DNA of 64,000 nucleotides from Acidobacteriota bacterium (GCA_963666055.2 CAXWPH010000012.1:224001-288000); one strand, 5' to 3'. Counted from the stretch's first letter, positions 1-64,000 are shown. Translations and numbers: made by a program. Notes: generated from the letters alone by a model not told the origin.

Positions 1-60
1 CATGGTAACGGCGACCACGAGGACCATTGACGCAAGCCTGACCCTCCGCAGGAGATTCGA

Positions 61-447
61 ATGTTCGCAGAAATGCAGGCCCAAATGGACGCGCTCTCGC
101 CAGCGGTGCAGATGTGGATTAACTGGATGACGCTGTGCCTGCTCCTTTCGCTGCTTTTTATCTGGAAGCACACGGCGGCGCGATGGACTCTGGCCGTGAC
201 GGTCCTCACGGTGCCGCTCGGGGTGGCGATCTTCGCGCTCAGCGGCAACGTGCACCTGCTGGGGCTCGCGCACCTGATTCTGTGGACTCCACTGCTGATA
301 TACCTGGTCAAGAACGAAGTAAGGGCCGACGGGTTCAATCCGGGCAGTCTCTACGGTATCTGGGTGATGCTGCTGGCCACTACGATCGTCGTCTCTCTGG
401 TGTTCGACGTGCGTGACGTGATCCTGGTCGCGCTTGGCCAGAAGTAG
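61..447 (+). CDS. Small integral membrane protein, function unknown
   Basis: 128-aa ORF with AGGAG upstream and about four hydrophobic segments. Confidence 0.75.
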   Translation: MFAEMQAQMDALSPAVQMWINWMTLCLLLSLLFIWKHTAARWTLAVTVLTVPLGVAIFALSGNVHLLGLAHLILWTPLLIYLVKNEVRADGFNPGSLYGIWVMLLATTIVVSLVFDVRDVILVALGQK

Positions 448-685
448 CTCGTGCGGTCCTTGCCTCGTGCAATCCGTACACATCGTTGACCAGCCGCTGG
501 GGCAACGAAATGGGCGAACCCCCCGGTCAGCGGCTCATGGGAGGACATCCGAATAAGAACGATCTCCCAGTGGAAAACGTTACTTCGCGGAGTTAGTGTC
601 GCGTCAGCTTTGACGCGCATAGCTGGATTGCTCGCCGCTTCCACTGACGATGAGTTCCATCCGGCCAACGCCTGGGAGGAGATCG

Positions 686-2020
686 ATGAAGAATCCGGAG
701 TTGAATCGACGAAACTTCATGGCGACCTCGGCCGCGTCCGCCGCGGGTCTGCTCGCTGCCGGTTCGGCGAGGGCCGCCACGGGCGGGTTCACACCGTACC
801 GGACGACTCCCGGGGCAACCATCGGCGCGCATCCCCCACCGCCGTTCTCGAAGGCCGAGTACAAGGAGCGACTCAATCGCGTCCGCGAGCGCATGGCGCA
901 GGACAACATCGACATGCTGTTCGTAACCATGCCCGAGGATATGTGCTACCTGCACGGTATCGAGCTCAACTGGTTCCAGCAGAACGGCCCCAAGGCATGG
1001 GGCATGAACTCGATCACCGCCGTGCACGTCGACCACGACACGTTGATCCACTTCGATAGCCACGACGATCTGATGGCGGCCACGTCGGCAGCCGAGGATA
1101 TCCGACGTCCGCAGAGCGGTGGCGGCCGTCCCTATGAAGGTCACGCCATGGAACTCGAAGCCGCCGGTTGGCTGCACGGCACCGTCGGCTTGCAGTACTG
1201 GAGCTACCGGCCGGTGCCGGCGCGCATGAAGGAGCTCGAAACCGTGTTCGAGGCGCGCGGATGTCCGCTCGTCGACGGCTCCGACATCATGGCCGACGTG
1301 CGGCTGCACAAATCGCCCGCCGAGATCGACGTCATAATGGAGGCGGCGCGCATCTGCGACATCGGTCTGCAGGCGATCATGGAGACGCTGCAGCCGGGAG
1401 TCACCGAGCTCGAGGTCTACGGCGAGATGGTACGAGCGATGACCCGAGCCGGAGGCGGGATGTCGGGGCTCTTGTCATCCATCAAGGTAGGCGGCGCGAC
1501 GTTCCTGCACGGCATCGCTTCGACGCGTGTGGTGCAGATGGGCGATCACGTGATCTGCGACATCTGTGGCGTCAAGAACCGCTACCACTCCAACACCGCC
1601 CGCGGCTTCTTCGTCGGCGACCCGCCCAAGAAGCTGGCCGACCTCTACAAGATGAACGGTCGCGCCATGGAAACGCTGGCCCATCACGCTCGTGCTGGCA
1701 TGCCGCTGAAGGAGCTCACCAAGATCATGCGTGAGTTCTATCAAGAGACCGGTGCGTGGCAGATGCGCCAGCGTGGCGAGATCAGCGGCTACACCGGGGG
1801 CTATGAGCTCGGCATCAGCTTCCCACCCGACTGGGTGGGATGGTGGAGCTTCAGCGTTGGTGAGGAAGACACCAACGACTGGATCATCCAGGAGCGCCAG
1901 GTGTTCAACTACGAGAGCTACTCGACCGGCAGCACGGCGTTGATCGACACGTTCGTGCACGAGACCGATCGTTGTCGGCGACTCTCGATGACCCCGGCAG
2001 ATCTGCTGGTCGTGGCCTAG
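686..2020 (+). CDS. M24-fold hydrolase (Xaa-Pro peptidase / creatinase / ectoine hydrolase DoeA-like) with Tat signal
   Basis: GGAGGA RBS before ATG 686; NRRNFM twin-arginine motif; 'EYKERLNRVRERM' and 'VRLHKSPAEI' motifs of the creatinase/prolidase family. Confidence 0.85.
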   Translation: MKNPELNRRNFMATSAASAAGLLAAGSARAATGGFTPYRTTPGATIGAHPPPPFSKAEYKERLNRVRERMAQDNIDMLFVTMPEDMCYLHGIELNWFQQNGPKAWGMNSITAVHVDHDTLIHFDSHDDLMAATSAAEDIRRPQSGGGRPYEGHAMELEAAGWLHGTVGLQYWSYRPVPARMKELETVFEARGCPLVDGSDIMADVRLHKSPAEIDVIMEAARICDIGLQAIMETLQPGVTELEVYGEMVRAMTRAGGGMSGLLSSIKVGGATFLHGIASTRVVQMGDHVICDICGVKNRYHSNTARGFFVGDPPKKLADLYKMNGRAMETLAHHARAGMPLKELTKIMREFYQETGAWQMRQRGEISGYTGGYELGISFPPDWVGWWSFSVGEEDTNDWIIQERQVFNYESYSTGSTALIDTFVHETDRCRRLSMTPADLLVVA

Positions 2021-2027
2021 CGATAAA

Positions 2028-4445
2028 TCAGCGCTCCTTGACGATGAAGAGCCCTTCGCGAATGCTGGTGATGAGCACATAGCCGCTGTCGAAGAACGGA
2101 TAGTTGCTCCAAGAGAAGCTGGAGTACTGCGCCTCGTTCTCGTCCCACGGGACGGTATCGAAGTAGCCCGCCATCTCCGGATGTTCGGGATCGCTGATGT
2201 CGAGCACCCGTAGTCCGGCGTTGTAATTCGACTGATACATCCGATCCCCGACGATATAGAGGTTGTGGTCGATGGCGTCGGTGTCGTGGATGTACTCGTC
2301 CACCAGTATCGGATCGTCGAGCTCCTGCACGTCGAAGATCAGCGTGCGGGTACCGTCGACCGTCCCCGACGCCTCGTCGAGCTCGTCGTTCATGTAGAAG
2401 TAGCGATGATCATCGGTCAGCCATCCCTGGTGTGTATAGCCAACGTTCGGGTAGGTCGCCAGCGACACGGCCACCGGATTCCGCTTATTGGTGACGTCGG
2501 CAATGCTGACCGCTGTCTCGTTGGAACCGAAGCAGATCTCACGGCCCGCGTACTGCTCGTCCGGCCCCTCGTAGATCACACACTGGGCATCATGTGAGTA
2601 CCCGGTGCTGGCGCGCCCGGTACCGACGTCGGAGAAGCAGCCGACGAAGATCGGCTGCTTCGGATCCTCGATGTTGATCATGTGCAAGCCACCGCCACAG
2701 GTCTCAGCACCGCCGCTGGCTCCGACCACGTATGCGAAAGCGCTCTCCTCGTTGATGACGATGTTGTGGGCGCTGTCGATGCGGTCGTAGCGTGTGTCGG
2801 CGCTGAACACCATCGGGGCGCCGTCGTACTCGCGCAACCGCGTCAGGTCGAAAACCTGGACACCGTGCTCTTCGGCGGCATCTGCAACGATGAAGGCATG
2901 GTCGGCGTACACCTTGATGTCGCGCCAGTAGCTATCTGGCGATCCGGTGGTCTTCGGGAGGTTGCCCACGTAGACGGGGTTGTACGGATCGGTAACGTCG
3001 ACGAACGACGTGCGCCCCGAGAGTCCTACCAATGCGTAGTCATGGCCGGTCTCGGGATCTGTCCAGCCCCATACATCGTTGGCCCAGGTGCCGCGCTTGC
3101 CGCCCATCGTGTGGTTGGGCAGAAAAGAGATCAGGTCGAAGTTGTCGCAAGGGAAGAGGCCCGCCATGCCCTCGACGCACTCCACGACGCCACCCACCAC
3201 CGGGTCGAAGGCCAGCGCCTCGCTGAGCACCCTGGTGCGATCCCAGCCACCAAGCGAGCGCTCCATGATGACCGCAGAGCCGGCGCCAAGATCATCTTCC
3301 GGTACCCCGGCCACCAACACGTCGCCACTGAGCGCCAGGGACGAGGCGAATCCGGCGCGAAAGCCCAAGAAGGAGGTTCCCAGCTTGGTCGAACCGGTCC
3401 AGATCCCCTCGTCGTCGTAGCTGAACTGATAGATGCGGCCGTCGTCGTCGGCGCCGGGCGCACCAACCAACAACTCGCCATCGCCGACTGCGATTGCCGT
3501 GCCGAACCCCGCACCCGATTGTCCGTCGAACGGCTGCAGGACGCTGTCGGCGATCCAATCGCCATCTTCGTCGTCGAAGACGTATACGTGCACCGTGCCA
3601 ACGGCGCCCGCACCGACCTCTCCAACAAGGGCCACGCCGTCGGTCAAGACCACCGTTGAGCCAAATCCCCCTTCTTCGTCCGCGTCGGCGGGCGCCAGCT
3701 TGTCGAAGAACTGCCAGCCTTCCTCCTCGCGGCGAAAGGCATAGACGGTACCGGTCCCCGACTCGGTCGGGGCACCGACCATCGCCCAGTCGCCATCGAT
3801 CGCCACCGCGGCACCAAATCGGGCCGTCGGCTCGCCATCGTCGTCGGCATCCTCCGCGTCCTCCTGGTCGGAGGCGTCGGTGACGATGTCGTCCGGACTG
3901 AGCGCCTGAAGCAGCCGCCAGCCATCACCTTCGAGGCTATACAGGTACGCCGCCCCGCTGTCGCCACCGCTGCCGGCGGCGCCGACGAGCGCCACATCGC
4001 CGCTCATGGCGATGGCCGTCCCGAAGCTGTCGTGCGGCTCGCCATCGTGGCTTGCGAACCGTCCGGCCTGGATCCAGCCAACATCTCGGCGTTCGAAGAC
4101 ATAGACAGTCCCCTGACCGTCCGGCGCGGCACCAATCAGCAGCCGATCGCCGTCGGCCACCAGTCCCTGCCCGAAGGCATCACCGTTGGTCGCCGCTGAG
4201 CGCGTCAGGCGTTGAACCTCCTGCCAACCGCCGGCATCGGCGCGGTACACGTACACGAAGCCGGGCGCGATGCGATTGCCCGGCTCCCCTACCAGCACCT
4301 CGTCTTCCAGCGCCGCGACCGTGAGGCCGAAGCTGAACTGTGCCTCTGCCGGCGACAGCGGCGCCAACGAGCAGATCAGCATGGAGAGAATCAGCACCCT
4401 GAAGGCGCCGCGATTAGAACAACTACGCAGGCTCGAGAACTCCAT
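2028..4445 (-). CDS. Secreted choice-of-anchor B family protein with N-terminal FG-GAP repeats
   Basis: Signal peptide; repeated FG-x-A-x-A...GAP units; C-terminal 'NDVWGW', 'WRDIKVY', 'YTHQGWL', 'NDELDE' and 'IDHNLY' motifs. Confidence 0.85.
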   Translation of the reverse strand: MEFSSLRSCSNRGAFRVLILSMLICSLAPLSPAEAQFSFGLTVAALEDEVLVGEPGNRIAPGFVYVYRADAGGWQEVQRLTRSAATNGDAFGQGLVADGDRLLIGAAPDGQGTVYVFERRDVGWIQAGRFASHDGEPHDSFGTAIAMSGDVALVGAAGSGGDSGAAYLYSLEGDGWRLLQALSPDDIVTDASDQEDAEDADDDGEPTARFGAAVAIDGDWAMVGAPTESGTGTVYAFRREEEGWQFFDKLAPADADEEGGFGSTVVLTDGVALVGEVGAGAVGTVHVYVFDDEDGDWIADSVLQPFDGQSGAGFGTAIAVGDGELLVGAPGADDDGRIYQFSYDDEGIWTGSTKLGTSFLGFRAGFASSLALSGDVLVAGVPEDDLGAGSAVIMERSLGGWDRTRVLSEALAFDPVVGGVVECVEGMAGLFPCDNFDLISFLPNHTMGGKRGTWANDVWGWTDPETGHDYALVGLSGRTSFVDVTDPYNPVYVGNLPKTTGSPDSYWRDIKVYADHAFIVADAAEEHGVQVFDLTRLREYDGAPMVFSADTRYDRIDSAHNIVINEESAFAYVVGASGGAETCGGGLHMINIEDPKQPIFVGCFSDVGTGRASTGYSHDAQCVIYEGPDEQYAGREICFGSNETAVSIADVTNKRNPVAVSLATYPNVGYTHQGWLTDDHRYFYMNDELDEASGTVDGTRTLIFDVQELDDPILVDEYIHDTDAIDHNLYIVGDRMYQSNYNAGLRVLDISDPEHPEMAGYFDTVPWDENEAQYSSFSWSNYPFFDSGYVLITSIREGLFIVKER

Positions 4446-4603
4446 GGCCGACCTCGCTGCCGCTCCCCGGTGTAGGATCGCGACGCCCTATGAGGATAGG
4501 CTTCACGCGCTCCGAGGCCCGGCGGATGTTGAAGAAACGATGACCAGACTGACAGTAGGTCCCGGCCGGGCCGTCGGCAACCCAGCCACGACTTGGTGAG
4601 CGG

Positions 4604-5983
4604 ATGAGGAATCCCGAACCGGAGGCGCCGACGAACGATCCGCCACACACCACGGTGCGCGATTACTTGCGCGTTGTGGTGCCGTCGGCAGTCGGGGTTG
4701 CACTGTTCCTGGTCCCCATACGGTTCGGCGGCGACGTGACGATCGTGATGGGGGTGATCACCTCGATGCTCCAGACCCTCATCGGCGACCGGATGGCGTT
4801 GTTCACCACGCCTATCTTCGTCACCGGAGCGCTGCTCTCGGTGGCGTTCACGCTTGGTCCTGCGACCCTCAAGGCACGATTCCCCTACCTGGACTCGGTG
4901 TTCGAGACCAACGCAGTGTGGCTCACCATGCGGGTAATCGCCGGCATCGGCGCCCCGATGACGATGTTCGCGGTCGGGCCCGCGTGGGTCCACGGAGCCC
5001 AGACCGGCGGCACGGCCTACGTCGAGATCGCTGGTCTTATCTTCCTGATCATCGGCGTCGCCTGTCTGCTGCTTCCGTTCCTCACCGAGTTCGGATTGCT
5101 GGAGCTCGTCGGTACGCTGATGCGCGCCCCGTTCAAGCGCATCTTCAACCTCCCGGGGCGCGCTACCATCGACACGCTAGCGTCGTGGGTCGGCGCCTCG
5201 AGCGTGGCGATACTGGTGACGGTACGGCAGTACGAGTCGGGCTTCTACTCGAGGCGGGAGGCAGCCGTCATCGCCACCAACTTCTCGGTGGTGTCGATTC
5301 CGTTCGTGGTGCTCACCTCACAGGTCGCCGGCATCGGTGAGCACTTCGTCGCGCTCTACGCGTCGATGCTGGTGGTCGGACTTACGTGCGCCGTGATCAC
5401 GCCACACCTTCCTCCCCTGTCGGGTTTTGCCGATACCTACTACGAGCCCGTGGGCCGGCAGATACACGAGGAAGTGACCAACGAGAGCTCGCGGCTCAGC
5501 TGGGCCGTACAACAGGCGGTTGCGCAAGCCCGGACCGCTCCGAGGTTCGGAGCGATGTTCAAACGCAGCCTCAAGGTAGTCTTCGACATCTTCTTCACCA
5601 TGATGCCGGCGGCCATGACAATCGAGTTCGTCGCCCTGGTTGCGTATCACCACACACCGGTGCTGCAGACCCTGACCCGACCTCTGATCCCGTTACTGAA
5701 CCTTCTGCAGATTCCCGAGGCGGCGGCCGCCGCCCCTGGCGTCGTTGTCGGGTTGCTGGATCAGTTCGTGCCGGCGTTGATCGCCGGCACCATCGACAAC
5801 CAAACCACCAGCTTCCTGCTCGCCGGACTATCGGTTACGCAGCTGATCTTCTTTGCCGAGACCGCGGTCCTGATCCTGCGCTCGAGCATCCCCTTGTCGC
5901 TCGGTCAGCTAGTCGCCATCTTCTGTCTGCGCACGGCGATCGCGCTGCCGTTGATGGCGATCGCGGCGAACCTGCTGGTGTAG
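4604..5983 (+). CDS. YjiH-family (gate-domain) membrane transporter
   Basis: Multi-TM protein with 'LLPFLTEFGLLE', 'FNLPGRATID' and 'REAAVIATNFSVVS' motifs. Confidence 0.85.
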   Translation: MRNPEPEAPTNDPPHTTVRDYLRVVVPSAVGVALFLVPIRFGGDVTIVMGVITSMLQTLIGDRMALFTTPIFVTGALLSVAFTLGPATLKARFPYLDSVFETNAVWLTMRVIAGIGAPMTMFAVGPAWVHGAQTGGTAYVEIAGLIFLIIGVACLLLPFLTEFGLLELVGTLMRAPFKRIFNLPGRATIDTLASWVGASSVAILVTVRQYESGFYSRREAAVIATNFSVVSIPFVVLTSQVAGIGEHFVALYASMLVVGLTCAVITPHLPPLSGFADTYYEPVGRQIHEEVTNESSRLSWAVQQAVAQARTAPRFGAMFKRSLKVVFDIFFTMMPAAMTIEFVALVAYHHTPVLQTLTRPLIPLLNLLQIPEAAAAAPGVVVGLLDQFVPALIAGTIDNQTTSFLLAGLSVTQLIFFAETAVLILRSSIPLSLGQLVAIFCLRTAIALPLMAIAANLLV

Positions 5984-6004
5984 CCGACAAGCACCCTCGT
6001 CTGC

Positions 6005-6023
6005 CTCGAACACCAGGTTCGAG
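6005..6023. terminator. Short hairpin between convergent genes, possible terminator
   Basis: CTCGAAC-accag-GTTCGAG perfect 7-bp stem; no U-tract. Confidence 0.3.
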
Positions 6024-6031
6024 CATCGCCA

Positions 6032-6931
6032 CTACTCTCGCGGGCGCAGGCTGTCGTAGACGATCTTGACGAAATCCGCGGCGGCAGTGCCGCGTTCCTC
6101 ATACCCGGCGGTGGGGTTCGAGGCGATCACCTGATCGAGCGATCTACCCTGATTCATCAGTGCCTGAACGCGATCCCGAATCGTGCGCAACATGGTTCCG
6201 TAAGCGAGCAGGTCATCGCGGGTCGAGAGCTGCCCATGACCGGGAATGAACTTCGTATCCGCGTCGGTGATGCTGGCGAGGTAATCGACCGTACGGATCA
6301 TCCCCTCGATCGAGCCGCCATTCGGCTGATCGATATACGGAAACCCGTAGCGTACGAATATGTCGCCGGAATGGACGATGTTGGAGGTGCGAAAGTAGAT
6401 CACCGCGTCGCCGTCGGTATGGGCCGCGCCACGGTGAAACACGTCGATGGTCTCGCCGTTGAGATAGAAGCTCATCGAGCGGGTGAAGGTGATCTTCGGC
6501 AACCCGGCAGCCGAGTATGCCGGCTGCGGCCGATCGAACAGCTCGAGGAACTGGTCGGCCTCCATACGGCGGCGGCTGTTCTCATGCGAGACGATCAACG
6601 CGCCCGCCTCACCGAAGTTCTCGTTGCCGTCGGTGTGGTCGTAGTGCCAGTGCGTGTTGATCACGAACTCCACCGGTTGGTCGGTTAGCTGCGCGATCGC
6701 CGCGGTAATCTTGTCGGTGAGCGGCGCGAACTGGTCGTCGACGATGAAGGTACCGTCTTCGCCGATACACACCCCGATGTTGCCGCCGCTGCCCTCCAGC
6801 ATGTAGATCGAGTCGCTCAGCCGTGTTGTACGGATCTCGACCCCGCTGAAGTCTTCCTCATCCTGAGCGAGCGCCGGCGTTGCAATCAGCGTCAGCGCTG
6901 CCAGCAGGAGCGCGGCTCGTCTTCTCATCAT
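6032..6931 (-). CDS. Secreted MBL-fold metallo-hydrolase (cyclase-like)
   Basis: Signal peptide; THWHYDH metal motif; 'AHTDGD' and 'IPGHG'. Confidence 0.9.
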   Translation of the reverse strand: MMRRRAALLLAALTLIATPALAQDEEDFSGVEIRTTRLSDSIYMLEGSGGNIGVCIGEDGTFIVDDQFAPLTDKITAAIAQLTDQPVEFVINTHWHYDHTDGNENFGEAGALIVSHENSRRRMEADQFLELFDRPQPAYSAAGLPKITFTRSMSFYLNGETIDVFHRGAAHTDGDAVIYFRTSNIVHSGDIFVRYGFPYIDQPNGGSIEGMIRTVDYLASITDADTKFIPGHGQLSTRDDLLAYGTMLRTIRDRVQALMNQGRSLDQVIASNPTAGYEERGTAAADFVKIVYDSLRPRE

Positions 6932-6948
6932 CCCTCCGAGTGGCGGTT

Positions 6949-8562
6949 CTATTGAGACAGCGCTGGTGTGGTATCCGGCAGCCGGCGATGGCGCGTCGCC
7001 TGCTCGTAGGCGTAGGCCAGCGCGATCAAGGTCGGCTCATCGAACTCGCGCCCCAGCAGCTCCACTCCGACCGGTAGTCCGTCCACCGTAAACCCCGCCG
7101 GCACGGTGATCGCCGGCAAGCCGGACCGGGCGCTGAGGTCGCAATTGGGCATCGCTCCGCCCTGCTCCGGACCGAGAGGAGCCGGCGGCTCGTTGACGGT
7201 CGGATACAACAGCGCCTCGAGCCGATGCTCCGCCATCAGCGCCAAGATCTTGACCCTGAGCTCGTCGCGACGAATCAACATGTCCTTGTACTCCGCGCCG
7301 CCGAGGCCGTCGGAGTCGAGTGACTGCTGGAGATAGCCGAGCACGCCAGGGTGAGCCAGCCCGGACTCGACGATCTCGCGCAGCGTCTTGACTGGCGCAT
7401 CCGGCGTGGCAGCCAAGTAGCCCTCCAGATGGGCACGGAACTCGGGGATCTCCAGGTCGGGCAACACCAGGATAGCGGCGATCGCGGCGCTGCCCACCGC
7501 AACCAACTCGGCGCCCTGCGCCGCCATGTCGCCCGCCGCCCGGCGCACGATATCGTTGACCTCCTGATCGGCGTCGGTCTCACCGAACAGCTCCCGGAAG
7601 ATCCCGATGCGCGATCCCTGCAACGCATCGGATTTCAGAAAGCGCGTGTAGGTGTCGGGGATGTTTCCCACGCCAAGCGCCGTCACCGGATCCTCCGGGT
7701 CAAAGCCAACGGTGGCGTCGAGCACGATGGCGACGTCCTCGACGCTGCGTGCCAGCGGCCCGGCGGTGTCTTGAGTGAGCGCCAGCGGAACGATTCCATC
7801 GACGCTCGACAACCCGCGCGTCGGGCGGATGCCAACGAGGTTGTTGTGCGAGGAGGGCACGCGGATCGAGCCGCAGGTATCGGTGCCCATGCCCACGGCC
7901 GCGAAGTTCGCCGCGATCGCTGCGCCCGTGCCACCACTGGACCCCCCCGGATTACGGCTCAAGTCATATGGGTTCAGCGTCTGTCCCCCGAGTGAGCTGA
8001 ACGTCTCCCAACCCCATGCCAGCTCGTGCAGATTCGCCTTCGCCAGGATGATGGCTCCAGCCTCGCGCAGCCTGCGAGCCTGAAAAGAGTCGTCAGGCGC
8101 CATCGATCCTTCCAGCGCCTTGGATGCCGCAGTAGTCGGCATATCGAATGTGTCGTAGTTGTCCTTGAGGATCACCGGAATCCCATGCAGAGGGCCTCTG
8201 GCGCCCTGCCGCGCCCTTTCCTCATCGAACGCCGCCGCCTCCTCGAACGCCCTCGGGTTGATGGTGATGATGGCGTTGAGCTTTGGTCCGGCCTGGTCGT
8301 ACGCCTCAATGCGCGCCAAGTAGGCCTCGACGAGGTCGCGCGACGTGGTCGTGCCCGCCGCCATCGCAGCCTGCAACTCCGAGACCGTGGCCTCTAGCAA
8401 CTGGAAGGGTACAGTTTCAGAAAGCGCCTGATCCAACGCGCCGACCTCCGGGCTAGCTACTGCGAGGACCGCCACGAAGATCGAAGTCGCTCGCAGCCCC
8501 GCTGCGACCCGACCTTTGATCCCCGGGCGGACGAAATCGTAGTCTGGCAACGATCGTTTCAT
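6949..8562 (-). CDS. Amidase-signature family enzyme, probably exported (start uncertain)
   Basis: 'GPLHGIPVILKDN', 'PGGSSGG' and 'GTDTCGSIRVP' Ser-cisSer-Lys motifs. Confidence 0.9.
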   Translation of the reverse strand: MKRSLPDYDFVRPGIKGRVAAGLRATSIFVAVLAVASPEVGALDQALSETVPFQLLEATVSELQAAMAAGTTTSRDLVEAYLARIEAYDQAGPKLNAIITINPRAFEEAAAFDEERARQGARGPLHGIPVILKDNYDTFDMPTTAASKALEGSMAPDDSFQARRLREAGAIILAKANLHELAWGWETFSSLGGQTLNPYDLSRNPGGSSGGTGAAIAANFAAVGMGTDTCGSIRVPSSHNNLVGIRPTRGLSSVDGIVPLALTQDTAGPLARSVEDVAIVLDATVGFDPEDPVTALGVGNIPDTYTRFLKSDALQGSRIGIFRELFGETDADQEVNDIVRRAAGDMAAQGAELVAVGSAAIAAILVLPDLEIPEFRAHLEGYLAATPDAPVKTLREIVESGLAHPGVLGYLQQSLDSDGLGGAEYKDMLIRRDELRVKILALMAEHRLEALLYPTVNEPPAPLGPEQGGAMPNCDLSARSGLPAITVPAGFTVDGLPVGVELLGREFDEPTLIALAYAYEQATRHRRLPDTTPALSQ

Positions 8563-8621
8563 TTTCTGCCTGCGCGCTGGAAGCAACCGTGCGTGACGGC
8601 TTCGACTCGGGAGCTACGACG

Positions 8622-9803
8622 ATGCGCGCCCAAGCCTACTCCGAACGCCTGCTGGCACGGCTCTTTCTCATGTGCCTGTCACTCGGTCTCGGCTTCATCT
8701 TTGTGGAGGTCTCGGCGCGGCTATTCCTACGTTATTTGGCAACCCCGGAACAGGTCACGTGGTACGCCTCGATTCCGCAGGTACTCGATCGGCCGGAATC
8801 GGTTCCCAAGTTCTCACCCCACCGTTACCTCGGCTACGTGCCGACACAAGGGTACCGACGTGGCCCCAACCAGCACAACTCGCTCGGCTTCCGCGGCGAG
8901 GAGATCGGCCGCGACAAGCCAGAGTCCGTGTTCCGAATCGTCTGCCTCGGCGGATCCACCGTCTACTCCGGCGGTGTAGACGACTTCCACGACTCCTACC
9001 CTCGAGCGCTCCAAACTCAACTTAACGAGCGTGGCTTCGCCTCCGTGCAGGTCATCAATGCAGGCGTGCCCGGATACGGGACGCTCGAGACGTTGATCAA
9101 CTTCCAGTCCCGAATCCTGGATCTGGCGCCGGATCTGATCATCGTGTACCACGGCTTCAACGATATCCACCCGAGGCTCGTATGGCCGCCGGAGGCTTTC
9201 CGCGGCGACAATTCCGGGCACAACGGGCTGTCGTGGAGCGTCCGTTCTCCCTCAATCTGGGAATACAGCACCTTGGTGCGGATGTTGATGTTGCGATTCG
9301 GACTTGCCGAGCCCCAGACCTCGCTCCGCCGTGCGTTCGGATCACCGCCGGAAACGTCCCGGGCGCTCGATTTCTGGATGCAGGTGCGCGACGGCCGTTA
9401 CCCCCGCGGCGTATTCCAGACGGCCTCGGCCAGCCAGATGCTGACCGAGAACGGGCCAGACTATTTCGAACGCAACCTCAATAGCCTGCTCGAGGTCGCC
9501 GCCGCAAACGAGGTAGCCGTCGTGCTTACGACGTTCGCCTACGCGCCATCCTCCGTCCACGAGACACGTTTGGCTACACCCGAGTATCAGCGCGCCATCG
9601 CGCAACAGAACGCTGTGCTGAAATCGCTCGGCTCAAACAGCACCGCCGCGACGCTGCTCGATCTAGCCGAGCTCATGCCCGACGATGGGCAGTACTTCGT
9701 CGACGGATACCACTTCAGCGCCGCCGGCAACGGGCTACGCGCACGCCACACGGCGGACCATCTGCTGGACAACGGGCTCTTGCCCTCCGCCCCACCGAGC
9801 TAG
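8622..9803 (+). CDS. Membrane-anchored SGNH/GDSL hydrolase family protein
   Basis: N-terminal TM; 'CLGGSTV', 'NAGVPG', 'GFND' and 'DGYH' blocks. Confidence 0.85.
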   Translation: MRAQAYSERLLARLFLMCLSLGLGFIFVEVSARLFLRYLATPEQVTWYASIPQVLDRPESVPKFSPHRYLGYVPTQGYRRGPNQHNSLGFRGEEIGRDKPESVFRIVCLGGSTVYSGGVDDFHDSYPRALQTQLNERGFASVQVINAGVPGYGTLETLINFQSRILDLAPDLIIVYHGFNDIHPRLVWPPEAFRGDNSGHNGLSWSVRSPSIWEYSTLVRMLMLRFGLAEPQTSLRRAFGSPPETSRALDFWMQVRDGRYPRGVFQTASASQMLTENGPDYFERNLNSLLEVAAANEVAVVLTTFAYAPSSVHETRLATPEYQRAIAQQNAVLKSLGSNSTAATLLDLAELMPDDGQYFVDGYHFSAAGNGLRARHTADHLLDNGLLPSAPPS

Positions 9804-12199
9804 ACGTGCTGGGTTAGCGCGCCGTGCGGCTGGCGGTCTTCCTGTAGCGCCGCCAACACCATTTCGGTGGTGATGGGCGTACGGTTGAATGCCGCGCCGC
9901 CGACGGCGTCCTGAATCGCACAGGCGACCGCCGCGGCGCCCGCCGGCATCGAAGCTTCGCCGATACCCTTGGCGCCGACAGGATTCGAGGGGTCCGGCAG
10001 GTTCACGGCCTCCCATTGGACATCGAGCGGTACGTCGAGGATCGTCGGCGGCTTTGCTGCATGGAAGCCCTTGGTGAACGGCACGCCCCACTTGGGGTCG
10101 TATACCCACTTGTGGCTGCGGGCGACACCAAAGCCCTGGATCGCTCCTCCCAACAGTTGTGCCCCGAGGCCACGCGGATGTATCACGGTGCCGCAATCGG
10201 CGACGCACCGATAGTCGACGATATCGACGTGGCCAGTCTCGACGTCGACCTCGACTCGCGCGAACCCCACCACGAACGAGAGGGTGTCGCCCTCGTGAGG
10301 CAGGGTGTCCTTGGTCGCCGCGATCAACCCCTCGCCGGCGAGCGCCTCGACCGACCGTACCGTCATATCGTCGAGGTCTTCTGCGCGCTCGTGACCGCTG
10401 TACTTGCCTCCCAGATCGATGGCACGACGGGCCGCTTGCGCGAAGCTCATCCCACGGCTCCGATTGGCACGCGCGTATACCCTGCCGCCACCGACGTCGT
10501 AGTTAGCGGCAGAGCCGCCGAGATCACGCGCCGCGATCTCCTGCAGCAATGCCTTGGCGTGTAGCGCGGCCACGTAGTTGGCTCGCGTGTGCGCCCAGGT
10601 CGTTTGGCTGCCCGACTGCGACGCGGTGTTCGGCAAGTGTCGAGCGGTGCTGCCCCAAACTACCTCGCACTGCTCCCAGGGAAGATCCAGCACCTCGGCC
10701 GCCGTGCGCGCCGTATCGAACGTCGAGTGGGTGCCCAAGTTGCCGACACCCTGGTGGATGTATAGCTTGCCGTCCGGCCGAATCACCAGCAACGCATCCC
10801 ATCCGCTGCTGCCGGCGTAGAACGGGCTCAGGACCACGCCCGTGCCGATCGCCTTGGTACCGCGGCGTTGCCCGCTGAGCTGCTTCTGCTCTTCCCAGTC
10901 GAACAGCTCGGCGCCGCGATCGATAGCCTCCTGCGCGTAGACGCTCGAAAGGCTCCCCTGCCCCGACCCGTAGGTACTGGCGGCGTCGGGCGCGTTGATA
11001 CGGCGAATTTCCAGTCGGTCGATCCCCAGCTGACGCGCCGCCCGGTCGACAACTGGCTCCAACATTGCCGTCGCCTGTACCCCACCAGGGGCCCGCTGCG
11101 CCGACCGCGGCGGCGTGTTGGTTACCACGGGAACAGCCCGGAAGCGCATCGAAAGCGGCGTGTAAGTGAGCGAGGCCATCTCGCCGGCAATCCAGTAGTC
11201 CGCCTCGCCCAGATAGGGGCCGTTGTCCTGGACGACGTAGAAATCGAGCGCCGTCATGCGGCCGTCGGCGCGAAATCCCATCTTGACCCGACCCTGGAAG
11301 CCGGGCCGCGCCATGCCGAAGTAATTTTCCTCGGCGCGCGTCACCCGCAGCATCACCGGCCGGCCGGTCTGCTTGGAGAGGAGCGCTGCCACCGGCAGAT
11401 TGACGGAGCCGCCGATCTTGCTGCCGAAGCCACCGCCACAGTACTCGGCAATCAGCACCAGATCTTCCGGCTCGACGCCACAGGCTCGCGCTGATCCCGC
11501 AGCACTGTTGGCGGTGCTCTGCGTAGAGGCATGCAAGTACAGCTTGCCGTTTTGCCAGTACGCCATGGCGCTGCGCGGCTCGAGCGGATGGTGGGTCAGC
11601 GACTGGTGAGTGATCGTTTGGTCCAGTACCAAATCGGCAATGCCGAACCCTTCCTCCAGGTCGCCGTTCGTCCACTCGAAGAACGGCTCACCCATCGGCA
11701 AGCGGTCCTCATCGGCTTCGGCGAAGTCCTCCTCCGTCCATTTAATGGTGTGGAACTCGCGTCCACCGTAGACATTGCCCTCCGATCGGGCATTGATACC
11801 GCCGGGCCGCAGACTGTCCAGCGGATCGATGACGAACGGCAGCGGCTCCAGATCCACGTCGATACGCTCGATCGCATCCGCAGCGGTAGTCTCATCGACC
11901 GCAGCGACAGCCAAGATCGGCGCGCCCTCGTACAGCGGCTCGTTGGTAAGCGCCGGCTCGCGGTGCATCGGCACTTCTGGAATATCGTCGGCGGTCAACA
12001 CGCCTTCCACGCCGGGCATGGCCAGCGCGCGGCTCGCATCGATACGACGCACGCGCGCGTGCGGCATCGGGCTGACCAGCAGCTTGGCGAACAGCATCCC
12101 CTCGGCACGGAAGTCCTCGGCGTACTTCGCCTTGCCCTGGACCTTGGCAACCAGATCCGGGGGCGTGTAATTCTTGCCGAGCAGCTTGTAGTCCGCCAT
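9800..12199 (-). CDS. Xanthine dehydrogenase/aldehyde oxidoreductase family molybdopterin-binding large subunit
   Basis: 'LHASTQ', 'GGGFGSK', 'QRAPG', 'QSGS' and 'GAKGIGE' Moco-binding motifs. Confidence 0.92.
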   Translation of the reverse strand: MADYKLLGKNYTPPDLVAKVQGKAKYAEDFRAEGMLFAKLLVSPMPHARVRRIDASRALAMPGVEGVLTADDIPEVPMHREPALTNEPLYEGAPILAVAAVDETTAADAIERIDVDLEPLPFVIDPLDSLRPGGINARSEGNVYGGREFHTIKWTEEDFAEADEDRLPMGEPFFEWTNGDLEEGFGIADLVLDQTITHQSLTHHPLEPRSAMAYWQNGKLYLHASTQSTANSAAGSARACGVEPEDLVLIAEYCGGGFGSKIGGSVNLPVAALLSKQTGRPVMLRVTRAEENYFGMARPGFQGRVKMGFRADGRMTALDFYVVQDNGPYLGEADYWIAGEMASLTYTPLSMRFRAVPVVTNTPPRSAQRAPGGVQATAMLEPVVDRAARQLGIDRLEIRRINAPDAASTYGSGQGSLSSVYAQEAIDRGAELFDWEEQKQLSGQRRGTKAIGTGVVLSPFYAGSSGWDALLVIRPDGKLYIHQGVGNLGTHSTFDTARTAAEVLDLPWEQCEVVWGSTARHLPNTASQSGSQTTWAHTRANYVAALHAKALLQEIAARDLGGSAANYDVGGGRVYARANRSRGMSFAQAARRAIDLGGKYSGHERAEDLDDMTVRSVEALAGEGLIAATKDTLPHEGDTLSFVVGFARVEVDVETGHVDIVDYRCVADCGTVIHPRGLGAQLLGGAIQGFGVARSHKWVYDPKWGVPFTKGFHAAKPPTILDVPLDVQWEAVNLPDPSNPVGAKGIGEASMPAGAAAVACAIQDAVGGAAFNRTPITTEMVLAALQEDRQPHGALTQHV

Positions 12200-12313
12200 T
12201 TCAACTCACCTCCAAGTTGGCACTCGCCCCGACGGTACCGCCGCAACCGCTTATCGTCCAGTGGCGCGGGGATCCCTACGGCACGAAACAGCAAACCGAC
12301 GTCAAGACTCCGA

Positions 12314-12342
12314 TCGACCGGCCCCGCTCCACAATGTATAAC
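12314..12342 (+). promoter_or_regulatory. Possible sigma70 promoter
   Basis: TCGACC-N17-TATAAC upstream of ATG 12418. Confidence 0.3.
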
Positions 12343-12417
12343 GCCTGGTGGATCGTCTCGTTTCTTGACCGGGCCGTCGTATTGTTCCGCGGCAGGTCCA
12401 AGGTCTCAGCAACGGTC

Positions 12418-13288
12418 ATGGTTTCCGCAAAGGGGCTCCTCAAGAGGGCCCTCGGCTTGTTGGCCCGCTCAGATCGCGCCTGCGCTGCGCTGCTACCCAC
12501 CCTGCGCGAGGTCGAGCGGCAAGTTCGCGCCAAGGACCGCGTCTTCATCGAGGCGGCGATACGGCGCGCGTTCCCGGAGCTCACCGTCCGCCACGGACCG
12601 TTCGCCGGGCTCGTCTACCCCTCTGCTGCTAGCTTCGGCAGCGTGCTCTTTCCCAAAGTGCTCGGCAGCTACGAACGCGAGCTTCATGAGGCCATGGAGG
12701 AATCGGTCCAGAAGAGACCCACCGCGATCGTCAACATCGGATGCGCAGAGGGATATTACGCTGTCGGGTTGGCGCTCCGGGTTCCCGAGGTGCAGGTGTT
12801 CGCCTTCGAAACAGATCCACAGGCGCGAGACGCCTGCCTACGGATGGCCCAGGCCAACCGCGTGCAGGAGCGCCTGCAGGTCTCGGAACACTGCACTGCC
12901 GACGCGCTCATCAAGCTGCCCCTCGGAGATCGGGCCTTGATCATCGCCGATTGCGAGGGCGACGAGCGGTGGCTGTTTACCGCTGACGCTGCCGAAGCCC
13001 TGCGCCACCACGACCTGATCATCGAGATAGCACGACTTCGTGTATGCCGGTACCGGTGAGTTGCTCGCCGCTCGCCTGGCCGCCACACACCGGGTAGCGA
13101 GCATCCCTTGTATCGACGACGCGGCGAAGCTGTCGAGCTATCAGTACGCGGAGCTGCAGCCGTTCCGGCGCCGCCAGCGTCTGCGGCTACTGGCGGAGCG
13201 ACGACCCGCGGGAATGTACTGGCTCCGGTGTTCGCCAAAGAACGTCAGGTGCGCTCCGCCCAGGGATACTGGAACTCCGGGCGAATGA
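12418..13288 (+). pseudogene. SAM-dependent methyltransferase-like gene (FkbM-like) with a +1 frameshift near 13030
   Basis: 'NIGCAEGYYAVG' and 'DCEGDE' motifs. The reading LIIEI|HDFVYAGTGE continues only after removing one base in ATAGCACGAC. Confidence 0.75.
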
Positions 13289-15236
13289 CGTCGGTGACCA
13301 ACTCCTGCACGGCGCGGTGCGCCTGATCGAACGCCGCCTGGGTGAGACAGGTGGCCGCAGCGTCGGAGTTAGCCACCGCGATGCGGCCAAAACGCTTGCG
13401 CCCCATCACCCAGGGAGCCTCGTCGTAGCCCCAGTCGGGATCGTAGAGGTCGTTCGCTGCGCCCGCGTAGCCGTGCGGCCAGCGGTTGCAAATAATCGCC
13501 TCGACGTCGCGCGCCGGGTCGAACCCGCTGCCGTCCAAGGCGCGAGTGAGCTGATCGCGGGTTTTGCGCTCGACGGTCTCGAAGGTGGTGGCCAGCAGCT
13601 CCTCGCGGCCGGCGCGGAACTGCTCCTTGGGGTGCAGTCCCGGCTTGATGGGCACGAATGACAGATGCAGCATCATCGGGTCCTCGGGGCCTCGGGAGCG
13701 CTTGTAGTCGCCGATGCTCGGAGCCCAGTCACTGAGCGAGATTGATTGGTGGTAGCCCATCGGACAGCTAATGCGGGCGATTCCGAGCTCGTGAAATGCG
13801 CGCCAGTCTCGTAACACGACGTTGGTCGAGACATAGGGCTTACGAACCGCCCACTTCAATGCCGCCTTCTGCTCCTGCGGGAAGTCAGGGCACAGGTACG
13901 GGATCATGGCGTTGTAACAGGCCATGACGCAGGTGCCGCCGCGGACGCGGCGAGCCTTGCCGTCTTGCACGTAGGTCACCTCGACCTCGCCGGCGGTGCG
14001 GCGCTCGCCACGATGTCGGGTGTTGACCACCATGCTGCTCAGACGGATGCGCACCGCATTGCTCGGCTTGTCGAGCTCCCCGTAGCGGACGTGCGTGGCG
14101 ACCGAGTCCTCCATGGTGGTGCCGGGGAGCGAGTCGGGGATCAGCCAGCGAACGATCAGCCGCGCGATCCCGGCGTTGCCATCCGGGAATTTGATTCCCT
14201 CCCACGGGTTGTCGTGCCCCTCGAGCCAGTTGCGCGGCGGCCGCTCGAGCCCCATCGCGTCAAGTCCCGGAACCCATCCTGACCGGAACGCACCCCAGGC
14301 GCTCTGGGTGTCGATACCGGCGACGCCGTTGGAATCCGGGCTATGCCAGAAGTACTTGACGACGCTGGCGTCGACCCCTACGACGTCAAGCAGGAAGTCT
14401 TTGTAGCTCATCTTCTTGAGGCGGCGGACCTTCTCCTCGACACTCACGCCCGGCATGCAGTCACGCGAGTTGTCATACAGGTCGGCGATGTCCTGCTGCG
14501 CCTGCCGCGGCAGCGGCGTTTTGGCCAGAAACTCCGACCACGGCAGCGGCGGCGCTCCGCTGGCGCGACGTCCAGGCACCCCCACCGCGAGTCGATCCTC
14601 GCCGAAGTTTTCCTCGTCGAAGAACACTGCGTTCATCAGGCCGTACTCTCGAGCCAGCATGCCGCGTTCGCCGCCGAGCGCGTGGAAACGGTGAGGATCA
14701 ATGCCAATGTCCTCGAGCAGGGTTTCACCCTCGGGCGTATATGCACCGGTGATGTACGAGGTACCCCCGGTACCGATGACCTGGTGACCGTTGACCATGA
14801 CCTCGTTGCGCTTGGCGTGCCCGCCGAAGTCGTCGTGGTTGTCGAGCACCAGGACCTTCGACTCGGGCAGCGCTTTCCTGAAGAAATACGCCGCCGCCAG
14901 ACCGCTCAGCCCACCACCGGCGACAATCAGGTCGTAGGTTTCGCCGGTATCCTCGGGGTTGTCCCAGGTCTTGCCATAGCGCATCTCGTGCGCCACCTCG
15001 AACGAGCCCTCGTGGCTACCCCGCATTCCGGTCAGGCCCGGCGGATAGTGCTCGTCGGCATCCTGGAAGCCAGCGCTCGGGGAGGTTGCGGCGCTCGAGC
15101 TGCTCGCCGCGTGGGCATCGGCCGGGCGCATCGCGCCGATCGCACCTGCGCCACCGATCGCAACGCTGGCGCCATTGAGGAAATCGCGCCGTGTGATGGC
15201 ACGATCCATCCCGAGCTCACGGTCGGTGAACTTCAT
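13245..15236 (-). CDS. Spermidine dehydrogenase-like flavoprotein (SpdH family) with Tat-like N-terminus
   Basis: 'ITRRDFLNG', 'YPPGLTGMRGSHEGSFE', GGGLSG FAD motif, 'DNHDDFGGHAKRNE' and 'NRWPHGYA'; GAGGAG RBS. Confidence 0.85.
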   Translation of the reverse strand: MKFTDRELGMDRAITRRDFLNGASVAIGGAGAIGAMRPADAHAASSSSAATSPSAGFQDADEHYPPGLTGMRGSHEGSFEVAHEMRYGKTWDNPEDTGETYDLIVAGGGLSGLAAAYFFRKALPESKVLVLDNHDDFGGHAKRNEVMVNGHQVIGTGGTSYITGAYTPEGETLLEDIGIDPHRFHALGGERGMLAREYGLMNAVFFDEENFGEDRLAVGVPGRRASGAPPLPWSEFLAKTPLPRQAQQDIADLYDNSRDCMPGVSVEEKVRRLKKMSYKDFLLDVVGVDASVVKYFWHSPDSNGVAGIDTQSAWGAFRSGWVPGLDAMGLERPPRNWLEGHDNPWEGIKFPDGNAGIARLIVRWLIPDSLPGTTMEDSVATHVRYGELDKPSNAVRIRLSSMVVNTRHRGERRTAGEVEVTYVQDGKARRVRGGTCVMACYNAMIPYLCPDFPQEQKAALKWAVRKPYVSTNVVLRDWRAFHELGIARISCPMGYHQSISLSDWAPSIGDYKRSRGPEDPMMLHLSFVPIKPGLHPKEQFRAGREELLATTFETVERKTRDQLTRALDGSGFDPARDVEAIICNRWPHGYAGAANDLYDPDWGYDEAPWVMGRKRFGRIAVANSDAAATCLTQAAFDQAHRAVQELVTDVIRPEFQYPWAERT

Positions 15237-15428
15237 GGCTGTCTCCTCGGTCTCGCGGGGCAGTAGCGGCGGAGCGCCGCTCGGCAAGCCTTGCTAGTAG
15301 GGGTGCCTCAAGCCCGGCCGAGCCCCGTAGCTGCGGCACAAGCTAGCACATCGTCTTTCTGGTCGAAACGGGGCGCCGCGATGATAGTCTTCACCGCTCC
15401 AAGGCTCAGAGCGAGAACCAGCAATCCA

Positions 15429-15598
15429 GTCGCCAATCGCGTATACGTCACGGCCCCGTGGATCGGCTGAACAAGGAGCACCGCAGCGAATTCTGGCGGC
15501 CAACTTCGCCGTGAAGCTGATCGACGAAGGCGCCGCGCTGGGACCAAGAAAATGATGTTTCGATCCGCGGCAAGAACGAGCCGGTGCGGATCTACGGC
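15429..15598 (+). pseudogene. Degenerate remnant of a class III adenylate/guanylate cyclase C-terminus
   Basis: Fragments LNKEH (15467) and IRGKNEPVRIYG (15563-15598) are separated by frameshifts and a stop. Confidence 0.45.
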
Positions 15599-15680
15599 GC
15601 GCATGCGGCAGCGCTCACTCCACTGCCGTGTTTAGGACACAATCCCCACTTGCTTGCTTTGGCTCCGTCGAGGAACGCGT

Positions 15681-16133
15681 ATGACCGACACGACTCGCAA
15701 GGTACGTATGATCGGCATCAACCATGTCGTGCTGGAGGTCGGCAATCTGGATGAAGCGCTCGTCTTCTACGGTCGGATCTTCGAGCTCGTGTTCCGCAAC
15801 CGGTTCCAGCACATGGCGTTTCTGGATATGGGCGACCAGTTCCTCGCCCTTGCAGAGAACGCCTCGCGAGAGCCCGACGAGGAAAGGCACTTCGGCCTCG
15901 TCGTCGACGACATGGAGCTCGTTCGCGCGCACCTGGCAAGCCTCGAGGTTGAGATCCTTCCGTCTTCGGGGTTGGAGTTCCGAGACCCTTGGGGGAACCG
16001 CGTTCAGATCGTCGAGTACGCCAGCATCCAGTTCAGCAAGACACCTGCGGTTCTTCGAGGCATGGGTTTGGAGAACCAGCCGAAATCGGCCGACGCCATA
16101 CGAGAGCTGTCCGACAAACGCATGGCGTCGTAA
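15681..16133 (+). CDS. VOC (glyoxalase/bleomycin resistance) family protein
   Basis: 'GINHVVLEVGNLDEALVFY', 'HFGLVVDD' and 'FRDPWGNRVQIV'; GAGGA RBS. Confidence 0.88.
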   Translation: MTDTTRKVRMIGINHVVLEVGNLDEALVFYGRIFELVFRNRFQHMAFLDMGDQFLALAENASREPDEERHFGLVVDDMELVRAHLASLEVEILPSSGLEFRDPWGNRVQIVEYASIQFSKTPAVLRGMGLENQPKSADAIRELSDKRMAS

Positions 16134-16164
16134 ACGCCCGCAACTCGTCCCCGAGAGCATCAAC

Positions 16165-16710
16165 ATGCGAATTCAACACACCGCGCTGATCGCCGCCGCT
16201 GTGTTAGTGGCGGCCGCACCCGCATACTCGCAGGGGCACATCGGGCCCGCGCACGACGCCCGATCGCCTGTCAGCACCCTACAGCAACAGCAACAACCTC
16301 CGTGTTCGACGCCCGAGCACCGGCAGTTCGATTTCTGGATCGGGGATTGGGAGGTTTTCAACCCGCAGGGCCAACGAGTCGGAAGTAATCGCATCGACAA
16401 AGTCCTGGGTGGCTGCGCTCTGCACGAGAGCTGGCGTGGCAGCACGGGCCATCGCGGTTCCAGCTACAACTTCTACGACGCTGCCGACGGGAACTGGCAT
16501 CAGACCTGGATCGATGTCGCAGGAGCGCCCCTGTACATCAACGGCAGCTTCGAGGACGGGCGGATGAGGATGGTCGACGATGCCGGCACTAGCCGCATCA
16601 CTTGGACACCGCTCGAGAGCGGCCACGTCCGCCAGCACTGGGAACAACGCGCCGACGGCAGCGCGACTTGGGCTACGGTGTTCGACGGCGAGTACCGACG
16701 CGTCTACTGA
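16165..16710 (+). CDS. Conserved hypothetical secreted protein
   Basis: Signal peptide; 'CSTPEHRQFDFWIGDW', 'WHQTWID' and 'FDGEY' motifs typical of a recurring uncharacterised family. Confidence 0.8.
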   Translation: MRIQHTALIAAAVLVAAAPAYSQGHIGPAHDARSPVSTLQQQQQPPCSTPEHRQFDFWIGDWEVFNPQGQRVGSNRIDKVLGGCALHESWRGSTGHRGSSYNFYDAADGNWHQTWIDVAGAPLYINGSFEDGRMRMVDDAGTSRITWTPLESGHVRQHWEQRADGSATWATVFDGEYRRVY

Positions 16711-16740
16711 CCACGGCGATCACCGGCCCCGGTTGTTCAC

Positions 16741-19179
16741 ATGAAGATCCTGAAGTTCGGCGGGACCTCGCTGCAGAACGCCGACCGGATAACGGCGGCG
16801 GCGCGCATCGTTGCGCAAGCGGCAAGTAGCAGCGAGATCTGCGTGGTGGTGTCCGCCATGGGCGGGGTCACCGACGCGCTGCTAGGTGCGTCCGAGCACG
16901 CGGCCGTGGGCGCCAACTTCGAGGCTACCTGCGACGAGATCGAATCGCGCCACATGGAAGCGCTCGAGATCCTTGGGGATCCAACCACCCGTGACGCGCT
17001 GCGCCAGCGCCTCGAATCGGTGCTGGGTGAGCTACGCGACCGTCTGCGAGGCGTCGCCCTGGTGGGCGAAAGCAGCCCGCGGACACTCGACTCGATCCTC
17101 TCTGTCGGAGAGCGCCTGTCGGTCGAGATCGTTGCCGAAGCGCTGCGACGCGAAGGGTTGGCAGCCGAGGCCTGCGACGCTCGACAGCTGATCGTCACCG
17201 ACCGACGCTTCGGCGCCGCCGCAGTGGAAACGGAAGCCACTTACAAGCGTCTTCGTGCTCGTCTCACAGAAGTAGAAGGAATACCGGTACTCACCGGCTT
17301 CATCGCCTCCACCACCGACGGCAAGACGTCCACGATCGGCCGCGGCGGCTCAGATCTCACAGCGGCGCTGGCCGGGGCGGCCGTCGGCGCAGAAGTGATC
17401 GAAATCTGGACCGACGTCGACGGCGTTCTGAGCGCCGACCCGCGCCTTGTCCCCTCGGCTCGCCCCATCGGCCACCTGAGCTACGAAGAGCTCATGGAGC
17501 TGTCGCACTTCGGCGCCAAGGTCGTCTATCCGCCGACCGTGCGCCCGGCACGCGATGCATCTATCCCCCTGGTGATCCGTAACACCACGAACCCTGGCTT
17601 CGCCGGTACACGCATCGACAACGAGCGCCCAAATCGGCCGCGGGCGGTGTGCGGGATCGCGTCGATTAGCCGGGTCAGTCTGATACGTCTGGAGGGCGAC
17701 GGCATGGTCGGTACGCCCGGAATTGCGGCGCGCCTGTTCGGGGCGCTGGCTGGTCAGGAGATAAACGTCATCCTGATCAGCCAGTCATCCAGCGAGCACT
17801 CCATCTGTCTGGCGGTTCCAGCTGACGCGGTCGACGAGGCACGCGCCCGGATCGACAGGGAGTTCCGTCTCGAGCGCAGTACCGGTCTCATCGACGAGCT
17901 CGTCGTAGAGCATGGCCTGTCCGTGCTGGCGGCGGTCGGTGAGGGCATGCGCCACACCCCTGGAATCGCCGGCAAGCTGTGCAGCGTGCTGGGGGCCGGC
18001 GGGGTGAACATTCACGCCATCGCCCAGGGCTCCTCGGAGCTCAACATCTCGTTGGTGATCGAGAGGGCGGATGAACGCCGGGCGCTCCAGGCGACGCACG
18101 CGTCCCTGTTCGAAGACCCCGTAGCAGCACGCATCGTGGTGCTAGGCACCGGTAGAGTGGGATCGGAGCTATTACGACAGCTGCAGGCAGCCGCCGAGAT
18201 GCGCCCCGGCCTGGTGGTCGCCGGAGTCGCCAACAGCCGTGTCATGAGGACAAGCATCGCGGGCCTGGCCGACGGGGAAGCGGAGGAGCGCGCCGCGGAC
18301 CTGACCGACCTGGTGGAGTGGACTCGCAGCCTCGACGGGTGTCGGGTGTTCGTGGATTGCACCGCGTCGGACGAGATCGGCGAAGTATATGCGCCGCTGC
18401 TGCGTGCCGGCGTCGCCGTGGCCACCGCAAACAAGAAGCCGCTGGCGGGCACGTTCCATGCTTGGGAGACCATCTACAGGGCGTCGATGGGCGACGCTGG
18501 TCTGTACCACGAGGCTACGGTTGGTGCCGGCCTACCGGTGATCCGCACACTGACCGATCTGTTGGCGAGCGGTGACCGTTTGCTGAAGATCGAGGGCACC
18601 TTCTCAGGCACATTGAGCTACTTGATGGACAGATTGAGACACGGTGTGGCGTTCAGCGCCGCGGTCCGCCAGGCGCACGAGGCGGGCTATACGGAACCCG
18701 ATCCGCGTGATGACCTGAGCGGCATGGACGTTGCCCGTAAGATGCTGATCCTGGCGCGCGTGGCAGGGCACACGCTGGAGCCTGGCGACGTTCGAGTCGA
18801 GCCATTGGTCACCGATGCATCGCTCACCGCGGCATCGCTCGATGAGTTCTGGGTCCGGCTAGAGACCCTCGACGAAGGGTTCGCGCAGCGGCAAGAAGAA
18901 AGCGCGCAACGCGATCATAGCCTGTGCTACTTGGCCACGCTGGATGACCAGGGAGCAAGCGTCGGTCTACGGGAGGTCCCTTCCGACCATCCGTGTGCCG
19001 GTGTCCGAGATCGCGACAACCTCTTCGCTTTCTGGACCGAGCGCTACAGCGATACGCCGCTGATTGTGCAAGGGCCCGGGGCTGGTCCCGAGGTAACCGC
19101 CGCCGGCGTGCTAGTGGATATCCTCAGCGCAGTGAGAAACTCGGGCGCGAGGCCAGCACGAGAGGGAGGACCCACGTGA
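16741..19179 (+). CDS. thrA: Bifunctional aspartate kinase/homoserine dehydrogenase I
   Basis: 'KFGGTS', 'GRGGSD', 'WTDVDG', two ACT domains, 'ANKK', 'EATVGAGLP', 'YTEPDPRDDLSG' and 'GPGAG'. Confidence 0.95.
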   Translation: MKILKFGGTSLQNADRITAAARIVAQAASSSEICVVVSAMGGVTDALLGASEHAAVGANFEATCDEIESRHMEALEILGDPTTRDALRQRLESVLGELRDRLRGVALVGESSPRTLDSILSVGERLSVEIVAEALRREGLAAEACDARQLIVTDRRFGAAAVETEATYKRLRARLTEVEGIPVLTGFIASTTDGKTSTIGRGGSDLTAALAGAAVGAEVIEIWTDVDGVLSADPRLVPSARPIGHLSYEELMELSHFGAKVVYPPTVRPARDASIPLVIRNTTNPGFAGTRIDNERPNRPRAVCGIASISRVSLIRLEGDGMVGTPGIAARLFGALAGQEINVILISQSSSEHSICLAVPADAVDEARARIDREFRLERSTGLIDELVVEHGLSVLAAVGEGMRHTPGIAGKLCSVLGAGGVNIHAIAQGSSELNISLVIERADERRALQATHASLFEDPVAARIVVLGTGRVGSELLRQLQAAAEMRPGLVVAGVANSRVMRTSIAGLADGEAEERAADLTDLVEWTRSLDGCRVFVDCTASDEIGEVYAPLLRAGVAVATANKKPLAGTFHAWETIYRASMGDAGLYHEATVGAGLPVIRTLTDLLASGDRLLKIEGTFSGTLSYLMDRLRHGVAFSAAVRQAHEAGYTEPDPRDDLSGMDVARKMLILARVAGHTLEPGDVRVEPLVTDASLTAASLDEFWVRLETLDEGFAQRQEESAQRDHSLCYLATLDDQGASVGLREVPSDHPCAGVRDRDNLFAFWTERYSDTPLIVQGPGAGPEVTAAGVLVDILSAVRNSGARPAREGGPT

Positions 19180-20252
19180 GGACACTGCAAGACCTCGGAC
19201 TCAGTGAAAAGATCCCGGTCTGCTTGCTGGGCGCGACCGGGAGCGTCGGCCAGCGGTTCGTAAGCCTGTTGGCAGAGCACCCCTGGTTCGACATCCGTGC
19301 GCTCATGGCCTCGGACCGATCTGCCGGCAAGAGCTACTCGGAGGCCACTAGCTGGGTTCAATCCGCTCCCCTGCCCGACCGCGTCGCCGGAATGATCGTG
19401 CAGCGGTGTGAGCCGCGCGAAGACTGTCCGCTGGCGTTCTCGTCGCTGGACTCGAGCGTCGCCGGCGACATCGAGAGCAGCTTCGCCGAGGCCGGCTCAC
19501 TGGTCGTGTCCAACGCCAAGAACCACCGCATGGACGCTGACGTGCCGCTGCTCGTACCCGAGGTCAACTCAGCGCACCTCGATCTGGCTCCTCTGCAACA
19601 ACATTCCGGTGCCATCATCACCAACCCCAACTGCTCGACCATCGGCGTTGTGCTGGCCTTGAAGCCATTGTTCGACGCCTTCGGTGTCGAGGCGTTCTCC
19701 GTGGTCACGCTACAGGCGGTCTCGGGCGCAGGGCTTCCCGGCGTATCGAGTCTGCAGATGCTCGACAACGTACTGCCGTACATCGACGGAGAGGAAAACA
19801 AGATCGAGACTGAATCCTGCAAGATCCTCGGAGTGCTGGAAGAAGGTGCGATCAATCCGGCGCCGATCATCGTTAGCGCCGCATGCAATCGCGTCGCGGT
19901 GATCGACGGACACACTTCCTGCGTCTCCGTCCGGCTGGCCAGCGAGGCGACGCACGACGACCTGCTGAGAGCTTGGGATCGCTTCAGCGCCGAGCCCCAG
20001 CAGCTCGGACTCCCTTCAGCACCGGCGCGCCCGGTGCACTATCTGACCGGGCGAGCCGATCCTCAACCGCGACTGCACCGAGATCTGGGGAAAGGCATGT
20101 CGGTGTCCGTGGGCCGCCTACGCGATTGCCCGGTTCTCGACTTCAAGTTCGTGGCTCTGTCACACAACACCGTACGGGGTGCCGCCGGTGGCGCGATCCT
20201 GGCCGCCGAGCTCGCCATCGCGCGCGGCCTCCTGCCAGACAGCTCTCGCTGA
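19176..20252 (+). CDS. asd: Aspartate-semialdehyde dehydrogenase (archaeal/fungal-type branch)
   Basis: GTGA overlap with thrA; 'LGATGSVGQRF', 'NPNCST', 'QAVSGAG', 'PQPRL' and 'HNTVRGAAG'. Confidence 0.93.
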   Translation: MRTLQDLGLSEKIPVCLLGATGSVGQRFVSLLAEHPWFDIRALMASDRSAGKSYSEATSWVQSAPLPDRVAGMIVQRCEPREDCPLAFSSLDSSVAGDIESSFAEAGSLVVSNAKNHRMDADVPLLVPEVNSAHLDLAPLQQHSGAIITNPNCSTIGVVLALKPLFDAFGVEAFSVVTLQAVSGAGLPGVSSLQMLDNVLPYIDGEENKIETESCKILGVLEEGAINPAPIIVSAACNRVAVIDGHTSCVSVRLASEATHDDLLRAWDRFSAEPQQLGLPSAPARPVHYLTGRADPQPRLHRDLGKGMSVSVGRLRDCPVLDFKFVALSHNTVRGAAGGAILAAELAIARGLLPDSSR

Positions 20253-20288
20253 CACGCGCCCGTGCTCGTCGCGCCGGATGTGCTTGTC

Positions 20289-21068
20289 TTATCTAAGCCT
20301 TCGCAGCTCGACCCTGCGAAACTCGACCGGGTGGCTCTCCGACTGTAGCGAGATCGATCCGCCGCTCAGCATGATGCCGCCGGCAGCAAGCTGCCGCGCC
20401 ACCGGGTCGCTTTCGTCCAGCTGCGGCTCCGAGTATTCAATCAGCACGTCGCCATCGATCAGATGCCTGACAAGGGCATTGCCCCGCACCTCGACCTCGA
20501 CCGTGACCCATTGATCGCCGTGGTACGTCTTGGAGATCGAGTTCGTGCAGTGCTGCGTCACCAGCTCGCCGTCCATGACAACGTGGGTGCCAGGTGTGCA
20601 CAGGTTTGCGGTGGGACGCTCCGTGGCTTCGTCGCCCCCCAGCAGTTGCACCTCGATCGACACCGGGAAGTCCGCGTCGCGCTGCATGCTTTCCGCAGGC
20701 TGCCCGTGGATCATGATGCCGCTGTTACGGATCGCCCAGTCTGGCCCCCCCGGAACCTGCTCCCCGACGAACCGGTATTCGACGCGAAGCACGTAGTTCG
20801 AGAACGACTCGGCAAAGAACAGGTGCCCGAAGCGTCCGTCGAAGGTGTCGTAGGCGTCGTAGACCACCTTCAGGATGCCGTTCTCCACCCGAAACGTATC
20901 GCCGAAGTTGTCGCCGAGCTCGTAGCCAGTGATCTTGGGAGTCCACCCAGTCAGGTCCGTACCGTTGAACAGCTGCATCCACTCCTGCGACTCGCCATCA
21001 TCGACCGGGAGCGCTGCAACGCTGGTCATGAGCGCTGCGGCGGCGCCGATCAACTTCCAGTTCTTCAC
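20289..21068 (-). CDS. DUF1080 (3-keto-disaccharide hydrolase-like) secreted protein
   Basis: GTG start after GGGAGG; 'LFNGTDLTGW', 'NSGIMIH' and 'ISLQSESHPVEFR'. Confidence 0.88.
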   Translation of the reverse strand: MKNWKLIGAAAALMTSVAALPVDDGESQEWMQLFNGTDLTGWTPKITGYELGDNFGDTFRVENGILKVVYDAYDTFDGRFGHLFFAESFSNYVLRVEYRFVGEQVPGGPDWAIRNSGIMIHGQPAESMQRDADFPVSIEVQLLGGDEATERPTANLCTPGTHVVMDGELVTQHCTNSISKTYHGDQWVTVEVEVRGNALVRHLIDGDVLIEYSEPQLDESDPVARQLAAGGIMLSGGSISLQSESHPVEFRRVELRRLR

Positions 21069-21136
21069 GTCTGCCTCCCTGCTGCGACAGGGTCTATTTG
21101 CGACAATACGGCGACCGAGGCGATCACACTGTAGTG

Positions 21137-22420
21137 CTACGGAGCGCGATATGACTCCGGCGCAGACCGCACGCGTAGGCGCATCAGCCACCAGGTGGCT
21201 CCAAGGCCGATCAGCGACGCGGCGGCGATGTAGGCGAAGAATAGCTGATAGGCGACTTGGTCAGGGTACGTTCTGATCAGGTAGCTGCTGACCTGCGGAA
21301 TGTAGATGTCCGAGGAGTAACCCACGATGGAAATGAACCCGATGGCGGTGCCGGTGAGATAGGTGGGAATGGGGCAGTCGTGCAACACCGCCCAGATCAG
21401 ACCCCGGACAGCGTAGACGAGGCTGCCGAACGGCACGACCAGCGCCCACAAGATCCAGGCTGCGTCGGGGCTCGTGTTCATCGTCGCCAGGAACACGCAG
21501 ATCGCCGCGCCGGCGACGAACAGCCACAGCAACGCCCGCGGGTTGGTTACCCGGTCGCCGACGACGCCACCGAATACGCCGCCGATCGGCCGCATCCACA
21601 CTCGCACCGTTCCGAGCGCCAGGGTCGCAGCCACCGTCATCCCGAACCCGGCACGCTCGCCGAAGCTCGGGAACTCGATGGCTGCCCAGAACAGGTGGAA
21701 GACCGCTGTCAACATGATGCACATCAGCCACACCGTTGGCTCACGGACGATCAGCAACACCTCCGACAGCTTGAAGCCGGCGGGCTCCTCGGCGACCGCA
21801 TCAGCGGAAGCCGTGCCGAACAGCATCCACAGTCCGATCCCGGCCGACAGCACCGCGTAGAAGCCGAACACCGCGGACATGCCCAGCGTCTGTGTGGCAA
21901 ACCAGCTGAACAGCACCGAGGCGATGGTCATGATGATCGCCTCGAGCAGCCCACGGGAGCCCTCCAGTAACCCGAACAGTCGCCCTTGCTCGTCGGCGCT
22001 GCCAAGCAATCGAACCTGCTTGAGCATCGCCGACCACAGGATTAGCACGCCGATGACACCCCACGCCGCATAGATCACCAGCAGCGACCGGTAGCCGGGG
22101 ATGGTGGCGACCCAAAAGAACGTCACCGCGCCGGTCAGCAGCGAGATAATCACCAGCCGCCGCGGCGCCACCTTGTCGGCCAGCCAGCCCCCCGGCAGGT
22201 AGCAGATCACACACGCCACCGCGTAGGTCGAGCTCAGGTTGCCCAACTGCGCCTCGGTAAGCTGGAAGACCTCCATCAGCGGCGACCTGAACAGCTGCCG
22301 AAGGTAGGGGGCGCTGTAGATAAACGACGCCGCCAGCGACAGCAACAGCACCTGAAGGTACTTGAGCGTCCGGGCGCTGTGGATGCGGTCGGCGGACTGA
22401 TCCGCGGGCTTAGATTCCAT
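21137..22420 (-). CDS. MFS transporter
   Basis: About 12 TM segments; 'GWLADKVAPRR' motif A; 'EQGRLFGLLEGSRG'. Confidence 0.9.
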   Translation of the reverse strand: MESKPADQSADRIHSARTLKYLQVLLLSLAASFIYSAPYLRQLFRSPLMEVFQLTEAQLGNLSSTYAVACVICYLPGGWLADKVAPRRLVIISLLTGAVTFFWVATIPGYRSLLVIYAAWGVIGVLILWSAMLKQVRLLGSADEQGRLFGLLEGSRGLLEAIIMTIASVLFSWFATQTLGMSAVFGFYAVLSAGIGLWMLFGTASADAVAEEPAGFKLSEVLLIVREPTVWLMCIMLTAVFHLFWAAIEFPSFGERAGFGMTVAATLALGTVRVWMRPIGGVFGGVVGDRVTNPRALLWLFVAGAAICVFLATMNTSPDAAWILWALVVPFGSLVYAVRGLIWAVLHDCPIPTYLTGTAIGFISIVGYSSDIYIPQVSSYLIRTYPDQVAYQLFFAYIAAASLIGLGATWWLMRLRVRSAPESYRAP

Positions 22421-22424
22421 GGTT

Positions 22425-22481
22425 CTAATTGAGTGGCTCCGGGTTACCGACCACAAAGGTCTTGGCGTCGACGATCTTCAT
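22425..22481 (-). pseudogene. 18-codon stub resembling the N-terminus of a mandelate racemase/galactonate dehydratase (enolase superfamily) gene
   Basis: Minus-strand mini-ORF MKIVDAKTFVVGNPEPLN* whose stop lies 4 bp before the MFS ATG. Confidence 0.5.
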
Positions 22482-22552
22482 GGGCAGATCGTCTCGTGCG
22501 CCTTCCTTAGAGCCGGCTCACGACCAGACGGTCGCTTACCGCGGTCGTTGAA

Positions 22553-24001
22553 CTAGTACCTGGCCTTCTCGGCATAGAAACCGTTGATCACCTTCGTCTC
22601 GAGAAACTCCTCGAGCCCGTGCCCTCCCCATTCGCGGCCGTTGCCCGACTGCTTGTAGCCGCCGAACGGGGAGTCGTAGTCCTGCGCGTTGCCGTTGAGG
22701 TACACGCTTCCGGCCTTGAGCCGCCGGGCGACCCGACGAGCACGCTCCCAGTCCTGCGTGTGAACGTAGGCGCCGAGACCGTACGGCGTATCGTTGGCGA
22801 TGTGGATCGCCTCCTCCTCGTCGGCGAACGGGATCACGCAGAGCACCGGGCCGAAGATCTCTTCCCGGGCGATGGTCATCTGGTTGTTGACGCCCACGAA
22901 GATCGTCGGCTTGACGAAGTACCCGGTGTCGTAGCCGTCTGGCTTGCCTGGACCGCCCAGCACCAACTCTGCCCCCTCGTCGAGTCCGGTGTTGATCAAG
23001 CGCTGCACCTTGTCGAACTGTGTCTTGGACACCAGCGGTCCAATGTGGGACCCACTCTCGGTGGGGTCGCCAACCTCGACGCCCTCGCCTACTCGAACTG
23101 CGGTCTGCACCGCCTGCTCATAGACGCTCTCGTGAACCAGCATGCGAGTCGGGGCGTTGCACGACTGCCCGGTGTTCTCGAAGCAGTGCAGCACGCCCTT
23201 GCGCACCGCCCCCTCGAGGTCGGCGTCCTCGAAGATCACGTTGGGCGACTTACCGCCGAGCTCCTGTAGCACCCGCTTGACGCTGTCGGCAGCGGCCTTG
23301 GCGACGGCGGTCCCGGCGCGCGTCGAACCGGTGAGCGACACCAGGTCGACATCGGGATGCTCGGCAAGCCGGGCACCCACTACCGGACCCTCCCCGTGCA
23401 CCATGTTGAACACGCCGGGCGGCACGCCGACCTCATCGACGAACTCGGCAAACAAATGCGCTGACAGCGGTGACAGCTCACTGGGCTTGAGCACCATCGT
23501 GCAACCGGCCAGCAGCGCCGGCGCCACCTTGCAGGCCAGCTGGTTGATCGGCCAGTTCCAGGGAATGATCAATCCACAAACGCCGATCGGCTCGAGCACG
23601 ACGTTGCCGCTGCGCCCGGACTTGTGCTCCAGCGACAAATCCTGCAGGGCGGCAATCGTAGCCTCGAAGTGTCCCGGGCCGCAGGCTGCCTGCGACCGGT
23701 AGCTCAGGTCATGCGGCGACCCCATCTCGGCGATGATGGCGTCGACCATCTCGTCGTACCGACGCTTGAACACCGCGACGATCTGCTCGGCGAGCTCGAC
23801 TCGCTCTGCCACCGAGCTGGTCGAGTAGCTCTCGAAGGCCACTCGGGCTGCTGTGACGGCACGGTCGATGTCCGCCGCGCTCCCCATGTAGATCTCGGCA
23901 ATCGTCTCTTCGGTGGCGGGATTGATCACCGGGGCGGTCACTGCGTCACCCTCAGGTGTCGTCCACTGCCCGTCGATGTAGAAGCCCAGAGGCTCACCCA
24001 T
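22553..24001 (-). CDS. NAD-dependent aldehyde dehydrogenase
   Basis: 'PWNWP', 'LTGST', 'ELGGKSP', 'GQSCNAP' and 'EEIFGPV'. Confidence 0.95.
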   Translation of the reverse strand: MGEPLGFYIDGQWTTPEGDAVTAPVINPATEETIAEIYMGSAADIDRAVTAARVAFESYSTSSVAERVELAEQIVAVFKRRYDEMVDAIIAEMGSPHDLSYRSQAACGPGHFEATIAALQDLSLEHKSGRSGNVVLEPIGVCGLIIPWNWPINQLACKVAPALLAGCTMVLKPSELSPLSAHLFAEFVDEVGVPPGVFNMVHGEGPVVGARLAEHPDVDLVSLTGSTRAGTAVAKAAADSVKRVLQELGGKSPNVIFEDADLEGAVRKGVLHCFENTGQSCNAPTRMLVHESVYEQAVQTAVRVGEGVEVGDPTESGSHIGPLVSKTQFDKVQRLINTGLDEGAELVLGGPGKPDGYDTGYFVKPTIFVGVNNQMTIAREEIFGPVLCVIPFADEEEAIHIANDTPYGLGAYVHTQDWERARRVARRLKAGSVYLNGNAQDYDSPFGGYKQSGNGREWGGHGLEEFLETKVINGFYAEKARY

Positions 24002-24060
24002 CAGCGTTTCTCCACTTGTTCAGAACCAGATAGGCAACCTATAGCACACTCCGACGCGAC

Positions 24061-24091
24061 CGCCACACTTCCACCACGGCCTGCTAGTGTC
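24061..24091 (+). repeat. Solo remnant of the MITE terminal repeat
   Basis: 24063-24087 CCACACTTCCACCACGGCCTGCTAG matches the MITE right end at 24 of 25 positions. Confidence 0.75.
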
Positions 24092-24129
24092 GTGTAACAG
24101 AGGTTTAGCTGCTACCCGTGGAGAACATC

Positions 24130-24600
24130 ATGCCAAGACATATCCTGGCGATCTTCGCCGGTGCGCTGTGCACCGCCCTCGCTTGCGTTGGCTCCGTTCA
24201 TGCCCAGTTCCCCAACCCGTTGAACGCCTTGAACGCCGGCACGGTGAGCGCACTCTTCGACGGCCGGAGTTTCTCTACGAACCCCAGCTTCGCCATGATG
24301 GACGGCGACAAGCTAATCATCACCAGCCTCAGCAACGTTGTGCAGATCCAGGTGGAAAATGCCGCCGTGGATGACTTCGAGATCCAGCTGAACGCCAACG
24401 GGAGTGCCGGCGACACGATGCTCGCCTTCCAGCCACAGAACGGCGTCTACATCGTTGCGATTGCCGGTACGTTCACCATCGACACCCTGACGAGCAGCGG
24501 GGTCAGCGGGAGCTTCGAGCTCACCGGCAGCAACGAGAACACCGAAGAGACCTTGCAGATCACCGCCGGTAGCTTCGAAGTCAAGTTCATCGGCGGGTGA
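24130..24600 (+). CDS. Hypothetical secreted beta-rich protein
   Basis: GGAGA RBS; signal peptide ending VHA; 'GTFTID...VSGSFEL...ITAGSFEV' pattern. Confidence 0.75.
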   Translation: MPRHILAIFAGALCTALACVGSVHAQFPNPLNALNAGTVSALFDGRSFSTNPSFAMMDGDKLIITSLSNVVQIQVENAAVDDFEIQLNANGSAGDTMLAFQPQNGVYIVAIAGTFTIDTLTSSGVSGSFELTGSNENTEETLQITAGSFEVKFIGG

Positions 24601-24713
24601 ATCGGGACGGGAAGACGCTCGCCGGGCCCGATCGCGCCCGAGCCCATCATGTCCGTCCGTTGGCGAGCCACCTGCGCCTGTGTTTCGGAGCGCTCCTAGC
24701 CTGAGGAGTTGCG

Positions 24714-26003
24714 GTGGACAATCGCAAGACCATCGCCTTCTTTCCCGAGGCTGCTTTCGGACCTGCGCTGAACTCGGTGGGCATTGCCCAACAGTGCCGC
24801 GAGCTCGGGCACCGTGCGGTGTTCCTGTGCGATCCGGGGTTCGCCGGTGTGTTCGAAGGCTACGGCTTCGAGGAACGGACGATCAACATGTCCAAGCCCA
24901 TGGCGACGGAGGAGATGACGCGCTACTGGTCCGATTTCATCAACGGTCAACTTCCGAACTTCGGAAAGTCGCCGTACGACCAGATCGACAACTATGTGAA
25001 GGACTGCTGGGCGGCAATCGTCGATACGGCAATTTGGGCCGAAAAGGAGTTACCCATGGCCCTCGGCGAGCTGCGGCCCGACCTCGTGTGCGTCGACAAC
25101 GTCATCCTCTTCCCAGCCATCAAGCGCTTCGCTGCGCCGTGGGTGCGCATTATCTCGTGTAGTGAAAACGAGATTCCGGATCCGGACTTGCCACCGCACC
25201 TGTCGGGATGCGGCGCGTCCGACCGGGAGTGTGCGGCACGCTACACGAAGCGTTTCAACGACGTCATCGCTCCGATCCACCGACGCTTCAACGCCTTCCT
25301 GCACGAGTGTGGCGAAAAGCCCTATGCGCTCGGCGAGTTCTTCGAGCCATCGCCGTTCCTGAACCTGTTGCTTTACCCCGAGGCGGTGAGGTTCGTGCGG
25401 CGTGTTCCGCTTGATCCGCTGCGGTTCCAGTATTTGGAGGGCTGCGTCCGGCAGGAGGAAGGCTATGACATGCCGGTGTTCGAGGCCCACAACGAGGGAC
25501 CGCTGGTGTACGTCAGCTTCGGCAGCCTCGGCGCCGGCGATACCGCGCTACTGGAACGCATCATCGGCGTTCTCGGCAAGCTACCGTATCGGGCGCTGGT
25601 CAACGTCGGTGACTACCTTGAGCGCTCCGAAGCTCCGCCGCCGAACGTGCGCCTGGCGTCGTGGTTTCCGCAGCCGTCGGTGATCGCGCAGGCCGACGTG
25701 GTCATCCACCATGGTGGCAACAACAGCTTCACGGAGTGCCTGTACTTCGGCAAGCCAGCGCTCGTTCTCCCCTTCGTGTGGGACGGTCACGACAACGCCA
25801 CTCGCGTCCAGGAAACCGGACACGGCCTCAAAATGCATCGATCGGAATGGACCGATGTCGAGCTCGCAGCAGCCCTGACGACGCTGCTGGACGATCAGCC
25901 CATGCGCACCAGACTGATGACCGCCAGCGCACAGATGCGGGCACAGAACGGCCCGAGGCGCGCTGCCGAGCTGCTCGAGACGCTGCTACGAGCGAGCCCC
26001 TAG
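24714..26003 (+). CDS. GT1 (MGT/UDP-glycosyltransferase-like) glycosyltransferase
   Basis: 'VYVSFGSLG', 'WFPQPSVI', 'IHHGGNNS' and 'PFVWDGHDNA'. Confidence 0.9.
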   Translation: MDNRKTIAFFPEAAFGPALNSVGIAQQCRELGHRAVFLCDPGFAGVFEGYGFEERTINMSKPMATEEMTRYWSDFINGQLPNFGKSPYDQIDNYVKDCWAAIVDTAIWAEKELPMALGELRPDLVCVDNVILFPAIKRFAAPWVRIISCSENEIPDPDLPPHLSGCGASDRECAARYTKRFNDVIAPIHRRFNAFLHECGEKPYALGEFFEPSPFLNLLLYPEAVRFVRRVPLDPLRFQYLEGCVRQEEGYDMPVFEAHNEGPLVYVSFGSLGAGDTALLERIIGVLGKLPYRALVNVGDYLERSEAPPPNVRLASWFPQPSVIAQADVVIHHGGNNSFTECLYFGKPALVLPFVWDGHDNATRVQETGHGLKMHRSEWTDVELAAALTTLLDDQPMRTRLMTASAQMRAQNGPRRAAELLETLLRASP

Positions 26004-27509
26004 CTCTTCCTTACGCTTGGTGACATAGGCGCAGAGCTCCTCGTCGATCGCCGAATCCAGCGGCGGCTGTTCGTACTCTTGCAACAGCTGCTTCCAGATG
26101 CCGTTGGCGCGGGCGCGCGTAGCGACGGACCCGGCCTCCTCCCAGGTCTCGTAGTTGCGCCAGTCGGAAAGCATCGGTGAGTAGAAGGCGGTCTCGTAGC
26201 GCTCCAAGGTGTGCGGGGAGCCGAAGAAATGTCCCCCTGGGCCGACTTCCCGTATCGCGTCGAACGCCAGCGTGTCCTCGTTGACCTCGATCGGGCGGAG
26301 GTACTCCGCCAACATCTGCAACATCTCGGCGTCGATGATCAGCTTCTCGAACGAGGCCGTCAGCCCGCCCTCGATCCAACCGGCGGCGTGCTCCACCAGG
26401 TTCGTGTGCGCCAAGACGGCGCCCCATAGCGACATCGAGCTCTCGTACACCGCCTGCTCGTCGACGGTAGGCGACGCGGTGGTGTTGCTGGAGCGGAACG
26501 GCAGGTTGTGGCGGCGCGCCAGCTGACCGCTGGCGTGCGCTGCCTTGGTGTACTCGGGTGTGCCGAAGGCCGGAGAGCCCGAGCGCATGTCGACGTTCGA
26601 GGTGAAGGCTCCATACACCGACGGCGTCCCCGGATTGACGATCTGTGTGAAGGCGATACCCATCAGCGCCTCGGCGTTCTGCAGCGTCATCGTACCGGCA
26701 AGCGTTGCCGGCCCCATGGCTCCGGCCAGCGAGAACGGTGTGACACAGACCGACTGCCCAGCCCGCGCCATCGCGATGGTGCCCTCGGCCATCGGAATGT
26801 CGAACTGCAGCGGTGTGTTGGTGTTGATGATCGACAGCAGCGCCGGACGCCGCATCAGCCCTGCACGGTCAACACCGAGGCCGATGCACGCCATCTCAAT
26901 AGCGTCCTCGGCGCGCTCCCGGCCAAGCGCCTGTGGCTGCCAAGTCTTGTCGAGCAGCCGGGCCTGCGCCAGGTACAGATCGAGGTGACGCGTTTCTGGG
27001 TGTAGATCCATCGCCTCGAACGGGCCACCGCCCTCCTGGTGAACGATGTTGAGGCTCTGGACGAGGCGCAGATAGTCGCACTGCTCCTCGTAAGTACCGG
27101 TGCGGCGGCCGCCATCCAGGTCGTTGCAAAATGCCGGGCCGCCGACGGAGGTAAACACGATGTTGCGGCCGCCGATCTTGACGTGACGATCGGGGTTGCG
27201 GGCGTGGAGAATGAACTCCGACGGCGCCAGCTTCACCTTCTCTTCGATGAACGCCGGATCAAAACGCACCATCTGGGCCGCCTCGTCGACGTCTGCTCCA
27301 GCCTCGCAAAGCAGGCTGCGAGCTTCGCCCTGAAGCACGCGGACGCCGATTTCCTGGAGCAACCTCAGCGATGCAAGGTGGATGGCCTCCACCTGATCGT
27401 CGCTGAGCACCTCCATCGGCGCATACGGGTTGACCACCTCGCGCCACGGCAGCTGACGCACACCAACCTGGGAACGCCGCTTCCGAGCCCGGCCCCTCCG
27501 TCTCGCCAT
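25986..27509 (-). CDS. Trimethylamine methyltransferase (MttB) superfamily, non-pyrrolysine member
   Basis: 'NTNTPL', 'GAMGPATLAG', 'NVDMRSGSPAFGTPE', 'HAAGWIEGGL' and 'GPGGHF'; no in-frame TAG. Confidence 0.92.
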   Translation of the reverse strand: MARRRGRARKRRSQVGVRQLPWREVVNPYAPMEVLSDDQVEAIHLASLRLLQEIGVRVLQGEARSLLCEAGADVDEAAQMVRFDPAFIEEKVKLAPSEFILHARNPDRHVKIGGRNIVFTSVGGPAFCNDLDGGRRTGTYEEQCDYLRLVQSLNIVHQEGGGPFEAMDLHPETRHLDLYLAQARLLDKTWQPQALGRERAEDAIEMACIGLGVDRAGLMRRPALLSIINTNTPLQFDIPMAEGTIAMARAGQSVCVTPFSLAGAMGPATLAGTMTLQNAEALMGIAFTQIVNPGTPSVYGAFTSNVDMRSGSPAFGTPEYTKAAHASGQLARRHNLPFRSSNTTASPTVDEQAVYESSMSLWGAVLAHTNLVEHAAGWIEGGLTASFEKLIIDAEMLQMLAEYLRPIEVNEDTLAFDAIREVGPGGHFFGSPHTLERYETAFYSPMLSDWRNYETWEEAGSVATRARANGIWKQLLQEYEQPPLDSAIDEELCAYVTKRKEELGARS

Positions 27510-27705
27510 CAACCACTCCACTCTTCGGTACTTTGGATCGCCTGCCATTCTACCAAGTCGATCTAACGTAATTGTTTGTAACAAGTTGTCTCAGTTGCCG
27601 CAGCCTGAAACATTGCATCGTACTCGCCGGCGCGATTGGTATTAGACTGCCCGACTGCAGTTTTCCCGCGTCGGGCCGACTCCCCTGTGCGCTTCTCATC
27701 GCGCC

Positions 27706-27728
27706 CGGTCGTTGTTCACAATCGACCG
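27706..27728. promoter_or_regulatory. Inverted repeat with TTGT-N2-ACAA core, possible operator
   Basis: CGGTCG-TTGTTCACAA-T-CGACCG in a divergent intergenic region; related TTGTAACAA at 27576-27584. Confidence 0.3.
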
Positions 27729-27759
27729 TGGGTAGTTGTGGGCGAGTGAGCCTCGAGCG

Positions 27760-28038
27760 CTAGCAGGCCGTGGTGAAAGTGTGGTGGGTCTGGCGACAGG
27801 GTCTTGCGAAGTGGAGGCAAGGAGAGAGGAGGAGGCGATGGGTACCCCATCGTTGACAAGGAACGACGCAGCATGCGCGCGCAACCCCCTGTCGCCCGAA
27901 GGGTTACGACGATTTGGGGCCATCTGTAGCGTTGGCCTTCCTCGACGATGGCTAGGGCATCGCCTGTGTCAGGCTGCCTTCCATCTGGCCCCAACTCGCC
28001 GTAACCAGACCCACCACACTTTCACCACGGCCTGCTAG
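27760..28038. mobile_element. 279-bp MITE-like element, copy 1
   Basis: Perfect 34-bp terminal inverted repeats CTAGCAGGCCGTGGTGAAAGTGTGGTGGGTCTGG; near-identical copy at 52823-53101; no transposase. Confidence 0.88.
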
Positions 28039-28052
28039 GAGCGACTCCGCGA

Positions 28053-28304
28053 GTGAGCCTTACGACCGGCGATCAAAGCCGCTACCGAGAATTCCGCTCG
28101 CACTATTTGCCGCGTACCGCCAAGGGGCGCGGTGCCGTGTTGCTCTACATCGGCGCGTTCGCGTTCGCCGAGTGGCCGCTGCTACCGCTGGCAAATCGAA
28201 TCGAACCGACAGTACTAGGGTTCCCGTTCTTGTTCGCTTATCTGTCGGTTGTCTATGCCGCCAAGTTGGCAGTGCTGATCTACGCGGCACGTCAACAACT
28301 GTGA
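28053..28304 (+). CDS. Small two-TM partner protein of a sodium:solute symporter (DUF3311-like)
   Basis: 'LANRIEPTVLGFPFLF' motif, directly upstream of an SSS gene. Confidence 0.8.
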   Translation: MSLTTGDQSRYREFRSHYLPRTAKGRGAVLLYIGAFAFAEWPLLPLANRIEPTVLGFPFLFAYLSVVYAAKLAVLIYAARQQL

Positions 28305-28321
28305 GCCGAGGGGGCTGAGCG

Positions 28322-29812
28322 GTGGAACCGTGGGTAGTGGCGCTGTCGATGATCGGCGTCTACCTGGTGATGACGTTGCTGTTGGGCGTGGTTGCCAACC
28401 GACGCCTCGAGGTGAACCTCGAGGACTTCCTGCTCTGCGGTCGTCGCGCCGGTTTCTTCGTCCTCTACCTCACGATGGTCGCCACCTACCATAGCGCCTT
28501 CGCGTTTCTAGGCAGCAGCGGCTTCTTCTATACGCATGGGATCGGATTCTGGGTTGCGGGTACCTGGACCCTGATGGCGGGCGCGATCACCTACGTACTG
28601 GGTCCTCGGATCTGGGCTCTGGGGAAGAAGTTCAATTACATGACTCCCGCAGACATGTTGGCCGACTACTACGAAAGCGAGCCGGTGCGGGTGGTGGTGG
28701 CGGCGGTATCAGTCGTCTTCACGATTCTGTACATCCAGGTTCAAGCCCAGGGACTCGGCTACATCATCAGCGCTGCCTCCGGCGATCGGGTCTCGTTTGA
28801 GGTCGCCACTGCGGTGTTGCTGATCGTGGCCGCGACCTACCTCATGGCCGGTGGCCTGCGCGCCGTCTACTGGACCGATGTGTTGCAAGGCGTCTGGATG
28901 TATGTCGCGGTCTGGGCCGGAGCGATTTACCTCTCCTACGAGTTGTTCGGCGGGCCGCTGCAGCTGCTCGATGCAGTCAGGGAGCAGCGACCCGACCTGA
29001 TGACCATCCCGGGCCCACGCGACTTCTTCACCTATCCGATGTGGTTCGGGATGATGATCGCGTTGTCGTTCGGGGTCGTCCTTCAGCCGCACATCCTGAT
29101 CCGTTACTACACCGCGGTTGACGCGCGGACGTTGAAATGGCTGGGCGCCACGATCCCGATCTTCTTGCTCACCTTGTTCATCCCCACCGCGTTCGTCGGT
29201 TTGGGCGGCGCGTTGGCGATGCCGGGCATTGCCATCCCGGACCGGATCTTCCCGGAGTTGCTGTTTGCCTACGCGCCGGCCTGGTTAACCGGGCTGATCC
29301 TGGCCGGGGCCACGGCCGCGGCGATGTCGACGCTCGACTCGATACTTCACGCCAACTCGGCGGTTCTTACACGCGATATCTATCAGCGCTACGTACGCCC
29401 TGACGCCGATGTGGGCCACTACGTCACCGTGAGCCGAGTGTTCATTGTCGGGTTCCTGGTAATCGGCTACATCCTCAGCGTCTACACGTTCGAGTACCTG
29501 GTGATCCTGGTGACGCTTTCGGGCGCCGGGGCGTTGCAGCTCTTGCCGGCAGTGCTCGGCGTCACCTTCCCGGCGCGCATCCGACTCACTGCGACCGGCG
29601 TGCTCGCAGGCATCGGGGTCGGCCTGGCAGTGCTGTTCCTCACCCTGGTCGTCTGGCCCCACCCACTGACCCTCCACGGTGGGGTGTGGGCGCTGCTGGC
29701 GAACGGCCTGATAGCGCTCTTGGTATCGCCCCTGAGCCAGGCCCCGTCCGCTGCCACCGTCAACCGGATACACGGCGCAATCGAAGAGCTTGTCTACGGT
29801 GCCGGCGAGTAA
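28322..29812 (+). CDS. Sodium:solute symporter family transporter
   Basis: 'ATYHSAFAFLG', 'GGLRAVYWTDVLQ' and 'AAAMSTLDS'. Confidence 0.93.
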   Translation: MEPWVVALSMIGVYLVMTLLLGVVANRRLEVNLEDFLLCGRRAGFFVLYLTMVATYHSAFAFLGSSGFFYTHGIGFWVAGTWTLMAGAITYVLGPRIWALGKKFNYMTPADMLADYYESEPVRVVVAAVSVVFTILYIQVQAQGLGYIISAASGDRVSFEVATAVLLIVAATYLMAGGLRAVYWTDVLQGVWMYVAVWAGAIYLSYELFGGPLQLLDAVREQRPDLMTIPGPRDFFTYPMWFGMMIALSFGVVLQPHILIRYYTAVDARTLKWLGATIPIFLLTLFIPTAFVGLGGALAMPGIAIPDRIFPELLFAYAPAWLTGLILAGATAAAMSTLDSILHANSAVLTRDIYQRYVRPDADVGHYVTVSRVFIVGFLVIGYILSVYTFEYLVILVTLSGAGALQLLPAVLGVTFPARIRLTATGVLAGIGVGLAVLFLTLVVWPHPLTLHGGVWALLANGLIALLVSPLSQAPSAATVNRIHGAIEELVYGAGE

Positions 29813-29815
29813 GTC

Positions 29816-31795
29816 GTGAACAGGCTTGTGATCGGCATCGATACCGGCGGCACCTTCACGGACTTTGTCCTCATGAAGGACGGCAAGGTCCGCGTCCACA
29901 AAGAGCCTTCCACACCCGATAATCCAGCCGCTGCGATCCTCAGCGGGCTTCGAGAGATGGGCGTTGACGGCGTCGAGATCGTTCATGGGTCGACGGTGGC
30001 GACGAACGCCTTGCTCGAGCGACGTGGCGCCCGCGTCGCCTTGGTCACGACGGCCGGATTCGAGGACGTACTCGAGATCGGCCGGCAGACGCGCCCGGCG
30101 ATCTATGAGCTGGGCGTGACCAAGCCGGCGCCGCTGGTAGCCGCGGGCGACCGCTTCGGGGTGCGCGAGCGCCTCGACCCACAGGGCGCCATCGTCGAGG
30201 CCGTCGATCCCGACAGCGTCGCCGCGGTCACCGATCGCATCGCTGAGGGCAACTACGATTCCGCGGCGATCTGCCTGTTGCATGCCTACGCCAATCCGGC
30301 ACACGAGCGGGCGGTGCTGAGCGCCCTCGCCGACAGGTTCGCGGGGTTCATCACGGCATCGCACCAGGTCGTTCCGGAGTTCCGCGAGTACGAGCGCACC
30401 AGTACCACCGTCGCCAATGCGTACGTCGGCCCGATCATGCGACGGTACCTCGGACAGCTGGCCGACCAGTTGCCGGGATCGCCGATCCGAATCATGCAGT
30501 CGAACGGTGGCTCGATCTCGCTGCAGTCAGCGCAGCGAGCGGCGATTCAGACGGTGCTGTCGGGACCCGCGGGCGGCGTTGTCGGCGGCGCCGAGATCGG
30601 GCGGCTGGCCGGCTTCCCCAACAGCATTACCTTCGACATGGGGGGCACGAGCACCGATGTCAGCCTCTGCCAGGGTGAGCCCGGCCGCACCGCCGAATCG
30701 AGCATCGGCGGCCTGCCGATCCGCCTCCCGGTGATCGACATCCACACCGTTGGCGCCGGCGGCGGCTCGATCGCCTACCGCGACCCGGGTGGCGCCTTGA
30801 AGGTCGGCCCCCGCAGCGCCGGCGCCCAGCCCGGGCCGATCTGCTACGAACGCGGAGGCACCGCGGTGACGGTCACCGACGCCAACCTGTTCCTCGGTCG
30901 CCTGGCCCCGAACCACTTCCTGGGCGGCGGACAGCAGCTAGCCGAGGAACCCGTTGAGGCGGCGATGGGAAACCTCGCCGCCGAGCTCGGCATGGAGCCC
31001 ATCGAGCTCGCCGAGGGCGTCCTCCGCGTCGCCAATACGACCATGGCCGGGGCGATTCGCGTAATCTCCGTGGAGCGCGGGTTCGATCCGCGAGACTTCA
31101 GCCTGGTGTCGTTCGGTGGGGCCGGCTCGATGCATGCTGCGGCGCTGGCGCGCGACCTCGGCATTCCTCGGGTGATCGTTCCGTTCGCCGCGGGAATCCT
31201 CTCGGCGCTCGGCATGCTCCTCGCTGACATCGTGCGCGACTACTCGCAGACGCTGCTGGTCGCTGCAACAGCACTCCAACCCGAGGTTCTCGAGACAGAG
31301 TTCAGGAAGCTCGAGGCCAGGGCGCTCGAAGACTTCGCGCTCGATGGCCTGGATGCGGCCGACCTGCGCTACGAGCGTAGCGTCGAGCTGCGCTACATCG
31401 GCCAGGGCTACGAGCTCGAGGTGCCGATGCAGGCGGACTTCGAGGCGGCGTTCCATGAGCATCACGAGCAAAGGTATGGATACAGCGATCCCCAGCGACC
31501 GACCGAGGTGGTCAATGTCCGCCTACGTGTCGTGGCACCTACGCAGAAGCCGGCGATGGAGAGCGAGCCCCTGACCGAGTCCGACAGCACCGCGGCCGTT
31601 CTCGGAGAACACGAGATGGTCTTCGACCAGCAGACGCACGCCGCAAGGCTCATCGACCGGGACCAGCTACACCCCGGGAGCACATTCATCGGCCCGGCGC
31701 TGGTCGTCGAATACAGCACGACAACGGTGGTCCCGCCGGATATTCGCTGTCGCATCGACGGCCACCGCAACTTGATCATGGAGATCGCCCCATGA
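29816..31795 (+). CDS. Hydantoinase/5-oxoprolinase subunit A (ATP-binding)
   Basis: 'IDTGGTFTD', 'HGSTVATNA', 'DMGGTSTD', 'GAGGGS' and 'FGGAG'. Confidence 0.93.
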   Translation: MNRLVIGIDTGGTFTDFVLMKDGKVRVHKEPSTPDNPAAAILSGLREMGVDGVEIVHGSTVATNALLERRGARVALVTTAGFEDVLEIGRQTRPAIYELGVTKPAPLVAAGDRFGVRERLDPQGAIVEAVDPDSVAAVTDRIAEGNYDSAAICLLHAYANPAHERAVLSALADRFAGFITASHQVVPEFREYERTSTTVANAYVGPIMRRYLGQLADQLPGSPIRIMQSNGGSISLQSAQRAAIQTVLSGPAGGVVGGAEIGRLAGFPNSITFDMGGTSTDVSLCQGEPGRTAESSIGGLPIRLPVIDIHTVGAGGGSIAYRDPGGALKVGPRSAGAQPGPICYERGGTAVTVTDANLFLGRLAPNHFLGGGQQLAEEPVEAAMGNLAAELGMEPIELAEGVLRVANTTMAGAIRVISVERGFDPRDFSLVSFGGAGSMHAAALARDLGIPRVIVPFAAGILSALGMLLADIVRDYSQTLLVAATALQPEVLETEFRKLEARALEDFALDGLDAADLRYERSVELRYIGQGYELEVPMQADFEAAFHEHHEQRYGYSDPQRPTEVVNVRLRVVAPTQKPAMESEPLTESDSTAAVLGEHEMVFDQQTHAARLIDRDQLHPGSTFIGPALVVEYSTTTVVPPDIRCRIDGHRNLIMEIAP

Positions 31796-33402
31796 GCTTG
31801 CGGCCAACGGAAGCAGGCGCGGAATACGACCCCATTCAGCTGGAGGTATTCCGCAACCTCTTCCACTCGACAGCGGAAGAGATGGGCGTGGCCCTGTGCC
31901 GAACGTCTTTCTCCCCCAATATCAAGGAGCGCCGCGACTATTCGTGCGCCATCTTCGACGGTGCCGGGCGCGTAGTTGCGCAGGGCGACCATATGCCTGT
32001 TCACCTGGGCTCGATGCCCCTTTCGGTTGCAGCGGCAATCGAGGACACCAGCATGGGCCCCGGCGATGTGGTGATAGTCAACGATCCCTTCCGCGGCGGC
32101 ACTCATTTGCCCGACATCACGCTCGTCGAGCCGGTCTTCGTCGAAGGCGCCACCGAGCCGACGTTCTATGTCGCCAACCGCGCGCACCACTCCGACGTCG
32201 GCGGCATGACTCCAGGATCCATGCCGCTGGCGACCTCAATCTACCAGGAGGGCATCCGCATTCCGCCGGTGCATCTGGTGCGTGGTGGCGAGCTGGTGGG
32301 CGACGTGATGTCGATGATCCTGTCCAACGTGCGCACCCCGCGCGAGCGCGAGGGTGACCTCACCGCACAGATCGCTTCGAATCGCACCGGGCTGCGCCGA
32401 CTGCTCTCGATCGTAGAAAAGTACGGTCTCGACGTCGTGCAGGCCTACATGGGTCACCTGATGACCTATGCGGAGCGCATGACGCGCGAAGCAATCCGTC
32501 AGATACCGGACGGCACCTACCGGTTCGAGGACTGCATGGACGACGACGGCCAGGGCAACGGCCCGCTCGCCATCGTGGTGACCATCACCATTGCCGCCGA
32601 TAAGGCCCGCATCGACTTCGCCGGCACGGCACCGCAGGCGCAAGGCAACATCAACGCCAACTACGCCATCGCGTTGGCGGCCGTGTTCTATTGCTTCCGG
32701 GTCATCGTTCCGTTCCCGATTCCATCGAACCACGGAACGCTGTTGCCGCTGGAGGTGGTGGCTCCAGACGGCTGCCTGGTCAACGCCCAGGCACCATCCG
32801 CCATGGCCGCGGGCAACGTCGAGACCTCGCAGCGCATCGTCGACACGGTGCTCGGCGCGCTCGCCCAGGCAATCCCGGAGATCATTCCGGCCGCCAGCAG
32901 CGGCACCATGAACAACACCACGCTCGGTGGGATCGATCTGTCCGGGGCGCAATTCGCCTACTACGAGACCGTCGCCGGGGGGATGGGCGCACGACCGTAC
33001 GCGGATGGCCTCGACGCCACCCACACGCATATGACCAACAGCCTGAACACGCCTATAGAAGCGCTGGAGCACGCCTACCCCTACCGCGTTACGCGCTACG
33101 AGATCCGCCGCGGCTCTGGCGGATCCGGCACCTGGCGCGGCGGCGATGGGATTCGCCGCGACATTCAGTTGCTCGTTCCGGCGCAGCTGACCATTCTCAG
33201 CGATCGGCGCGTCAAAGGGCCCTATGGCCTGCAGGGAGGCGGCTCGGGGCGCCCGGGGCGCAACGTCCTCGTCAGTGGAGACGACGAACACGAGCTTCCG
33301 GGCAAGGTGACCAAATTGCTCCAGGCTGGAGACATCATCAGCGTGCGCACCCCTGGCGGGGGTGGCTTCGGGGCGACTGGAGACGGCGACGCCGGGAGCT
33401 GA
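31792..33402 (+). CDS. Hydantoinase B/5-oxoprolinase subunit B
   Basis: ATGA overlap; 'SPNIKERRDYSCA', 'NDPFRGGTHLPD', 'HHSDVGG' and 'TPGGGGFG'. Confidence 0.93.
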   Translation: MSLRPTEAGAEYDPIQLEVFRNLFHSTAEEMGVALCRTSFSPNIKERRDYSCAIFDGAGRVVAQGDHMPVHLGSMPLSVAAAIEDTSMGPGDVVIVNDPFRGGTHLPDITLVEPVFVEGATEPTFYVANRAHHSDVGGMTPGSMPLATSIYQEGIRIPPVHLVRGGELVGDVMSMILSNVRTPREREGDLTAQIASNRTGLRRLLSIVEKYGLDVVQAYMGHLMTYAERMTREAIRQIPDGTYRFEDCMDDDGQGNGPLAIVVTITIAADKARIDFAGTAPQAQGNINANYAIALAAVFYCFRVIVPFPIPSNHGTLLPLEVVAPDGCLVNAQAPSAMAAGNVETSQRIVDTVLGALAQAIPEIIPAASSGTMNNTTLGGIDLSGAQFAYYETVAGGMGARPYADGLDATHTHMTNSLNTPIEALEHAYPYRVTRYEIRRGSGGSGTWRGGDGIRRDIQLLVPAQLTILSDRRVKGPYGLQGGGSGRPGRNVLVSGDDEHELPGKVTKLLQAGDIISVRTPGGGGFGATGDGDAGS

Positions 33403-33460
33403 CAGCAGCAACTCGCGAAAGCAGCGATTTACGAGAAGACGACCAACCTAGGAGCTGACG

Positions 33461-36400
33461 ATGATCCGACCCCGCATCACGAATGGCCTCTGGAGACTCC
33501 TCCTGGTCGCGTTCGTCGCGACCCTTGGCGCCGTTGGCATCCCGGCACCAGCCGGCGGCCAAGCAGGCGGGGAAGCTTCGGCAGGCCTCGAGAGCCTGTT
33601 CGATACCGGGTTGATCTTCCAGGATCGAAACGGCGATGAGGTCGTCGACTTCGTCAATACCGGTATCGTTCTAGGCTTGGAACGCTCGGATTCCGACCTG
33701 GCCGCGGCGATCGATATCGCGGCGCGGCTCGGATTCGAGACCATGGCCATGGACATTCCGATACCCCGGAATGTGCCAGAGGGCAGCCTCGGCATCGTCG
33801 TCGGGCGCGGCGGCGCACAACGCCTCGGGCTCAGCGTACCGGCCCTCGACGAGCTAGAGCCCGGCGCCGGCCTGGTCATGCGGACCCGCTCACAAGGACA
33901 GGACTGGCTGGTGATCGCCGGAGCCGACGACGCCGGCACCCGCGCCGCCGCCGCAGCTTTTGCCGGTCGCCTGCCACACGTTGGTGCGGCCAAGGGCGCC
34001 ACGCTCGCCGACCTGACAACGGACATCGAGGCATACCTGGGCGACGAAGGGATCGTGGTGCAAGCGGTCACTGTGTCGACAATCCACGCCGAGGACAGCA
34101 ACGACGGCATCTTCTCCTCGGTAGACGTGGTCGTGCGTCTGTCCGCGTCCGACGCCGAAGGGGCGCGGACCGCCCTGATGGAGGTGCCAGCACGACGCCA
34201 AGCCAGCACCATGGAAGACGAGGATGAGGACAACGACGACGACCCATCCGAGCTGCTGTCGTACGCTGGTGTTGAGCGCCTGCACGTTGCGTTGACCGCG
34301 GCAGGCAGAGCCGCGGTCGATGTGGAGATCCTACGCGTAGAGCCGGAGGCTCCGTCACGCCCGACCCCAGCGCGTCCGGGGTCCGGCGGCAAGGACGACC
34401 TCGATCTATCGACGCTGTTCGACGCCGAGGGCTTGCTCGGAGACAGCGACAGCAACGTGATTCCCGACCGCATCGATGCGGTGCTGAGCGCCTCCGGTCC
34501 GGGTGTGGATGGAACGATCGATCTGGCTGCACGCCTCGGTCTGGAGTCGGCGGGAATCACCTTGCCTCTCGGTCGCACCCCGGATCAGATCGACAAAGCC
34601 GGGAGCGAGCCGACGCTGGTGATCATCGGGCTCGATCATCCGCTGATCGCCGACCTCGTCGACGACGGCAAGCTGGCGCCGGGGCGCGTCGAGTCGCTCG
34701 CGGCCGGTGAGGGGCTCATCGAGGTGGTGCCCAACGCCTTCGGCGACAAGCGCGCGGTGGTCGTTACCGGCGGCGACGCCGCCGGTGTGGCGCGGGCGCT
34801 ACAACAGCTGTCGGAGCACTTCCCCAACCTGTCGGAGCGCGGCCAGGATCGGTCGACGGTCGACGCGGTTGAGCTGGCGGTGTGGCAATTCCTGTCGCAA
34901 CGCAGCCCGGGAGGTCAGGCGGCCGCCGCACTCTACAAGATCGACCGCATGGTCGAGGAGCTACAGGGGAAGCAGATCGACTCCGCCGAGGTCACGGTCT
35001 CGCTCGAGAAGATCGAGCCAGGGCTGGAAGCAATCGTACGTCAACGGCTCGCACCTCTGAACGTCGCCAACCTCTCGGTGCACCTGGACGATCGCGACGT
35101 CCAGAAGGCCGCCGTGCTCAGCGAGGAGCAGATCGACATCCCGTCCGAGGTCGAAGCCTTCTGGAACCGATTCCGTTCGCAGGTTGTCCCGGGCGTGCGC
35201 CGCGGCCAGCCGGTGCGAATAGAAGCGCGGCTCAGCGAGCCGCGCGAGGTGCGCCAACGGATTGCCCAACAAGCCCGCGATCTGCTGATCGAAGCAGGAG
35301 CCGACGCGAACGCCACGGAAGTAACCGTGCTCTCGGCCTTCAAGCAGGGCTTCTCGTGGCTACGTGAGGTGATCGTACCGGAGCTCCAGCGGCTGCAGTC
35401 GGGCGGCGCCGATCAGGCCATCGGCGGCATCCGCGTGAACTTCGCCGAGACCGGTCCGCCGGAGGACTGGCCGCAGCAGGCAATGTACAACAAGGTCCGT
35501 TGGCTCAAGGAGATCTGGCCGGTCGACGAGGTCATGGCGGCCGACCTGTCGCTGGATCCGGAGCTCATCGACTTCCACATGGCACCCATCGACGCCCCTA
35601 CCTACGAGGTCGTGGTGACCTCATCGAGTGGCACCGAGCTGTTGCGACGGACGTTCGAGCCGAAGTACGTGCTGCAGCCGTACTATGAGCGCTTCGACAA
35701 CTACGAGATGGTCCGAGTCACGACCGGCTGGATCACCGCCAGCAGCGGCGGCACCACGTTGATCGACGAGCGCATCGTCACCGACATCGAGAGCTTCTGG
35801 GACCACTACCAATCGAAAACGCTGCGCGGACTCTACGACCATGTCATGCAGATACACGACGGCAACCCGCGGAGCGCCGACGCGCCGTACTTCGGTGAGC
35901 TCACCGTCGAGGTAAGCCTGAGCGAGCCCGACTATCTGCTCGGGATCGACAAGGAGTACATTTCGTCGCTCGACTCTCTGCACGAGGAGATCTACTTCCC
36001 CACCCTCTTCTTCTTCCGCATCCTGGGGCGCATGGCGCGGGGTGAGGAGCTCAGCCACATCGGGCGCGTCATCCCGATCATGCGGCCCAACAGCAGTGGC
36101 GAGGGCGGCTGGGCGAAGATCCGCCTAACCGGATTCGCCACCAGCCGACCTGCGGTGGTGATCGACTATGCCGAGGCTGACGGCACCACTGCACAGCTGC
36201 GTCGCGATATCCCTGTGGTTGCGGTGGAACGACCTAGCGCCCTCGCCGCGACCGTGCGCGCCGGGCAGCAGGGCCTCGACAGCCTGGATCTGCGGGTCAA
36301 GGTGGACTTCGAGGACGACCAACGCGCCGATCTGTTGCAACAGGCCGACGAGTTCCAGGTCGACCGCAGGGTCATGAGCGCTGCCCAGGCGACATCGATG

Positions 36401-37756
36401 ATCGACAACCTCGAGGAGCTGCGCGCCAACGACCTCTATGACAGCGAGCTCGCGTTCCATGGCCTGGGCACGATTCGCCTCGCCGCCGGGTGGGAATGGG
36501 AGATCGATCGCGACACGCAGGCGGTCGCCACGCTCGACGCCAACGGCGCGGCGGCTGCCTATCCGACCATCGCGGCACTGCTTCCGGAGGGTGGCTACAG
36601 CTACGCTGGCGAGGAGATGGTGCAGTGGGATACACCCATCCCGCCGCCCGAGGGGCACGCCATCCTGGCGCGCATGTCGACGTTTCCCGAAGCGACGATG
36701 TACTACACAGGCCGCAGCTACCTCGGCAAGGACATCTGGGCGATGCTCTTGATGCCCCCCATCGAGGCCAGCCACTGGTCTCGCTACAAGCTCACGACGC
36801 ACAAGCCGACGGTGATCTACTCGGCCCGCCAGCATGCGAATGAGGTCTCGTCGACCAGCCACGTGCTGAAGCTCGCCGAGCTGCTGTTGACCGACGAGGA
36901 GTTCAAGAAGAAGCTCCTCGATGTGAACGTGATCATTCATCCGTTCACCAACCCGGATGGGGCCCAGCTGGCCTACGACCTCTACGAGATCACCCCCGAT
37001 TTCATTCTCCACGCCGGCTACCTCGGCGCGCTCGGCCAGGATGCGACGAACGGGGCTCGCGAGGACATGCCCATATATCCGGAGTCGAAGATTCGACCGA
37101 CACTATGGAGAACCTGGCTCCCGGATATCTTCCTCAATCCGCACGGGTACCCGTCGCACGAGGTGGTGCAGCTGTTCTCGGAGTATGCCGGGTTGGTACG
37201 TCGGGGCCGCATCACCGAGCGTAACTGGAGCGTCAATCGAGGCTGGTTCATTCCCGGCTTCGGCTACCTGGACGATCCCAAATTCCCGCGCCACAAGGAC
37301 GCTGCCTTCCGTATTCGCGACTACGTCACCCGCTACATCAACGCCGCCGAGGATGTGCGGGCGATGAACGAGCGCGCCTACGACCGCTACAACCGTTACG
37401 GAAGTGACTACGAGCCCATCATCTATCGACAGGACATGACCGATGGGGTCAACGTGCAGATGCCGCTCAAAGGCGGCCGATCTGGCGAAGGCGGCGCCTT
37501 CGGAGGTGGCTTCAACCCCAAGGTGACGATCTGGAACGGCGGCACCGAGGCGCCCGACGAGACCGCCTATGGCGACTGGATGAAGATCGTCGCCACCGCC
37601 GGTCTACAGTGGGACAAGGCGATCCTCGACTACCTGTACGAGGGCGAGCACAGCGTCGACCGCAATGGCACTAGCCACTGGGGCGGTGGCGTACGGCTCT
37701 GGCTCGATCGCCCGCGCCCGCCGAAGCCCGAGGGAGAGGACGAAGAGGAGGAGTGA
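33461..37756 (+). CDS. Large secreted protein with a C-terminal M14 zinc carboxypeptidase domain
   Basis: AGGAG RBS; signal peptide; 'RQHANE' (HxxE), 'NPDG' and 'NPHG' M14 motifs. Confidence 0.85.
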   Translation: MIRPRITNGLWRLLLVAFVATLGAVGIPAPAGGQAGGEASAGLESLFDTGLIFQDRNGDEVVDFVNTGIVLGLERSDSDLAAAIDIAARLGFETMAMDIPIPRNVPEGSLGIVVGRGGAQRLGLSVPALDELEPGAGLVMRTRSQGQDWLVIAGADDAGTRAAAAAFAGRLPHVGAAKGATLADLTTDIEAYLGDEGIVVQAVTVSTIHAEDSNDGIFSSVDVVVRLSASDAEGARTALMEVPARRQASTMEDEDEDNDDDPSELLSYAGVERLHVALTAAGRAAVDVEILRVEPEAPSRPTPARPGSGGKDDLDLSTLFDAEGLLGDSDSNVIPDRIDAVLSASGPGVDGTIDLAARLGLESAGITLPLGRTPDQIDKAGSEPTLVIIGLDHPLIADLVDDGKLAPGRVESLAAGEGLIEVVPNAFGDKRAVVVTGGDAAGVARALQQLSEHFPNLSERGQDRSTVDAVELAVWQFLSQRSPGGQAAAALYKIDRMVEELQGKQIDSAEVTVSLEKIEPGLEAIVRQRLAPLNVANLSVHLDDRDVQKAAVLSEEQIDIPSEVEAFWNRFRSQVVPGVRRGQPVRIEARLSEPREVRQRIAQQARDLLIEAGADANATEVTVLSAFKQGFSWLREVIVPELQRLQSGGADQAIGGIRVNFAETGPPEDWPQQAMYNKVRWLKEIWPVDEVMAADLSLDPELIDFHMAPIDAPTYEVVVTSSSGTELLRRTFEPKYVLQPYYERFDNYEMVRVTTGWITASSGGTTLIDERIVTDIESFWDHYQSKTLRGLYDHVMQIHDGNPRSADAPYFGELTVEVSLSEPDYLLGIDKEYISSLDSLHEEIYFPTLFFFRILGRMARGEELSHIGRVIPIMRPNSSGEGGWAKIRLTGFATSRPAVVIDYAEADGTTAQLRRDIPVVAVERPSALAATVRAGQQGLDSLDLRVKVDFEDDQRADLLQQADEFQVDRRVMSAAQATSMIDNLEELRANDLYDSELAFHGLGTIRLAAGWEWEIDRDTQAVATLDANGAAAAYPTIAALLPEGGYSYAGEEMVQWDTPIPPPEGHAILARMSTFPEATMYYTGRSYLGKDIWAMLLMPPIEASHWSRYKLTTHKPTVIYSARQHANEVSSTSHVLKLAELLLTDEEFKKKLLDVNVIIHPFTNPDGAQLAYDLYEITPDFILHAGYLGALGQDATNGAREDMPIYPESKIRPTLWRTWLPDIFLNPHGYPSHEVVQLFSEYAGLVRRGRITERNWSVNRGWFIPGFGYLDDPKFPRHKDAAFRIRDYVTRYINAAEDVRAMNERAYDRYNRYGSDYEPIIYRQDMTDGVNVQMPLKGGRSGEGGAFGGGFNPKVTIWNGGTEAPDETAYGDWMKIVATAGLQWDKAILDYLYEGEHSVDRNGTSHWGGGVRLWLDRPRPPKPEGEDEEEE

Positions 37757-37804
37757 ACCCGAAGGAGTAGCCAGGCACGCCCCCGATCGTCGGCTAGTGG
37801 GCCC

Positions 37805-39130
37805 CTAACAGGCCGACGGCAGCGTCTCGAGGGCTCCCAGCACCTGCGCGGTGATCTCGACTACCTGATCCAACTCGCTGTCGGAGATGACGAACGGCGG
37901 GCCGAACAGGATCACGTCGCCGTCGGTGCCGTTGACCATGCCGGTTCCCGGATAGACCAGTAGGCCCTCCGCCTTGCACGCCGAGAGCACGCGCTCGGTA
38001 ACCTGAGAAGATCGTGGAAAGGGCTCGCGGGTGTCGCGATCAGCGACCAGCTCAACCCCTACGAGCAGGCCACGGCCGCGCACTTCACCCACGTACGGGT
38101 TGTTCGACAATTGCTCCACGAGCAGGGATTTGAGGCGTTCTCCCTTGTCGCGCGACTGCGCCACCAGGTCGCCAACCAGCAGACGCTCGATCACCGCCAC
38201 GCCGACCGCGGCGCCGACGGCATGGTGTGAGTAGGTGAAGCCGTGCACAAAACCACCTTCATACAGTGCGGCCGCCACGCGCCCGCTGGCGACCGTCAGC
38301 CCGAGTGGCCAGTAGCCCGACGAGCACCCCTTGCCGCTGGCGATGAGATCAGGCTGCACATCCCAGTGGTCGACACCGAACCACGTCCCCGTTCTACCGA
38401 AGCCGGTCATTACCTCGTCGGCAATGAGCAGGACGCCGTGGCGCCGGCAGACCTCGGCAGTCGCCAGCCAGTAGTCATCCGGCGGCACGCTGGCACCGAG
38501 CGTCGCCCCACCGATCGGTTCGGCGATGAAGGCCGCAACCGTATCGGCGCCCTCCTCGGTAATGGCCCGGTCGAGCGCCGCCGCGTGCGCCGCGCCGCAG
38601 GCACGCGGATGCGTCGGCATCGGGCAGCGATACTCGTAAACCGCCGGTACGTGGATGGCGCTGCCGAGCCAAGGTAGGTACGGGGCGCGCAGCGGCGCGC
38701 GACCGCTGACGGCGAGCGCCGCGCGCGTGTTGCCGTGGTACGAGCCCCAGCGACTGATGATCTTGTGCCGACCATCTTGTCCATTGGCCAGGTGGAAGGC
38801 CCGCGCCATCTTGAAGGCTGTTTCTATCGCCTCCGAGCCCCCCGACACGGGGTAGATCGACGGCGACTCCATCGGCAACAACGGGGCCAGCTTCTCCCCC
38901 AGCTCCTCGAGAGCGGCGGTGGTGAACTCGGTGCCGTGTACGTACGACACGCGTTCGGCCTGCTCCAGCATGGCGCGCCGGATCTCGGGCACGCCATGGC
39001 CGACGTTCACCACCACGGCGCCGCCGGCGGCGTCGAGATAGCGGTTGCCGTGCTCGTCAGTGATCCAAACACCCTCGGCAGCGACCGCCCTCGGCATGCC
39101 CGCGGGCGCCCGTCGGAAGATGTGGCTCAT
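37805..39130 (-). CDS. Class III PLP aminotransferase (omega/beta-amino acid type)
   Basis: 'YLDAAGGA', 'SGGSEA', 'SYHG', 'DEVMTGFGRTG', 'SGKG' and 'HGFTY'. Confidence 0.92.
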   Translation of the reverse strand: MSHIFRRAPAGMPRAVAAEGVWITDEHGNRYLDAAGGAVVVNVGHGVPEIRRAMLEQAERVSYVHGTEFTTAALEELGEKLAPLLPMESPSIYPVSGGSEAIETAFKMARAFHLANGQDGRHKIISRWGSYHGNTRAALAVSGRAPLRAPYLPWLGSAIHVPAVYEYRCPMPTHPRACGAAHAAALDRAITEEGADTVAAFIAEPIGGATLGASVPPDDYWLATAEVCRRHGVLLIADEVMTGFGRTGTWFGVDHWDVQPDLIASGKGCSSGYWPLGLTVASGRVAAALYEGGFVHGFTYSHHAVGAAVGVAVIERLLVGDLVAQSRDKGERLKSLLVEQLSNNPYVGEVRGRGLLVGVELVADRDTREPFPRSSQVTERVLSACKAEGLLVYPGTGMVNGTDGDVILFGPPFVISDSELDQVVEITAQVLGALETLPSAC

Positions 39131-39909
39131 CGCGTATAGATCCCGTCGGTATCGAGCTCCTCGCGGATCAGCCGTAACTCCTCGGCGGTGGGCGCAGGAG
39201 CTTCGCGCAGATCGTCAGCTACCTTCATCTCCCAGCCGGTCTTCTCGCGCACCTCGTCCAGCGACACGCCAGGGTGCAGCGAGGTGAGCTCCATCTCGCC
39301 GGTCTGCGCGTCGAAGCCATACTCGCCGAGATCGGTGATGACCACCTGCGGCCCGCTCCCGAGCCAGCCACGGGCGCGCTCGACCTCTGGATCGGGATTG
39401 TGTCCCGGCGAGGTCTGGAAGCTCAGCTGCTGCACGAACGAACGCCGTCTCTGCGGCATGATGATGAAGACGCGCCGGGCGTTGATGGCGATCTCACAAG
39501 CGCCTCCCGAGCCGGGCAGACGCACCTTGGGCTCCTCGTAGTCGCCAATGACGGTGCTGTTGAGGTTGCCGTAACGGTCGATTTGGGCCCCCTGCAGGAA
39601 GCCCACATCGATGAGGCCGGCCTGCAGGTAGAAGGCGAAGAGCTCGAACATGCTGGTCGCCGCCGTCGCCCCGGTGACCAGAGTCGGATCCCCGATCGAC
39701 AGCGGCAGCCGCGCCGGCGCGGCGCCGAACACGCCGGCCTCGTACACCATCTGGATATCGGGCGACACCGTACGCTTGGCGAGGTTCACCGCGATGTTCG
39801 GCATACCCACGCCCACAAAGCAAATCCTCTCTCCCTCGAGAGCGTGCGCCGAGCGCACGATCATCATCTCCTTGCGCGAGAAACCGAGCTCCGGCTGCGC
39901 GACGCTCAC
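39127..39909 (-). CDS. catJ: CoA-transferase beta subunit (3-oxoadipate/glutaconate type)
   Basis: 'VYEAG', 'LPLSIGD' and 'GAQIDRYGNLNSTVIGDY...RLPGSGGA'. Confidence 0.8.
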   Translation of the reverse strand: MSVAQPELGFSRKEMMIVRSAHALEGERICFVGVGMPNIAVNLAKRTVSPDIQMVYEAGVFGAAPARLPLSIGDPTLVTGATAATSMFELFAFYLQAGLIDVGFLQGAQIDRYGNLNSTVIGDYEEPKVRLPGSGGACEIAINARRVFIIMPQRRRSFVQQLSFQTSPGHNPDPEVERARGWLGSGPQVVITDLGEYGFDAQTGEMELTSLHPGVSLDEVREKTGWEMKVADDLREAPAPTAEELRLIREELDTDGIYTR

Positions 39910-40823
39910 GCGTACTCTCCGTAGTCAACCTCACCGGAAAGTGCGGGGCCTGTCGGGCGTAGGCGATCCCAGTAGGCGGCACCGAACTTCTCCACGTAGT
40001 CGGCATGGCACGACAGGTCGTAGACCCACTCCCGGAGCCAGGCGTCGAGGCTATCGGCGTGGCGCGCAATCGTGTCCCACTTCACGTAGAAATCATTGTC
40101 GCGATCGTAGTGACCTTGAACATAGGAGGGGTGACAGCCGAAAGGCTCGACCACGACCGCGTCTACCTTGATGCCAGGGATCACCGTGCGGTTGGGATCG
40201 CGACGTACCGTTTCCTCGCCAACCAGCTCCTCGACCACGAGGATGACGCGGTCAGCGCCAAATGCTGCCTCCTTCTGGCAACCGAGCAGGCCCCAGATCT
40301 GTGCGTTGCCCTCAGCGTCGGCACGCTGCGCGTGGATGATCGCGACGTCTGCGTTCAGCGGCGGCACGGCAGCGATCCGACCGCTGCCAAAGGGGTCGTC
40401 GAGCCAGCGGATCTGATCGTTCACCGACGGAATGTCGGACTCCTCGTACGAGCGCAGCGGCATGAACGGCAGGCGCGAGGCCCCTGCCATGTAGCGGCAC
40501 ACCATGCCGAAGTGGCTGTACTCCTCGATCTCGAGGGGCGCCGGGTCAGCCCTCTCTACACGACGGCGAATAGCATGCAGCGACCCGACGCCAGGGTTGC
40601 CTAACCACGAGAAAATCAGTTTGCTGGCCACACCGGCGGCGATCATCTGGTCGTAGGTCACATCGGGGGTCATGCGCGCCAGGGTCAGATCGCGCTTGCG
40701 CTGTCGGATGATCTCGTGCCCGGCCGCAAAACAGATGAGGTGGGTGAACCCCTCGATCGCCACCGTGTCGCTATCGCGCACGAGATCGCGCACGGCGTCC
40801 TGCATCGAAACCACCTTGCCCAC
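39906..40823 (-). CDS. catI: CoA-transferase alpha subunit (3-oxoadipate/glutaconate type)
   Basis: 'EGFTHLI..AAGHEIIRQ', 'RMTPD..YDQMI', 'GNPGVGSLH' and 'EYSH' match the CatI-type pattern. Confidence 0.8.
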   Translation of the reverse strand: MGKVVSMQDAVRDLVRDSDTVAIEGFTHLICFAAGHEIIRQRKRDLTLARMTPDVTYDQMIAAGVASKLIFSWLGNPGVGSLHAIRRRVERADPAPLEIEEYSHFGMVCRYMAGASRLPFMPLRSYEESDIPSVNDQIRWLDDPFGSGRIAAVPPLNADVAIIHAQRADAEGNAQIWGLLGCQKEAAFGADRVILVVEELVGEETVRRDPNRTVIPGIKVDAVVVEPFGCHPSYVQGHYDRDNDFYVKWDTIARHADSLDAWLREWVYDLSCHADYVEKFGAAYWDRLRPTGPALSGEVDYGEYA

Positions 40824-40831
40824 TGTCGCCC

Positions 40832-42172
40832 CTACCCGCCGACCGCGCCGAGGACCTCTTCGAACACCTCGAGACCCCGGTCGGCCTGCTGTCGCGTGAA
40901 GACCAGCGGTGGCGTGATGCGGATCACGTTGTCGCCGCAGCCCAGCATCAGCAAGCCGCGCTTGAAGGCCTCTTGTTCGATCCGGCCCATCACGTCATGG
41001 CTCGGGAACTCGACGCCGATCATCAGGCCCAGCCCGCGCAGATCGCGAATCACGTCGTGCTTCGACTGCAGCTGGCGCAGCCCGTCCATCAGATAGGCCC
41101 CGACCTCGGCGGCGTTCTGCTTGAGGCCGTTCTCGATCAGATCGATGCTGGCAAGCGCCGCCGCGCACGGCGTCGGCGATCCCCCGTAGGTGGAGCCGTG
41201 CGCACCGAACTCCCAGGACATCAGATCCTCGCGCGCGATCATCGCGCCCAGCGGCATGCCGCTGGCGATGCCCTTGCCCGACAGGACGATGTCGGGTTCG
41301 ACGCCGAAGTGCTGGATGGCCCAGGTCTTACCGGTACGGCCCATGCCCGACTGCACCTCGTCGGCCACCAGCAGGATGCCGTGCTGGTCGCACAGCCGCC
41401 GCAGCTCGGTGAGGAATTCCTGCGGCGGGAAGATGTAGCCGCCTTCGCCCTGCACCGGCTCGACGAAGATCGCCGCCACCTCGTCGGCTGCCAGGACGTG
41501 CTTGAAAAGCACCTTCTCGATGTAATCGATACTCGCGAGTCCATCATCGCCGGCGGCCAGGTCCAATCCCCAACCGTAGCCGTCGCCGTACGGGGCGTGG
41601 TAGACGCCGGGAAGCAGCGGTCCGAAGCGGCGGTGATACTTCGCTTTCGAGGCCGTCAACGACACGCTGCCGTACGAGCGACCGTGGAAGGCACCGTAGA
41701 ACGCAATCACGTTGTGCCTGCCGGTGGCGTAGCGTGCCAGCTTCAGGGCCGCCTCCACGGCCTCGGTACCCGAGTTGGTGAGGAAGGTGCGCGCCCGGCC
41801 CGAAAACGGCGAGATCTCGTCGAGCCGCTCGCAAACTTCAGCGTAGATTGGCAGGTAGAAGTCCGACGCCGAGTAGTGCAGCAACTCGGCAGCCTGCTTC
41901 TGGATCGCCTCGACCACTGCCGGGTGCGAATGGCCCGTGGCATTGACCGCGATGCCGGCGTTTAGGTCGAGAAACAGGTTGCCGTCGACGTCCTCGACCA
42001 CCGAGCCGCTCCCCCGTCGGGGGGCAAACGGATACGCTCGGGGCAGCGACGGCGACGTCACCCGCTGGTCACGCTCGATGATCGCCTGCGCCTTGGGGCC
42101 GGGCGGCGAGACGACGATCTGCGGAGCCGCTACTCCGGCGAGATCTGCGATGGAAAGCTCAGTGCTGCTCAT
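40832..42172 (-). CDS. Class III aminotransferase (GABA/ornithine aminotransferase-like)
   Basis: ATG 42172 overlaps the ALDH stop; 'PPGPKA', 'NSGTEAVE', 'FHGRS', 'EPVQGEGGY' and 'DEVQSGMGRTG'. Confidence 0.92.
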   Translation of the reverse strand: MSSTELSIADLAGVAAPQIVVSPPGPKAQAIIERDQRVTSPSLPRAYPFAPRRGSGSVVEDVDGNLFLDLNAGIAVNATGHSHPAVVEAIQKQAAELLHYSASDFYLPIYAEVCERLDEISPFSGRARTFLTNSGTEAVEAALKLARYATGRHNVIAFYGAFHGRSYGSVSLTASKAKYHRRFGPLLPGVYHAPYGDGYGWGLDLAAGDDGLASIDYIEKVLFKHVLAADEVAAIFVEPVQGEGGYIFPPQEFLTELRRLCDQHGILLVADEVQSGMGRTGKTWAIQHFGVEPDIVLSGKGIASGMPLGAMIAREDLMSWEFGAHGSTYGGSPTPCAAALASIDLIENGLKQNAAEVGAYLMDGLRQLQSKHDVIRDLRGLGLMIGVEFPSHDVMGRIEQEAFKRGLLMLGCGDNVIRITPPLVFTRQQADRGLEVFEEVLGAVGG

Positions 42173-43728
42173 CCGATCACCGTCCTGGATTGTTCGCGCA
42201 TGTACTGGAGCACGTAGTAGGGGCCACCCGCCGCCTTGCCCATCGTCCCGGAACCCTTCCAGCCGCCGAACGGCTGGGCGCCCGGCCACGCGCCGGTGGT
42301 GGCTCCGGAGGAACGATTGATGTAAATGACGCCGGCCTCGATCTCGTTGCAGAAGCGGTCGATCTCGGCCTGATCTTCGCTGAACAAACCCGCCGTGAGC
42401 CCGTATTCGGTGTCGTTGGCAAGCCCGATCGCCTCGTCGAGCGAGTCCACCGCATCGACCGCCACGAACGGCACGAACAGCTCGCGCTTCCACAGCCAAG
42501 AGTCCCGCGGCACGTGTACCACCGTCGGCTGCACGTAGGTGCCGCGCGCAAAATCACCGTCAGTAATTACCTCCCCGCCGGCGATCACCTCTCCCGTCCG
42601 TCTGGCCTCATCGGCAGCCTCCTCAAACGTGTCGACAGCCGCCTGGTTGATCACCGGTCCAAGAAACACACCCTGTTCAAGCGGGTTGCCGACCACCAGG
42701 GCCTCGGTCTTCTCCTTGAGCTTGGCGACGAACTCGTCGTACAGCTCACGCTCGACGTACACCCGCGAGTTCGCCGAGCACTTCTGGCCCTGAAGGCCGA
42801 ATGCACTGCGCCATACGCCGTCGGTAGCCTTGTCGAGATCGGCATGCTTGGTGACGATCGTCGGGTTCTTGCCGCCCATCTCGCAGATAGCCGGCTTGGG
42901 GTAGTCCCTCGCAAACTCCCTGTAGATCTTCATCCCGACTTCATAGGAGCCAGTAAACGTCAGGCCCTTTACATCCGGGTGGGTGGCGATGCCATCGCCG
43001 ACCACCTCACCTGACCCTGACAGCAACTGGAACGCGCCAGGTGGCATGCCGGCCTCGCGATAGGCCTCGTAGAGCATGTGTCCGGTCGCCGCCCCCTGCG
43101 AGGCGGGCTTGAACACCACCGTATTCCCGGCTGCCAGCGCCGCCGACGACGGCCCAGCCGCCAGCGCCATCGGAAAGTTAAAGGGGCTGATGACCCCCCA
43201 GACGCCATAGGGGCGCATGATGTCGTAGTAGTCGCCGGCCTCGCCTAGCGGCTGCATCGGCACCCTGAAGCCCTCGGCTTGGATCATCGCGTGGGTATTC
43301 CAGCGAATGAGGTCGGCCGACTCCTGCACGTCGCCGACCGCCTCGAGTCGGCTCTTCCCCACTTCCATCGCCATCAGCGCCGACATCATGTAGCGCTGTT
43401 CCTCGATGATCTTGGCGGCCCGGTCGAGGATCTCGGCGCGCTTCTGGTATCCCAGTGCGTCCCAGGCCAGCGCATAGTCCTTGGCGGCGGCGATGGCATC
43501 GCTTACGTCCTGCGGGGTCGCCCTGGCGAACTCGCCGAGCACGATGTCGGAGTCGATCGGGGACACCTCGGTGTGCCAGCCATCACCCTCGCGAGCTTCG
43601 CCGTTCACGTAGAACGGATGTCGCTGGCCGAGCCACGCCTTGGCGTCCTCGATGCCGCGCTCGTAGTCGGCGTGCATGTTCGGGTCGGCTGCGAGCGTCG
43701 CGTAGGTAACGCGGAATCCTTCGGCCAT
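42169..43728 (-). CDS. Aldehyde dehydrogenase of the 1-pyrroline-5-carboxylate dehydrogenase (RocA/PutA-like) branch
   Basis: 'ISPFNFP', 'EMGGKN', 'GQKCSA', 'YGLTAG' and 'YINR...TTGA..GAQPFGGWKGSG'. Confidence 0.9.
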   Translation of the reverse strand: MAEGFRVTYATLAADPNMHADYERGIEDAKAWLGQRHPFYVNGEAREGDGWHTEVSPIDSDIVLGEFARATPQDVSDAIAAAKDYALAWDALGYQKRAEILDRAAKIIEEQRYMMSALMAMEVGKSRLEAVGDVQESADLIRWNTHAMIQAEGFRVPMQPLGEAGDYYDIMRPYGVWGVISPFNFPMALAAGPSSAALAAGNTVVFKPASQGAATGHMLYEAYREAGMPPGAFQLLSGSGEVVGDGIATHPDVKGLTFTGSYEVGMKIYREFARDYPKPAICEMGGKNPTIVTKHADLDKATDGVWRSAFGLQGQKCSANSRVYVERELYDEFVAKLKEKTEALVVGNPLEQGVFLGPVINQAAVDTFEEAADEARRTGEVIAGGEVITDGDFARGTYVQPTVVHVPRDSWLWKRELFVPFVAVDAVDSLDEAIGLANDTEYGLTAGLFSEDQAEIDRFCNEIEAGVIYINRSSGATTGAWPGAQPFGGWKGSGTMGKAAGGPYYVLQYMREQSRTVIG

Positions 43729-44041
43729 CGAGGTCGCCTCTTGGTGGATCGCTATGGCGGATCGTCTCGTCCCGTCGCGTGATCGATCTCAGGCGGACAT
43801 CGTATTCCTGTCGCCAAGTCGCCGCATCCCGCTCGGCGCGGAGAATCGGTCAGCGGTTGCCCAAGCTCGCGGTGCGATGGGATGATAGATAAGTGGCCTC
43901 CACCTTTGCCGACGTCGTGACGGCGGCACGTGGACTCATATGGCGGCTAGGCTCATATCTCGACCCGCTCGCCGGTGACCTGCATGTGGTTCAACCTGAA
44001 CGTCCTTCACCAGCCCGACGTCGACGCCTGATGACGTGACC

Positions 44042-44061
44042 GCGCCCCCCTAGGGGGGCGC
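44042..44061. promoter_or_regulatory. Perfect 20-bp palindrome upstream of the kamA-like gene
   Basis: GCGCCCCCCTAGGGGGGCGC; function unknown. Confidence 0.4.
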
Positions 44062-44105
44062 CTGTTAGTCCCATCGGCCCCCAAGGTGAAGCAAGGATCC
44101 CAAGC

Positions 44106-45506
44106 ATGTCGTCCAGCACCCTGAAGACCACTGCAGTAGAAGGCGGCGACACCGCGCATCTCAAGGAACCCGTCGATGCGGCGGCGCTCGGCCATCGCGA
44201 TCTGGTTCGCGGCGAGTTCTGGCGCGATGTCCCGGCATACAGCGACGTCTCGGAGCCCCAGTTCCTCGACCACCTATGGCAGGCAAGGAACTCGATCACG
44301 ACCCCGAAGAAACTGCTGGCGGCGCTCAGCGGGCTGGTGAGCGACACGTTCATCGAGGACGTACGCAACGGCTTCGAGCGCTCGCCAATGAGCGTGCGGG
44401 TTTCTCCCTACCTTCTCAGCCTGATCAACTGGGAGGACCCTTACGAGGACCCGCTGCGCATCCAGTTCATCCCGGTCGGATCGCGGTTGTTGCCCGACCA
44501 TCCGAAGCTCGAGCTGGACTCGCTGCACGAGCAGGCCGATGCGCCGGTGCCCGGCCTGACGCACCGATACCCCGACAAGGCACTGTTTCTCGCTCTCGAT
44601 ACCTGTCCGGTGTACTGCCGATTCTGCACCCGAAGCTACGCGGTGGGCATCGACACCGAGGAAGTCGAGAAGGTCCAGCTCAAAGTCAACGCCGAGCGCT
44701 GGGATCTGATGTTCGAGTACGTGCGATCGCGACCTGAGCTCGAGGACATCGTCATCTCCGGTGGCGATGCCTACAACCTGCGTGCCGAGCAGATCCGCAC
44801 CATCGGCATAACGCTGCTGGAGATCGATCATACCCGCCGCATGCGATTCGCCACCAAAGGGCCGGCGGTGATGCCGCAGAAGCTGCTCACCGACCACGCC
44901 TGGGTCGCGGCGCTCACCGATGTGCACGAACGAGGGCGACAGCTAGGTAAGGAGGTGGTACTCCACACGCATTTCAACACCGGGCGCGAGATCACCGGCA
45001 TCACCCACGATGCGATGAACGTGCTGTTCGAGCGCGGCATGACGTCGCGCAACCAGAGCGTCATGCAGCGCGGGGTGAACGACAAGGTCACCACCATGCA
45101 GCGGCTGGTCAAACGGCTCAGCTACATCAACGTGCACCCCTACTACGTGTACATGCACGATCTGGTGAAGGGCGTCGAGGACCTACGCACCACCGTCGTC
45201 ACCGGCATCGCCGTGGAGAAGCACGTGCGTGGCGTGACGGCGGGATTCAACACCCCCACCGTGGTCGTCGACGCGCCCGGCGGCGGCGGTAAACGCGACA
45301 TCCACTCGTACGAGCACTACGACCCGGACACCGGCATCAGCGTCTACACGGCGCCGTCGGTCAAGCATGGGTACTTCCTGTATTTCGACCCCATCCCCAT
45401 GCTCCCCGTCGAGAGCCAGCGGCGCTGGTCTGACCCCGTCCAGCAGCGTCGGATGATCCGCGACGCCCTCGACGCGGCGAGCGCCAACCGGGGACAACAT
45501 GCGTAG
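44106..45506 (+). CDS. kamA: KamA-family radical SAM/PLP 2,3-aminomutase (lysine 2,3-aminomutase-like)
   Basis: 'LTHRYPDK', CPVYCRFC (CxxxCxxC), 'ISGGD', 'HFN' and 'DAPGGGGK' (PLP lysine). Confidence 0.9.
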   Translation: MSSSTLKTTAVEGGDTAHLKEPVDAAALGHRDLVRGEFWRDVPAYSDVSEPQFLDHLWQARNSITTPKKLLAALSGLVSDTFIEDVRNGFERSPMSVRVSPYLLSLINWEDPYEDPLRIQFIPVGSRLLPDHPKLELDSLHEQADAPVPGLTHRYPDKALFLALDTCPVYCRFCTRSYAVGIDTEEVEKVQLKVNAERWDLMFEYVRSRPELEDIVISGGDAYNLRAEQIRTIGITLLEIDHTRRMRFATKGPAVMPQKLLTDHAWVAALTDVHERGRQLGKEVVLHTHFNTGREITGITHDAMNVLFERGMTSRNQSVMQRGVNDKVTTMQRLVKRLSYINVHPYYVYMHDLVKGVEDLRTTVVTGIAVEKHVRGVTAGFNTPTVVVDAPGGGGKRDIHSYEHYDPDTGISVYTAPSVKHGYFLYFDPIPMLPVESQRRWSDPVQQRRMIRDALDAASANRGQHA

Positions 45507-46620
45507 GTCGGCGGACCAGCGCGGCCGCCTGCTGATGGCTGGTCTGTTGTCTTGTCTGGCGCTCGCCTGTGGTCCTACCCCCGTGGTCGAGACGCCGGCG
45601 TTGGAACCGTCGGCGCAGGTCGATGCCTTGTTCGCCCACTACACCGAGGGCATTCAGCCGGGCGCTGCGGTCATGGTCATCCGCGACGCAGAGGTAGTGC
45701 ACAGCGCAGGCTATGGCTATGCGGAGATCGGGCACAGGGTGCACATCGGCACCGACTCGACGTTCCGACTCGGTTCCTTCTCCAAGCAATTCACCGCCAT
45801 GGCGATCATGCTGCTGGCCGAGAGCGGTGACTTGGACTACGACGATCCGATCGCCCGTTACCTGCCCGAGCTGGCCCGCTACGGCGAGAACATCACGATT
45901 CGACACCTCCTGCACCACCAAGGCGGCCTGCCGGGGTACTACAGCGACATCGACACTTCGGCTGGGATGCCCTCCAACGCAGACGCGCTAGCTCAGCTAG
46001 CGAGCAAGGGCGAGCCGGTGTTCCCGCCGGGGGAGCGCTACGAGTACAGCAACCCCGGATACGACATGCTGGCCGTGGTGGTCGAGGCAGCTTCGGGGAT
46101 GAGTTTCGCCGACTTCATGCGTGAGCGTATCTTCGCTCCGCTGGGAATGGACGACTCCCTGATTCACGATCACACTGGCCCGCACATCGCCCGTCGCGTC
46201 GTCGGTTACGACCCGGACGGCGATGGGTACGTGGAGAACGACCAGCACCCACTCAACGGCATCGTCGGCTCGGGCAGCATGTTCTCCACCCTCGAGGACC
46301 TCTACAAATGGGACCAGGCACTCTACACAGGGGTGCTGGTGAGCAGCGCAACCCTGCGGGAAGCGTTCACGCCCGCGAAACTCAACAACGGAGAGGGCAC
46401 CGGCTACGGCTTCGGCTTCACGATCGGCGAGTACCGTGGCCACCAGCGCATCGCGCACGGTGGCAGCTGGGTGGGCTTCCGGACGCACATCGCACGACAT
46501 CCGGAGATCGGGCTGACGGTGATCCTGCTTTCGAACCGCGGCGACTTCGACAGCAGCGACTACGTCGACCCGGTGATCGATGCCTATCTGGGCGCTTACT
46601 CGACTCCGTCGGCCGAGTAG
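45499..46620 (+). CDS. Serine hydrolase of the beta-lactamase/D-aminopeptidase family, probable lipoprotein
   Basis: SFSK (SxxK), YSN, 'LLHHQGGL' and 'HGGSW'; LALAC lipobox. Confidence 0.9.
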   Translation: MRRSADQRGRLLMAGLLSCLALACGPTPVVETPALEPSAQVDALFAHYTEGIQPGAAVMVIRDAEVVHSAGYGYAEIGHRVHIGTDSTFRLGSFSKQFTAMAIMLLAESGDLDYDDPIARYLPELARYGENITIRHLLHHQGGLPGYYSDIDTSAGMPSNADALAQLASKGEPVFPPGERYEYSNPGYDMLAVVVEAASGMSFADFMRERIFAPLGMDDSLIHDHTGPHIARRVVGYDPDGDGYVENDQHPLNGIVGSGSMFSTLEDLYKWDQALYTGVLVSSATLREAFTPAKLNNGEGTGYGFGFTIGEYRGHQRIAHGGSWVGFRTHIARHPEIGLTVILLSNRGDFDSSDYVDPVIDAYLGAYSTPSAE

Positions 46621-47051
46621 ATCACGTAGATCTTGCTATAGCCCATTGTGTCCCAGGTGCCCTTCCATTCCTTCGGAATGGTCGCCGCTTCGCCGGCCTC
46701 GATCACCTGTACCGTGCCGTCCTCCGAGGTCAGCGTGACGCTGCCCTCGGTGAAGTACATGAACTCGTCGACACCATACGGCTGGTCGTCGTAGGTCCAG
46801 TGTCCCTCGGTGGCGCGATACATGCCGCTGACAAACTTCTTGTCGCTGCTCCGGTGCGTGATGAAATCGTGCGTCGTGCGATCGTTGCGCGTAGTCACCA
46901 CGATCTCCGGGTGATCGAAGATGGCCCCGGCGATCTCCGCCGCGGTCAACTCTGCCGGCCTGACAACATCCTCGCCGGCGACCGCCGTCGCCGCCAGCGC
47001 GCCGACGATCATCAATCCGATTGCCGCAATGCCGTATAGCGCTTGCTTCAT
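46596..47051 (-). CDS. Secreted cupin-domain protein (cupin_3/EutQ-like)
   Basis: Signal peptide; 'DEFMYFTEG...IEAGEAATIPKEWKGTW'. Confidence 0.85.
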   Translation of the reverse strand: MKQALYGIAAIGLMIVGALAATAVAGEDVVRPAELTAAEIAGAIFDHPEIVVTTRNDRTTHDFITHRSSDKKFVSGMYRATEGHWTYDDQPYGVDEFMYFTEGSVTLTSEDGTVQVIEAGEAATIPKEWKGTWDTMGYSKIYVIYSADGVE

Positions 47052-47105
47052 GGTTCCTGCTCCTTGGTTTCTGACCTGGTCGTTACGCGAGCGACCCCGA
47101 ACTGC

Positions 47106-49580
47106 CTAGCTTCCCGGCGTCAGCTCGATTCGCATCGCCGTCGCCGCCTCGATCTTATCCCGAGAATAGAAGACTGGATGGAACCGATCGTTCGCCCAGT
47201 CCTCGAAGAGGTTGCGGTAGAAGGGTGAGTCGGGATCGCCACTCTGCCCGGGCGTGTTCATCCCGACGCCACGATCCCAGTCGCCGGTATCGATGATGAT
47301 CCGGAACGACGCCCCCGACGTCTGGTTGTCGGCACCACTGGTTTGGTTGACGGTGTAGCTATAGCCACCCCGCGGGTGCGGGCCGACCTCGAGCCGGGCC
47401 CGCATTGGCTCGCTCACCGCTGCCCCCAACGGATGGCGCAGGGTGACGTGCTTGTAGTCGGGCTGGCCGTAGACCCAGTTGGCAGGGTCGGGGCCGAGTT
47501 TCTGAGTCAACGCGTCGACCGTCGACTCCAGAGCATCCAGGAGGATCTCGTCGCGGGCACGTAGGGGGTCGGCTCCGAGCGTACCGGGGGGGACCATGAT
47601 GGTGTCGATCGTCTTCTTCAACGACAGGGTCATTCGAGCTGCCGGCGGCACTAGAGCGGCGTTGACGCTGCGGCGCAACTGCGCTTCCCAGGCCACGTAC
47701 AGCCCCGCGGCGGTCGACCGCTTGTCGACCACGTAGTCCCATTCGAGCAGAAGCTGCCGGGCCCACTCGATGCGATCGTCGCCGGCCTCGATCTCCTCGA
47801 GCAGCGGCACCAGTTGCCGCGCCGGGATCGACAGCTCGTCGGTCTGCAGACGCATCATGTCGGCGATCGAGAAGCGTGTGCCGCTGCCGAGCACCTCGAC
47901 CAACCGCAGCCAGCGATACGGGTCCGACCAGCTGAAGCCGATCGCGTCCATGTACTCGTAGTCGCGTGGCACCAGGTCGTTGTTGGCGGTGGCGAAGTAG
48001 CCCTCGGGTGGGTTCACGACATGCGGCTTGGCCTTGATCGGCAGGTAGCCGTCCCATTCATAGCGGCCATCACCGGGGACCGGTACCAGACCGCTCCAGT
48101 TGCGACGGATAGGAGCGATTCCCACGGCTTGCCAGCCGATGGTCCCGTCACGCCCTGCCCAGACCATGTTCTCGCCTGGGATGTTGGAGTAGTTGCTCGC
48201 CTCGACGAACTCCTCCCAGGTCGTTGCCTGGTCCATGCGCAGCGAGCCCAGGTACGGCGACCCGCCGATCTCCATCCAGCCGGCGCGCACTGCGTACGCC
48301 AGATTGCGGCCGCGATCCTCGAAGACCACCGGGCCGTGGCGCGTGTACTTGAGCTCGGCGCGGTGCGCGCCTTGTCCCTTCACCGGAATCTCCTCGTCCA
48401 GCACCGTCATCGGCTGCCATTCGCCGCGGTAGCGGTACTCGTTGCCGTTGGCCGGGTTGGTCTCGTAGACGTAGAGATCCTCGGCGTCGGTCGAGAACAC
48501 CGTCAGTCCCCAGGCGCCGTGGGCGTTGTGCCCGATCGAAATGCCCGGCAGGCTCGGCTCGCCGCCGCCGATGACGTCCCAGCCGGGCCCCACGAGGTGC
48601 ACCCAGTAGCGCAACGACGGAGCTGCCTGCACGCGGTGTGGGTCGTTCGCCATGATCGGATAGCCGCTCTCGGAGCGGGAGCCGCTGACCACCCAGTTGT
48701 TGGAGCCGATGTCCAGCTCCGGGTCGGAGCCTAGCGCCGCGGAGGAGGCTTCCGCGGCGCGCTCGAGCCGGGCGAAAGACTCGGCATCGCCGCGATGCCT
48801 GGCGATGATGTCCTCGGGCCCGAAGCGTACGCGGCCACGGAAGGCGTTGTAGATACCGAGGATGTCGTCAGAGAGCGCCCCGCCATCGATCGCCGGGTCG
48901 AGCTCGAGCAGAGGGTCACCAGGCCCGTAGGTGCCGAGATCCTTCACTTTCGCCGCGCCCAGCTCGGCAACCAGCCGACCCGTGCGTAGCTCCGCACCAA
49001 TGTTGCCGAGAAGCCCCTGATGCCGTGAGATAACGATCTCCGGCGTCCAGGTGCCGGGGGTGATGCCGAGCAACTCGAACTCGATCGGCAACAGGCTCGG
49101 GTCCCGCCGGGTTTGCTCGACATAGGCGTTGATACCGTCCACGTAGGCACCGATGATCGCCACCCCGTTGCGGTGATAGTGGCTCAGCTCCTGCTCCAGG
49201 TTGCGCCGGAACTTGAACAGCCGCGCTCCCCGATCGCGCTCGATCTCACGCGGCCCGAGGATCTCTGCCACCGTCCCCGTCGCCTGACGGCGCCAGAGCT
49301 CGAGCTGAAACAGCCGATCACGCGCGGCGTTCCAGCCCTGCGCGAAGAACAGGTCGTGCTCGGTGTCAGCATAGATATGGCTGATACCCCACCGGTCGAC
49401 GAGGATCTCGACTGACTGGTCGAGGCCGGTGATCTCGAATCGGGTAGATTCCTGTGCGAGAAGTCCGGATGCCGGGATCGTCAGACCCAGCAGCAACCCG
49501 AAGGCGATCCCGGCGCGACAGGCGACTATCCGAAGCATCGAGCCAAGGGCGCAACTGAAAGGCGCGCGACTGACGGTCAT
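47106..49580 (-). CDS. Penicillin acylase family Ntn-hydrolase
   Basis: 'DRWGISHIYA', 'GSNNW' autocatalytic Ser, 'ANDPH' and 'PGQSGDP'. Confidence 0.93.
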   Translation of the reverse strand: MTVSRAPFSCALGSMLRIVACRAGIAFGLLLGLTIPASGLLAQESTRFEITGLDQSVEILVDRWGISHIYADTEHDLFFAQGWNAARDRLFQLELWRRQATGTVAEILGPREIERDRGARLFKFRRNLEQELSHYHRNGVAIIGAYVDGINAYVEQTRRDPSLLPIEFELLGITPGTWTPEIVISRHQGLLGNIGAELRTGRLVAELGAAKVKDLGTYGPGDPLLELDPAIDGGALSDDILGIYNAFRGRVRFGPEDIIARHRGDAESFARLERAAEASSAALGSDPELDIGSNNWVVSGSRSESGYPIMANDPHRVQAAPSLRYWVHLVGPGWDVIGGGEPSLPGISIGHNAHGAWGLTVFSTDAEDLYVYETNPANGNEYRYRGEWQPMTVLDEEIPVKGQGAHRAELKYTRHGPVVFEDRGRNLAYAVRAGWMEIGGSPYLGSLRMDQATTWEEFVEASNYSNIPGENMVWAGRDGTIGWQAVGIAPIRRNWSGLVPVPGDGRYEWDGYLPIKAKPHVVNPPEGYFATANNDLVPRDYEYMDAIGFSWSDPYRWLRLVEVLGSGTRFSIADMMRLQTDELSIPARQLVPLLEEIEAGDDRIEWARQLLLEWDYVVDKRSTAAGLYVAWEAQLRRSVNAALVPPAARMTLSLKKTIDTIMVPPGTLGADPLRARDEILLDALESTVDALTQKLGPDPANWVYGQPDYKHVTLRHPLGAAVSEPMRARLEVGPHPRGGYSYTVNQTSGADNQTSGASFRIIIDTGDWDRGVGMNTPGQSGDPDSPFYRNLFEDWANDRFHPVFYSRDKIEAATAMRIELTPGS

Positions 49581-49735
49581 GGGTCCTCCCGGATCTGGCA
49601 AGTCGATCGGCACGCGCGTCGAGCGCGACCGGCGGCAGCGTACTCAACTGGTAGCTACCTCACAAGATGCGCGGGCGGACAAGAGCGGCCAGGAGCGGCC
49701 AAGTCCGGCCAGTGCAGAGCCCAGTGTTCCTTCAG

Positions 49736-50716
49736 TCAGCCAGGCAACTCGCCGTCGAGCTCCATATACACACGCCGCACGGCGCGCCCACCCTGCAACG
49801 ACCGATCGACCCAGCCCTCCAGATCGCCGAAGCTCGCTTGTTCCACCGCCTCGTCCGCGGTGATGCCGGCGCCGTGAAGGCGCCTGACCTCAGCGATTAT
49901 CTGCTCCACGGCGTGGCGGTGGATGGTCAGCTGCGCGCCACCCAGAATCTCCGCTGAACCGACCACCGCATGGCCGGGGACATACATGTCGACGTCCATC
50001 ACCTCGGCCCGCTCGATCATGGCCACCCATTCCGTCGGGTAGGCAGTGCCCATCGCCGGGAACATATCGCTGAAAAAGGTCTCGCCCATGAAGAGGACCT
50101 CCTCCGCCGGCAGGTAGACAACCAGGTCGCCGCCGGTGTGGGCGCGACCCAGAAACAAGATCTGGATCTCCTTGCCGCCGAGCTGCAAAACCAGCCGCTC
50201 GTCGACCAGTGCGCTGGGCATGATGATCGGGGGCGCGTCGGCGGGTTGATCTGGCTGGTTGGCTCTCGCCTCCAGCGTCGCCGCAGACGTCGGATGGGCG
50301 TAGAAGACGGCTTCTGCCGGAAACGCCACGTTGCCTCGCGTATGGTCGCCGTGGTCCGAGCAGATCACCACGTGTGTAATGGGCTCGTCGGTAATCTTGG
50401 CGATCTCGTCGATCAGCCGCTGCGTGTCCGCAGGGCTCCCCTGCCCGTCGGCGACCAGCACACCGCCCGAGGTAACCACGAACATGCTGACCGTGGTGAC
50501 CACCTCGTCGGGACCGGCGAGCTGCTCGTACAGATACACGCCGTCGGCCATCTCGTGTACGCGAGAGAACGCTCCGTCCGCCATTCCCGGCAACGATCTG
50601 CTTGCCGGACCGGCAGTCTCGTCGACACGGGGTTCGGGCGAATCCGGTGGCGACGACGTGCACGCCACACCAACCAGCAAAGCAACCGCCAGCGCGCTCA
50701 GCATGCGTCTCGTCAT
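49736..50716 (-). CDS. MBL-fold metallo-hydrolase lipoprotein
   Basis: Lipobox GVAC; 'SDHGDH', 'AHTGGD' and 'VPGH'. Confidence 0.85.
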   Translation of the reverse strand: MTRRMLSALAVALLVGVACTSSPPDSPEPRVDETAGPASRSLPGMADGAFSRVHEMADGVYLYEQLAGPDEVVTTVSMFVVTSGGVLVADGQGSPADTQRLIDEIAKITDEPITHVVICSDHGDHTRGNVAFPAEAVFYAHPTSAATLEARANQPDQPADAPPIIMPSALVDERLVLQLGGKEIQILFLGRAHTGGDLVVYLPAEEVLFMGETFFSDMFPAMGTAYPTEWVAMIERAEVMDVDMYVPGHAVVGSAEILGGAQLTIHRHAVEQIIAEVRRLHGAGITADEAVEQASFGDLEGWVDRSLQGGRAVRRVYMELDGELPG

Positions 50717-50915
50717 CGTGGCCTCCCGGTACCCTGCGTGCCGCCGCGCTCGGCGGTACGTGTTCCTGACGTCGCTCGCGTGCGAACGGTATCATCGCGT
50801 GACGATGCGTCGAGCGATCTCTTTCCGTCGAACCGAGCCAGCCGCGCAAGGTGCGCCAATCCGATGGCGCCAGCCTACGACGCCCCTCGACCAACGTGTG
50901 CCGGTGCACGGATCA

Positions 50916-51545
50916 GTGAGGATTGCGGCCCTGCTGGCCGCGGCCCTGCTGCTGACTCAGCCGGGATCCGCAGCGGCCAAAGCGCAGGCAGCGGAGCCGG
51001 CGGCAGCGTGCGTGCCGGTAGACGGCACACCAACAGACGGCGCGGCAGCACAAGACGGCCGGCAGAAGGAATGGCCAGTGCACTTCGGTTTTGGACACGC
51101 TCCCAGTGCCGAGGAGATCGCTGCCTGGGACATCGATGTACGGCCGGACGGCACCGGATTGCCAACCGGCGGCGGCACCGTCGCATCGGGCGCTGCCGTC
51201 TATGCAGCGACTTGCAGCGTCTGCCACGGGGCCACCGGCGTCGAGGGTCCTTACAACATCCTCGTGGGCCGGCAGCCCGGCGACGCCTTCCCGTTTGCGG
51301 ACGATCCGACCCAACCGAAGACGATCGGCAGCTACTGGCCGTATGCGACCACGTTGTTCGACTACATTCGCCGCGCCATGCCACCGGAGACTCCTGGCGC
51401 ACTGAGCAACGATGAGGTCTACGGGCTCACCGCGTACCTACTGCATCTCAACGAGATCGTTCCCGAGGAAATCCAGCTGAACCGCGAGTCACTGCCGCAG
51501 GTGGTCATGCCGGCCGTCGATCGTTTCCGGGTCCATGAACGATAA
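50916..51545 (+). CDS. Monoheme cytochrome c (SoxD N-terminal domain-like); start uncertain
   Basis: 'WDIDVRPDGTGLP', CSVCH and 'KTIGSYWPYATTLFDYIRRAMP'. Confidence 0.88.
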   Translation: MRIAALLAAALLLTQPGSAAAKAQAAEPAAACVPVDGTPTDGAAAQDGRQKEWPVHFGFGHAPSAEEIAAWDIDVRPDGTGLPTGGGTVASGAAVYAATCSVCHGATGVEGPYNILVGRQPGDAFPFADDPTQPKTIGSYWPYATTLFDYIRRAMPPETPGALSNDEVYGLTAYLLHLNEIVPEEIQLNRESLPQVVMPAVDRFRVHER

Positions 51546-52803
51546 CCAGACGATCAACCGCGCTGGCCTCATCAGCCGCCGTAAGCTGATCACCGCGGCC
51601 ACTGCCACCGCCGGCGTCGCCCTGACGCGCACGGCAGACGGCAGGGTGGTGCAGACGACGGCCCAGAACGTTCCGGAGACCCCGGAGGATCCCACCAAGG
51701 TGCCGGGCGCCACGTCGAGCGTGATCGGCGGCCGCTCGCCGTTCGAGCAACCCGAGCGCATCCTCACCAGCGAGCGCGGCGCGCGCACGCCGTTGCAAGA
51801 TCTGTACGGCATGATCACGCCTTCCGGACTCCATTTCGAGCGTCACCACGGGGGCGTGCCACAGATCGACCCAGATCGCCACAACCTGCTCATCCACGGG
51901 ATGGTGGAGCGGCCGCTGAAGCTCTCGCTCCGTGAGCTCAAGCGCTTCCCGGCGGTATCCCGGATCTGCTTTCTCGAATGCGCCGGCAACCTCTACTGGT
52001 ACGGACGTGAGGAGAACACCCCGGGTGACATCTGTGGCATGACCAGCCAGAGCGAATGGACCGGGGTGTTGCTATCGACCCTGTTCCGCGAGGTCGGCAT
52101 CGAGCCGAAGGCGACGTGGTTTCTCGCCGAGGGGGCCGACGCCGCTGTGATGACGCGCAGCATACCCATGAGCAAGGGATGGGACGACGCCATGATCGCC
52201 TACGCACAGAACGGCGAGGCGATACGCCCCGAGCAGGGCTACCCGATGCGCCTGCTGTTGCCGGGCTGGGAAGGCAACACCAGCATCAAGTGGCTGCGCC
52301 GCATCGAGGTGGCCGACGCACCGTTCATGACCCGTGAGGAAACCGCCCGGTATACCGAGGTATACACGGACGGCACGGCTCACATGTTCAGCTTCGTCAT
52401 GAACGCGCGCTCGATCATCACGTTCCCCGCCTATCCGAACCGTCTGCAGCCAGGCTGGGTGGAGATCCGCGGCCTCGCCTGGAGCGGCCGCGGCAAGATC
52501 CAGCGGGTCGACATCAGCACCGACTCCGGGCACTCCTGGGCGTCGGCGCAACTGCAGCCGCCGGTGCTTTCCAAGGCCCATACGCGCTTCCGTCATCTGT
52601 GGCAATGGAACGGCGCCGAGACCCAGATCCTGAGCCGCAGCGTCGATGAGAGCGGCTACGTGCAGCCCACCGGGCCGGAATTGGTTAAGATGCGCGGCCG
52701 TCCCGACACTTCCTACCATCTCAATCCGATCACCGCGTGGACGGTGCGCCGCGACGGTGCGGTGGTGTTCAGGGTGGAGGATCTCTGGCAGGGAGTCGGC
52801 TAG
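51535..52803 (+). CDS. soxC: SoxC-type sulfite/sulfane dehydrogenase molybdoprotein, Tat-exported
   Basis: SRRKLI; 'ITPSGLHFERHH', 'LECAGN', 'RPEQGYPMRL..PGWEGN' and 'GLAWSG'. Confidence 0.88.
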   Translation: MNDNQTINRAGLISRRKLITAATATAGVALTRTADGRVVQTTAQNVPETPEDPTKVPGATSSVIGGRSPFEQPERILTSERGARTPLQDLYGMITPSGLHFERHHGGVPQIDPDRHNLLIHGMVERPLKLSLRELKRFPAVSRICFLECAGNLYWYGREENTPGDICGMTSQSEWTGVLLSTLFREVGIEPKATWFLAEGADAAVMTRSIPMSKGWDDAMIAYAQNGEAIRPEQGYPMRLLLPGWEGNTSIKWLRRIEVADAPFMTREETARYTEVYTDGTAHMFSFVMNARSIITFPAYPNRLQPGWVEIRGLAWSGRGKIQRVDISTDSGHSWASAQLQPPVLSKAHTRFRHLWQWNGAETQILSRSVDESGYVQPTGPELVKMRGRPDTSYHLNPITAWTVRRDGAVVFRVEDLWQGVG

Positions 52804-52822
52804 CAGGCCGCAGTTCCCCCGC

Positions 52823-53101
52823 CTAGCAGGCCGTGGTGAAAGTGTGGTGGGTCTGGCGACAGGGTCTTGCGAAGTGGAGGCAAGGAGAGAGGAGGAGGCG
52901 ATGGTTACCCCATCGTTGACGAGGAACGACGCAGCATACGCGCGCAACCCCCTGTCGCCCGGGGGGTTACGGCGATTTGGGGCCATTTGCAGCGTTGGCC
53001 TTCCTCGACGATGGCTAGGGCATCGCCTGTGTCAGGCTGCCTTGCATCTGGCCCCAACTCGCCGTAACCAGACCCACCACACTTTCACCACGGCCTGCTA
53101 G
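52823..53101. mobile_element. 279-bp MITE-like element, copy 2
   Basis: Same 34-bp TIRs; 9 substitutions versus copy 1 by manual alignment, none in the TIRs. Confidence 0.88.
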
Positions 53102-53112
53102 CACTGCGAGCC

Positions 53113-54723
53113 ATGCGCTACAGCGACACGGACTTCGACATCATTGTGGTCGGGGCCGGCCACAACGGCCTGGTCGCGGCAGCCTATCTCGCCAAGGCGG
53201 GCCTGCGTACGCTGGTGCTCGAGCGGCGGGAGATCGTCGGCGGCGCGTGTGTTACCGAGGAGATCGCTCCCGGATGTCGCGCCTCGACCACGTCGTACAT
53301 CGCCAGCATGTTGCGTCCGGAGGTAATCCGTGACCTGAACCTGGGCGAGCACGGGCTCCGCATGGTGCCGTGCGATCCCGCGCTGCAAGTGGCGTTTCCC
53401 AACGGGACCGTGCTGCCATGGTGGCACGACCGCGATCGCACCGTCGCGGAGCTCGCCCGCTTTTCAGCACGCGACGCCCGCACCTTCGTGCGCGTCGACG
53501 ATGAGCTCAAGCAGCTGGCGCGCTACCTACAGCCGTTCTTCATGGAGCCGCCCCCCGATGTCCACAAGCGCGGCTTCGCTGGCCTGCTAGAGCTCATCCG
53601 GGTGGGACGTCGCTTCCTCGGCATGAGCGGCGACGAGATGGGCCGGCTGGTGTCGTTTCTGACCGGTAGCCTGGGCGAGTTCCTGGATCGCAACTACGAG
53701 TCTGACGAGGTCAAGGCGCTGTTTCTGGCCAACAACGTTTACGGCAAGCACGGCGGGCCCTACCAGCCCGGTACCGCCATCGGCCTGCTGTTCCATTTGC
53801 TCTCTGGCGGCGAGCACGACCAGCAGGGCTTCTCCGGACACGTCATCGGCGGCATGGGTGCCATTACCGAGGCCATGGCGACTGCCTGCCGGCAATTCGG
53901 CGTGGAAATCCGCACCTCCAGCCCGGTGAGCCAGATCGACGTACGCGACGGGCGTGCCCGCGGTGTCGTTCTGGAGGACGGAAGCGAGATCAGCGCCGCA
54001 ACTGTGGTATCGAACGCCGACCCCAAGCGCACGTTCCTTGGCCTCGTCGATGCCGATGTGCTCGACGACGAATTCCGGTCGGCGATCGCCGGTATCAAGA
54101 TGGACGGCCCCTGCGCCAAGGTGAACCTGGTGCTGTCCGAGGAGCCGCGCGTCAACGGCATGCCCGAGGACGCCAGCCCCGAGCAACGGTCACTATTCAC
54201 GCTGGTGCCATCGCTCGAGTTCGCCGAGCGCTGCTACGACATCGCCAAGATGGGCGAGATCCCGGAGCAATTGTGGGTGGATTGTGTGTGGGCCTCGGCG
54301 ATCGACGATACGCTGGCGCCGCCCGGGAGGCATATTGTCGGCTGTTTCGTGCAGTATGTCCCTTACCAGCTACGGGAGGGCACCTGGGACGATAACCGCG
54401 ACCTGCTCGGCGATCGCGTGGTTGCCACGATCGGCGAGTACGCGCCAAACGTTCCGGGCGCCGTGGTGGCGCGACAGGTGCTCACACCGCTCGACCTGGA
54501 GCGCACCTACGGACTTACCGAGGGCAACATCTTCCACGGTGACCTGAGTCTCGAGCAATTGTTCTTCATGCGGCCTGTGCCGGGATGGGCGCAGTACCGA
54601 ACACCTGTGCAGAGTCTCTACCTCTGCGGCGCTGGCGCACATCCCGGCGGTGGGGTTACCGCGGCACCAGGCCACAACGCCGCCAAGCAGGTGCTTGGCG
54701 ATCTACGCCGGAGGCGCGCATGA
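53113..54723 (+). CDS. Phytoene dehydrogenase-like FAD oxidoreductase (PYROXD2-like)
   Basis: 'GAGHNGL', 'GGMGAI', 'LTPLDLE', 'GNIFHG' and 'LYLCGAGAHPGGGV'. Confidence 0.9.
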   Translation: MRYSDTDFDIIVVGAGHNGLVAAAYLAKAGLRTLVLERREIVGGACVTEEIAPGCRASTTSYIASMLRPEVIRDLNLGEHGLRMVPCDPALQVAFPNGTVLPWWHDRDRTVAELARFSARDARTFVRVDDELKQLARYLQPFFMEPPPDVHKRGFAGLLELIRVGRRFLGMSGDEMGRLVSFLTGSLGEFLDRNYESDEVKALFLANNVYGKHGGPYQPGTAIGLLFHLLSGGEHDQQGFSGHVIGGMGAITEAMATACRQFGVEIRTSSPVSQIDVRDGRARGVVLEDGSEISAATVVSNADPKRTFLGLVDADVLDDEFRSAIAGIKMDGPCAKVNLVLSEEPRVNGMPEDASPEQRSLFTLVPSLEFAERCYDIAKMGEIPEQLWVDCVWASAIDDTLAPPGRHIVGCFVQYVPYQLREGTWDDNRDLLGDRVVATIGEYAPNVPGAVVARQVLTPLDLERTYGLTEGNIFHGDLSLEQLFFMRPVPGWAQYRTPVQSLYLCGAGAHPGGGVTAAPGHNAAKQVLGDLRRRRA

Positions 54724-55892
54724 ACAGCAACAACAACGCCGACATCGTCATCCTGGGCGCTGGGGTGATCGGCACGTCGATCGCTTTCCAGCTCGCCCGC
54801 CGCGCTCCCGGACGGGTCGTGTTGCTCGACCGAGACGTGGTGGCGGCCGGAGGCAGCGGGCGATCATCGGCCCTCATCCGTATGCACTACAGCTTCCCGC
54901 CCGAGGTCGAGCTGGCGCTGCGCAGCCTGGAGATCTTCAAGAACTGGGAGGACATCGTCGAGCGCCCGGCACACTTCCGCAATGTCGGCTTCGTACGCCT
55001 GGTGCCCGAGGCGGAGGTCGGGCGGTTGCGGGCACAGGTCGATATGCAGCGCGGTCTCGGCGCCAACGTCGAGCTCATCGGGGCCGGTGACCTTGCCCAG
55101 ATCGAGCCCGACTGGACCGTCGACGACGTCGCCTTGGCCGCCTACGAGCCCGATTCGGGGTACGGCGACGGCGCCGTCGTCGCCGGCGATTTCCTGTCAC
55201 GTGCACGGGAAATGGGTGTCGAGTACCTACCGCACACAAGTGCCACGGCGCTCCGTGCCGCGGGTGGCCGGATCCGCGCCGTGGAGACTGACGACGGGAC
55301 CATCGAGAGCCCGGTGGTGGTGTCGGCGATCGGTCCATGGACCAGGCCGTTGCTGAGCACGCTGCACCTGGACCTGCCGATCGAACCCGAATACCACCAG
55401 GTCGCCATCCTGCGGAATCCCCCCGGCATGAAGTCGGAGGGCTGCGCCTGCATCGACTCCATCACGAGGACGTACTTCCGGTCCGACGCCGGCGATCTCA
55501 CCTTGGTGGGCGACTTCTACGGGGACCGCAACGTCGACCCGAGTGACTTCCAGGAGAATCCCCCCGAGGAAGATCTCGCCGAGCTGGTGATGAGCGCCAC
55601 CGGTCGGATCCCGGCGCTGGTGGACGCCGGTATCCAACGCGCGGTTACAGGCATCTACGACGTCAGCCCCGACACTCGCCCGATACTCGGCGAGGTGCCC
55701 GAGGTTTCCGGGTTGTACGTCGCCGCAGGCTTCTCCGGGATGGGCTTCAAGATCTCACCGGCGATCGGCGTGGTGATGTCGGAGCTGCTGCTCGACGGTG
55801 CAGCCTCAACGGTCGACATCAGCGCCTTTCGGCCCGCACGCTTCGCCGAAGGTGCCCTGATCGAAGCCGAGCACGAGTACGAAGACGACTGA
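54720..55892 (+). CDS. DAO/sarcosine oxidase beta-like FAD oxidoreductase
   Basis: ATGA overlap; 'GAGVIG', 'GSGRSSALIR', 'YDVSPD' and 'GFSGMGFK'. Confidence 0.9.
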   Translation: MNSNNNADIVILGAGVIGTSIAFQLARRAPGRVVLLDRDVVAAGGSGRSSALIRMHYSFPPEVELALRSLEIFKNWEDIVERPAHFRNVGFVRLVPEAEVGRLRAQVDMQRGLGANVELIGAGDLAQIEPDWTVDDVALAAYEPDSGYGDGAVVAGDFLSRAREMGVEYLPHTSATALRAAGGRIRAVETDDGTIESPVVVSAIGPWTRPLLSTLHLDLPIEPEYHQVAILRNPPGMKSEGCACIDSITRTYFRSDAGDLTLVGDFYGDRNVDPSDFQENPPEEDLAELVMSATGRIPALVDAGIQRAVTGIYDVSPDTRPILGEVPEVSGLYVAAGFSGMGFKISPAIGVVMSELLLDGAASTVDISAFRPARFAEGALIEAEHEYEDD

Positions 55893-55947
55893 CAGGCCTA
55901 CTCGAGTGACCGCACCGAGCTCGTCGGCGCGTGTTCTGCGGACAGCG

Positions 55948-58185
55948 CTACCAATCGAATGCGTAGGTCATCTTGGCGGTCAGCGACCGATCGTCGAGAC
56001 CATCGAACATGCCCTCGGCAGCGGTCGTCTGCCGATAGACAAGATAAAAGTCGTCGCCGGGGCGGTAGATAAAGCGCAGCCGCGCGAACAGCGACAGCTG
56101 ATCGCTCACGCTGCTGTACTGTGCGAGCGAGTCGATCAGCACTCGATCCGAGAAGTGCAGATTGGCGCGCACTCGGGCCAGATGGGTCTCGAACTCGCCA
56201 CCGGGTAGCCGCACTCGGTTGTAGCGGTACTCGGGCTGCAGGCCGAAGCGCTCGCTGAACCGGATCGAGGGGCCACCGCCGATCCCGACCCGTGTGCCAT
56301 CGTAGAAGTCTCCGAGGTCAACACTCACGTTGCCGCTGAGCCAACGGCGATTGGTCGTACGCAGGCTGATTCGTGCGTCGGTCCAGGAGTAACTGCCTAT
56401 CGGGATGGTCACGCTCTCGTCGATCTGGAAATCGAAGTCCAGGTGCTCGAAATTTCGGTGCACGCTGAACGTGAGCCGGTCGCCGGAGTCGAGCTCCAAG
56501 CTCGCGTCGGCGGCAGCGCGGCGAGAGACGAGGCGCCCGGAGGTATCGGTGATGTGCTCGAGCGATCCCGTCAACGAAGTCCGCCTCAGGACTGCCCACC
56601 CAGGCCGGGAAGACCATCGCGCTTGATAGTTCTGGCGAATGATGTCACGCCGCAGGATGAAGCCGAGGTCGCTGTCGAAGTCCTCTTCGATGTAGGTTAC
56701 GTCGCCCGAAGCGCCCCACTTGTCGGTATCCCAACCGACGCTGAACTGACCGGCCCACGGCGCGCCCTCGACGTCGCTGTCGCTCATCCCGGCAACAAAG
56801 CCGGATACGAACAGGTGGTCAAAGAACGTGAAGTCGACATCGGCGCCAAACACGCGGTTGAACTCGCCATCGGCGCCTTGCACGTTGGTGAACAGCGCCC
56901 CGATGCTGGAGCGACCCAGCACGTCCTGCTTCCAACGCACCGCCGTGTAGTTCTGGCCGGCGCCAAACTGCGAATCGTCGGTCTGCACGTTGAGCATGCC
57001 CAGGGTCCCGCTGCCGAGCTTGCCGGTGAGCTTACCGCCGAAACGGATGGGGACAGGCTCGCCGTCCGGCCCCAGGCCGATTCGCCGCGAGAAGAACAGC
57101 AGCGCCAGCGGCGGCTGCCGGCCGAAGCCGCCGCCTCCACCCTGGCCACGGCGCGACAGGGTGCCGAAGGTGAAGCTGTCGTTGGCCTCGAGGAAGAACT
57201 CGCGCTTCTCGGGAAAGAACAACGAGAAGCGGGTGAGGTTGACGCGCTGGTCGTCGACCTCGACCTGGGCGAAATCGGTGTTGGCGGTGAGGTTGGCGGT
57301 GAGGTTGGGGGTCAGCTGGATCTTGAAGACCTCGAGGCCGAACTCGCCGGTCCTCTCAGACACCGGATCGTCGCGCTGCTTCAGCGACTCGTAACCGGCG
57401 GTGGCGAACGGCTTGAGACGAAACCGCTCGGTGAGCTTCAGGTTCTCCAATCCCGCCAAGTGCCCCGATTGTGAGATGGCGCGCCAATCGTAGTCGCGGC
57501 CTAAGTTGTTCCAGTTGATCTCCTCGCGGTGGCGGCCGATGCCACGGTCGAGCTCCAGGCCCCAGACGTGTGTGCCCGTCGGATACCTGAGGATGGCGAA
57601 CGGAATCACCACCTCGGCCTCCCAGCCCTCATCGGTGAACGCGGTGGCTATCTCCCAGGCCTCGTCCCAGTTTCCATTCACCTGGCTTTCGTCGGTGATC
57701 ACCCAGTCGAACTTGGTGCCCAACGGGTTGGCGGCGAACATGAAGGCGTTGCGGTGGTCGTGGAACGTATCGAGCACCATCGTGATGTGGTCGTCGTCGA
57801 CCTTGAACGCATCGCGCTCGAGCGACGTCGCCACGATCGCTTCGGGGTTGTCGTCGAACAGCGTCCAGCCGAAATAGAGGTTGTCCTGGTCGTAGAGGAT
57901 CCGCACCTCGGTGCGCTGCGACGGTGGCGCCCCCGCGACGGGATCCTTCTGCGCAAAGTCGGTGATCACCTCGGCCGCTTCCCAAGCGAGGTCGTCAACT
58001 CGGCCGTCGAGCACCGGCGGGGTGCTCGTGAAGGTCGCCGTCGCGAGCTTGGTCTCCTCGGGTCCCGTCTGCGCCCCGACGGTGGGCGCGGCCAGCAGTG
58101 CGCCCAGCAAACCGGCGCAGGCGAGCAGCCGCCAGCCGCGTGTCCGAGACGGGTGTCTCTTGAAGATGGCACCGCCGTCGGACAT
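55948..58185 (-). CDS. DUF5916 protein with an N-terminal CBM9-like domain, probable outer-membrane beta protein
   Basis: 'PVLDGR', 'LDTFHDHRNAF.F..NPLG' and 'NTDFAQVEVD...NLTRFSLFFPEKREFFLE'; C-terminal aromatic residue. Confidence 0.88.
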   Translation of the reverse strand: MSDGGAIFKRHPSRTRGWRLLACAGLLGALLAAPTVGAQTGPEETKLATATFTSTPPVLDGRVDDLAWEAAEVITDFAQKDPVAGAPPSQRTEVRILYDQDNLYFGWTLFDDNPEAIVATSLERDAFKVDDDHITMVLDTFHDHRNAFMFAANPLGTKFDWVITDESQVNGNWDEAWEIATAFTDEGWEAEVVIPFAILRYPTGTHVWGLELDRGIGRHREEINWNNLGRDYDWRAISQSGHLAGLENLKLTERFRLKPFATAGYESLKQRDDPVSERTGEFGLEVFKIQLTPNLTANLTANTDFAQVEVDDQRVNLTRFSLFFPEKREFFLEANDSFTFGTLSRRGQGGGGGFGRQPPLALLFFSRRIGLGPDGEPVPIRFGGKLTGKLGSGTLGMLNVQTDDSQFGAGQNYTAVRWKQDVLGRSSIGALFTNVQGADGEFNRVFGADVDFTFFDHLFVSGFVAGMSDSDVEGAPWAGQFSVGWDTDKWGASGDVTYIEEDFDSDLGFILRRDIIRQNYQARWSSRPGWAVLRRTSLTGSLEHITDTSGRLVSRRAAADASLELDSGDRLTFSVHRNFEHLDFDFQIDESVTIPIGSYSWTDARISLRTTNRRWLSGNVSVDLGDFYDGTRVGIGGGPSIRFSERFGLQPEYRYNRVRLPGGEFETHLARVRANLHFSDRVLIDSLAQYSSVSDQLSLFARLRFIYRPGDDFYLVYRQTTAAEGMFDGLDDRSLTAKMTYAFDW

Positions 58186-58196
58186 TTGTGCGGAGA

Positions 58197-59907
58197 TCAG
58201 CTCTCGTCTTGCTGCTGGCGAGGGGCGGAAGTGCTGAGCTCTTGATAGAGCCAGCCGCCAACGAACAGGCTCACGCCCAGCGCCGCCAGGCTACCGATAC
58301 GCACCAGCGGTGCGGCGCCGGCAAGATCATAAAGCAACACCTTCAGGCCCGATACCGCGAACACCAGAAACGACGATCGTCCGAGCGTGGTGTCGTGCAA
58401 CCACAGAGCCACGATGAGCCCGGCAACGGCGATCGCTCCCCAGAGCACCGAGGTCAGGAAGCTCGCATCGACGAACCACACCACCGCGGCCATGGCCGCC
58501 ACGTGCGCCGCGTACAGAAGCGGCTGGCGCAACCCGAATACCCCCGCCTCCTGTCGCAGCACGCCGTAGCCAGCGTACAGAACGATCGGGTAGAGAAGGC
58601 GCAGCCATCCATCCGCGGGCACCTGATCCATGTTCACATCGCTCAGCACACGCAGGTAGTTGAGCGCGAAGACGGCGAACACCGCCAACTTCGCCAGCTG
58701 CGCGACCAGGCCAGCAGTATTGCGCGAACGCGTCATCAACGCGTACGCCACCACGGCGCCGAGCGCCACCCACGGCGCCAATCTTTCCGGGAGCAATTCC
58801 ACGTAACCAGCGTGCATGGTCACGAGCACGGCATAGGCGCCGACGATCCCGGCGCTGGCGGTCGTGGGCTGACGCATCAGGCGCGTGGCAACGAAGTGCG
58901 CGCCGAGCAGCACCGCCACGCTCCCGAAGGCGATCCAGGGCGCCCACGCTTCGACGTTCCGGTCGAGGATCGAGTACTCCAGCACATAGAAGATAAGCAG
59001 CGCCGGCATGTGGCCGTACGCGGCTTCCGCCTCGGTCATCGGAGACTCGTGCCGCACCGAATACACCACCGCGGTCACCGTGAAGATAAGTAGCTGCAGT
59101 GCCTGGTAGATCGCCGCGGTCCCCCAATCAGGCTGCCCGGCGTCGCGCCAGATCAGATCGAACCCGACGATCGCCAGGTACATCGCCACCAGGTAAGCGG
59201 TGCGCGAGCCGACCCAAAGAGCGTGCAAGCAGAACAGCACGCTCCAGGCAGAGAAATAGATCAGGAGATCCTCGAGATCGGGCCGCCAGGTGGGCAGTAG
59301 GAAGGGGGTCGACGTCGTCTGCCTTGTTTCGCTCTGGCTCGGTCACGTCTTCCGCACCGACATGTACGTTCTGTTTGCGGTTGTCGGCAACCGCGGCGGT
59401 GGCCGTCGGAGCACCGATCAATCCGTGATAAACATGCGCTCCGAAGACCGTCAGGAACAAGATGACCACACCGGCCCCCGGCAGCAATGCCGCGTAACGC
59501 CGCCTGCGACCGGCAAGGGCCAGGCCTAACGCGATGAGGGCCAGCCCGCTGAGGGCCGCCAGCGCCATCTGTCGTGACGGCGTCAACCATCCGGAGTCGA
59601 TCGCCAGGCGAATCAAATACATGGCCGCAAGCACCAACGCGGCGGCCCCGCTGATGCCGAGAACACCCGTCGCCATCGACAGCCGGGACCCGTCGGATCG
59701 TCCAGCAGCAGCCGGCATCGCTGGCTGCTTGTCGGGCTGCGGGGGTGATGCAACCACGCGTCTCGCCGGCGTGGGCGCGGCGGCCGGTGCCTTGGCGCTC
59801 TCGATCGGTTGCCCGGCAGGGGCCGGCGAACCCGCGCCCCCTCGCGCCTCCTCGAGTCGGCGGAGGCGTTCTTCCAGCCCGGCTAGCCGACGCTCGAGGT
59901 CGGTCAT
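58197..59907 (-). pseudogene. DUF2339-like membrane protein gene disrupted by an internal micro-inversion and frame change
   Basis: N-part (MTDLERRL...HGLIGAPTATAAV) and C-part (STPFLL...KVLLYDL...GWLYQ) are in different frames. The missing linker is encoded on the opposite strand at 59314-59388. Confidence 0.85.
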
Positions 59908-60004
59908 TCGAAGCTCCCCCGTCTCTCGTGGAAACGGCGCAATGCCCGTGCCCACGGCGCAATTGCTGCGCTGATCGTAGTCTCCTGCTTGGGGCGCCTC
60001 AACC

Positions 60005-60631
60005 GTGCCAAATGTCGGCCCGTCAGTTCGTCCCTTCGCACATGCCGCGAAGATTGCATGTGCTGGAGGCCTGACGGCGGGACCCCCGTTAAACTCCGTT
60101 GCAGCGGGCATCGCCGCACAGGCTCTGGTGGCCGACGCGGCCTGCGTGATAGAAAGCTCGACGCGCCGCCCCAACATCAAGGGCAATGCGTCGAATATCC
60201 ATGTCTCCAACTTCGAGCCGCGCTCCACGGATGAGATCATCGGGGTAAGGGCCCACCACGCAGAGTTCTTCCCGGGCTTCGGCTCGGCACTTCCCATGCT
60301 CTCCTTCACACATGCCGCGAACGGCAATCGGGGGTTCGACGAAATGACCACCTATTCGATCTGGGCCGGCGGCGACCTGCTAGTGCTCGGGGCCGGTGAG
60401 GTGCTGGCGCAGAACTTCTTCGCCGACGAGTCGGCGGCGGCGCGCGCCAATGGCGATGAGCTCCGGGTCGGTCCGATCAACTGCCCGAATCCCAGCAACT
60501 TAGCCGATCCGTTCTGCGGCACGACGCAGTTCAGCAACGCGATGAAGACGGTCAAGAACGTGCCCGCCGGGGCCAACCTTACAATCGTGCGCCGTGGACC
60601 TGAGCTCCTACCGGATCCGTCCTTTGGGTAG
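60005..60631 (+). CDS. Hypothetical protein or 5'-truncated gene fragment
   Basis: 208-codon ORF with coding-like codons in its 3' two-thirds; no recognised motif or RBS. Confidence 0.45.
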   Translation: MPNVGPSVRPFAHAAKIACAGGLTAGPPLNSVAAGIAAQALVADAACVIESSTRRPNIKGNASNIHVSNFEPRSTDEIIGVRAHHAEFFPGFGSALPMLSFTHAANGNRGFDEMTTYSIWAGGDLLVLGAGEVLAQNFFADESAAARANGDELRVGPINCPNPSNLADPFCGTTQFSNAMKTVKNVPAGANLTIVRRGPELLPDPSFG

Positions 60632-61805
60632 TGAGATTGCTGTAGCTTCGGGAATCGCGCCGAGCCGACGCGCCGATTCCATTACGCAGGCCGAGATCCG
60701 CGCCATGTTCATCGAGTGCGAGCGCGTCGACGGCATCAACCTGGCGCAGGGTACCTGCGACACGCCGACCCCCGAGCCGGTAGTCCAGGGTGTCCGCGAG
60801 GCTCTCGAGCAGGGAATCAATACCTACACCCGCTACGACGGCCTCGAGGTGTTGCGACAGGCAGTGGCGCGAAAGCTGGCGGCCTACAACGGCGTCGAGG
60901 TCGATCCCGAAACCGACATCGTGATCTCCTCAGGCTCGACTGGGGCGTTCTATGCCGTGTGCTTGTCGTTTCTCGATCCGGGAGACGAGGTCATCGTTTT
61001 CGAGCCCTACTACGGCTACCACGTCAACACGCTGGGCTCGGTTGAAGCGGTTCCGGTCATGGTCAAGCTCCAGCCTCCGGATTGGAACTTCGATCGGGCC
61101 GCCCTGGAAGTGGCTGTCTCGCCACGTACGAAGATGATCCTGGTCAATACGCCGGGCAACCCGTCCGGAAAGGTGTTCACCCGCGAGGAGCTCGAGTGGA
61201 TCGCCGAGCTTGCGGTGCGCAACGACCTCCTGGTGATCACCGACGAGATCTACGAGTACTTCCTCTATGGCGGTGCCGAGCACATCAGCCCCGGATCGCT
61301 GCCGCAGATTCGCGATCGGACGATCACCATCTCGGGTTACTCGAAGACCTTCAGCATCACCGGCTGGCGCATCGGCTATACGGCCAGCGAGGCACGATGG
61401 TCTAAGATCATCGGCTATATGAACGATCTCGTCTACGTATGCGCGCCGGCGCCGCTGCAGTACGGCGTCGCCGCCGGCGTCAACACGCTGAACGACACCT
61501 TCTTCGCTGACCTGGCGGTCGAGTATGAGGCCAAGCGAGATCGGTTCTGTGACGCGCTCGATAGCGCAGGCCTCACTCCGTGTGTTCCCGCCGGCGCCTA
61601 CTACGTGCTCGCCGACGCCTCTCATCTGCCGGGCGACGACGGCAAGGCGCGAGCCATGCACCTGCTGAATACCACCGGGATCGCGGCCGTTCCCGGCGAG
61701 GCGTTCTTCCAAGGAACCGACGCCAAGAGATACTTGCGCTTCTGTTTCGCCAAGGACGACGAGGTGCTGGCGGAAGCCTGCCAGCGACTCGCCGGCCTGG
61801 CCTGA
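60624..61805 (+). CDS. Class I/II PLP aminotransferase (start uncertain)
   Basis: 'INLAQG', 'NTPGNPSGKV', 'DEIY' and 'SKTFSITGWRIG'. Confidence 0.92.
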   Translation: MGSEIAVASGIAPSRRADSITQAEIRAMFIECERVDGINLAQGTCDTPTPEPVVQGVREALEQGINTYTRYDGLEVLRQAVARKLAAYNGVEVDPETDIVISSGSTGAFYAVCLSFLDPGDEVIVFEPYYGYHVNTLGSVEAVPVMVKLQPPDWNFDRAALEVAVSPRTKMILVNTPGNPSGKVFTREELEWIAELAVRNDLLVITDEIYEYFLYGGAEHISPGSLPQIRDRTITISGYSKTFSITGWRIGYTASEARWSKIIGYMNDLVYVCAPAPLQYGVAAGVNTLNDTFFADLAVEYEAKRDRFCDALDSAGLTPCVPAGAYYVLADASHLPGDDGKARAMHLLNTTGIAAVPGEAFFQGTDAKRYLRFCFAKDDEVLAEACQRLAGLA

Positions 61806-61845
61806 CGAGCCGGCCGGTGGCGATTTCGGCACCAGTGGTGGGGCG

Positions 61846-62748
61846 ATGATCTCGCCCGCCAAGGCGGCGATCTTCATCGCTCTCGGCCTCGTCGCAACCG
61901 CCTTCCTCGCCGTCTGGGTCGCCGCAGCACGGAACGCTCGCCGCACGCTGCCGGCCTCCCACCCGGCAGCTCGATGGGAATGGCCCGATCTCAAGGAGAT
62001 CACCATCGGCGCGATCGTCAACTTCTTCGACACCCTCGGCATCGGCTCGTTCGCGCCGACGACCGCCGCCTACAAGTTCTTCAAGATGGTCCCCGATCGG
62101 ATCATTCCCGGCACGCTCAACGTCGGTGGCGGCCTCGCCATCGTCGTGCAGGCGTCCATCTTCATGGCGATTATCGAGGTCAACGTGTGGACGCTAATCC
62201 TACTAATCACCGCCGCCGTTGTCGGTGCCTGGCTCGGCGCCGGCGTGGTCGCTGAGCTACCACGGCGCAGCATTCAGTTGGGCATGGGAATCGCCCTTCT
62301 GGTGGCAGCGGGCCTGATGGTCATGACGCAGTTCGGGTTGTTTCCCGCCGGCGGTGAGGCCTTGGCTCTGCACGGCCCGTTGCTGGTGGCAGCGATCCTC
62401 GGCAACCTGATCCTCGGCGCCCTCATGACACTTGGAATCGGCATGTACGCCCCGTGCATGATCATGGTCAGCCTCATGGGAATGGATCCGCGGGCTGCCT
62501 TCCCCATCATGATGGGCTCATGCGCCTTCCTCATGCCGGTGGCGGGTATGCGCTTCGTACGCAAGAACAGCTACGCGCTGCGCCCATCGTTAGGCCTGCT
62601 GCTCGGCGGCATCCCCGCGGTCCTGGCCGCCGCCTTCATCGTCGGCTCGCTGCCACTCACCGCCATCCGTTGGCTGGTGGTGGTGGTGGTGACGTACGCC
62701 GCCTTCTCGATGCTGCTGGCGGCACGCGCCGGGCCGGACCACGGCTAG
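61846..62748 (+). CDS. TauE/SafE (sulfite exporter) family membrane protein
   Basis: 'NFFDTLGIGSFAPTTA', 'IPGTLN' and 'AFPIMMGSCAFL'. Confidence 0.82.
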   Translation: MISPAKAAIFIALGLVATAFLAVWVAAARNARRTLPASHPAARWEWPDLKEITIGAIVNFFDTLGIGSFAPTTAAYKFFKMVPDRIIPGTLNVGGGLAIVVQASIFMAIIEVNVWTLILLITAAVVGAWLGAGVVAELPRRSIQLGMGIALLVAAGLMVMTQFGLFPAGGEALALHGPLLVAAILGNLILGALMTLGIGMYAPCMIMVSLMGMDPRAAFPIMMGSCAFLMPVAGMRFVRKNSYALRPSLGLLLGGIPAVLAAAFIVGSLPLTAIRWLVVVVVTYAAFSMLLAARAGPDHG

Positions 62749-62750
62749 CA

Positions 62751-62781
62751 CGCCACACCACCACCACGGCTCGCTAGTGTC
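62751..62781 (+). repeat. Degenerate solo MITE-end remnant between convergent genes
   Basis: CGCCACACCACCACCACGGCTCGCTAGTGTC is 27/31 identical to 24061-24091. Confidence 0.6.
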
Positions 62782-64000
62782 CTAGCGCTGCAACGTGAAC
62801 GTCATCTTGGCGGTGAGCGAGCGGTCGTCCAAGCGGTCGAACACGCCGCTGAAGGCGGTTGACTGGCGGTACACCAGGTAGAAGTCGTCGCCGGTACGGT
62901 AGATGTAGCGCAACCGCACGAACGCCGAGAGCTGATCGGTTACGCTGCTGTGCTGCAGCAGCGAGTCAAACAGCACTCGCTCCGAGAACGACAGGTTGGC
63001 GCGTAGCCGCACCAGGTGGGTGTCGAAGCTCCCACCGGGCAGTTGGATACGGTTGAAGCTGTATTCGGGGTTCAGCGCGAAGCGGTCGCTGAATCGGAAC
63101 CGCGGCCCGCCGCCAACCCCGAAACGTGTGCCGTCGTAGAACTCGCCCAGGCTGAGGGTCAGGTTGCCGCTCAGCGCCCGGCGGGGTGCTGAGCGCAGGG
63201 TGACCTCGCCGTCGGTCCAGGAGTAGTCGCCGACCGGGATGGAGACATCCTCGTCGATGGGGAACTCGACATCCAACAGCTCGTAGTTGCGGTTGACGCG
63301 AAAACGGATGATGTCACCAGACTCCAGATCCAGCCGCGTGCTCAGGCTGCCAAGCCGCGAAACCAGTCGGCCGCTGGTGTCGGTGATACGTTCGAACGAG
63401 GGGCTCACCGACATGCGCCGCAACAGCGGCCAGCTCGGGCGCGTCGACCAGCGTCCCTGATAGTTGTAACGCACGATGTCCCGCCGGAGGACGAAGCCGA
63501 GGTCGCTGTCGAAGTCGTCGGCCACGTATGTGACATCGCCGCCTAGTCCCCACGCTTCGGTATCCCATCCGGCGCTGAGCTGACCCACCCATGAAGTGCC
63601 GTCGACGTCGTTGTCCTGGCCACCGGCCACGAACCCCGACAGAAACAGGTGGTCGAAAAATGTGAAGTCAACGTCGGCACCGAAAACGCGATTGTATTGG
63701 CCATCGGGCCCCTGCACGTTGGTGACCAGCGCGCCGACGCTCGATCGCTCAAGGACATCCTGTTTCCAGCGAAAGGCCGTGAAGTTCTGACCGACACCGA
63801 ACTGCGAGTCGCCTGTCTGCACGTTCACGAAGCCGACGTTGCCGCTGCCGAGCTTCCCCGTCAGCTTGCCCCCGAAGCGAATGGGGGCCGGCTGCCCCTC
63901 CGGCCCCAGACCGATACGACGTGAGAAGAACAGCAGTGCCAGCGGCGGCTGTCGCTGGAAGCCACCTCCCTCGCCATCACCCGAGCTACGCCGTGCCAGA
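62782..64000 (-). CDS. Second DUF5916 paralog; 5' end lies beyond the window
   Basis: Open to the window end; colinear with the C-terminal half of 55948-58185 (e.g. 'FGADVDFTFFDHLF', 'DDFYLVYRQ', 'DDRSLTAKMT'). Confidence 0.88.
   Translation of the reverse strand, partial: LARRSSGDGEGGGFQRQPPLALLFFSRRIGLGPEGQPAPIRFGGKLTGKLGSGNVGFVNVQTGDSQFGVGQNFTAFRWKQDVLERSSVGALVTNVQGPDGQYNRVFGADVDFTFFDHLFLSGFVAGGQDNDVDGTSWVGQLSAGWDTEAWGLGGDVTYVADDFDSDLGFVLRRDIVRYNYQGRWSTRPSWPLLRRMSVSPSFERITDTSGRLVSRLGSLSTRLDLESGDIIRFRVNRNYELLDVEFPIDEDVSIPVGDYSWTDGEVTLRSAPRRALSGNLTLSLGEFYDGTRFGVGGGPRFRFSDRFALNPEYSFNRIQLPGGSFDTHLVRLRANLSFSERVLFDSLLQHSSVTDQLSAFVRLRYIYRTGDDFYLVYRQSTAFSGVFDRLDDRSLTAKMTFTLQR

Follow-up and report, generated by a model that had tools for sequence, protein, structure and literature searches.

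A five-gene operon beside a KamA-family gene in an acidobacterium: a candidate oxidative route from beta-lysine to 3-oxoadipyl-CoA

What might a lysine 2,3-aminomutase-like gene be doing next to an operon for two transaminases, an aldehyde dehydrogenase (ALDH) and a CoA-transferase? We investigated this in a 64,000-nucleotide stretch of DNA (the window) from a soil-type acidobacterium whose genome is 95.7% complete. Five translationally coupled genes run along the minus strand from position 43728 to 37805. They encode an ALDH (42169..43728), a class III aminotransferase of 446 aa (aminotransferase A, 40832..42172), the alpha (305 aa, 39906..40823) and beta (260 aa, 39127..39909) subunits of a CoA-transferase, and a second class III aminotransferase, of 441 aa (aminotransferase B, 37805..39130). 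The junctions are, in order, an ATGA overlap, an 8-nt gap and two 4-nt overlaps; the start of aminotransferase A was placed at the ATG at 42172 rather than at the TTG that opens the 555-aa open reading frame (ORF). Back to back with this operon lies a plus-strand gene for a KamA-family radical-SAM/PLP 2,3-aminomutase (466 aa, 44106..45506). The 377 bp between them (43729..44105) hold a perfect 20-nt palindrome (44042-44061) as well as blocks that are conserved across the genus, and gave neither an Rfam match nor a sigma-70-like promoter match. These coordinates, junctions and spacing confirmed the arrangement given in a preliminary description of this DNA, namely, a kamA-like gene diverging from a tightly coupled five-gene operon.

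We tentatively propose that the five-gene cassette oxidizes beta-lysine (3,6-diaminohexanoate) to 3-oxoadipyl-CoA and that, in this genus, the KamA-family enzyme supplies beta-lysine from L-lysine, every substrate in the scheme being a prediction. After the conversion of L-lysine to beta-lysine by KamA, aminotransferase A would act as a beta-lysine 6-aminotransferase and take off the C6 amino group, giving 3-amino-6-oxohexanoate. This would cyclize to 1-pyrroline-5-acetate, the one-carbon homologue of 1-pyrroline-5-carboxylate (P5C), which the ALDH would oxidize to 3-aminoadipate. Aminotransferase B would then serve as a 3-aminoadipate (beta) transaminase yielding 3-oxoadipate, the CoA-transferase as a 3-oxoadipate:succinyl-CoA transferase yielding 3-oxoadipyl-CoA, and a thiolase encoded elsewhere would release succinyl-CoA and acetyl-CoA. 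The predicted first step is shared with the lysine fermentation of Clostridium and Fusobacterium (kamA, kamDE, kdd, kce, kal), but there beta-lysine is passed to a B12-dependent 5,6-aminomutase, whereas here transamination and oxidation are predicted to follow. The literature that we searched contained no description of lysine breakdown through beta-lysine to 3-oxoadipyl-CoA.

The KamA-family protein passed the family model TIGR00238 (220 bits; cut-off, 199.2) and aligned with PDB entry 2a5h (E 3e-65). It failed the AblA equivalog TIGR03820 (250.7 versus 525.4) as well as the glutamate (193 versus 650), arginine (185 versus 600) and EpmB (151 versus 369) models. The radical-SAM motif CPVYCRFC, the lysine of GGGGK and the Asp residues at 2a5h positions 293 and 330 are all kept, the segments VVVDAPGGGGK and YVYMHD aligning with 2a5h. 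We take the CxxxCxxC motif, the PLP-binding lysine and the two Asp residues to be functional residues of lysine 2,3-aminomutase, the activity predicted for this protein. The Asp pair is, however, kept in nearly all of the aligned family members and thus separates clades poorly here. A whole-genome search returned no further KamA-family gene. Known users of beta-lysine were also sought across the genome: AblB (TIGR03827) reached 21.3 bits at best against 205.1, in a search that rose above cut-off in 2 of 14 genomes; EpmA/GenX (TIGR00462) reached 247.1 against 286.9, in a 536-aa frame, in agreement with the preliminary description, which had listed epmA as missing from the window; and KamD (PF09043) had no match, its control being silent (matches in 0 of 14 genomes). 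The lack of AblB and EpmA above cut-off and of a KamD match, with the silent control for the latter, favors a link between KamA and the cassette.

Gene linkage argued the other way. The kamA stop overlaps by 8 nt the start of a gene for an S12 beta-lactamase-fold serine hydrolase (45499..46620, plus strand; PF00144). Its product has a lipoprotein-type N terminus (MRR...LLSCLALAC) and matches PDB entries 2qmi and 2dns, the latter a D-amino acid amidase; this gene had been missed in the preliminary description. Translational coupling of kamA is thus to a predicted exported hydrolase and not to the cassette, which counts against a KamA-cassette link. The hydrolase gene adjoins kamA only in three genomes of the same genus (G002, G003 and G004). 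These are the 3 of 3 congeneric genomes with long enough contigs in which the divergent arrangement is kept, and adjacency of kamA and cassette was seen in these three further genomes of the genus only; conserved adjacency inside a single genus carries little weight. Lack of linkage in other genomes was the first refuting outcome named in the preliminary description itself, and outside the genus the two were unlinked in every sample drawn. Among 79 loci from other genomes that carry a KamA orthologue (57-76% identity), none has aminotransferase A, aminotransferase B or either CoA-transferase subunit; 38 of the 79 extend 9 kb or more in each direction, and a single locus contains an unrelated ALDH (31% identity). 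Conversely, no KamA match was found in 80 metagenome cassette loci (22 of them with 3 kb or more of upstream sequence and 30 with as much downstream) and no KamA gene in 20 acidobacterial CoA-transferase loci. Just 5 of the 50 genomes that have a KamA orthologue also carry the cassette, there on other contigs, and the three acidobacterial genomes outside the genus that have a KamA orthologue (G352, G372 and G376) lack a CoA-transferase match. In favor of the scheme, a Fulvitalea plasmid carries a KamA orthologue (57% identity) followed by an annotated ablB (beta-lysine acetyltransferase), and a Rhizobium plasmid encodes a class III aminotransferase, a GNAT protein and an HDAC-family protein along with KamA (48% identity) and, 2.5 kb away from it, an ALDH (44%). 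Overall, the link between KamA and the cassette is weak.

The cassette itself is a self-contained, mobile module, mostly without kamA. All five genes occurred together in 18 of the 80 metagenome loci, in two fixed gene orders and in several phyla. In 5 of the 20 acidobacterial loci, the CoA-transferase is accompanied by two or all three of the ALDH and the two aminotransferases, and in 7 by aminotransferase B alone, a modularity (with aminotransferase B plus CoA-transferase as a submodule) that fits the proposed order of steps. Where kamA is missing, the cassette may draw on external beta-lysine, free or bound, a supply in keeping with the amide hydrolases frequently encoded at its flanks. These include an S58 peptidase, confirmed with Pfam, in four loci and an HDAC-family deacetylase in four.

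We then considered the individual enzymes. The ALDH (PF00171) had been described as resembling P5C dehydrogenase (P5CDH), and this held for its best matches, although every model stayed below cut-off. The two best NCBIfam models, both P5C dehydrogenases, gave 413 bits (cut-off, 648) and 400 bits (cut-off, 660), and none of the equivalogs was passed (TIGR01237, 399.6 against 659.65; TIGR01236, 252.7 against 613.6; PutA, 318.8 against 747). In the PDB it matched 3rjl (E 2e-90), PutA and 3qan, at E values of 1e-86 to 1e-90. A true P5CDH is encoded elsewhere in the genome (G000:C15:756439-758022; TIGR01236, 790.9 against 613.6), as is a proline dehydrogenase (PRODH). The operon ALDH is thus, by sequence, a second, divergent P5CDH-like paralogue, and we predict it to be a 3-amino-6-oxohexanoate (1-pyrroline-5-acetate) dehydrogenase. 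Aminotransferase A was of the ornithine/GABA type, as first described, passing NF004426 (585 against 552). Its closest PDB entry is 7vno (E 1e-120), presumably P. horikoshii PH1423. A table in PMC9986279 gives PH1423 as an ornithine/lysine terminal-amine transaminase that uses ornithine, lysine and omega-amino acids. Aminotransferase B, likewise announced as a second class III enzyme, is of the omega-transaminase type (PF00202); its best model was PRK07483 (450, below the cut-off of 485) and its nearest structure was 3i4j (E 5e-81). The scheme shares with RocD-RocA (ornithine to P5C to glutamate) two enzyme families and a chemical logic, namely, terminal transamination three carbons from the amino-bearing carbon, a cyclic imine and an NAD-dependent ALDH, but the proposed substrate is one CH2 longer and the window ALDH fails all P5CDH models, with the true P5CDH encoded elsewhere.

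The CoA-transferase did not bear out its first label. Both subunits contain PF01144 (69.9 and 113.1 bits), and the Glu of the beta-subunit motif YEAG aligns with that of VESG in GctB (1poi_B). It is the catalytic glutamate of family I CoA-transferases. These features place the enzyme in the GctAB-like branch of family I. The CatIJ type, which the preliminary description had assigned, was not confirmed: with the PcaIJ/CatIJ/ScoAB models TIGR02428 and TIGR02429, beta scored 42.1 bits against 243.55 and alpha 23.3 against 128.5. For both subunits the nearest solved structure is the glutaconate CoA-transferase 1poi (1poi_A, E 6e-47; 1poi_B, E 7e-43), that is, GctAB of Acidaminococcus fermentans, the subunits being about 305 and 260 aa. 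Thus, by sequence the enzyme is glutaconate-CoA-transferase-like and not CatIJ/PcaIJ-like, and that this nearest solved relative uses C5 dicarboxylates counts against the 3-oxoadipate reading. GctAB belongs to glutamate fermentation via 2-hydroxyglutarate, but the dehydratase and decarboxylase partners were not found in Pfam scans of the window.

Relatives in other gene contexts pointed toward 3-oxoadipate. Homologues at 52-66% identity occupy the PcaIJ position in protocatechuate clusters: in locus L145 the order is CoA-transferase alpha and beta, PcaF (685 against 597), PcaH, PcaG, PcaB and PcaD, and similar contexts were found in L142-L144, Sinorhizobium meliloti pSymB, Rubrobacter indicoceani, Streptomyces rimosus and metagenome locus L222. 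The alpha subunit is 66% identical to its L222 counterpart and 53-56% identical to those of S. meliloti (whose pcaIJ has been characterized experimentally), Rubrobacter and S. rimosus. These, too, are GctAB-like two-subunit family I enzymes with the catalytic Glu kept, and belong to actinobacterial/rhizobial PcaIJ-PcaF systems. In the tree, L222 fell inside the cassette clade, but the remaining pca-context sequences formed a neighboring clade. In an acidobacterial locus (L126), the stop of the cassette beta-subunit gene overlaps a PcaF-like thiolase gene, whose best models were 3-oxoadipyl-CoA thiolases (569 and 560 against 605 and 597). The window operon itself differs from these systems in that genes for two transaminases and an ALDH take the place of pcaHGBCD. 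No PcaF or protocatechuate gene adjoins its CoA-transferase, and the ring-cleavage dioxygenase PF00775 was absent from window and genome, as the preliminary description had noted for aromatic ring-cleavage genes in the window. A PcaF-like thiolase, which it had proposed to look for elsewhere in the genome, was not found at PcaF grade (best 382, below 597). The cassette make-up, the L126 thiolase and the divergent ALDH paralogue fit a sequence from beta-lysine through 3-aminoadipate and 3-oxoadipate to 3-oxoadipyl-CoA.

An unlikely alternative is that kamA is an unrelated neighbor and the cassette a route from diamines or omega-amino acids to a dicarboxyl-CoA, for example, cadaverine to 5-aminovalerate, glutarate and glutaryl-CoA. 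On this view the diamine would be the substrate of aminotransferase B and the omega-amino acid that of aminotransferase A; the ALDH would oxidize both aldehydes, and glutarate would be activated by the Gct-like transferase. The 1poi match and the near-universal lack of kamA beside the cassette suit this reading, as do putrescine and polyamine:pyruvate transaminases among the PDB matches of aminotransferase B and many GABA transaminases among those of aminotransferase A. So do genes downstream of the cassette, namely, HDAC-family deacetylases in four loci and flavin amine oxidases in L139 and L140, and a generic acetoacetyl-CoA-type thiolase in L134. However, it would need the single ALDH twice, and this ALDH scores higher on P5CDH models (413 bits) than on succinate-semialdehyde dehydrogenase models (298 bits). 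No acyl-CoA (glutaryl-CoA) dehydrogenase was found among the flanking ORFs scanned, which cover part of the flanks. Moreover, the identity of the CoA-transferase to pca-context subunits is far closer than the 1poi E value suggests for GctAB, and L126 joins a PcaF-like thiolase to the cassette.

Less probable still is an operon put together from two ordinary modules, in which the ALDH and aminotransferase A are RocA/RocD-like and convert ornithine or proline-derived P5C to glutamate, with aminotransferase B and the CoA-transferase acting on a separate beta-amino/beta-keto acid. The best matches of the first pair (P5CDH; ornithine, acetylornithine and GABA transaminases) are in keeping with this, and the second pair does stand alone in the seven acidobacterial loci. 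In several high-GC metagenome loci, TetR, PRODH (L152, L155 and L159) and P5C reductase genes lie upstream of the cassette, a context that would also suit an ALDH of ordinary proline/ornithine metabolism. Against it, the genome's other P5CDH passes its equivalog when the cassette ALDH passes none, and the five genes are translationally coupled and recur together in two fixed orders across phyla.

Pseudomonas B4 has been described to degrade N6-acetyl-beta-lysine through 3-keto-6-acetamidohexanoate, CoA-dependent cleavage and 4-aminobutyrate to succinate. In the B. subtilis kamA-yodP-yodQ-yodR-yodS-yodT cluster, YodS and YodR are presumably CoA-transferase subunits, and we take a deacetylase to be encoded there as well. 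According to PMC6522883, kamA (BSU19690) and yodT (BSU19740) are both SigE controlled, and the nearest structure listed for YodT is 3I4J; the acetyltransferase YodP is described in PMC9049628, where yodP-kamA make N-epsilon-acetyl-beta-lysine. As far as these descriptions go, the cluster is a precedent for the window arrangement in having KamA near a class III aminotransferase with the same nearest structure as aminotransferase B, but it combines an acetyltransferase and a deacetylase with no ALDH or second transaminase, the reverse of the window. An acetyl-protected pathway of the B4 kind, with aminotransferase B as beta-transaminase, aminotransferase A as GABA transaminase and the ALDH as succinate-semialdehyde dehydrogenase, would offer a step to every cassette family, and finds some encouragement in the B. 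subtilis product, the HDAC deacetylases and two BKACE (kce family) matches in the genome, neither adjoining kamA and one lying some 6 kb outside the window, but it is highly improbable given that window and genome lack an AblB-type acetyltransferase, that the ALDH is P5CDH-like and that the context-placed CoA-transferase relatives act, judging by their gene context, on the dicarboxylate 3-oxoadipate.

The oxidative beta-lysine pathway of the preliminary description is thus partly supported. Its lower half gained from the relatives in the PcaIJ slot, the L126 thiolase, the divergent ALDH, the 7vno match and the lack of AblB and EpmA above cut-off; the KamA link outside the genus, the CatIJ label and the thiolase did not stand. 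The finding would represent a predicted lysine catabolic route carried on a widely spread operon, with kamA seen alongside in this genus only.

Five genes form an operon on the minus strand (43728 to 37805): an ALDH gene (42169-43728), class III aminotransferase A (40832-42172), the alpha and beta subunits of a CoA-transferase (CoTa, 39906-40823; CoTb, 39127-39909) and class III aminotransferase B (37805-39130). The ALDH gene overlaps that of aminotransferase A in an ATGA that serves as stop and start, and the remaining junctions consist of one 8-nt gap and two 4-nt overlaps. A KamA-family gene (44106-45506, plus strand) diverges from this operon across 377 bp, and its stop is overlapped by 8 nt by the start of a gene for an S12 beta-lactamase-fold hydrolase (45499-46620, plus strand). 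Genes and layout were confirmed as in the preliminary description, with the exception of its family label "CatIJ-type" for the CoA-transferase, which failed both the pcaI and the pcaJ model (23 and 42 bits). The window has a G+C content of about 64-65%, and its nearest named record among the best 80 of 359 confirmed KamA loci is an Acidobacteriota MAG of the same genus (L021), with a KamA 90% identical. The N-terminus of the S12 hydrolase resembles a lipoprotein signal; among solved structures, 2qmi and a D-amino acid amidase come closest to the protein. An exported S12 hydrolase coupled to a cytoplasmic radical-SAM enzyme would be an odd pairing. Some 45 nt ahead of kamA lies a perfect 20-nt palindrome (44042-44061) made of two 10-nt G+C-rich arms with zero spacer. 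A stem is kept at this position in three other genomes of the genus with different letters, and the kamA leader and palindrome matched no Rfam family. No sigma-70-like promoter match was found at the locus, and terminator-like sites occurred only at chance level.

Further out, we observed an MttB-family methyltransferase (25986-27584, minus strand), an SSF symporter followed by hydantoinase/oxoprolinase A and B subunits (28322-33402), a 1431-amino-acid protein with M14 carboxypeptidase and S-layer-like matches (33461-37756, plus strand), a penicillin amidase (47106-49613, minus strand) and a SoxC-type sulfite dehydrogenase passing TIGR04555 (51535-52803, plus strand). The best models for the A and B subunits were those of caprolactamase, with scores of roughly one half and one quarter of the cut-off. 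In three genomes of the genus (G002, G003 and G004) the order is penicillin amidase, S12 hydrolase, KamA and cassette, with the M14 gene present in G002 and G004 as well; the contigs of the fourth (G001) are too fragmented for adjacency to be judged. Since hydantoinase A/B, M14, penicillin amidase and S12 genes were not found next to the cassette in 80 metagenome and 20 acidobacterial loci, we do not count them as parts of it. The genome also carries two BKACE genes (PF05853, kce-family beta-keto acid cleavage enzyme), one about 6 kb past the end of the window (G000:C12:294106-294975) and one on another contig (G000:C15:106319-107179).

The 44106-45506 product, the single KamA-family member of the genome, passed the family model (220, cut-off 199) and failed every equivalog tried, namely lysine, glutamate and arginine aminomutase and EpmB. 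It aligned with the lysine 2,3-aminomutase of C. subterminale (2a5h, E 3e-65) and retains the cysteine motif, the GGGGK lysine and the Asp residues at positions 293 and 330, which we take to bind the epsilon-amino group of lysine. Since almost every family member aligned has both Asp residues, this test has little power here; a literature search on Asp293/Asp330 returned nothing relevant. On a Fulvitalea plasmid, a 57%-identical orthologue precedes a symporter gene and an annotated ablB, and by this analogy the KamA clade of the window does seem to make beta-lysine.

We then considered the CoA-transferase, which keeps the catalytic Glu. The structure closest to it is glutaconate CoA-transferase 1poi, of GctAB rather than CatIJ type, but CoTa relatives at 52-56% identity stand where PcaIJ would in protocatechuate clusters. 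G208, a complete acidobacterial genome, has the order CoTa-CoTb-PcaF-PcaH-PcaG-PcaB-PcaD, with PcaF, PcaH, PcaG and PcaD over their equivalog cut-offs. The same pattern was observed in three further acidobacterial loci (L142-L144), on S. meliloti pSymB and on annotated Rubrobacter and S. rimosus plasmids; RefSeq lists the second S. rimosus subunit as 3-oxoadipate--succinyl-CoA transferase. Moreover, a metagenome contig (L222) carries PcaD, PcaHG and PcaB ahead of a CoTa that shares 66% identity with that of the window. A quick IQ-TREE tree of 63 sequences puts the pca-context sequences other than L222 in one clade (SH-aLRT 100), unresolved beside two cassette clades, and L222 inside one of the latter, adjoining the acidobacterial locus L126. 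Relatives also occur in other contexts (Natrialba, Streptomyces sp. HUAS 31), and no paper joining pcaIJ with glutaconate CoA-transferase was found in the literature searched. Within the cassette at L126 (aminotransferase A, second transaminase, ALDH, CoTa, CoTb, thiolase), the thiolase gene overlaps the CoTb stop, and its best models are 3-oxoadipyl-CoA thiolases, just below cut-off (569 versus 605 and 560 versus 597); at L134, another acidobacterial locus, a generic thiolase lies within the cassette. The pca-context relatives and the L126 thiolase thus support the part of the preliminary description that has the cassette end in 3-oxoadipyl-CoA, an end product that is reasonably grounded in comparative sequence evidence. 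A diamine route ending in glutaryl-CoA, which would make the operon an ordinary amine-catabolism module, would fit the glutaconate-type structure but agrees less well with the pca contexts, and we consider it unlikely.

The remaining enzymes resemble those of ornithine breakdown. The best matches of the ALDH are P5C dehydrogenases, every one below cut-off, and the genome encodes a true P5C dehydrogenase elsewhere (TIGR01236, 791, cut-off 614) as well as a proline dehydrogenase (PRODH); the cassette ALDH is therefore read as a divergent paralogue. Aminotransferase A passes NF004426 and among solved structures comes closest to 7vno (E 1e-120), presumably P. horikoshii PH1423. According to a table in PMC9986279, PH1423 is an ornithine delta-aminotransferase that also accepts lysine and omega-amino acids. 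Aminotransferase B is an omega-transaminase by family, with 3i4j as the nearest structure. By analogy, these subtypes would correspond to the series ornithine, P5C, glutamate shifted by one carbon. Beta-lysine would be converted to 1-pyrroline-5-acetate/3-amino-6-oxohexanoate, this to 3-aminoadipate, 3-aminoadipate to 3-oxoadipate, and 3-oxoadipate to 3-oxoadipyl-CoA. Traced backwards from 3-oxoadipate through two transaminations and one aldehyde oxidation, the series leads to 3,6-diaminohexanoate as the substrate, and we infer that beta-lysine is what the cassette consumes. A composite of RocDA-like and beta-amino-acid modules would draw on the same family assignments, set against a five-gene unit that recurs as a whole, and appears improbable.

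Matches to CoTa (E <= 1e-20) were present in 50 of 401 Acidobacteriota genomes, and 30 genomes outside the genus had one with at least 50% identity. The loci of 20 of these 30 were read by tblastn: at least two of ALDH, aminotransferase A and aminotransferase B stood beside the transferase in five (L126, L134, L135, L139 and L140), aminotransferase B alone in seven, pca clusters in four and none of these genes in four. At L139 (10469-11965) and L140 (11887-13332), from two acidobacterial genomes, a flavin amine oxidase comes after CoTa, and CoTb was not detected by tblastn. Metagenome contigs scanned with a 13-sequence CoTa alignment gave 591 confirmed stretches, and stored stretches with CoTa are estimated at about 9300 in all. 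Among the best 80, all five genes were found in 18, with 14 in the order of the window (ALDH first) and four with aminotransferase B first; many of the rest are short contigs. In both CoTa trees (the IQ-TREE tree and a FastTree of 110 rows) the genus of the window nests among high-G+C metagenome cassettes, apart from other Acidobacteriota, which suggests that it acquired the cassette horizontally.

The genes flanking the cassette vary and are often amide hydrolases. They include M28 peptidases and S58 (DmpA/BapA family) peptidases, the latter confirmed by Pfam in L126, L134, L139 and L140 and found in eight loci by clustering. Some of the high-G+C metagenome cassettes (L152, L155, L159, L165, L171 and L174) have TetR, PRODH and P5C reductase genes upstream, and an HDAC-family deacetylase and pyruvate kinase lie downstream in this set. 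The deacetylase was observed beside the cassette in L152, L155, L171 and L174, pyruvate kinase in L152, L153, L159, L171 and L174, and an S51 peptidase in L155. An acetyl-protected route as in Pseudomonas B4, in favour of which these deacetylases would speak, is very improbable, and a literature search on acetamidohexanoate-route names found nothing related.

The coupling of the cassette to KamA, the weak point of the beta-lysine reading, is argued from a single genus together with chemistry and elimination. The best 80 of the 359 confirmed KamA loci on genome contigs (57-90% identical) come mainly from Myxococcota, Vulcanimicrobiota/Eremiobacterota and Chthoniobacterales. Excluding L021, none of 79, of which 38 extend at least 9 kb on both sides, contained aminotransferase A, aminotransferase B, CoTa or CoTb (tblastn E <= 1e-20, coverage >= 0.5); one (L088) had an ALDH at 31% identity. 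Conversely, KamA matches were found in none of the best 80 metagenome cassette loci and none of the 20 acidobacterial CoA-transferase loci. In these samples the linkage of operon and kamA proposed in the preliminary description thus did not extend beyond the genus, where alone adjacency was seen. When 50 KamA-bearing genomes were searched whole, CoTa was found in seven (E <= 1e-30), in five of them with at least 55% identity; all five hits were off the kamA contig, and the four genomes inspected each had the full cassette. KamA-family matches (E <= 1e-30) occurred in 130 of the 401 Acidobacteriota, a tally that includes the unpublished genomes G071 and G166, which enter no other result. Within this sample, orthologues of at least 58% identity were limited to the genus and three other genomes (G352, G372 and G376), none of which had a CoTa match. 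Clustering of ORFs within 4.5 kb on either side of the 80 KamA loci gave an Lrp/AsnC regulator as the sole recurrent named neighbour (27 loci), and no AblB homologue was found beside these loci or in the window. Long KamA paralogues (33-36% identity) of the cassette-bearing acidobacterial families f31 and f33 had uninformative neighbours and were not beside the cassette.

Other KamA-family genes were observed in passing. Two Myxococcota MAGs carry a second paralogue (35-36% identity; L019, 1447-2673; L029, 3034-4353) 7-8 kb from the orthologue and near a QueG-like gene, with the cassette on another contig of both genomes. On a Klebsiella pneumoniae IncFII plasmid (L267, 8986-12882), and also on two other Klebsiella plasmids, a KamA-family gene (44%) was found; on L267, genes for a "class I tRNA ligase family protein" and for an MFS transporter come after it.

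The beta-lysine reading is nevertheless favoured over the three alternatives. To our knowledge, a KamA-type enzyme is the only known maker of 3,6-diaminohexanoate, and this maker adjoins the cassette in one lineage. Genome-wide, the known users of beta-lysine gave no AblB and no EpmA over cut-off; KamD had no match, and its search control was silent as well. A partial precedent lies on a Rhizobium sp. CB3171 plasmid (L264, 12538-26380), where KamA (48%), 3-hydroxyacyl-CoA dehydrogenase, a P5CDH-like ALDH (44%), LysR, class III aminotransferase, GNAT and HDAC-family deacetylase genes lie within 14 kb; this resembles the proposal but, unlike the cassette, lacks a CoA-transferase. A second, shorter lysine 2,3-aminomutase gene lies 8 kb upstream. 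B. subtilis kamA with yodT is a further partial precedent (PMC6522883), and according to PMC9049628 B. subtilis yodP-kamA make N-epsilon-acetyl-beta-lysine. No paper on a route from beta-lysine via 3-aminoadipate to 3-oxoadipate was found in the literature searched. We tentatively propose, at somewhat less than even confidence, a B12-independent oxidative beta-lysine route carried on a horizontally mobile five-gene cassette common among soil bacteria of several phyla, to which this genus would have docked a lysine 2,3-aminomutase, opening a new and full path from L-lysine to the end steps of the beta-ketoadipate pathway.

Several routes of lysine breakdown are known. The sole genetically defined one through beta-lysine that we know of relies on a B12-dependent mutase and typically occurs in anaerobes. 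If the proposal is true, a further route would lead by transaminases and ALDH from beta-lysine to 3-oxoadipyl-CoA, with enzymes common in aerobes. It would name 1-pyrroline-5-acetate and 3-aminoadipate as intermediates, for neither of which was enzymology found in the literature searched, and would provide enzymes for C6 building blocks (3-aminoadipate, 3-oxoadipate) out of lysine. The five-gene cassette, whose occurrence in metagenomes is estimated at thousands of stretches, would be assigned functions, and amino-acid breakdown would be joined to the beta-ketoadipate end steps.
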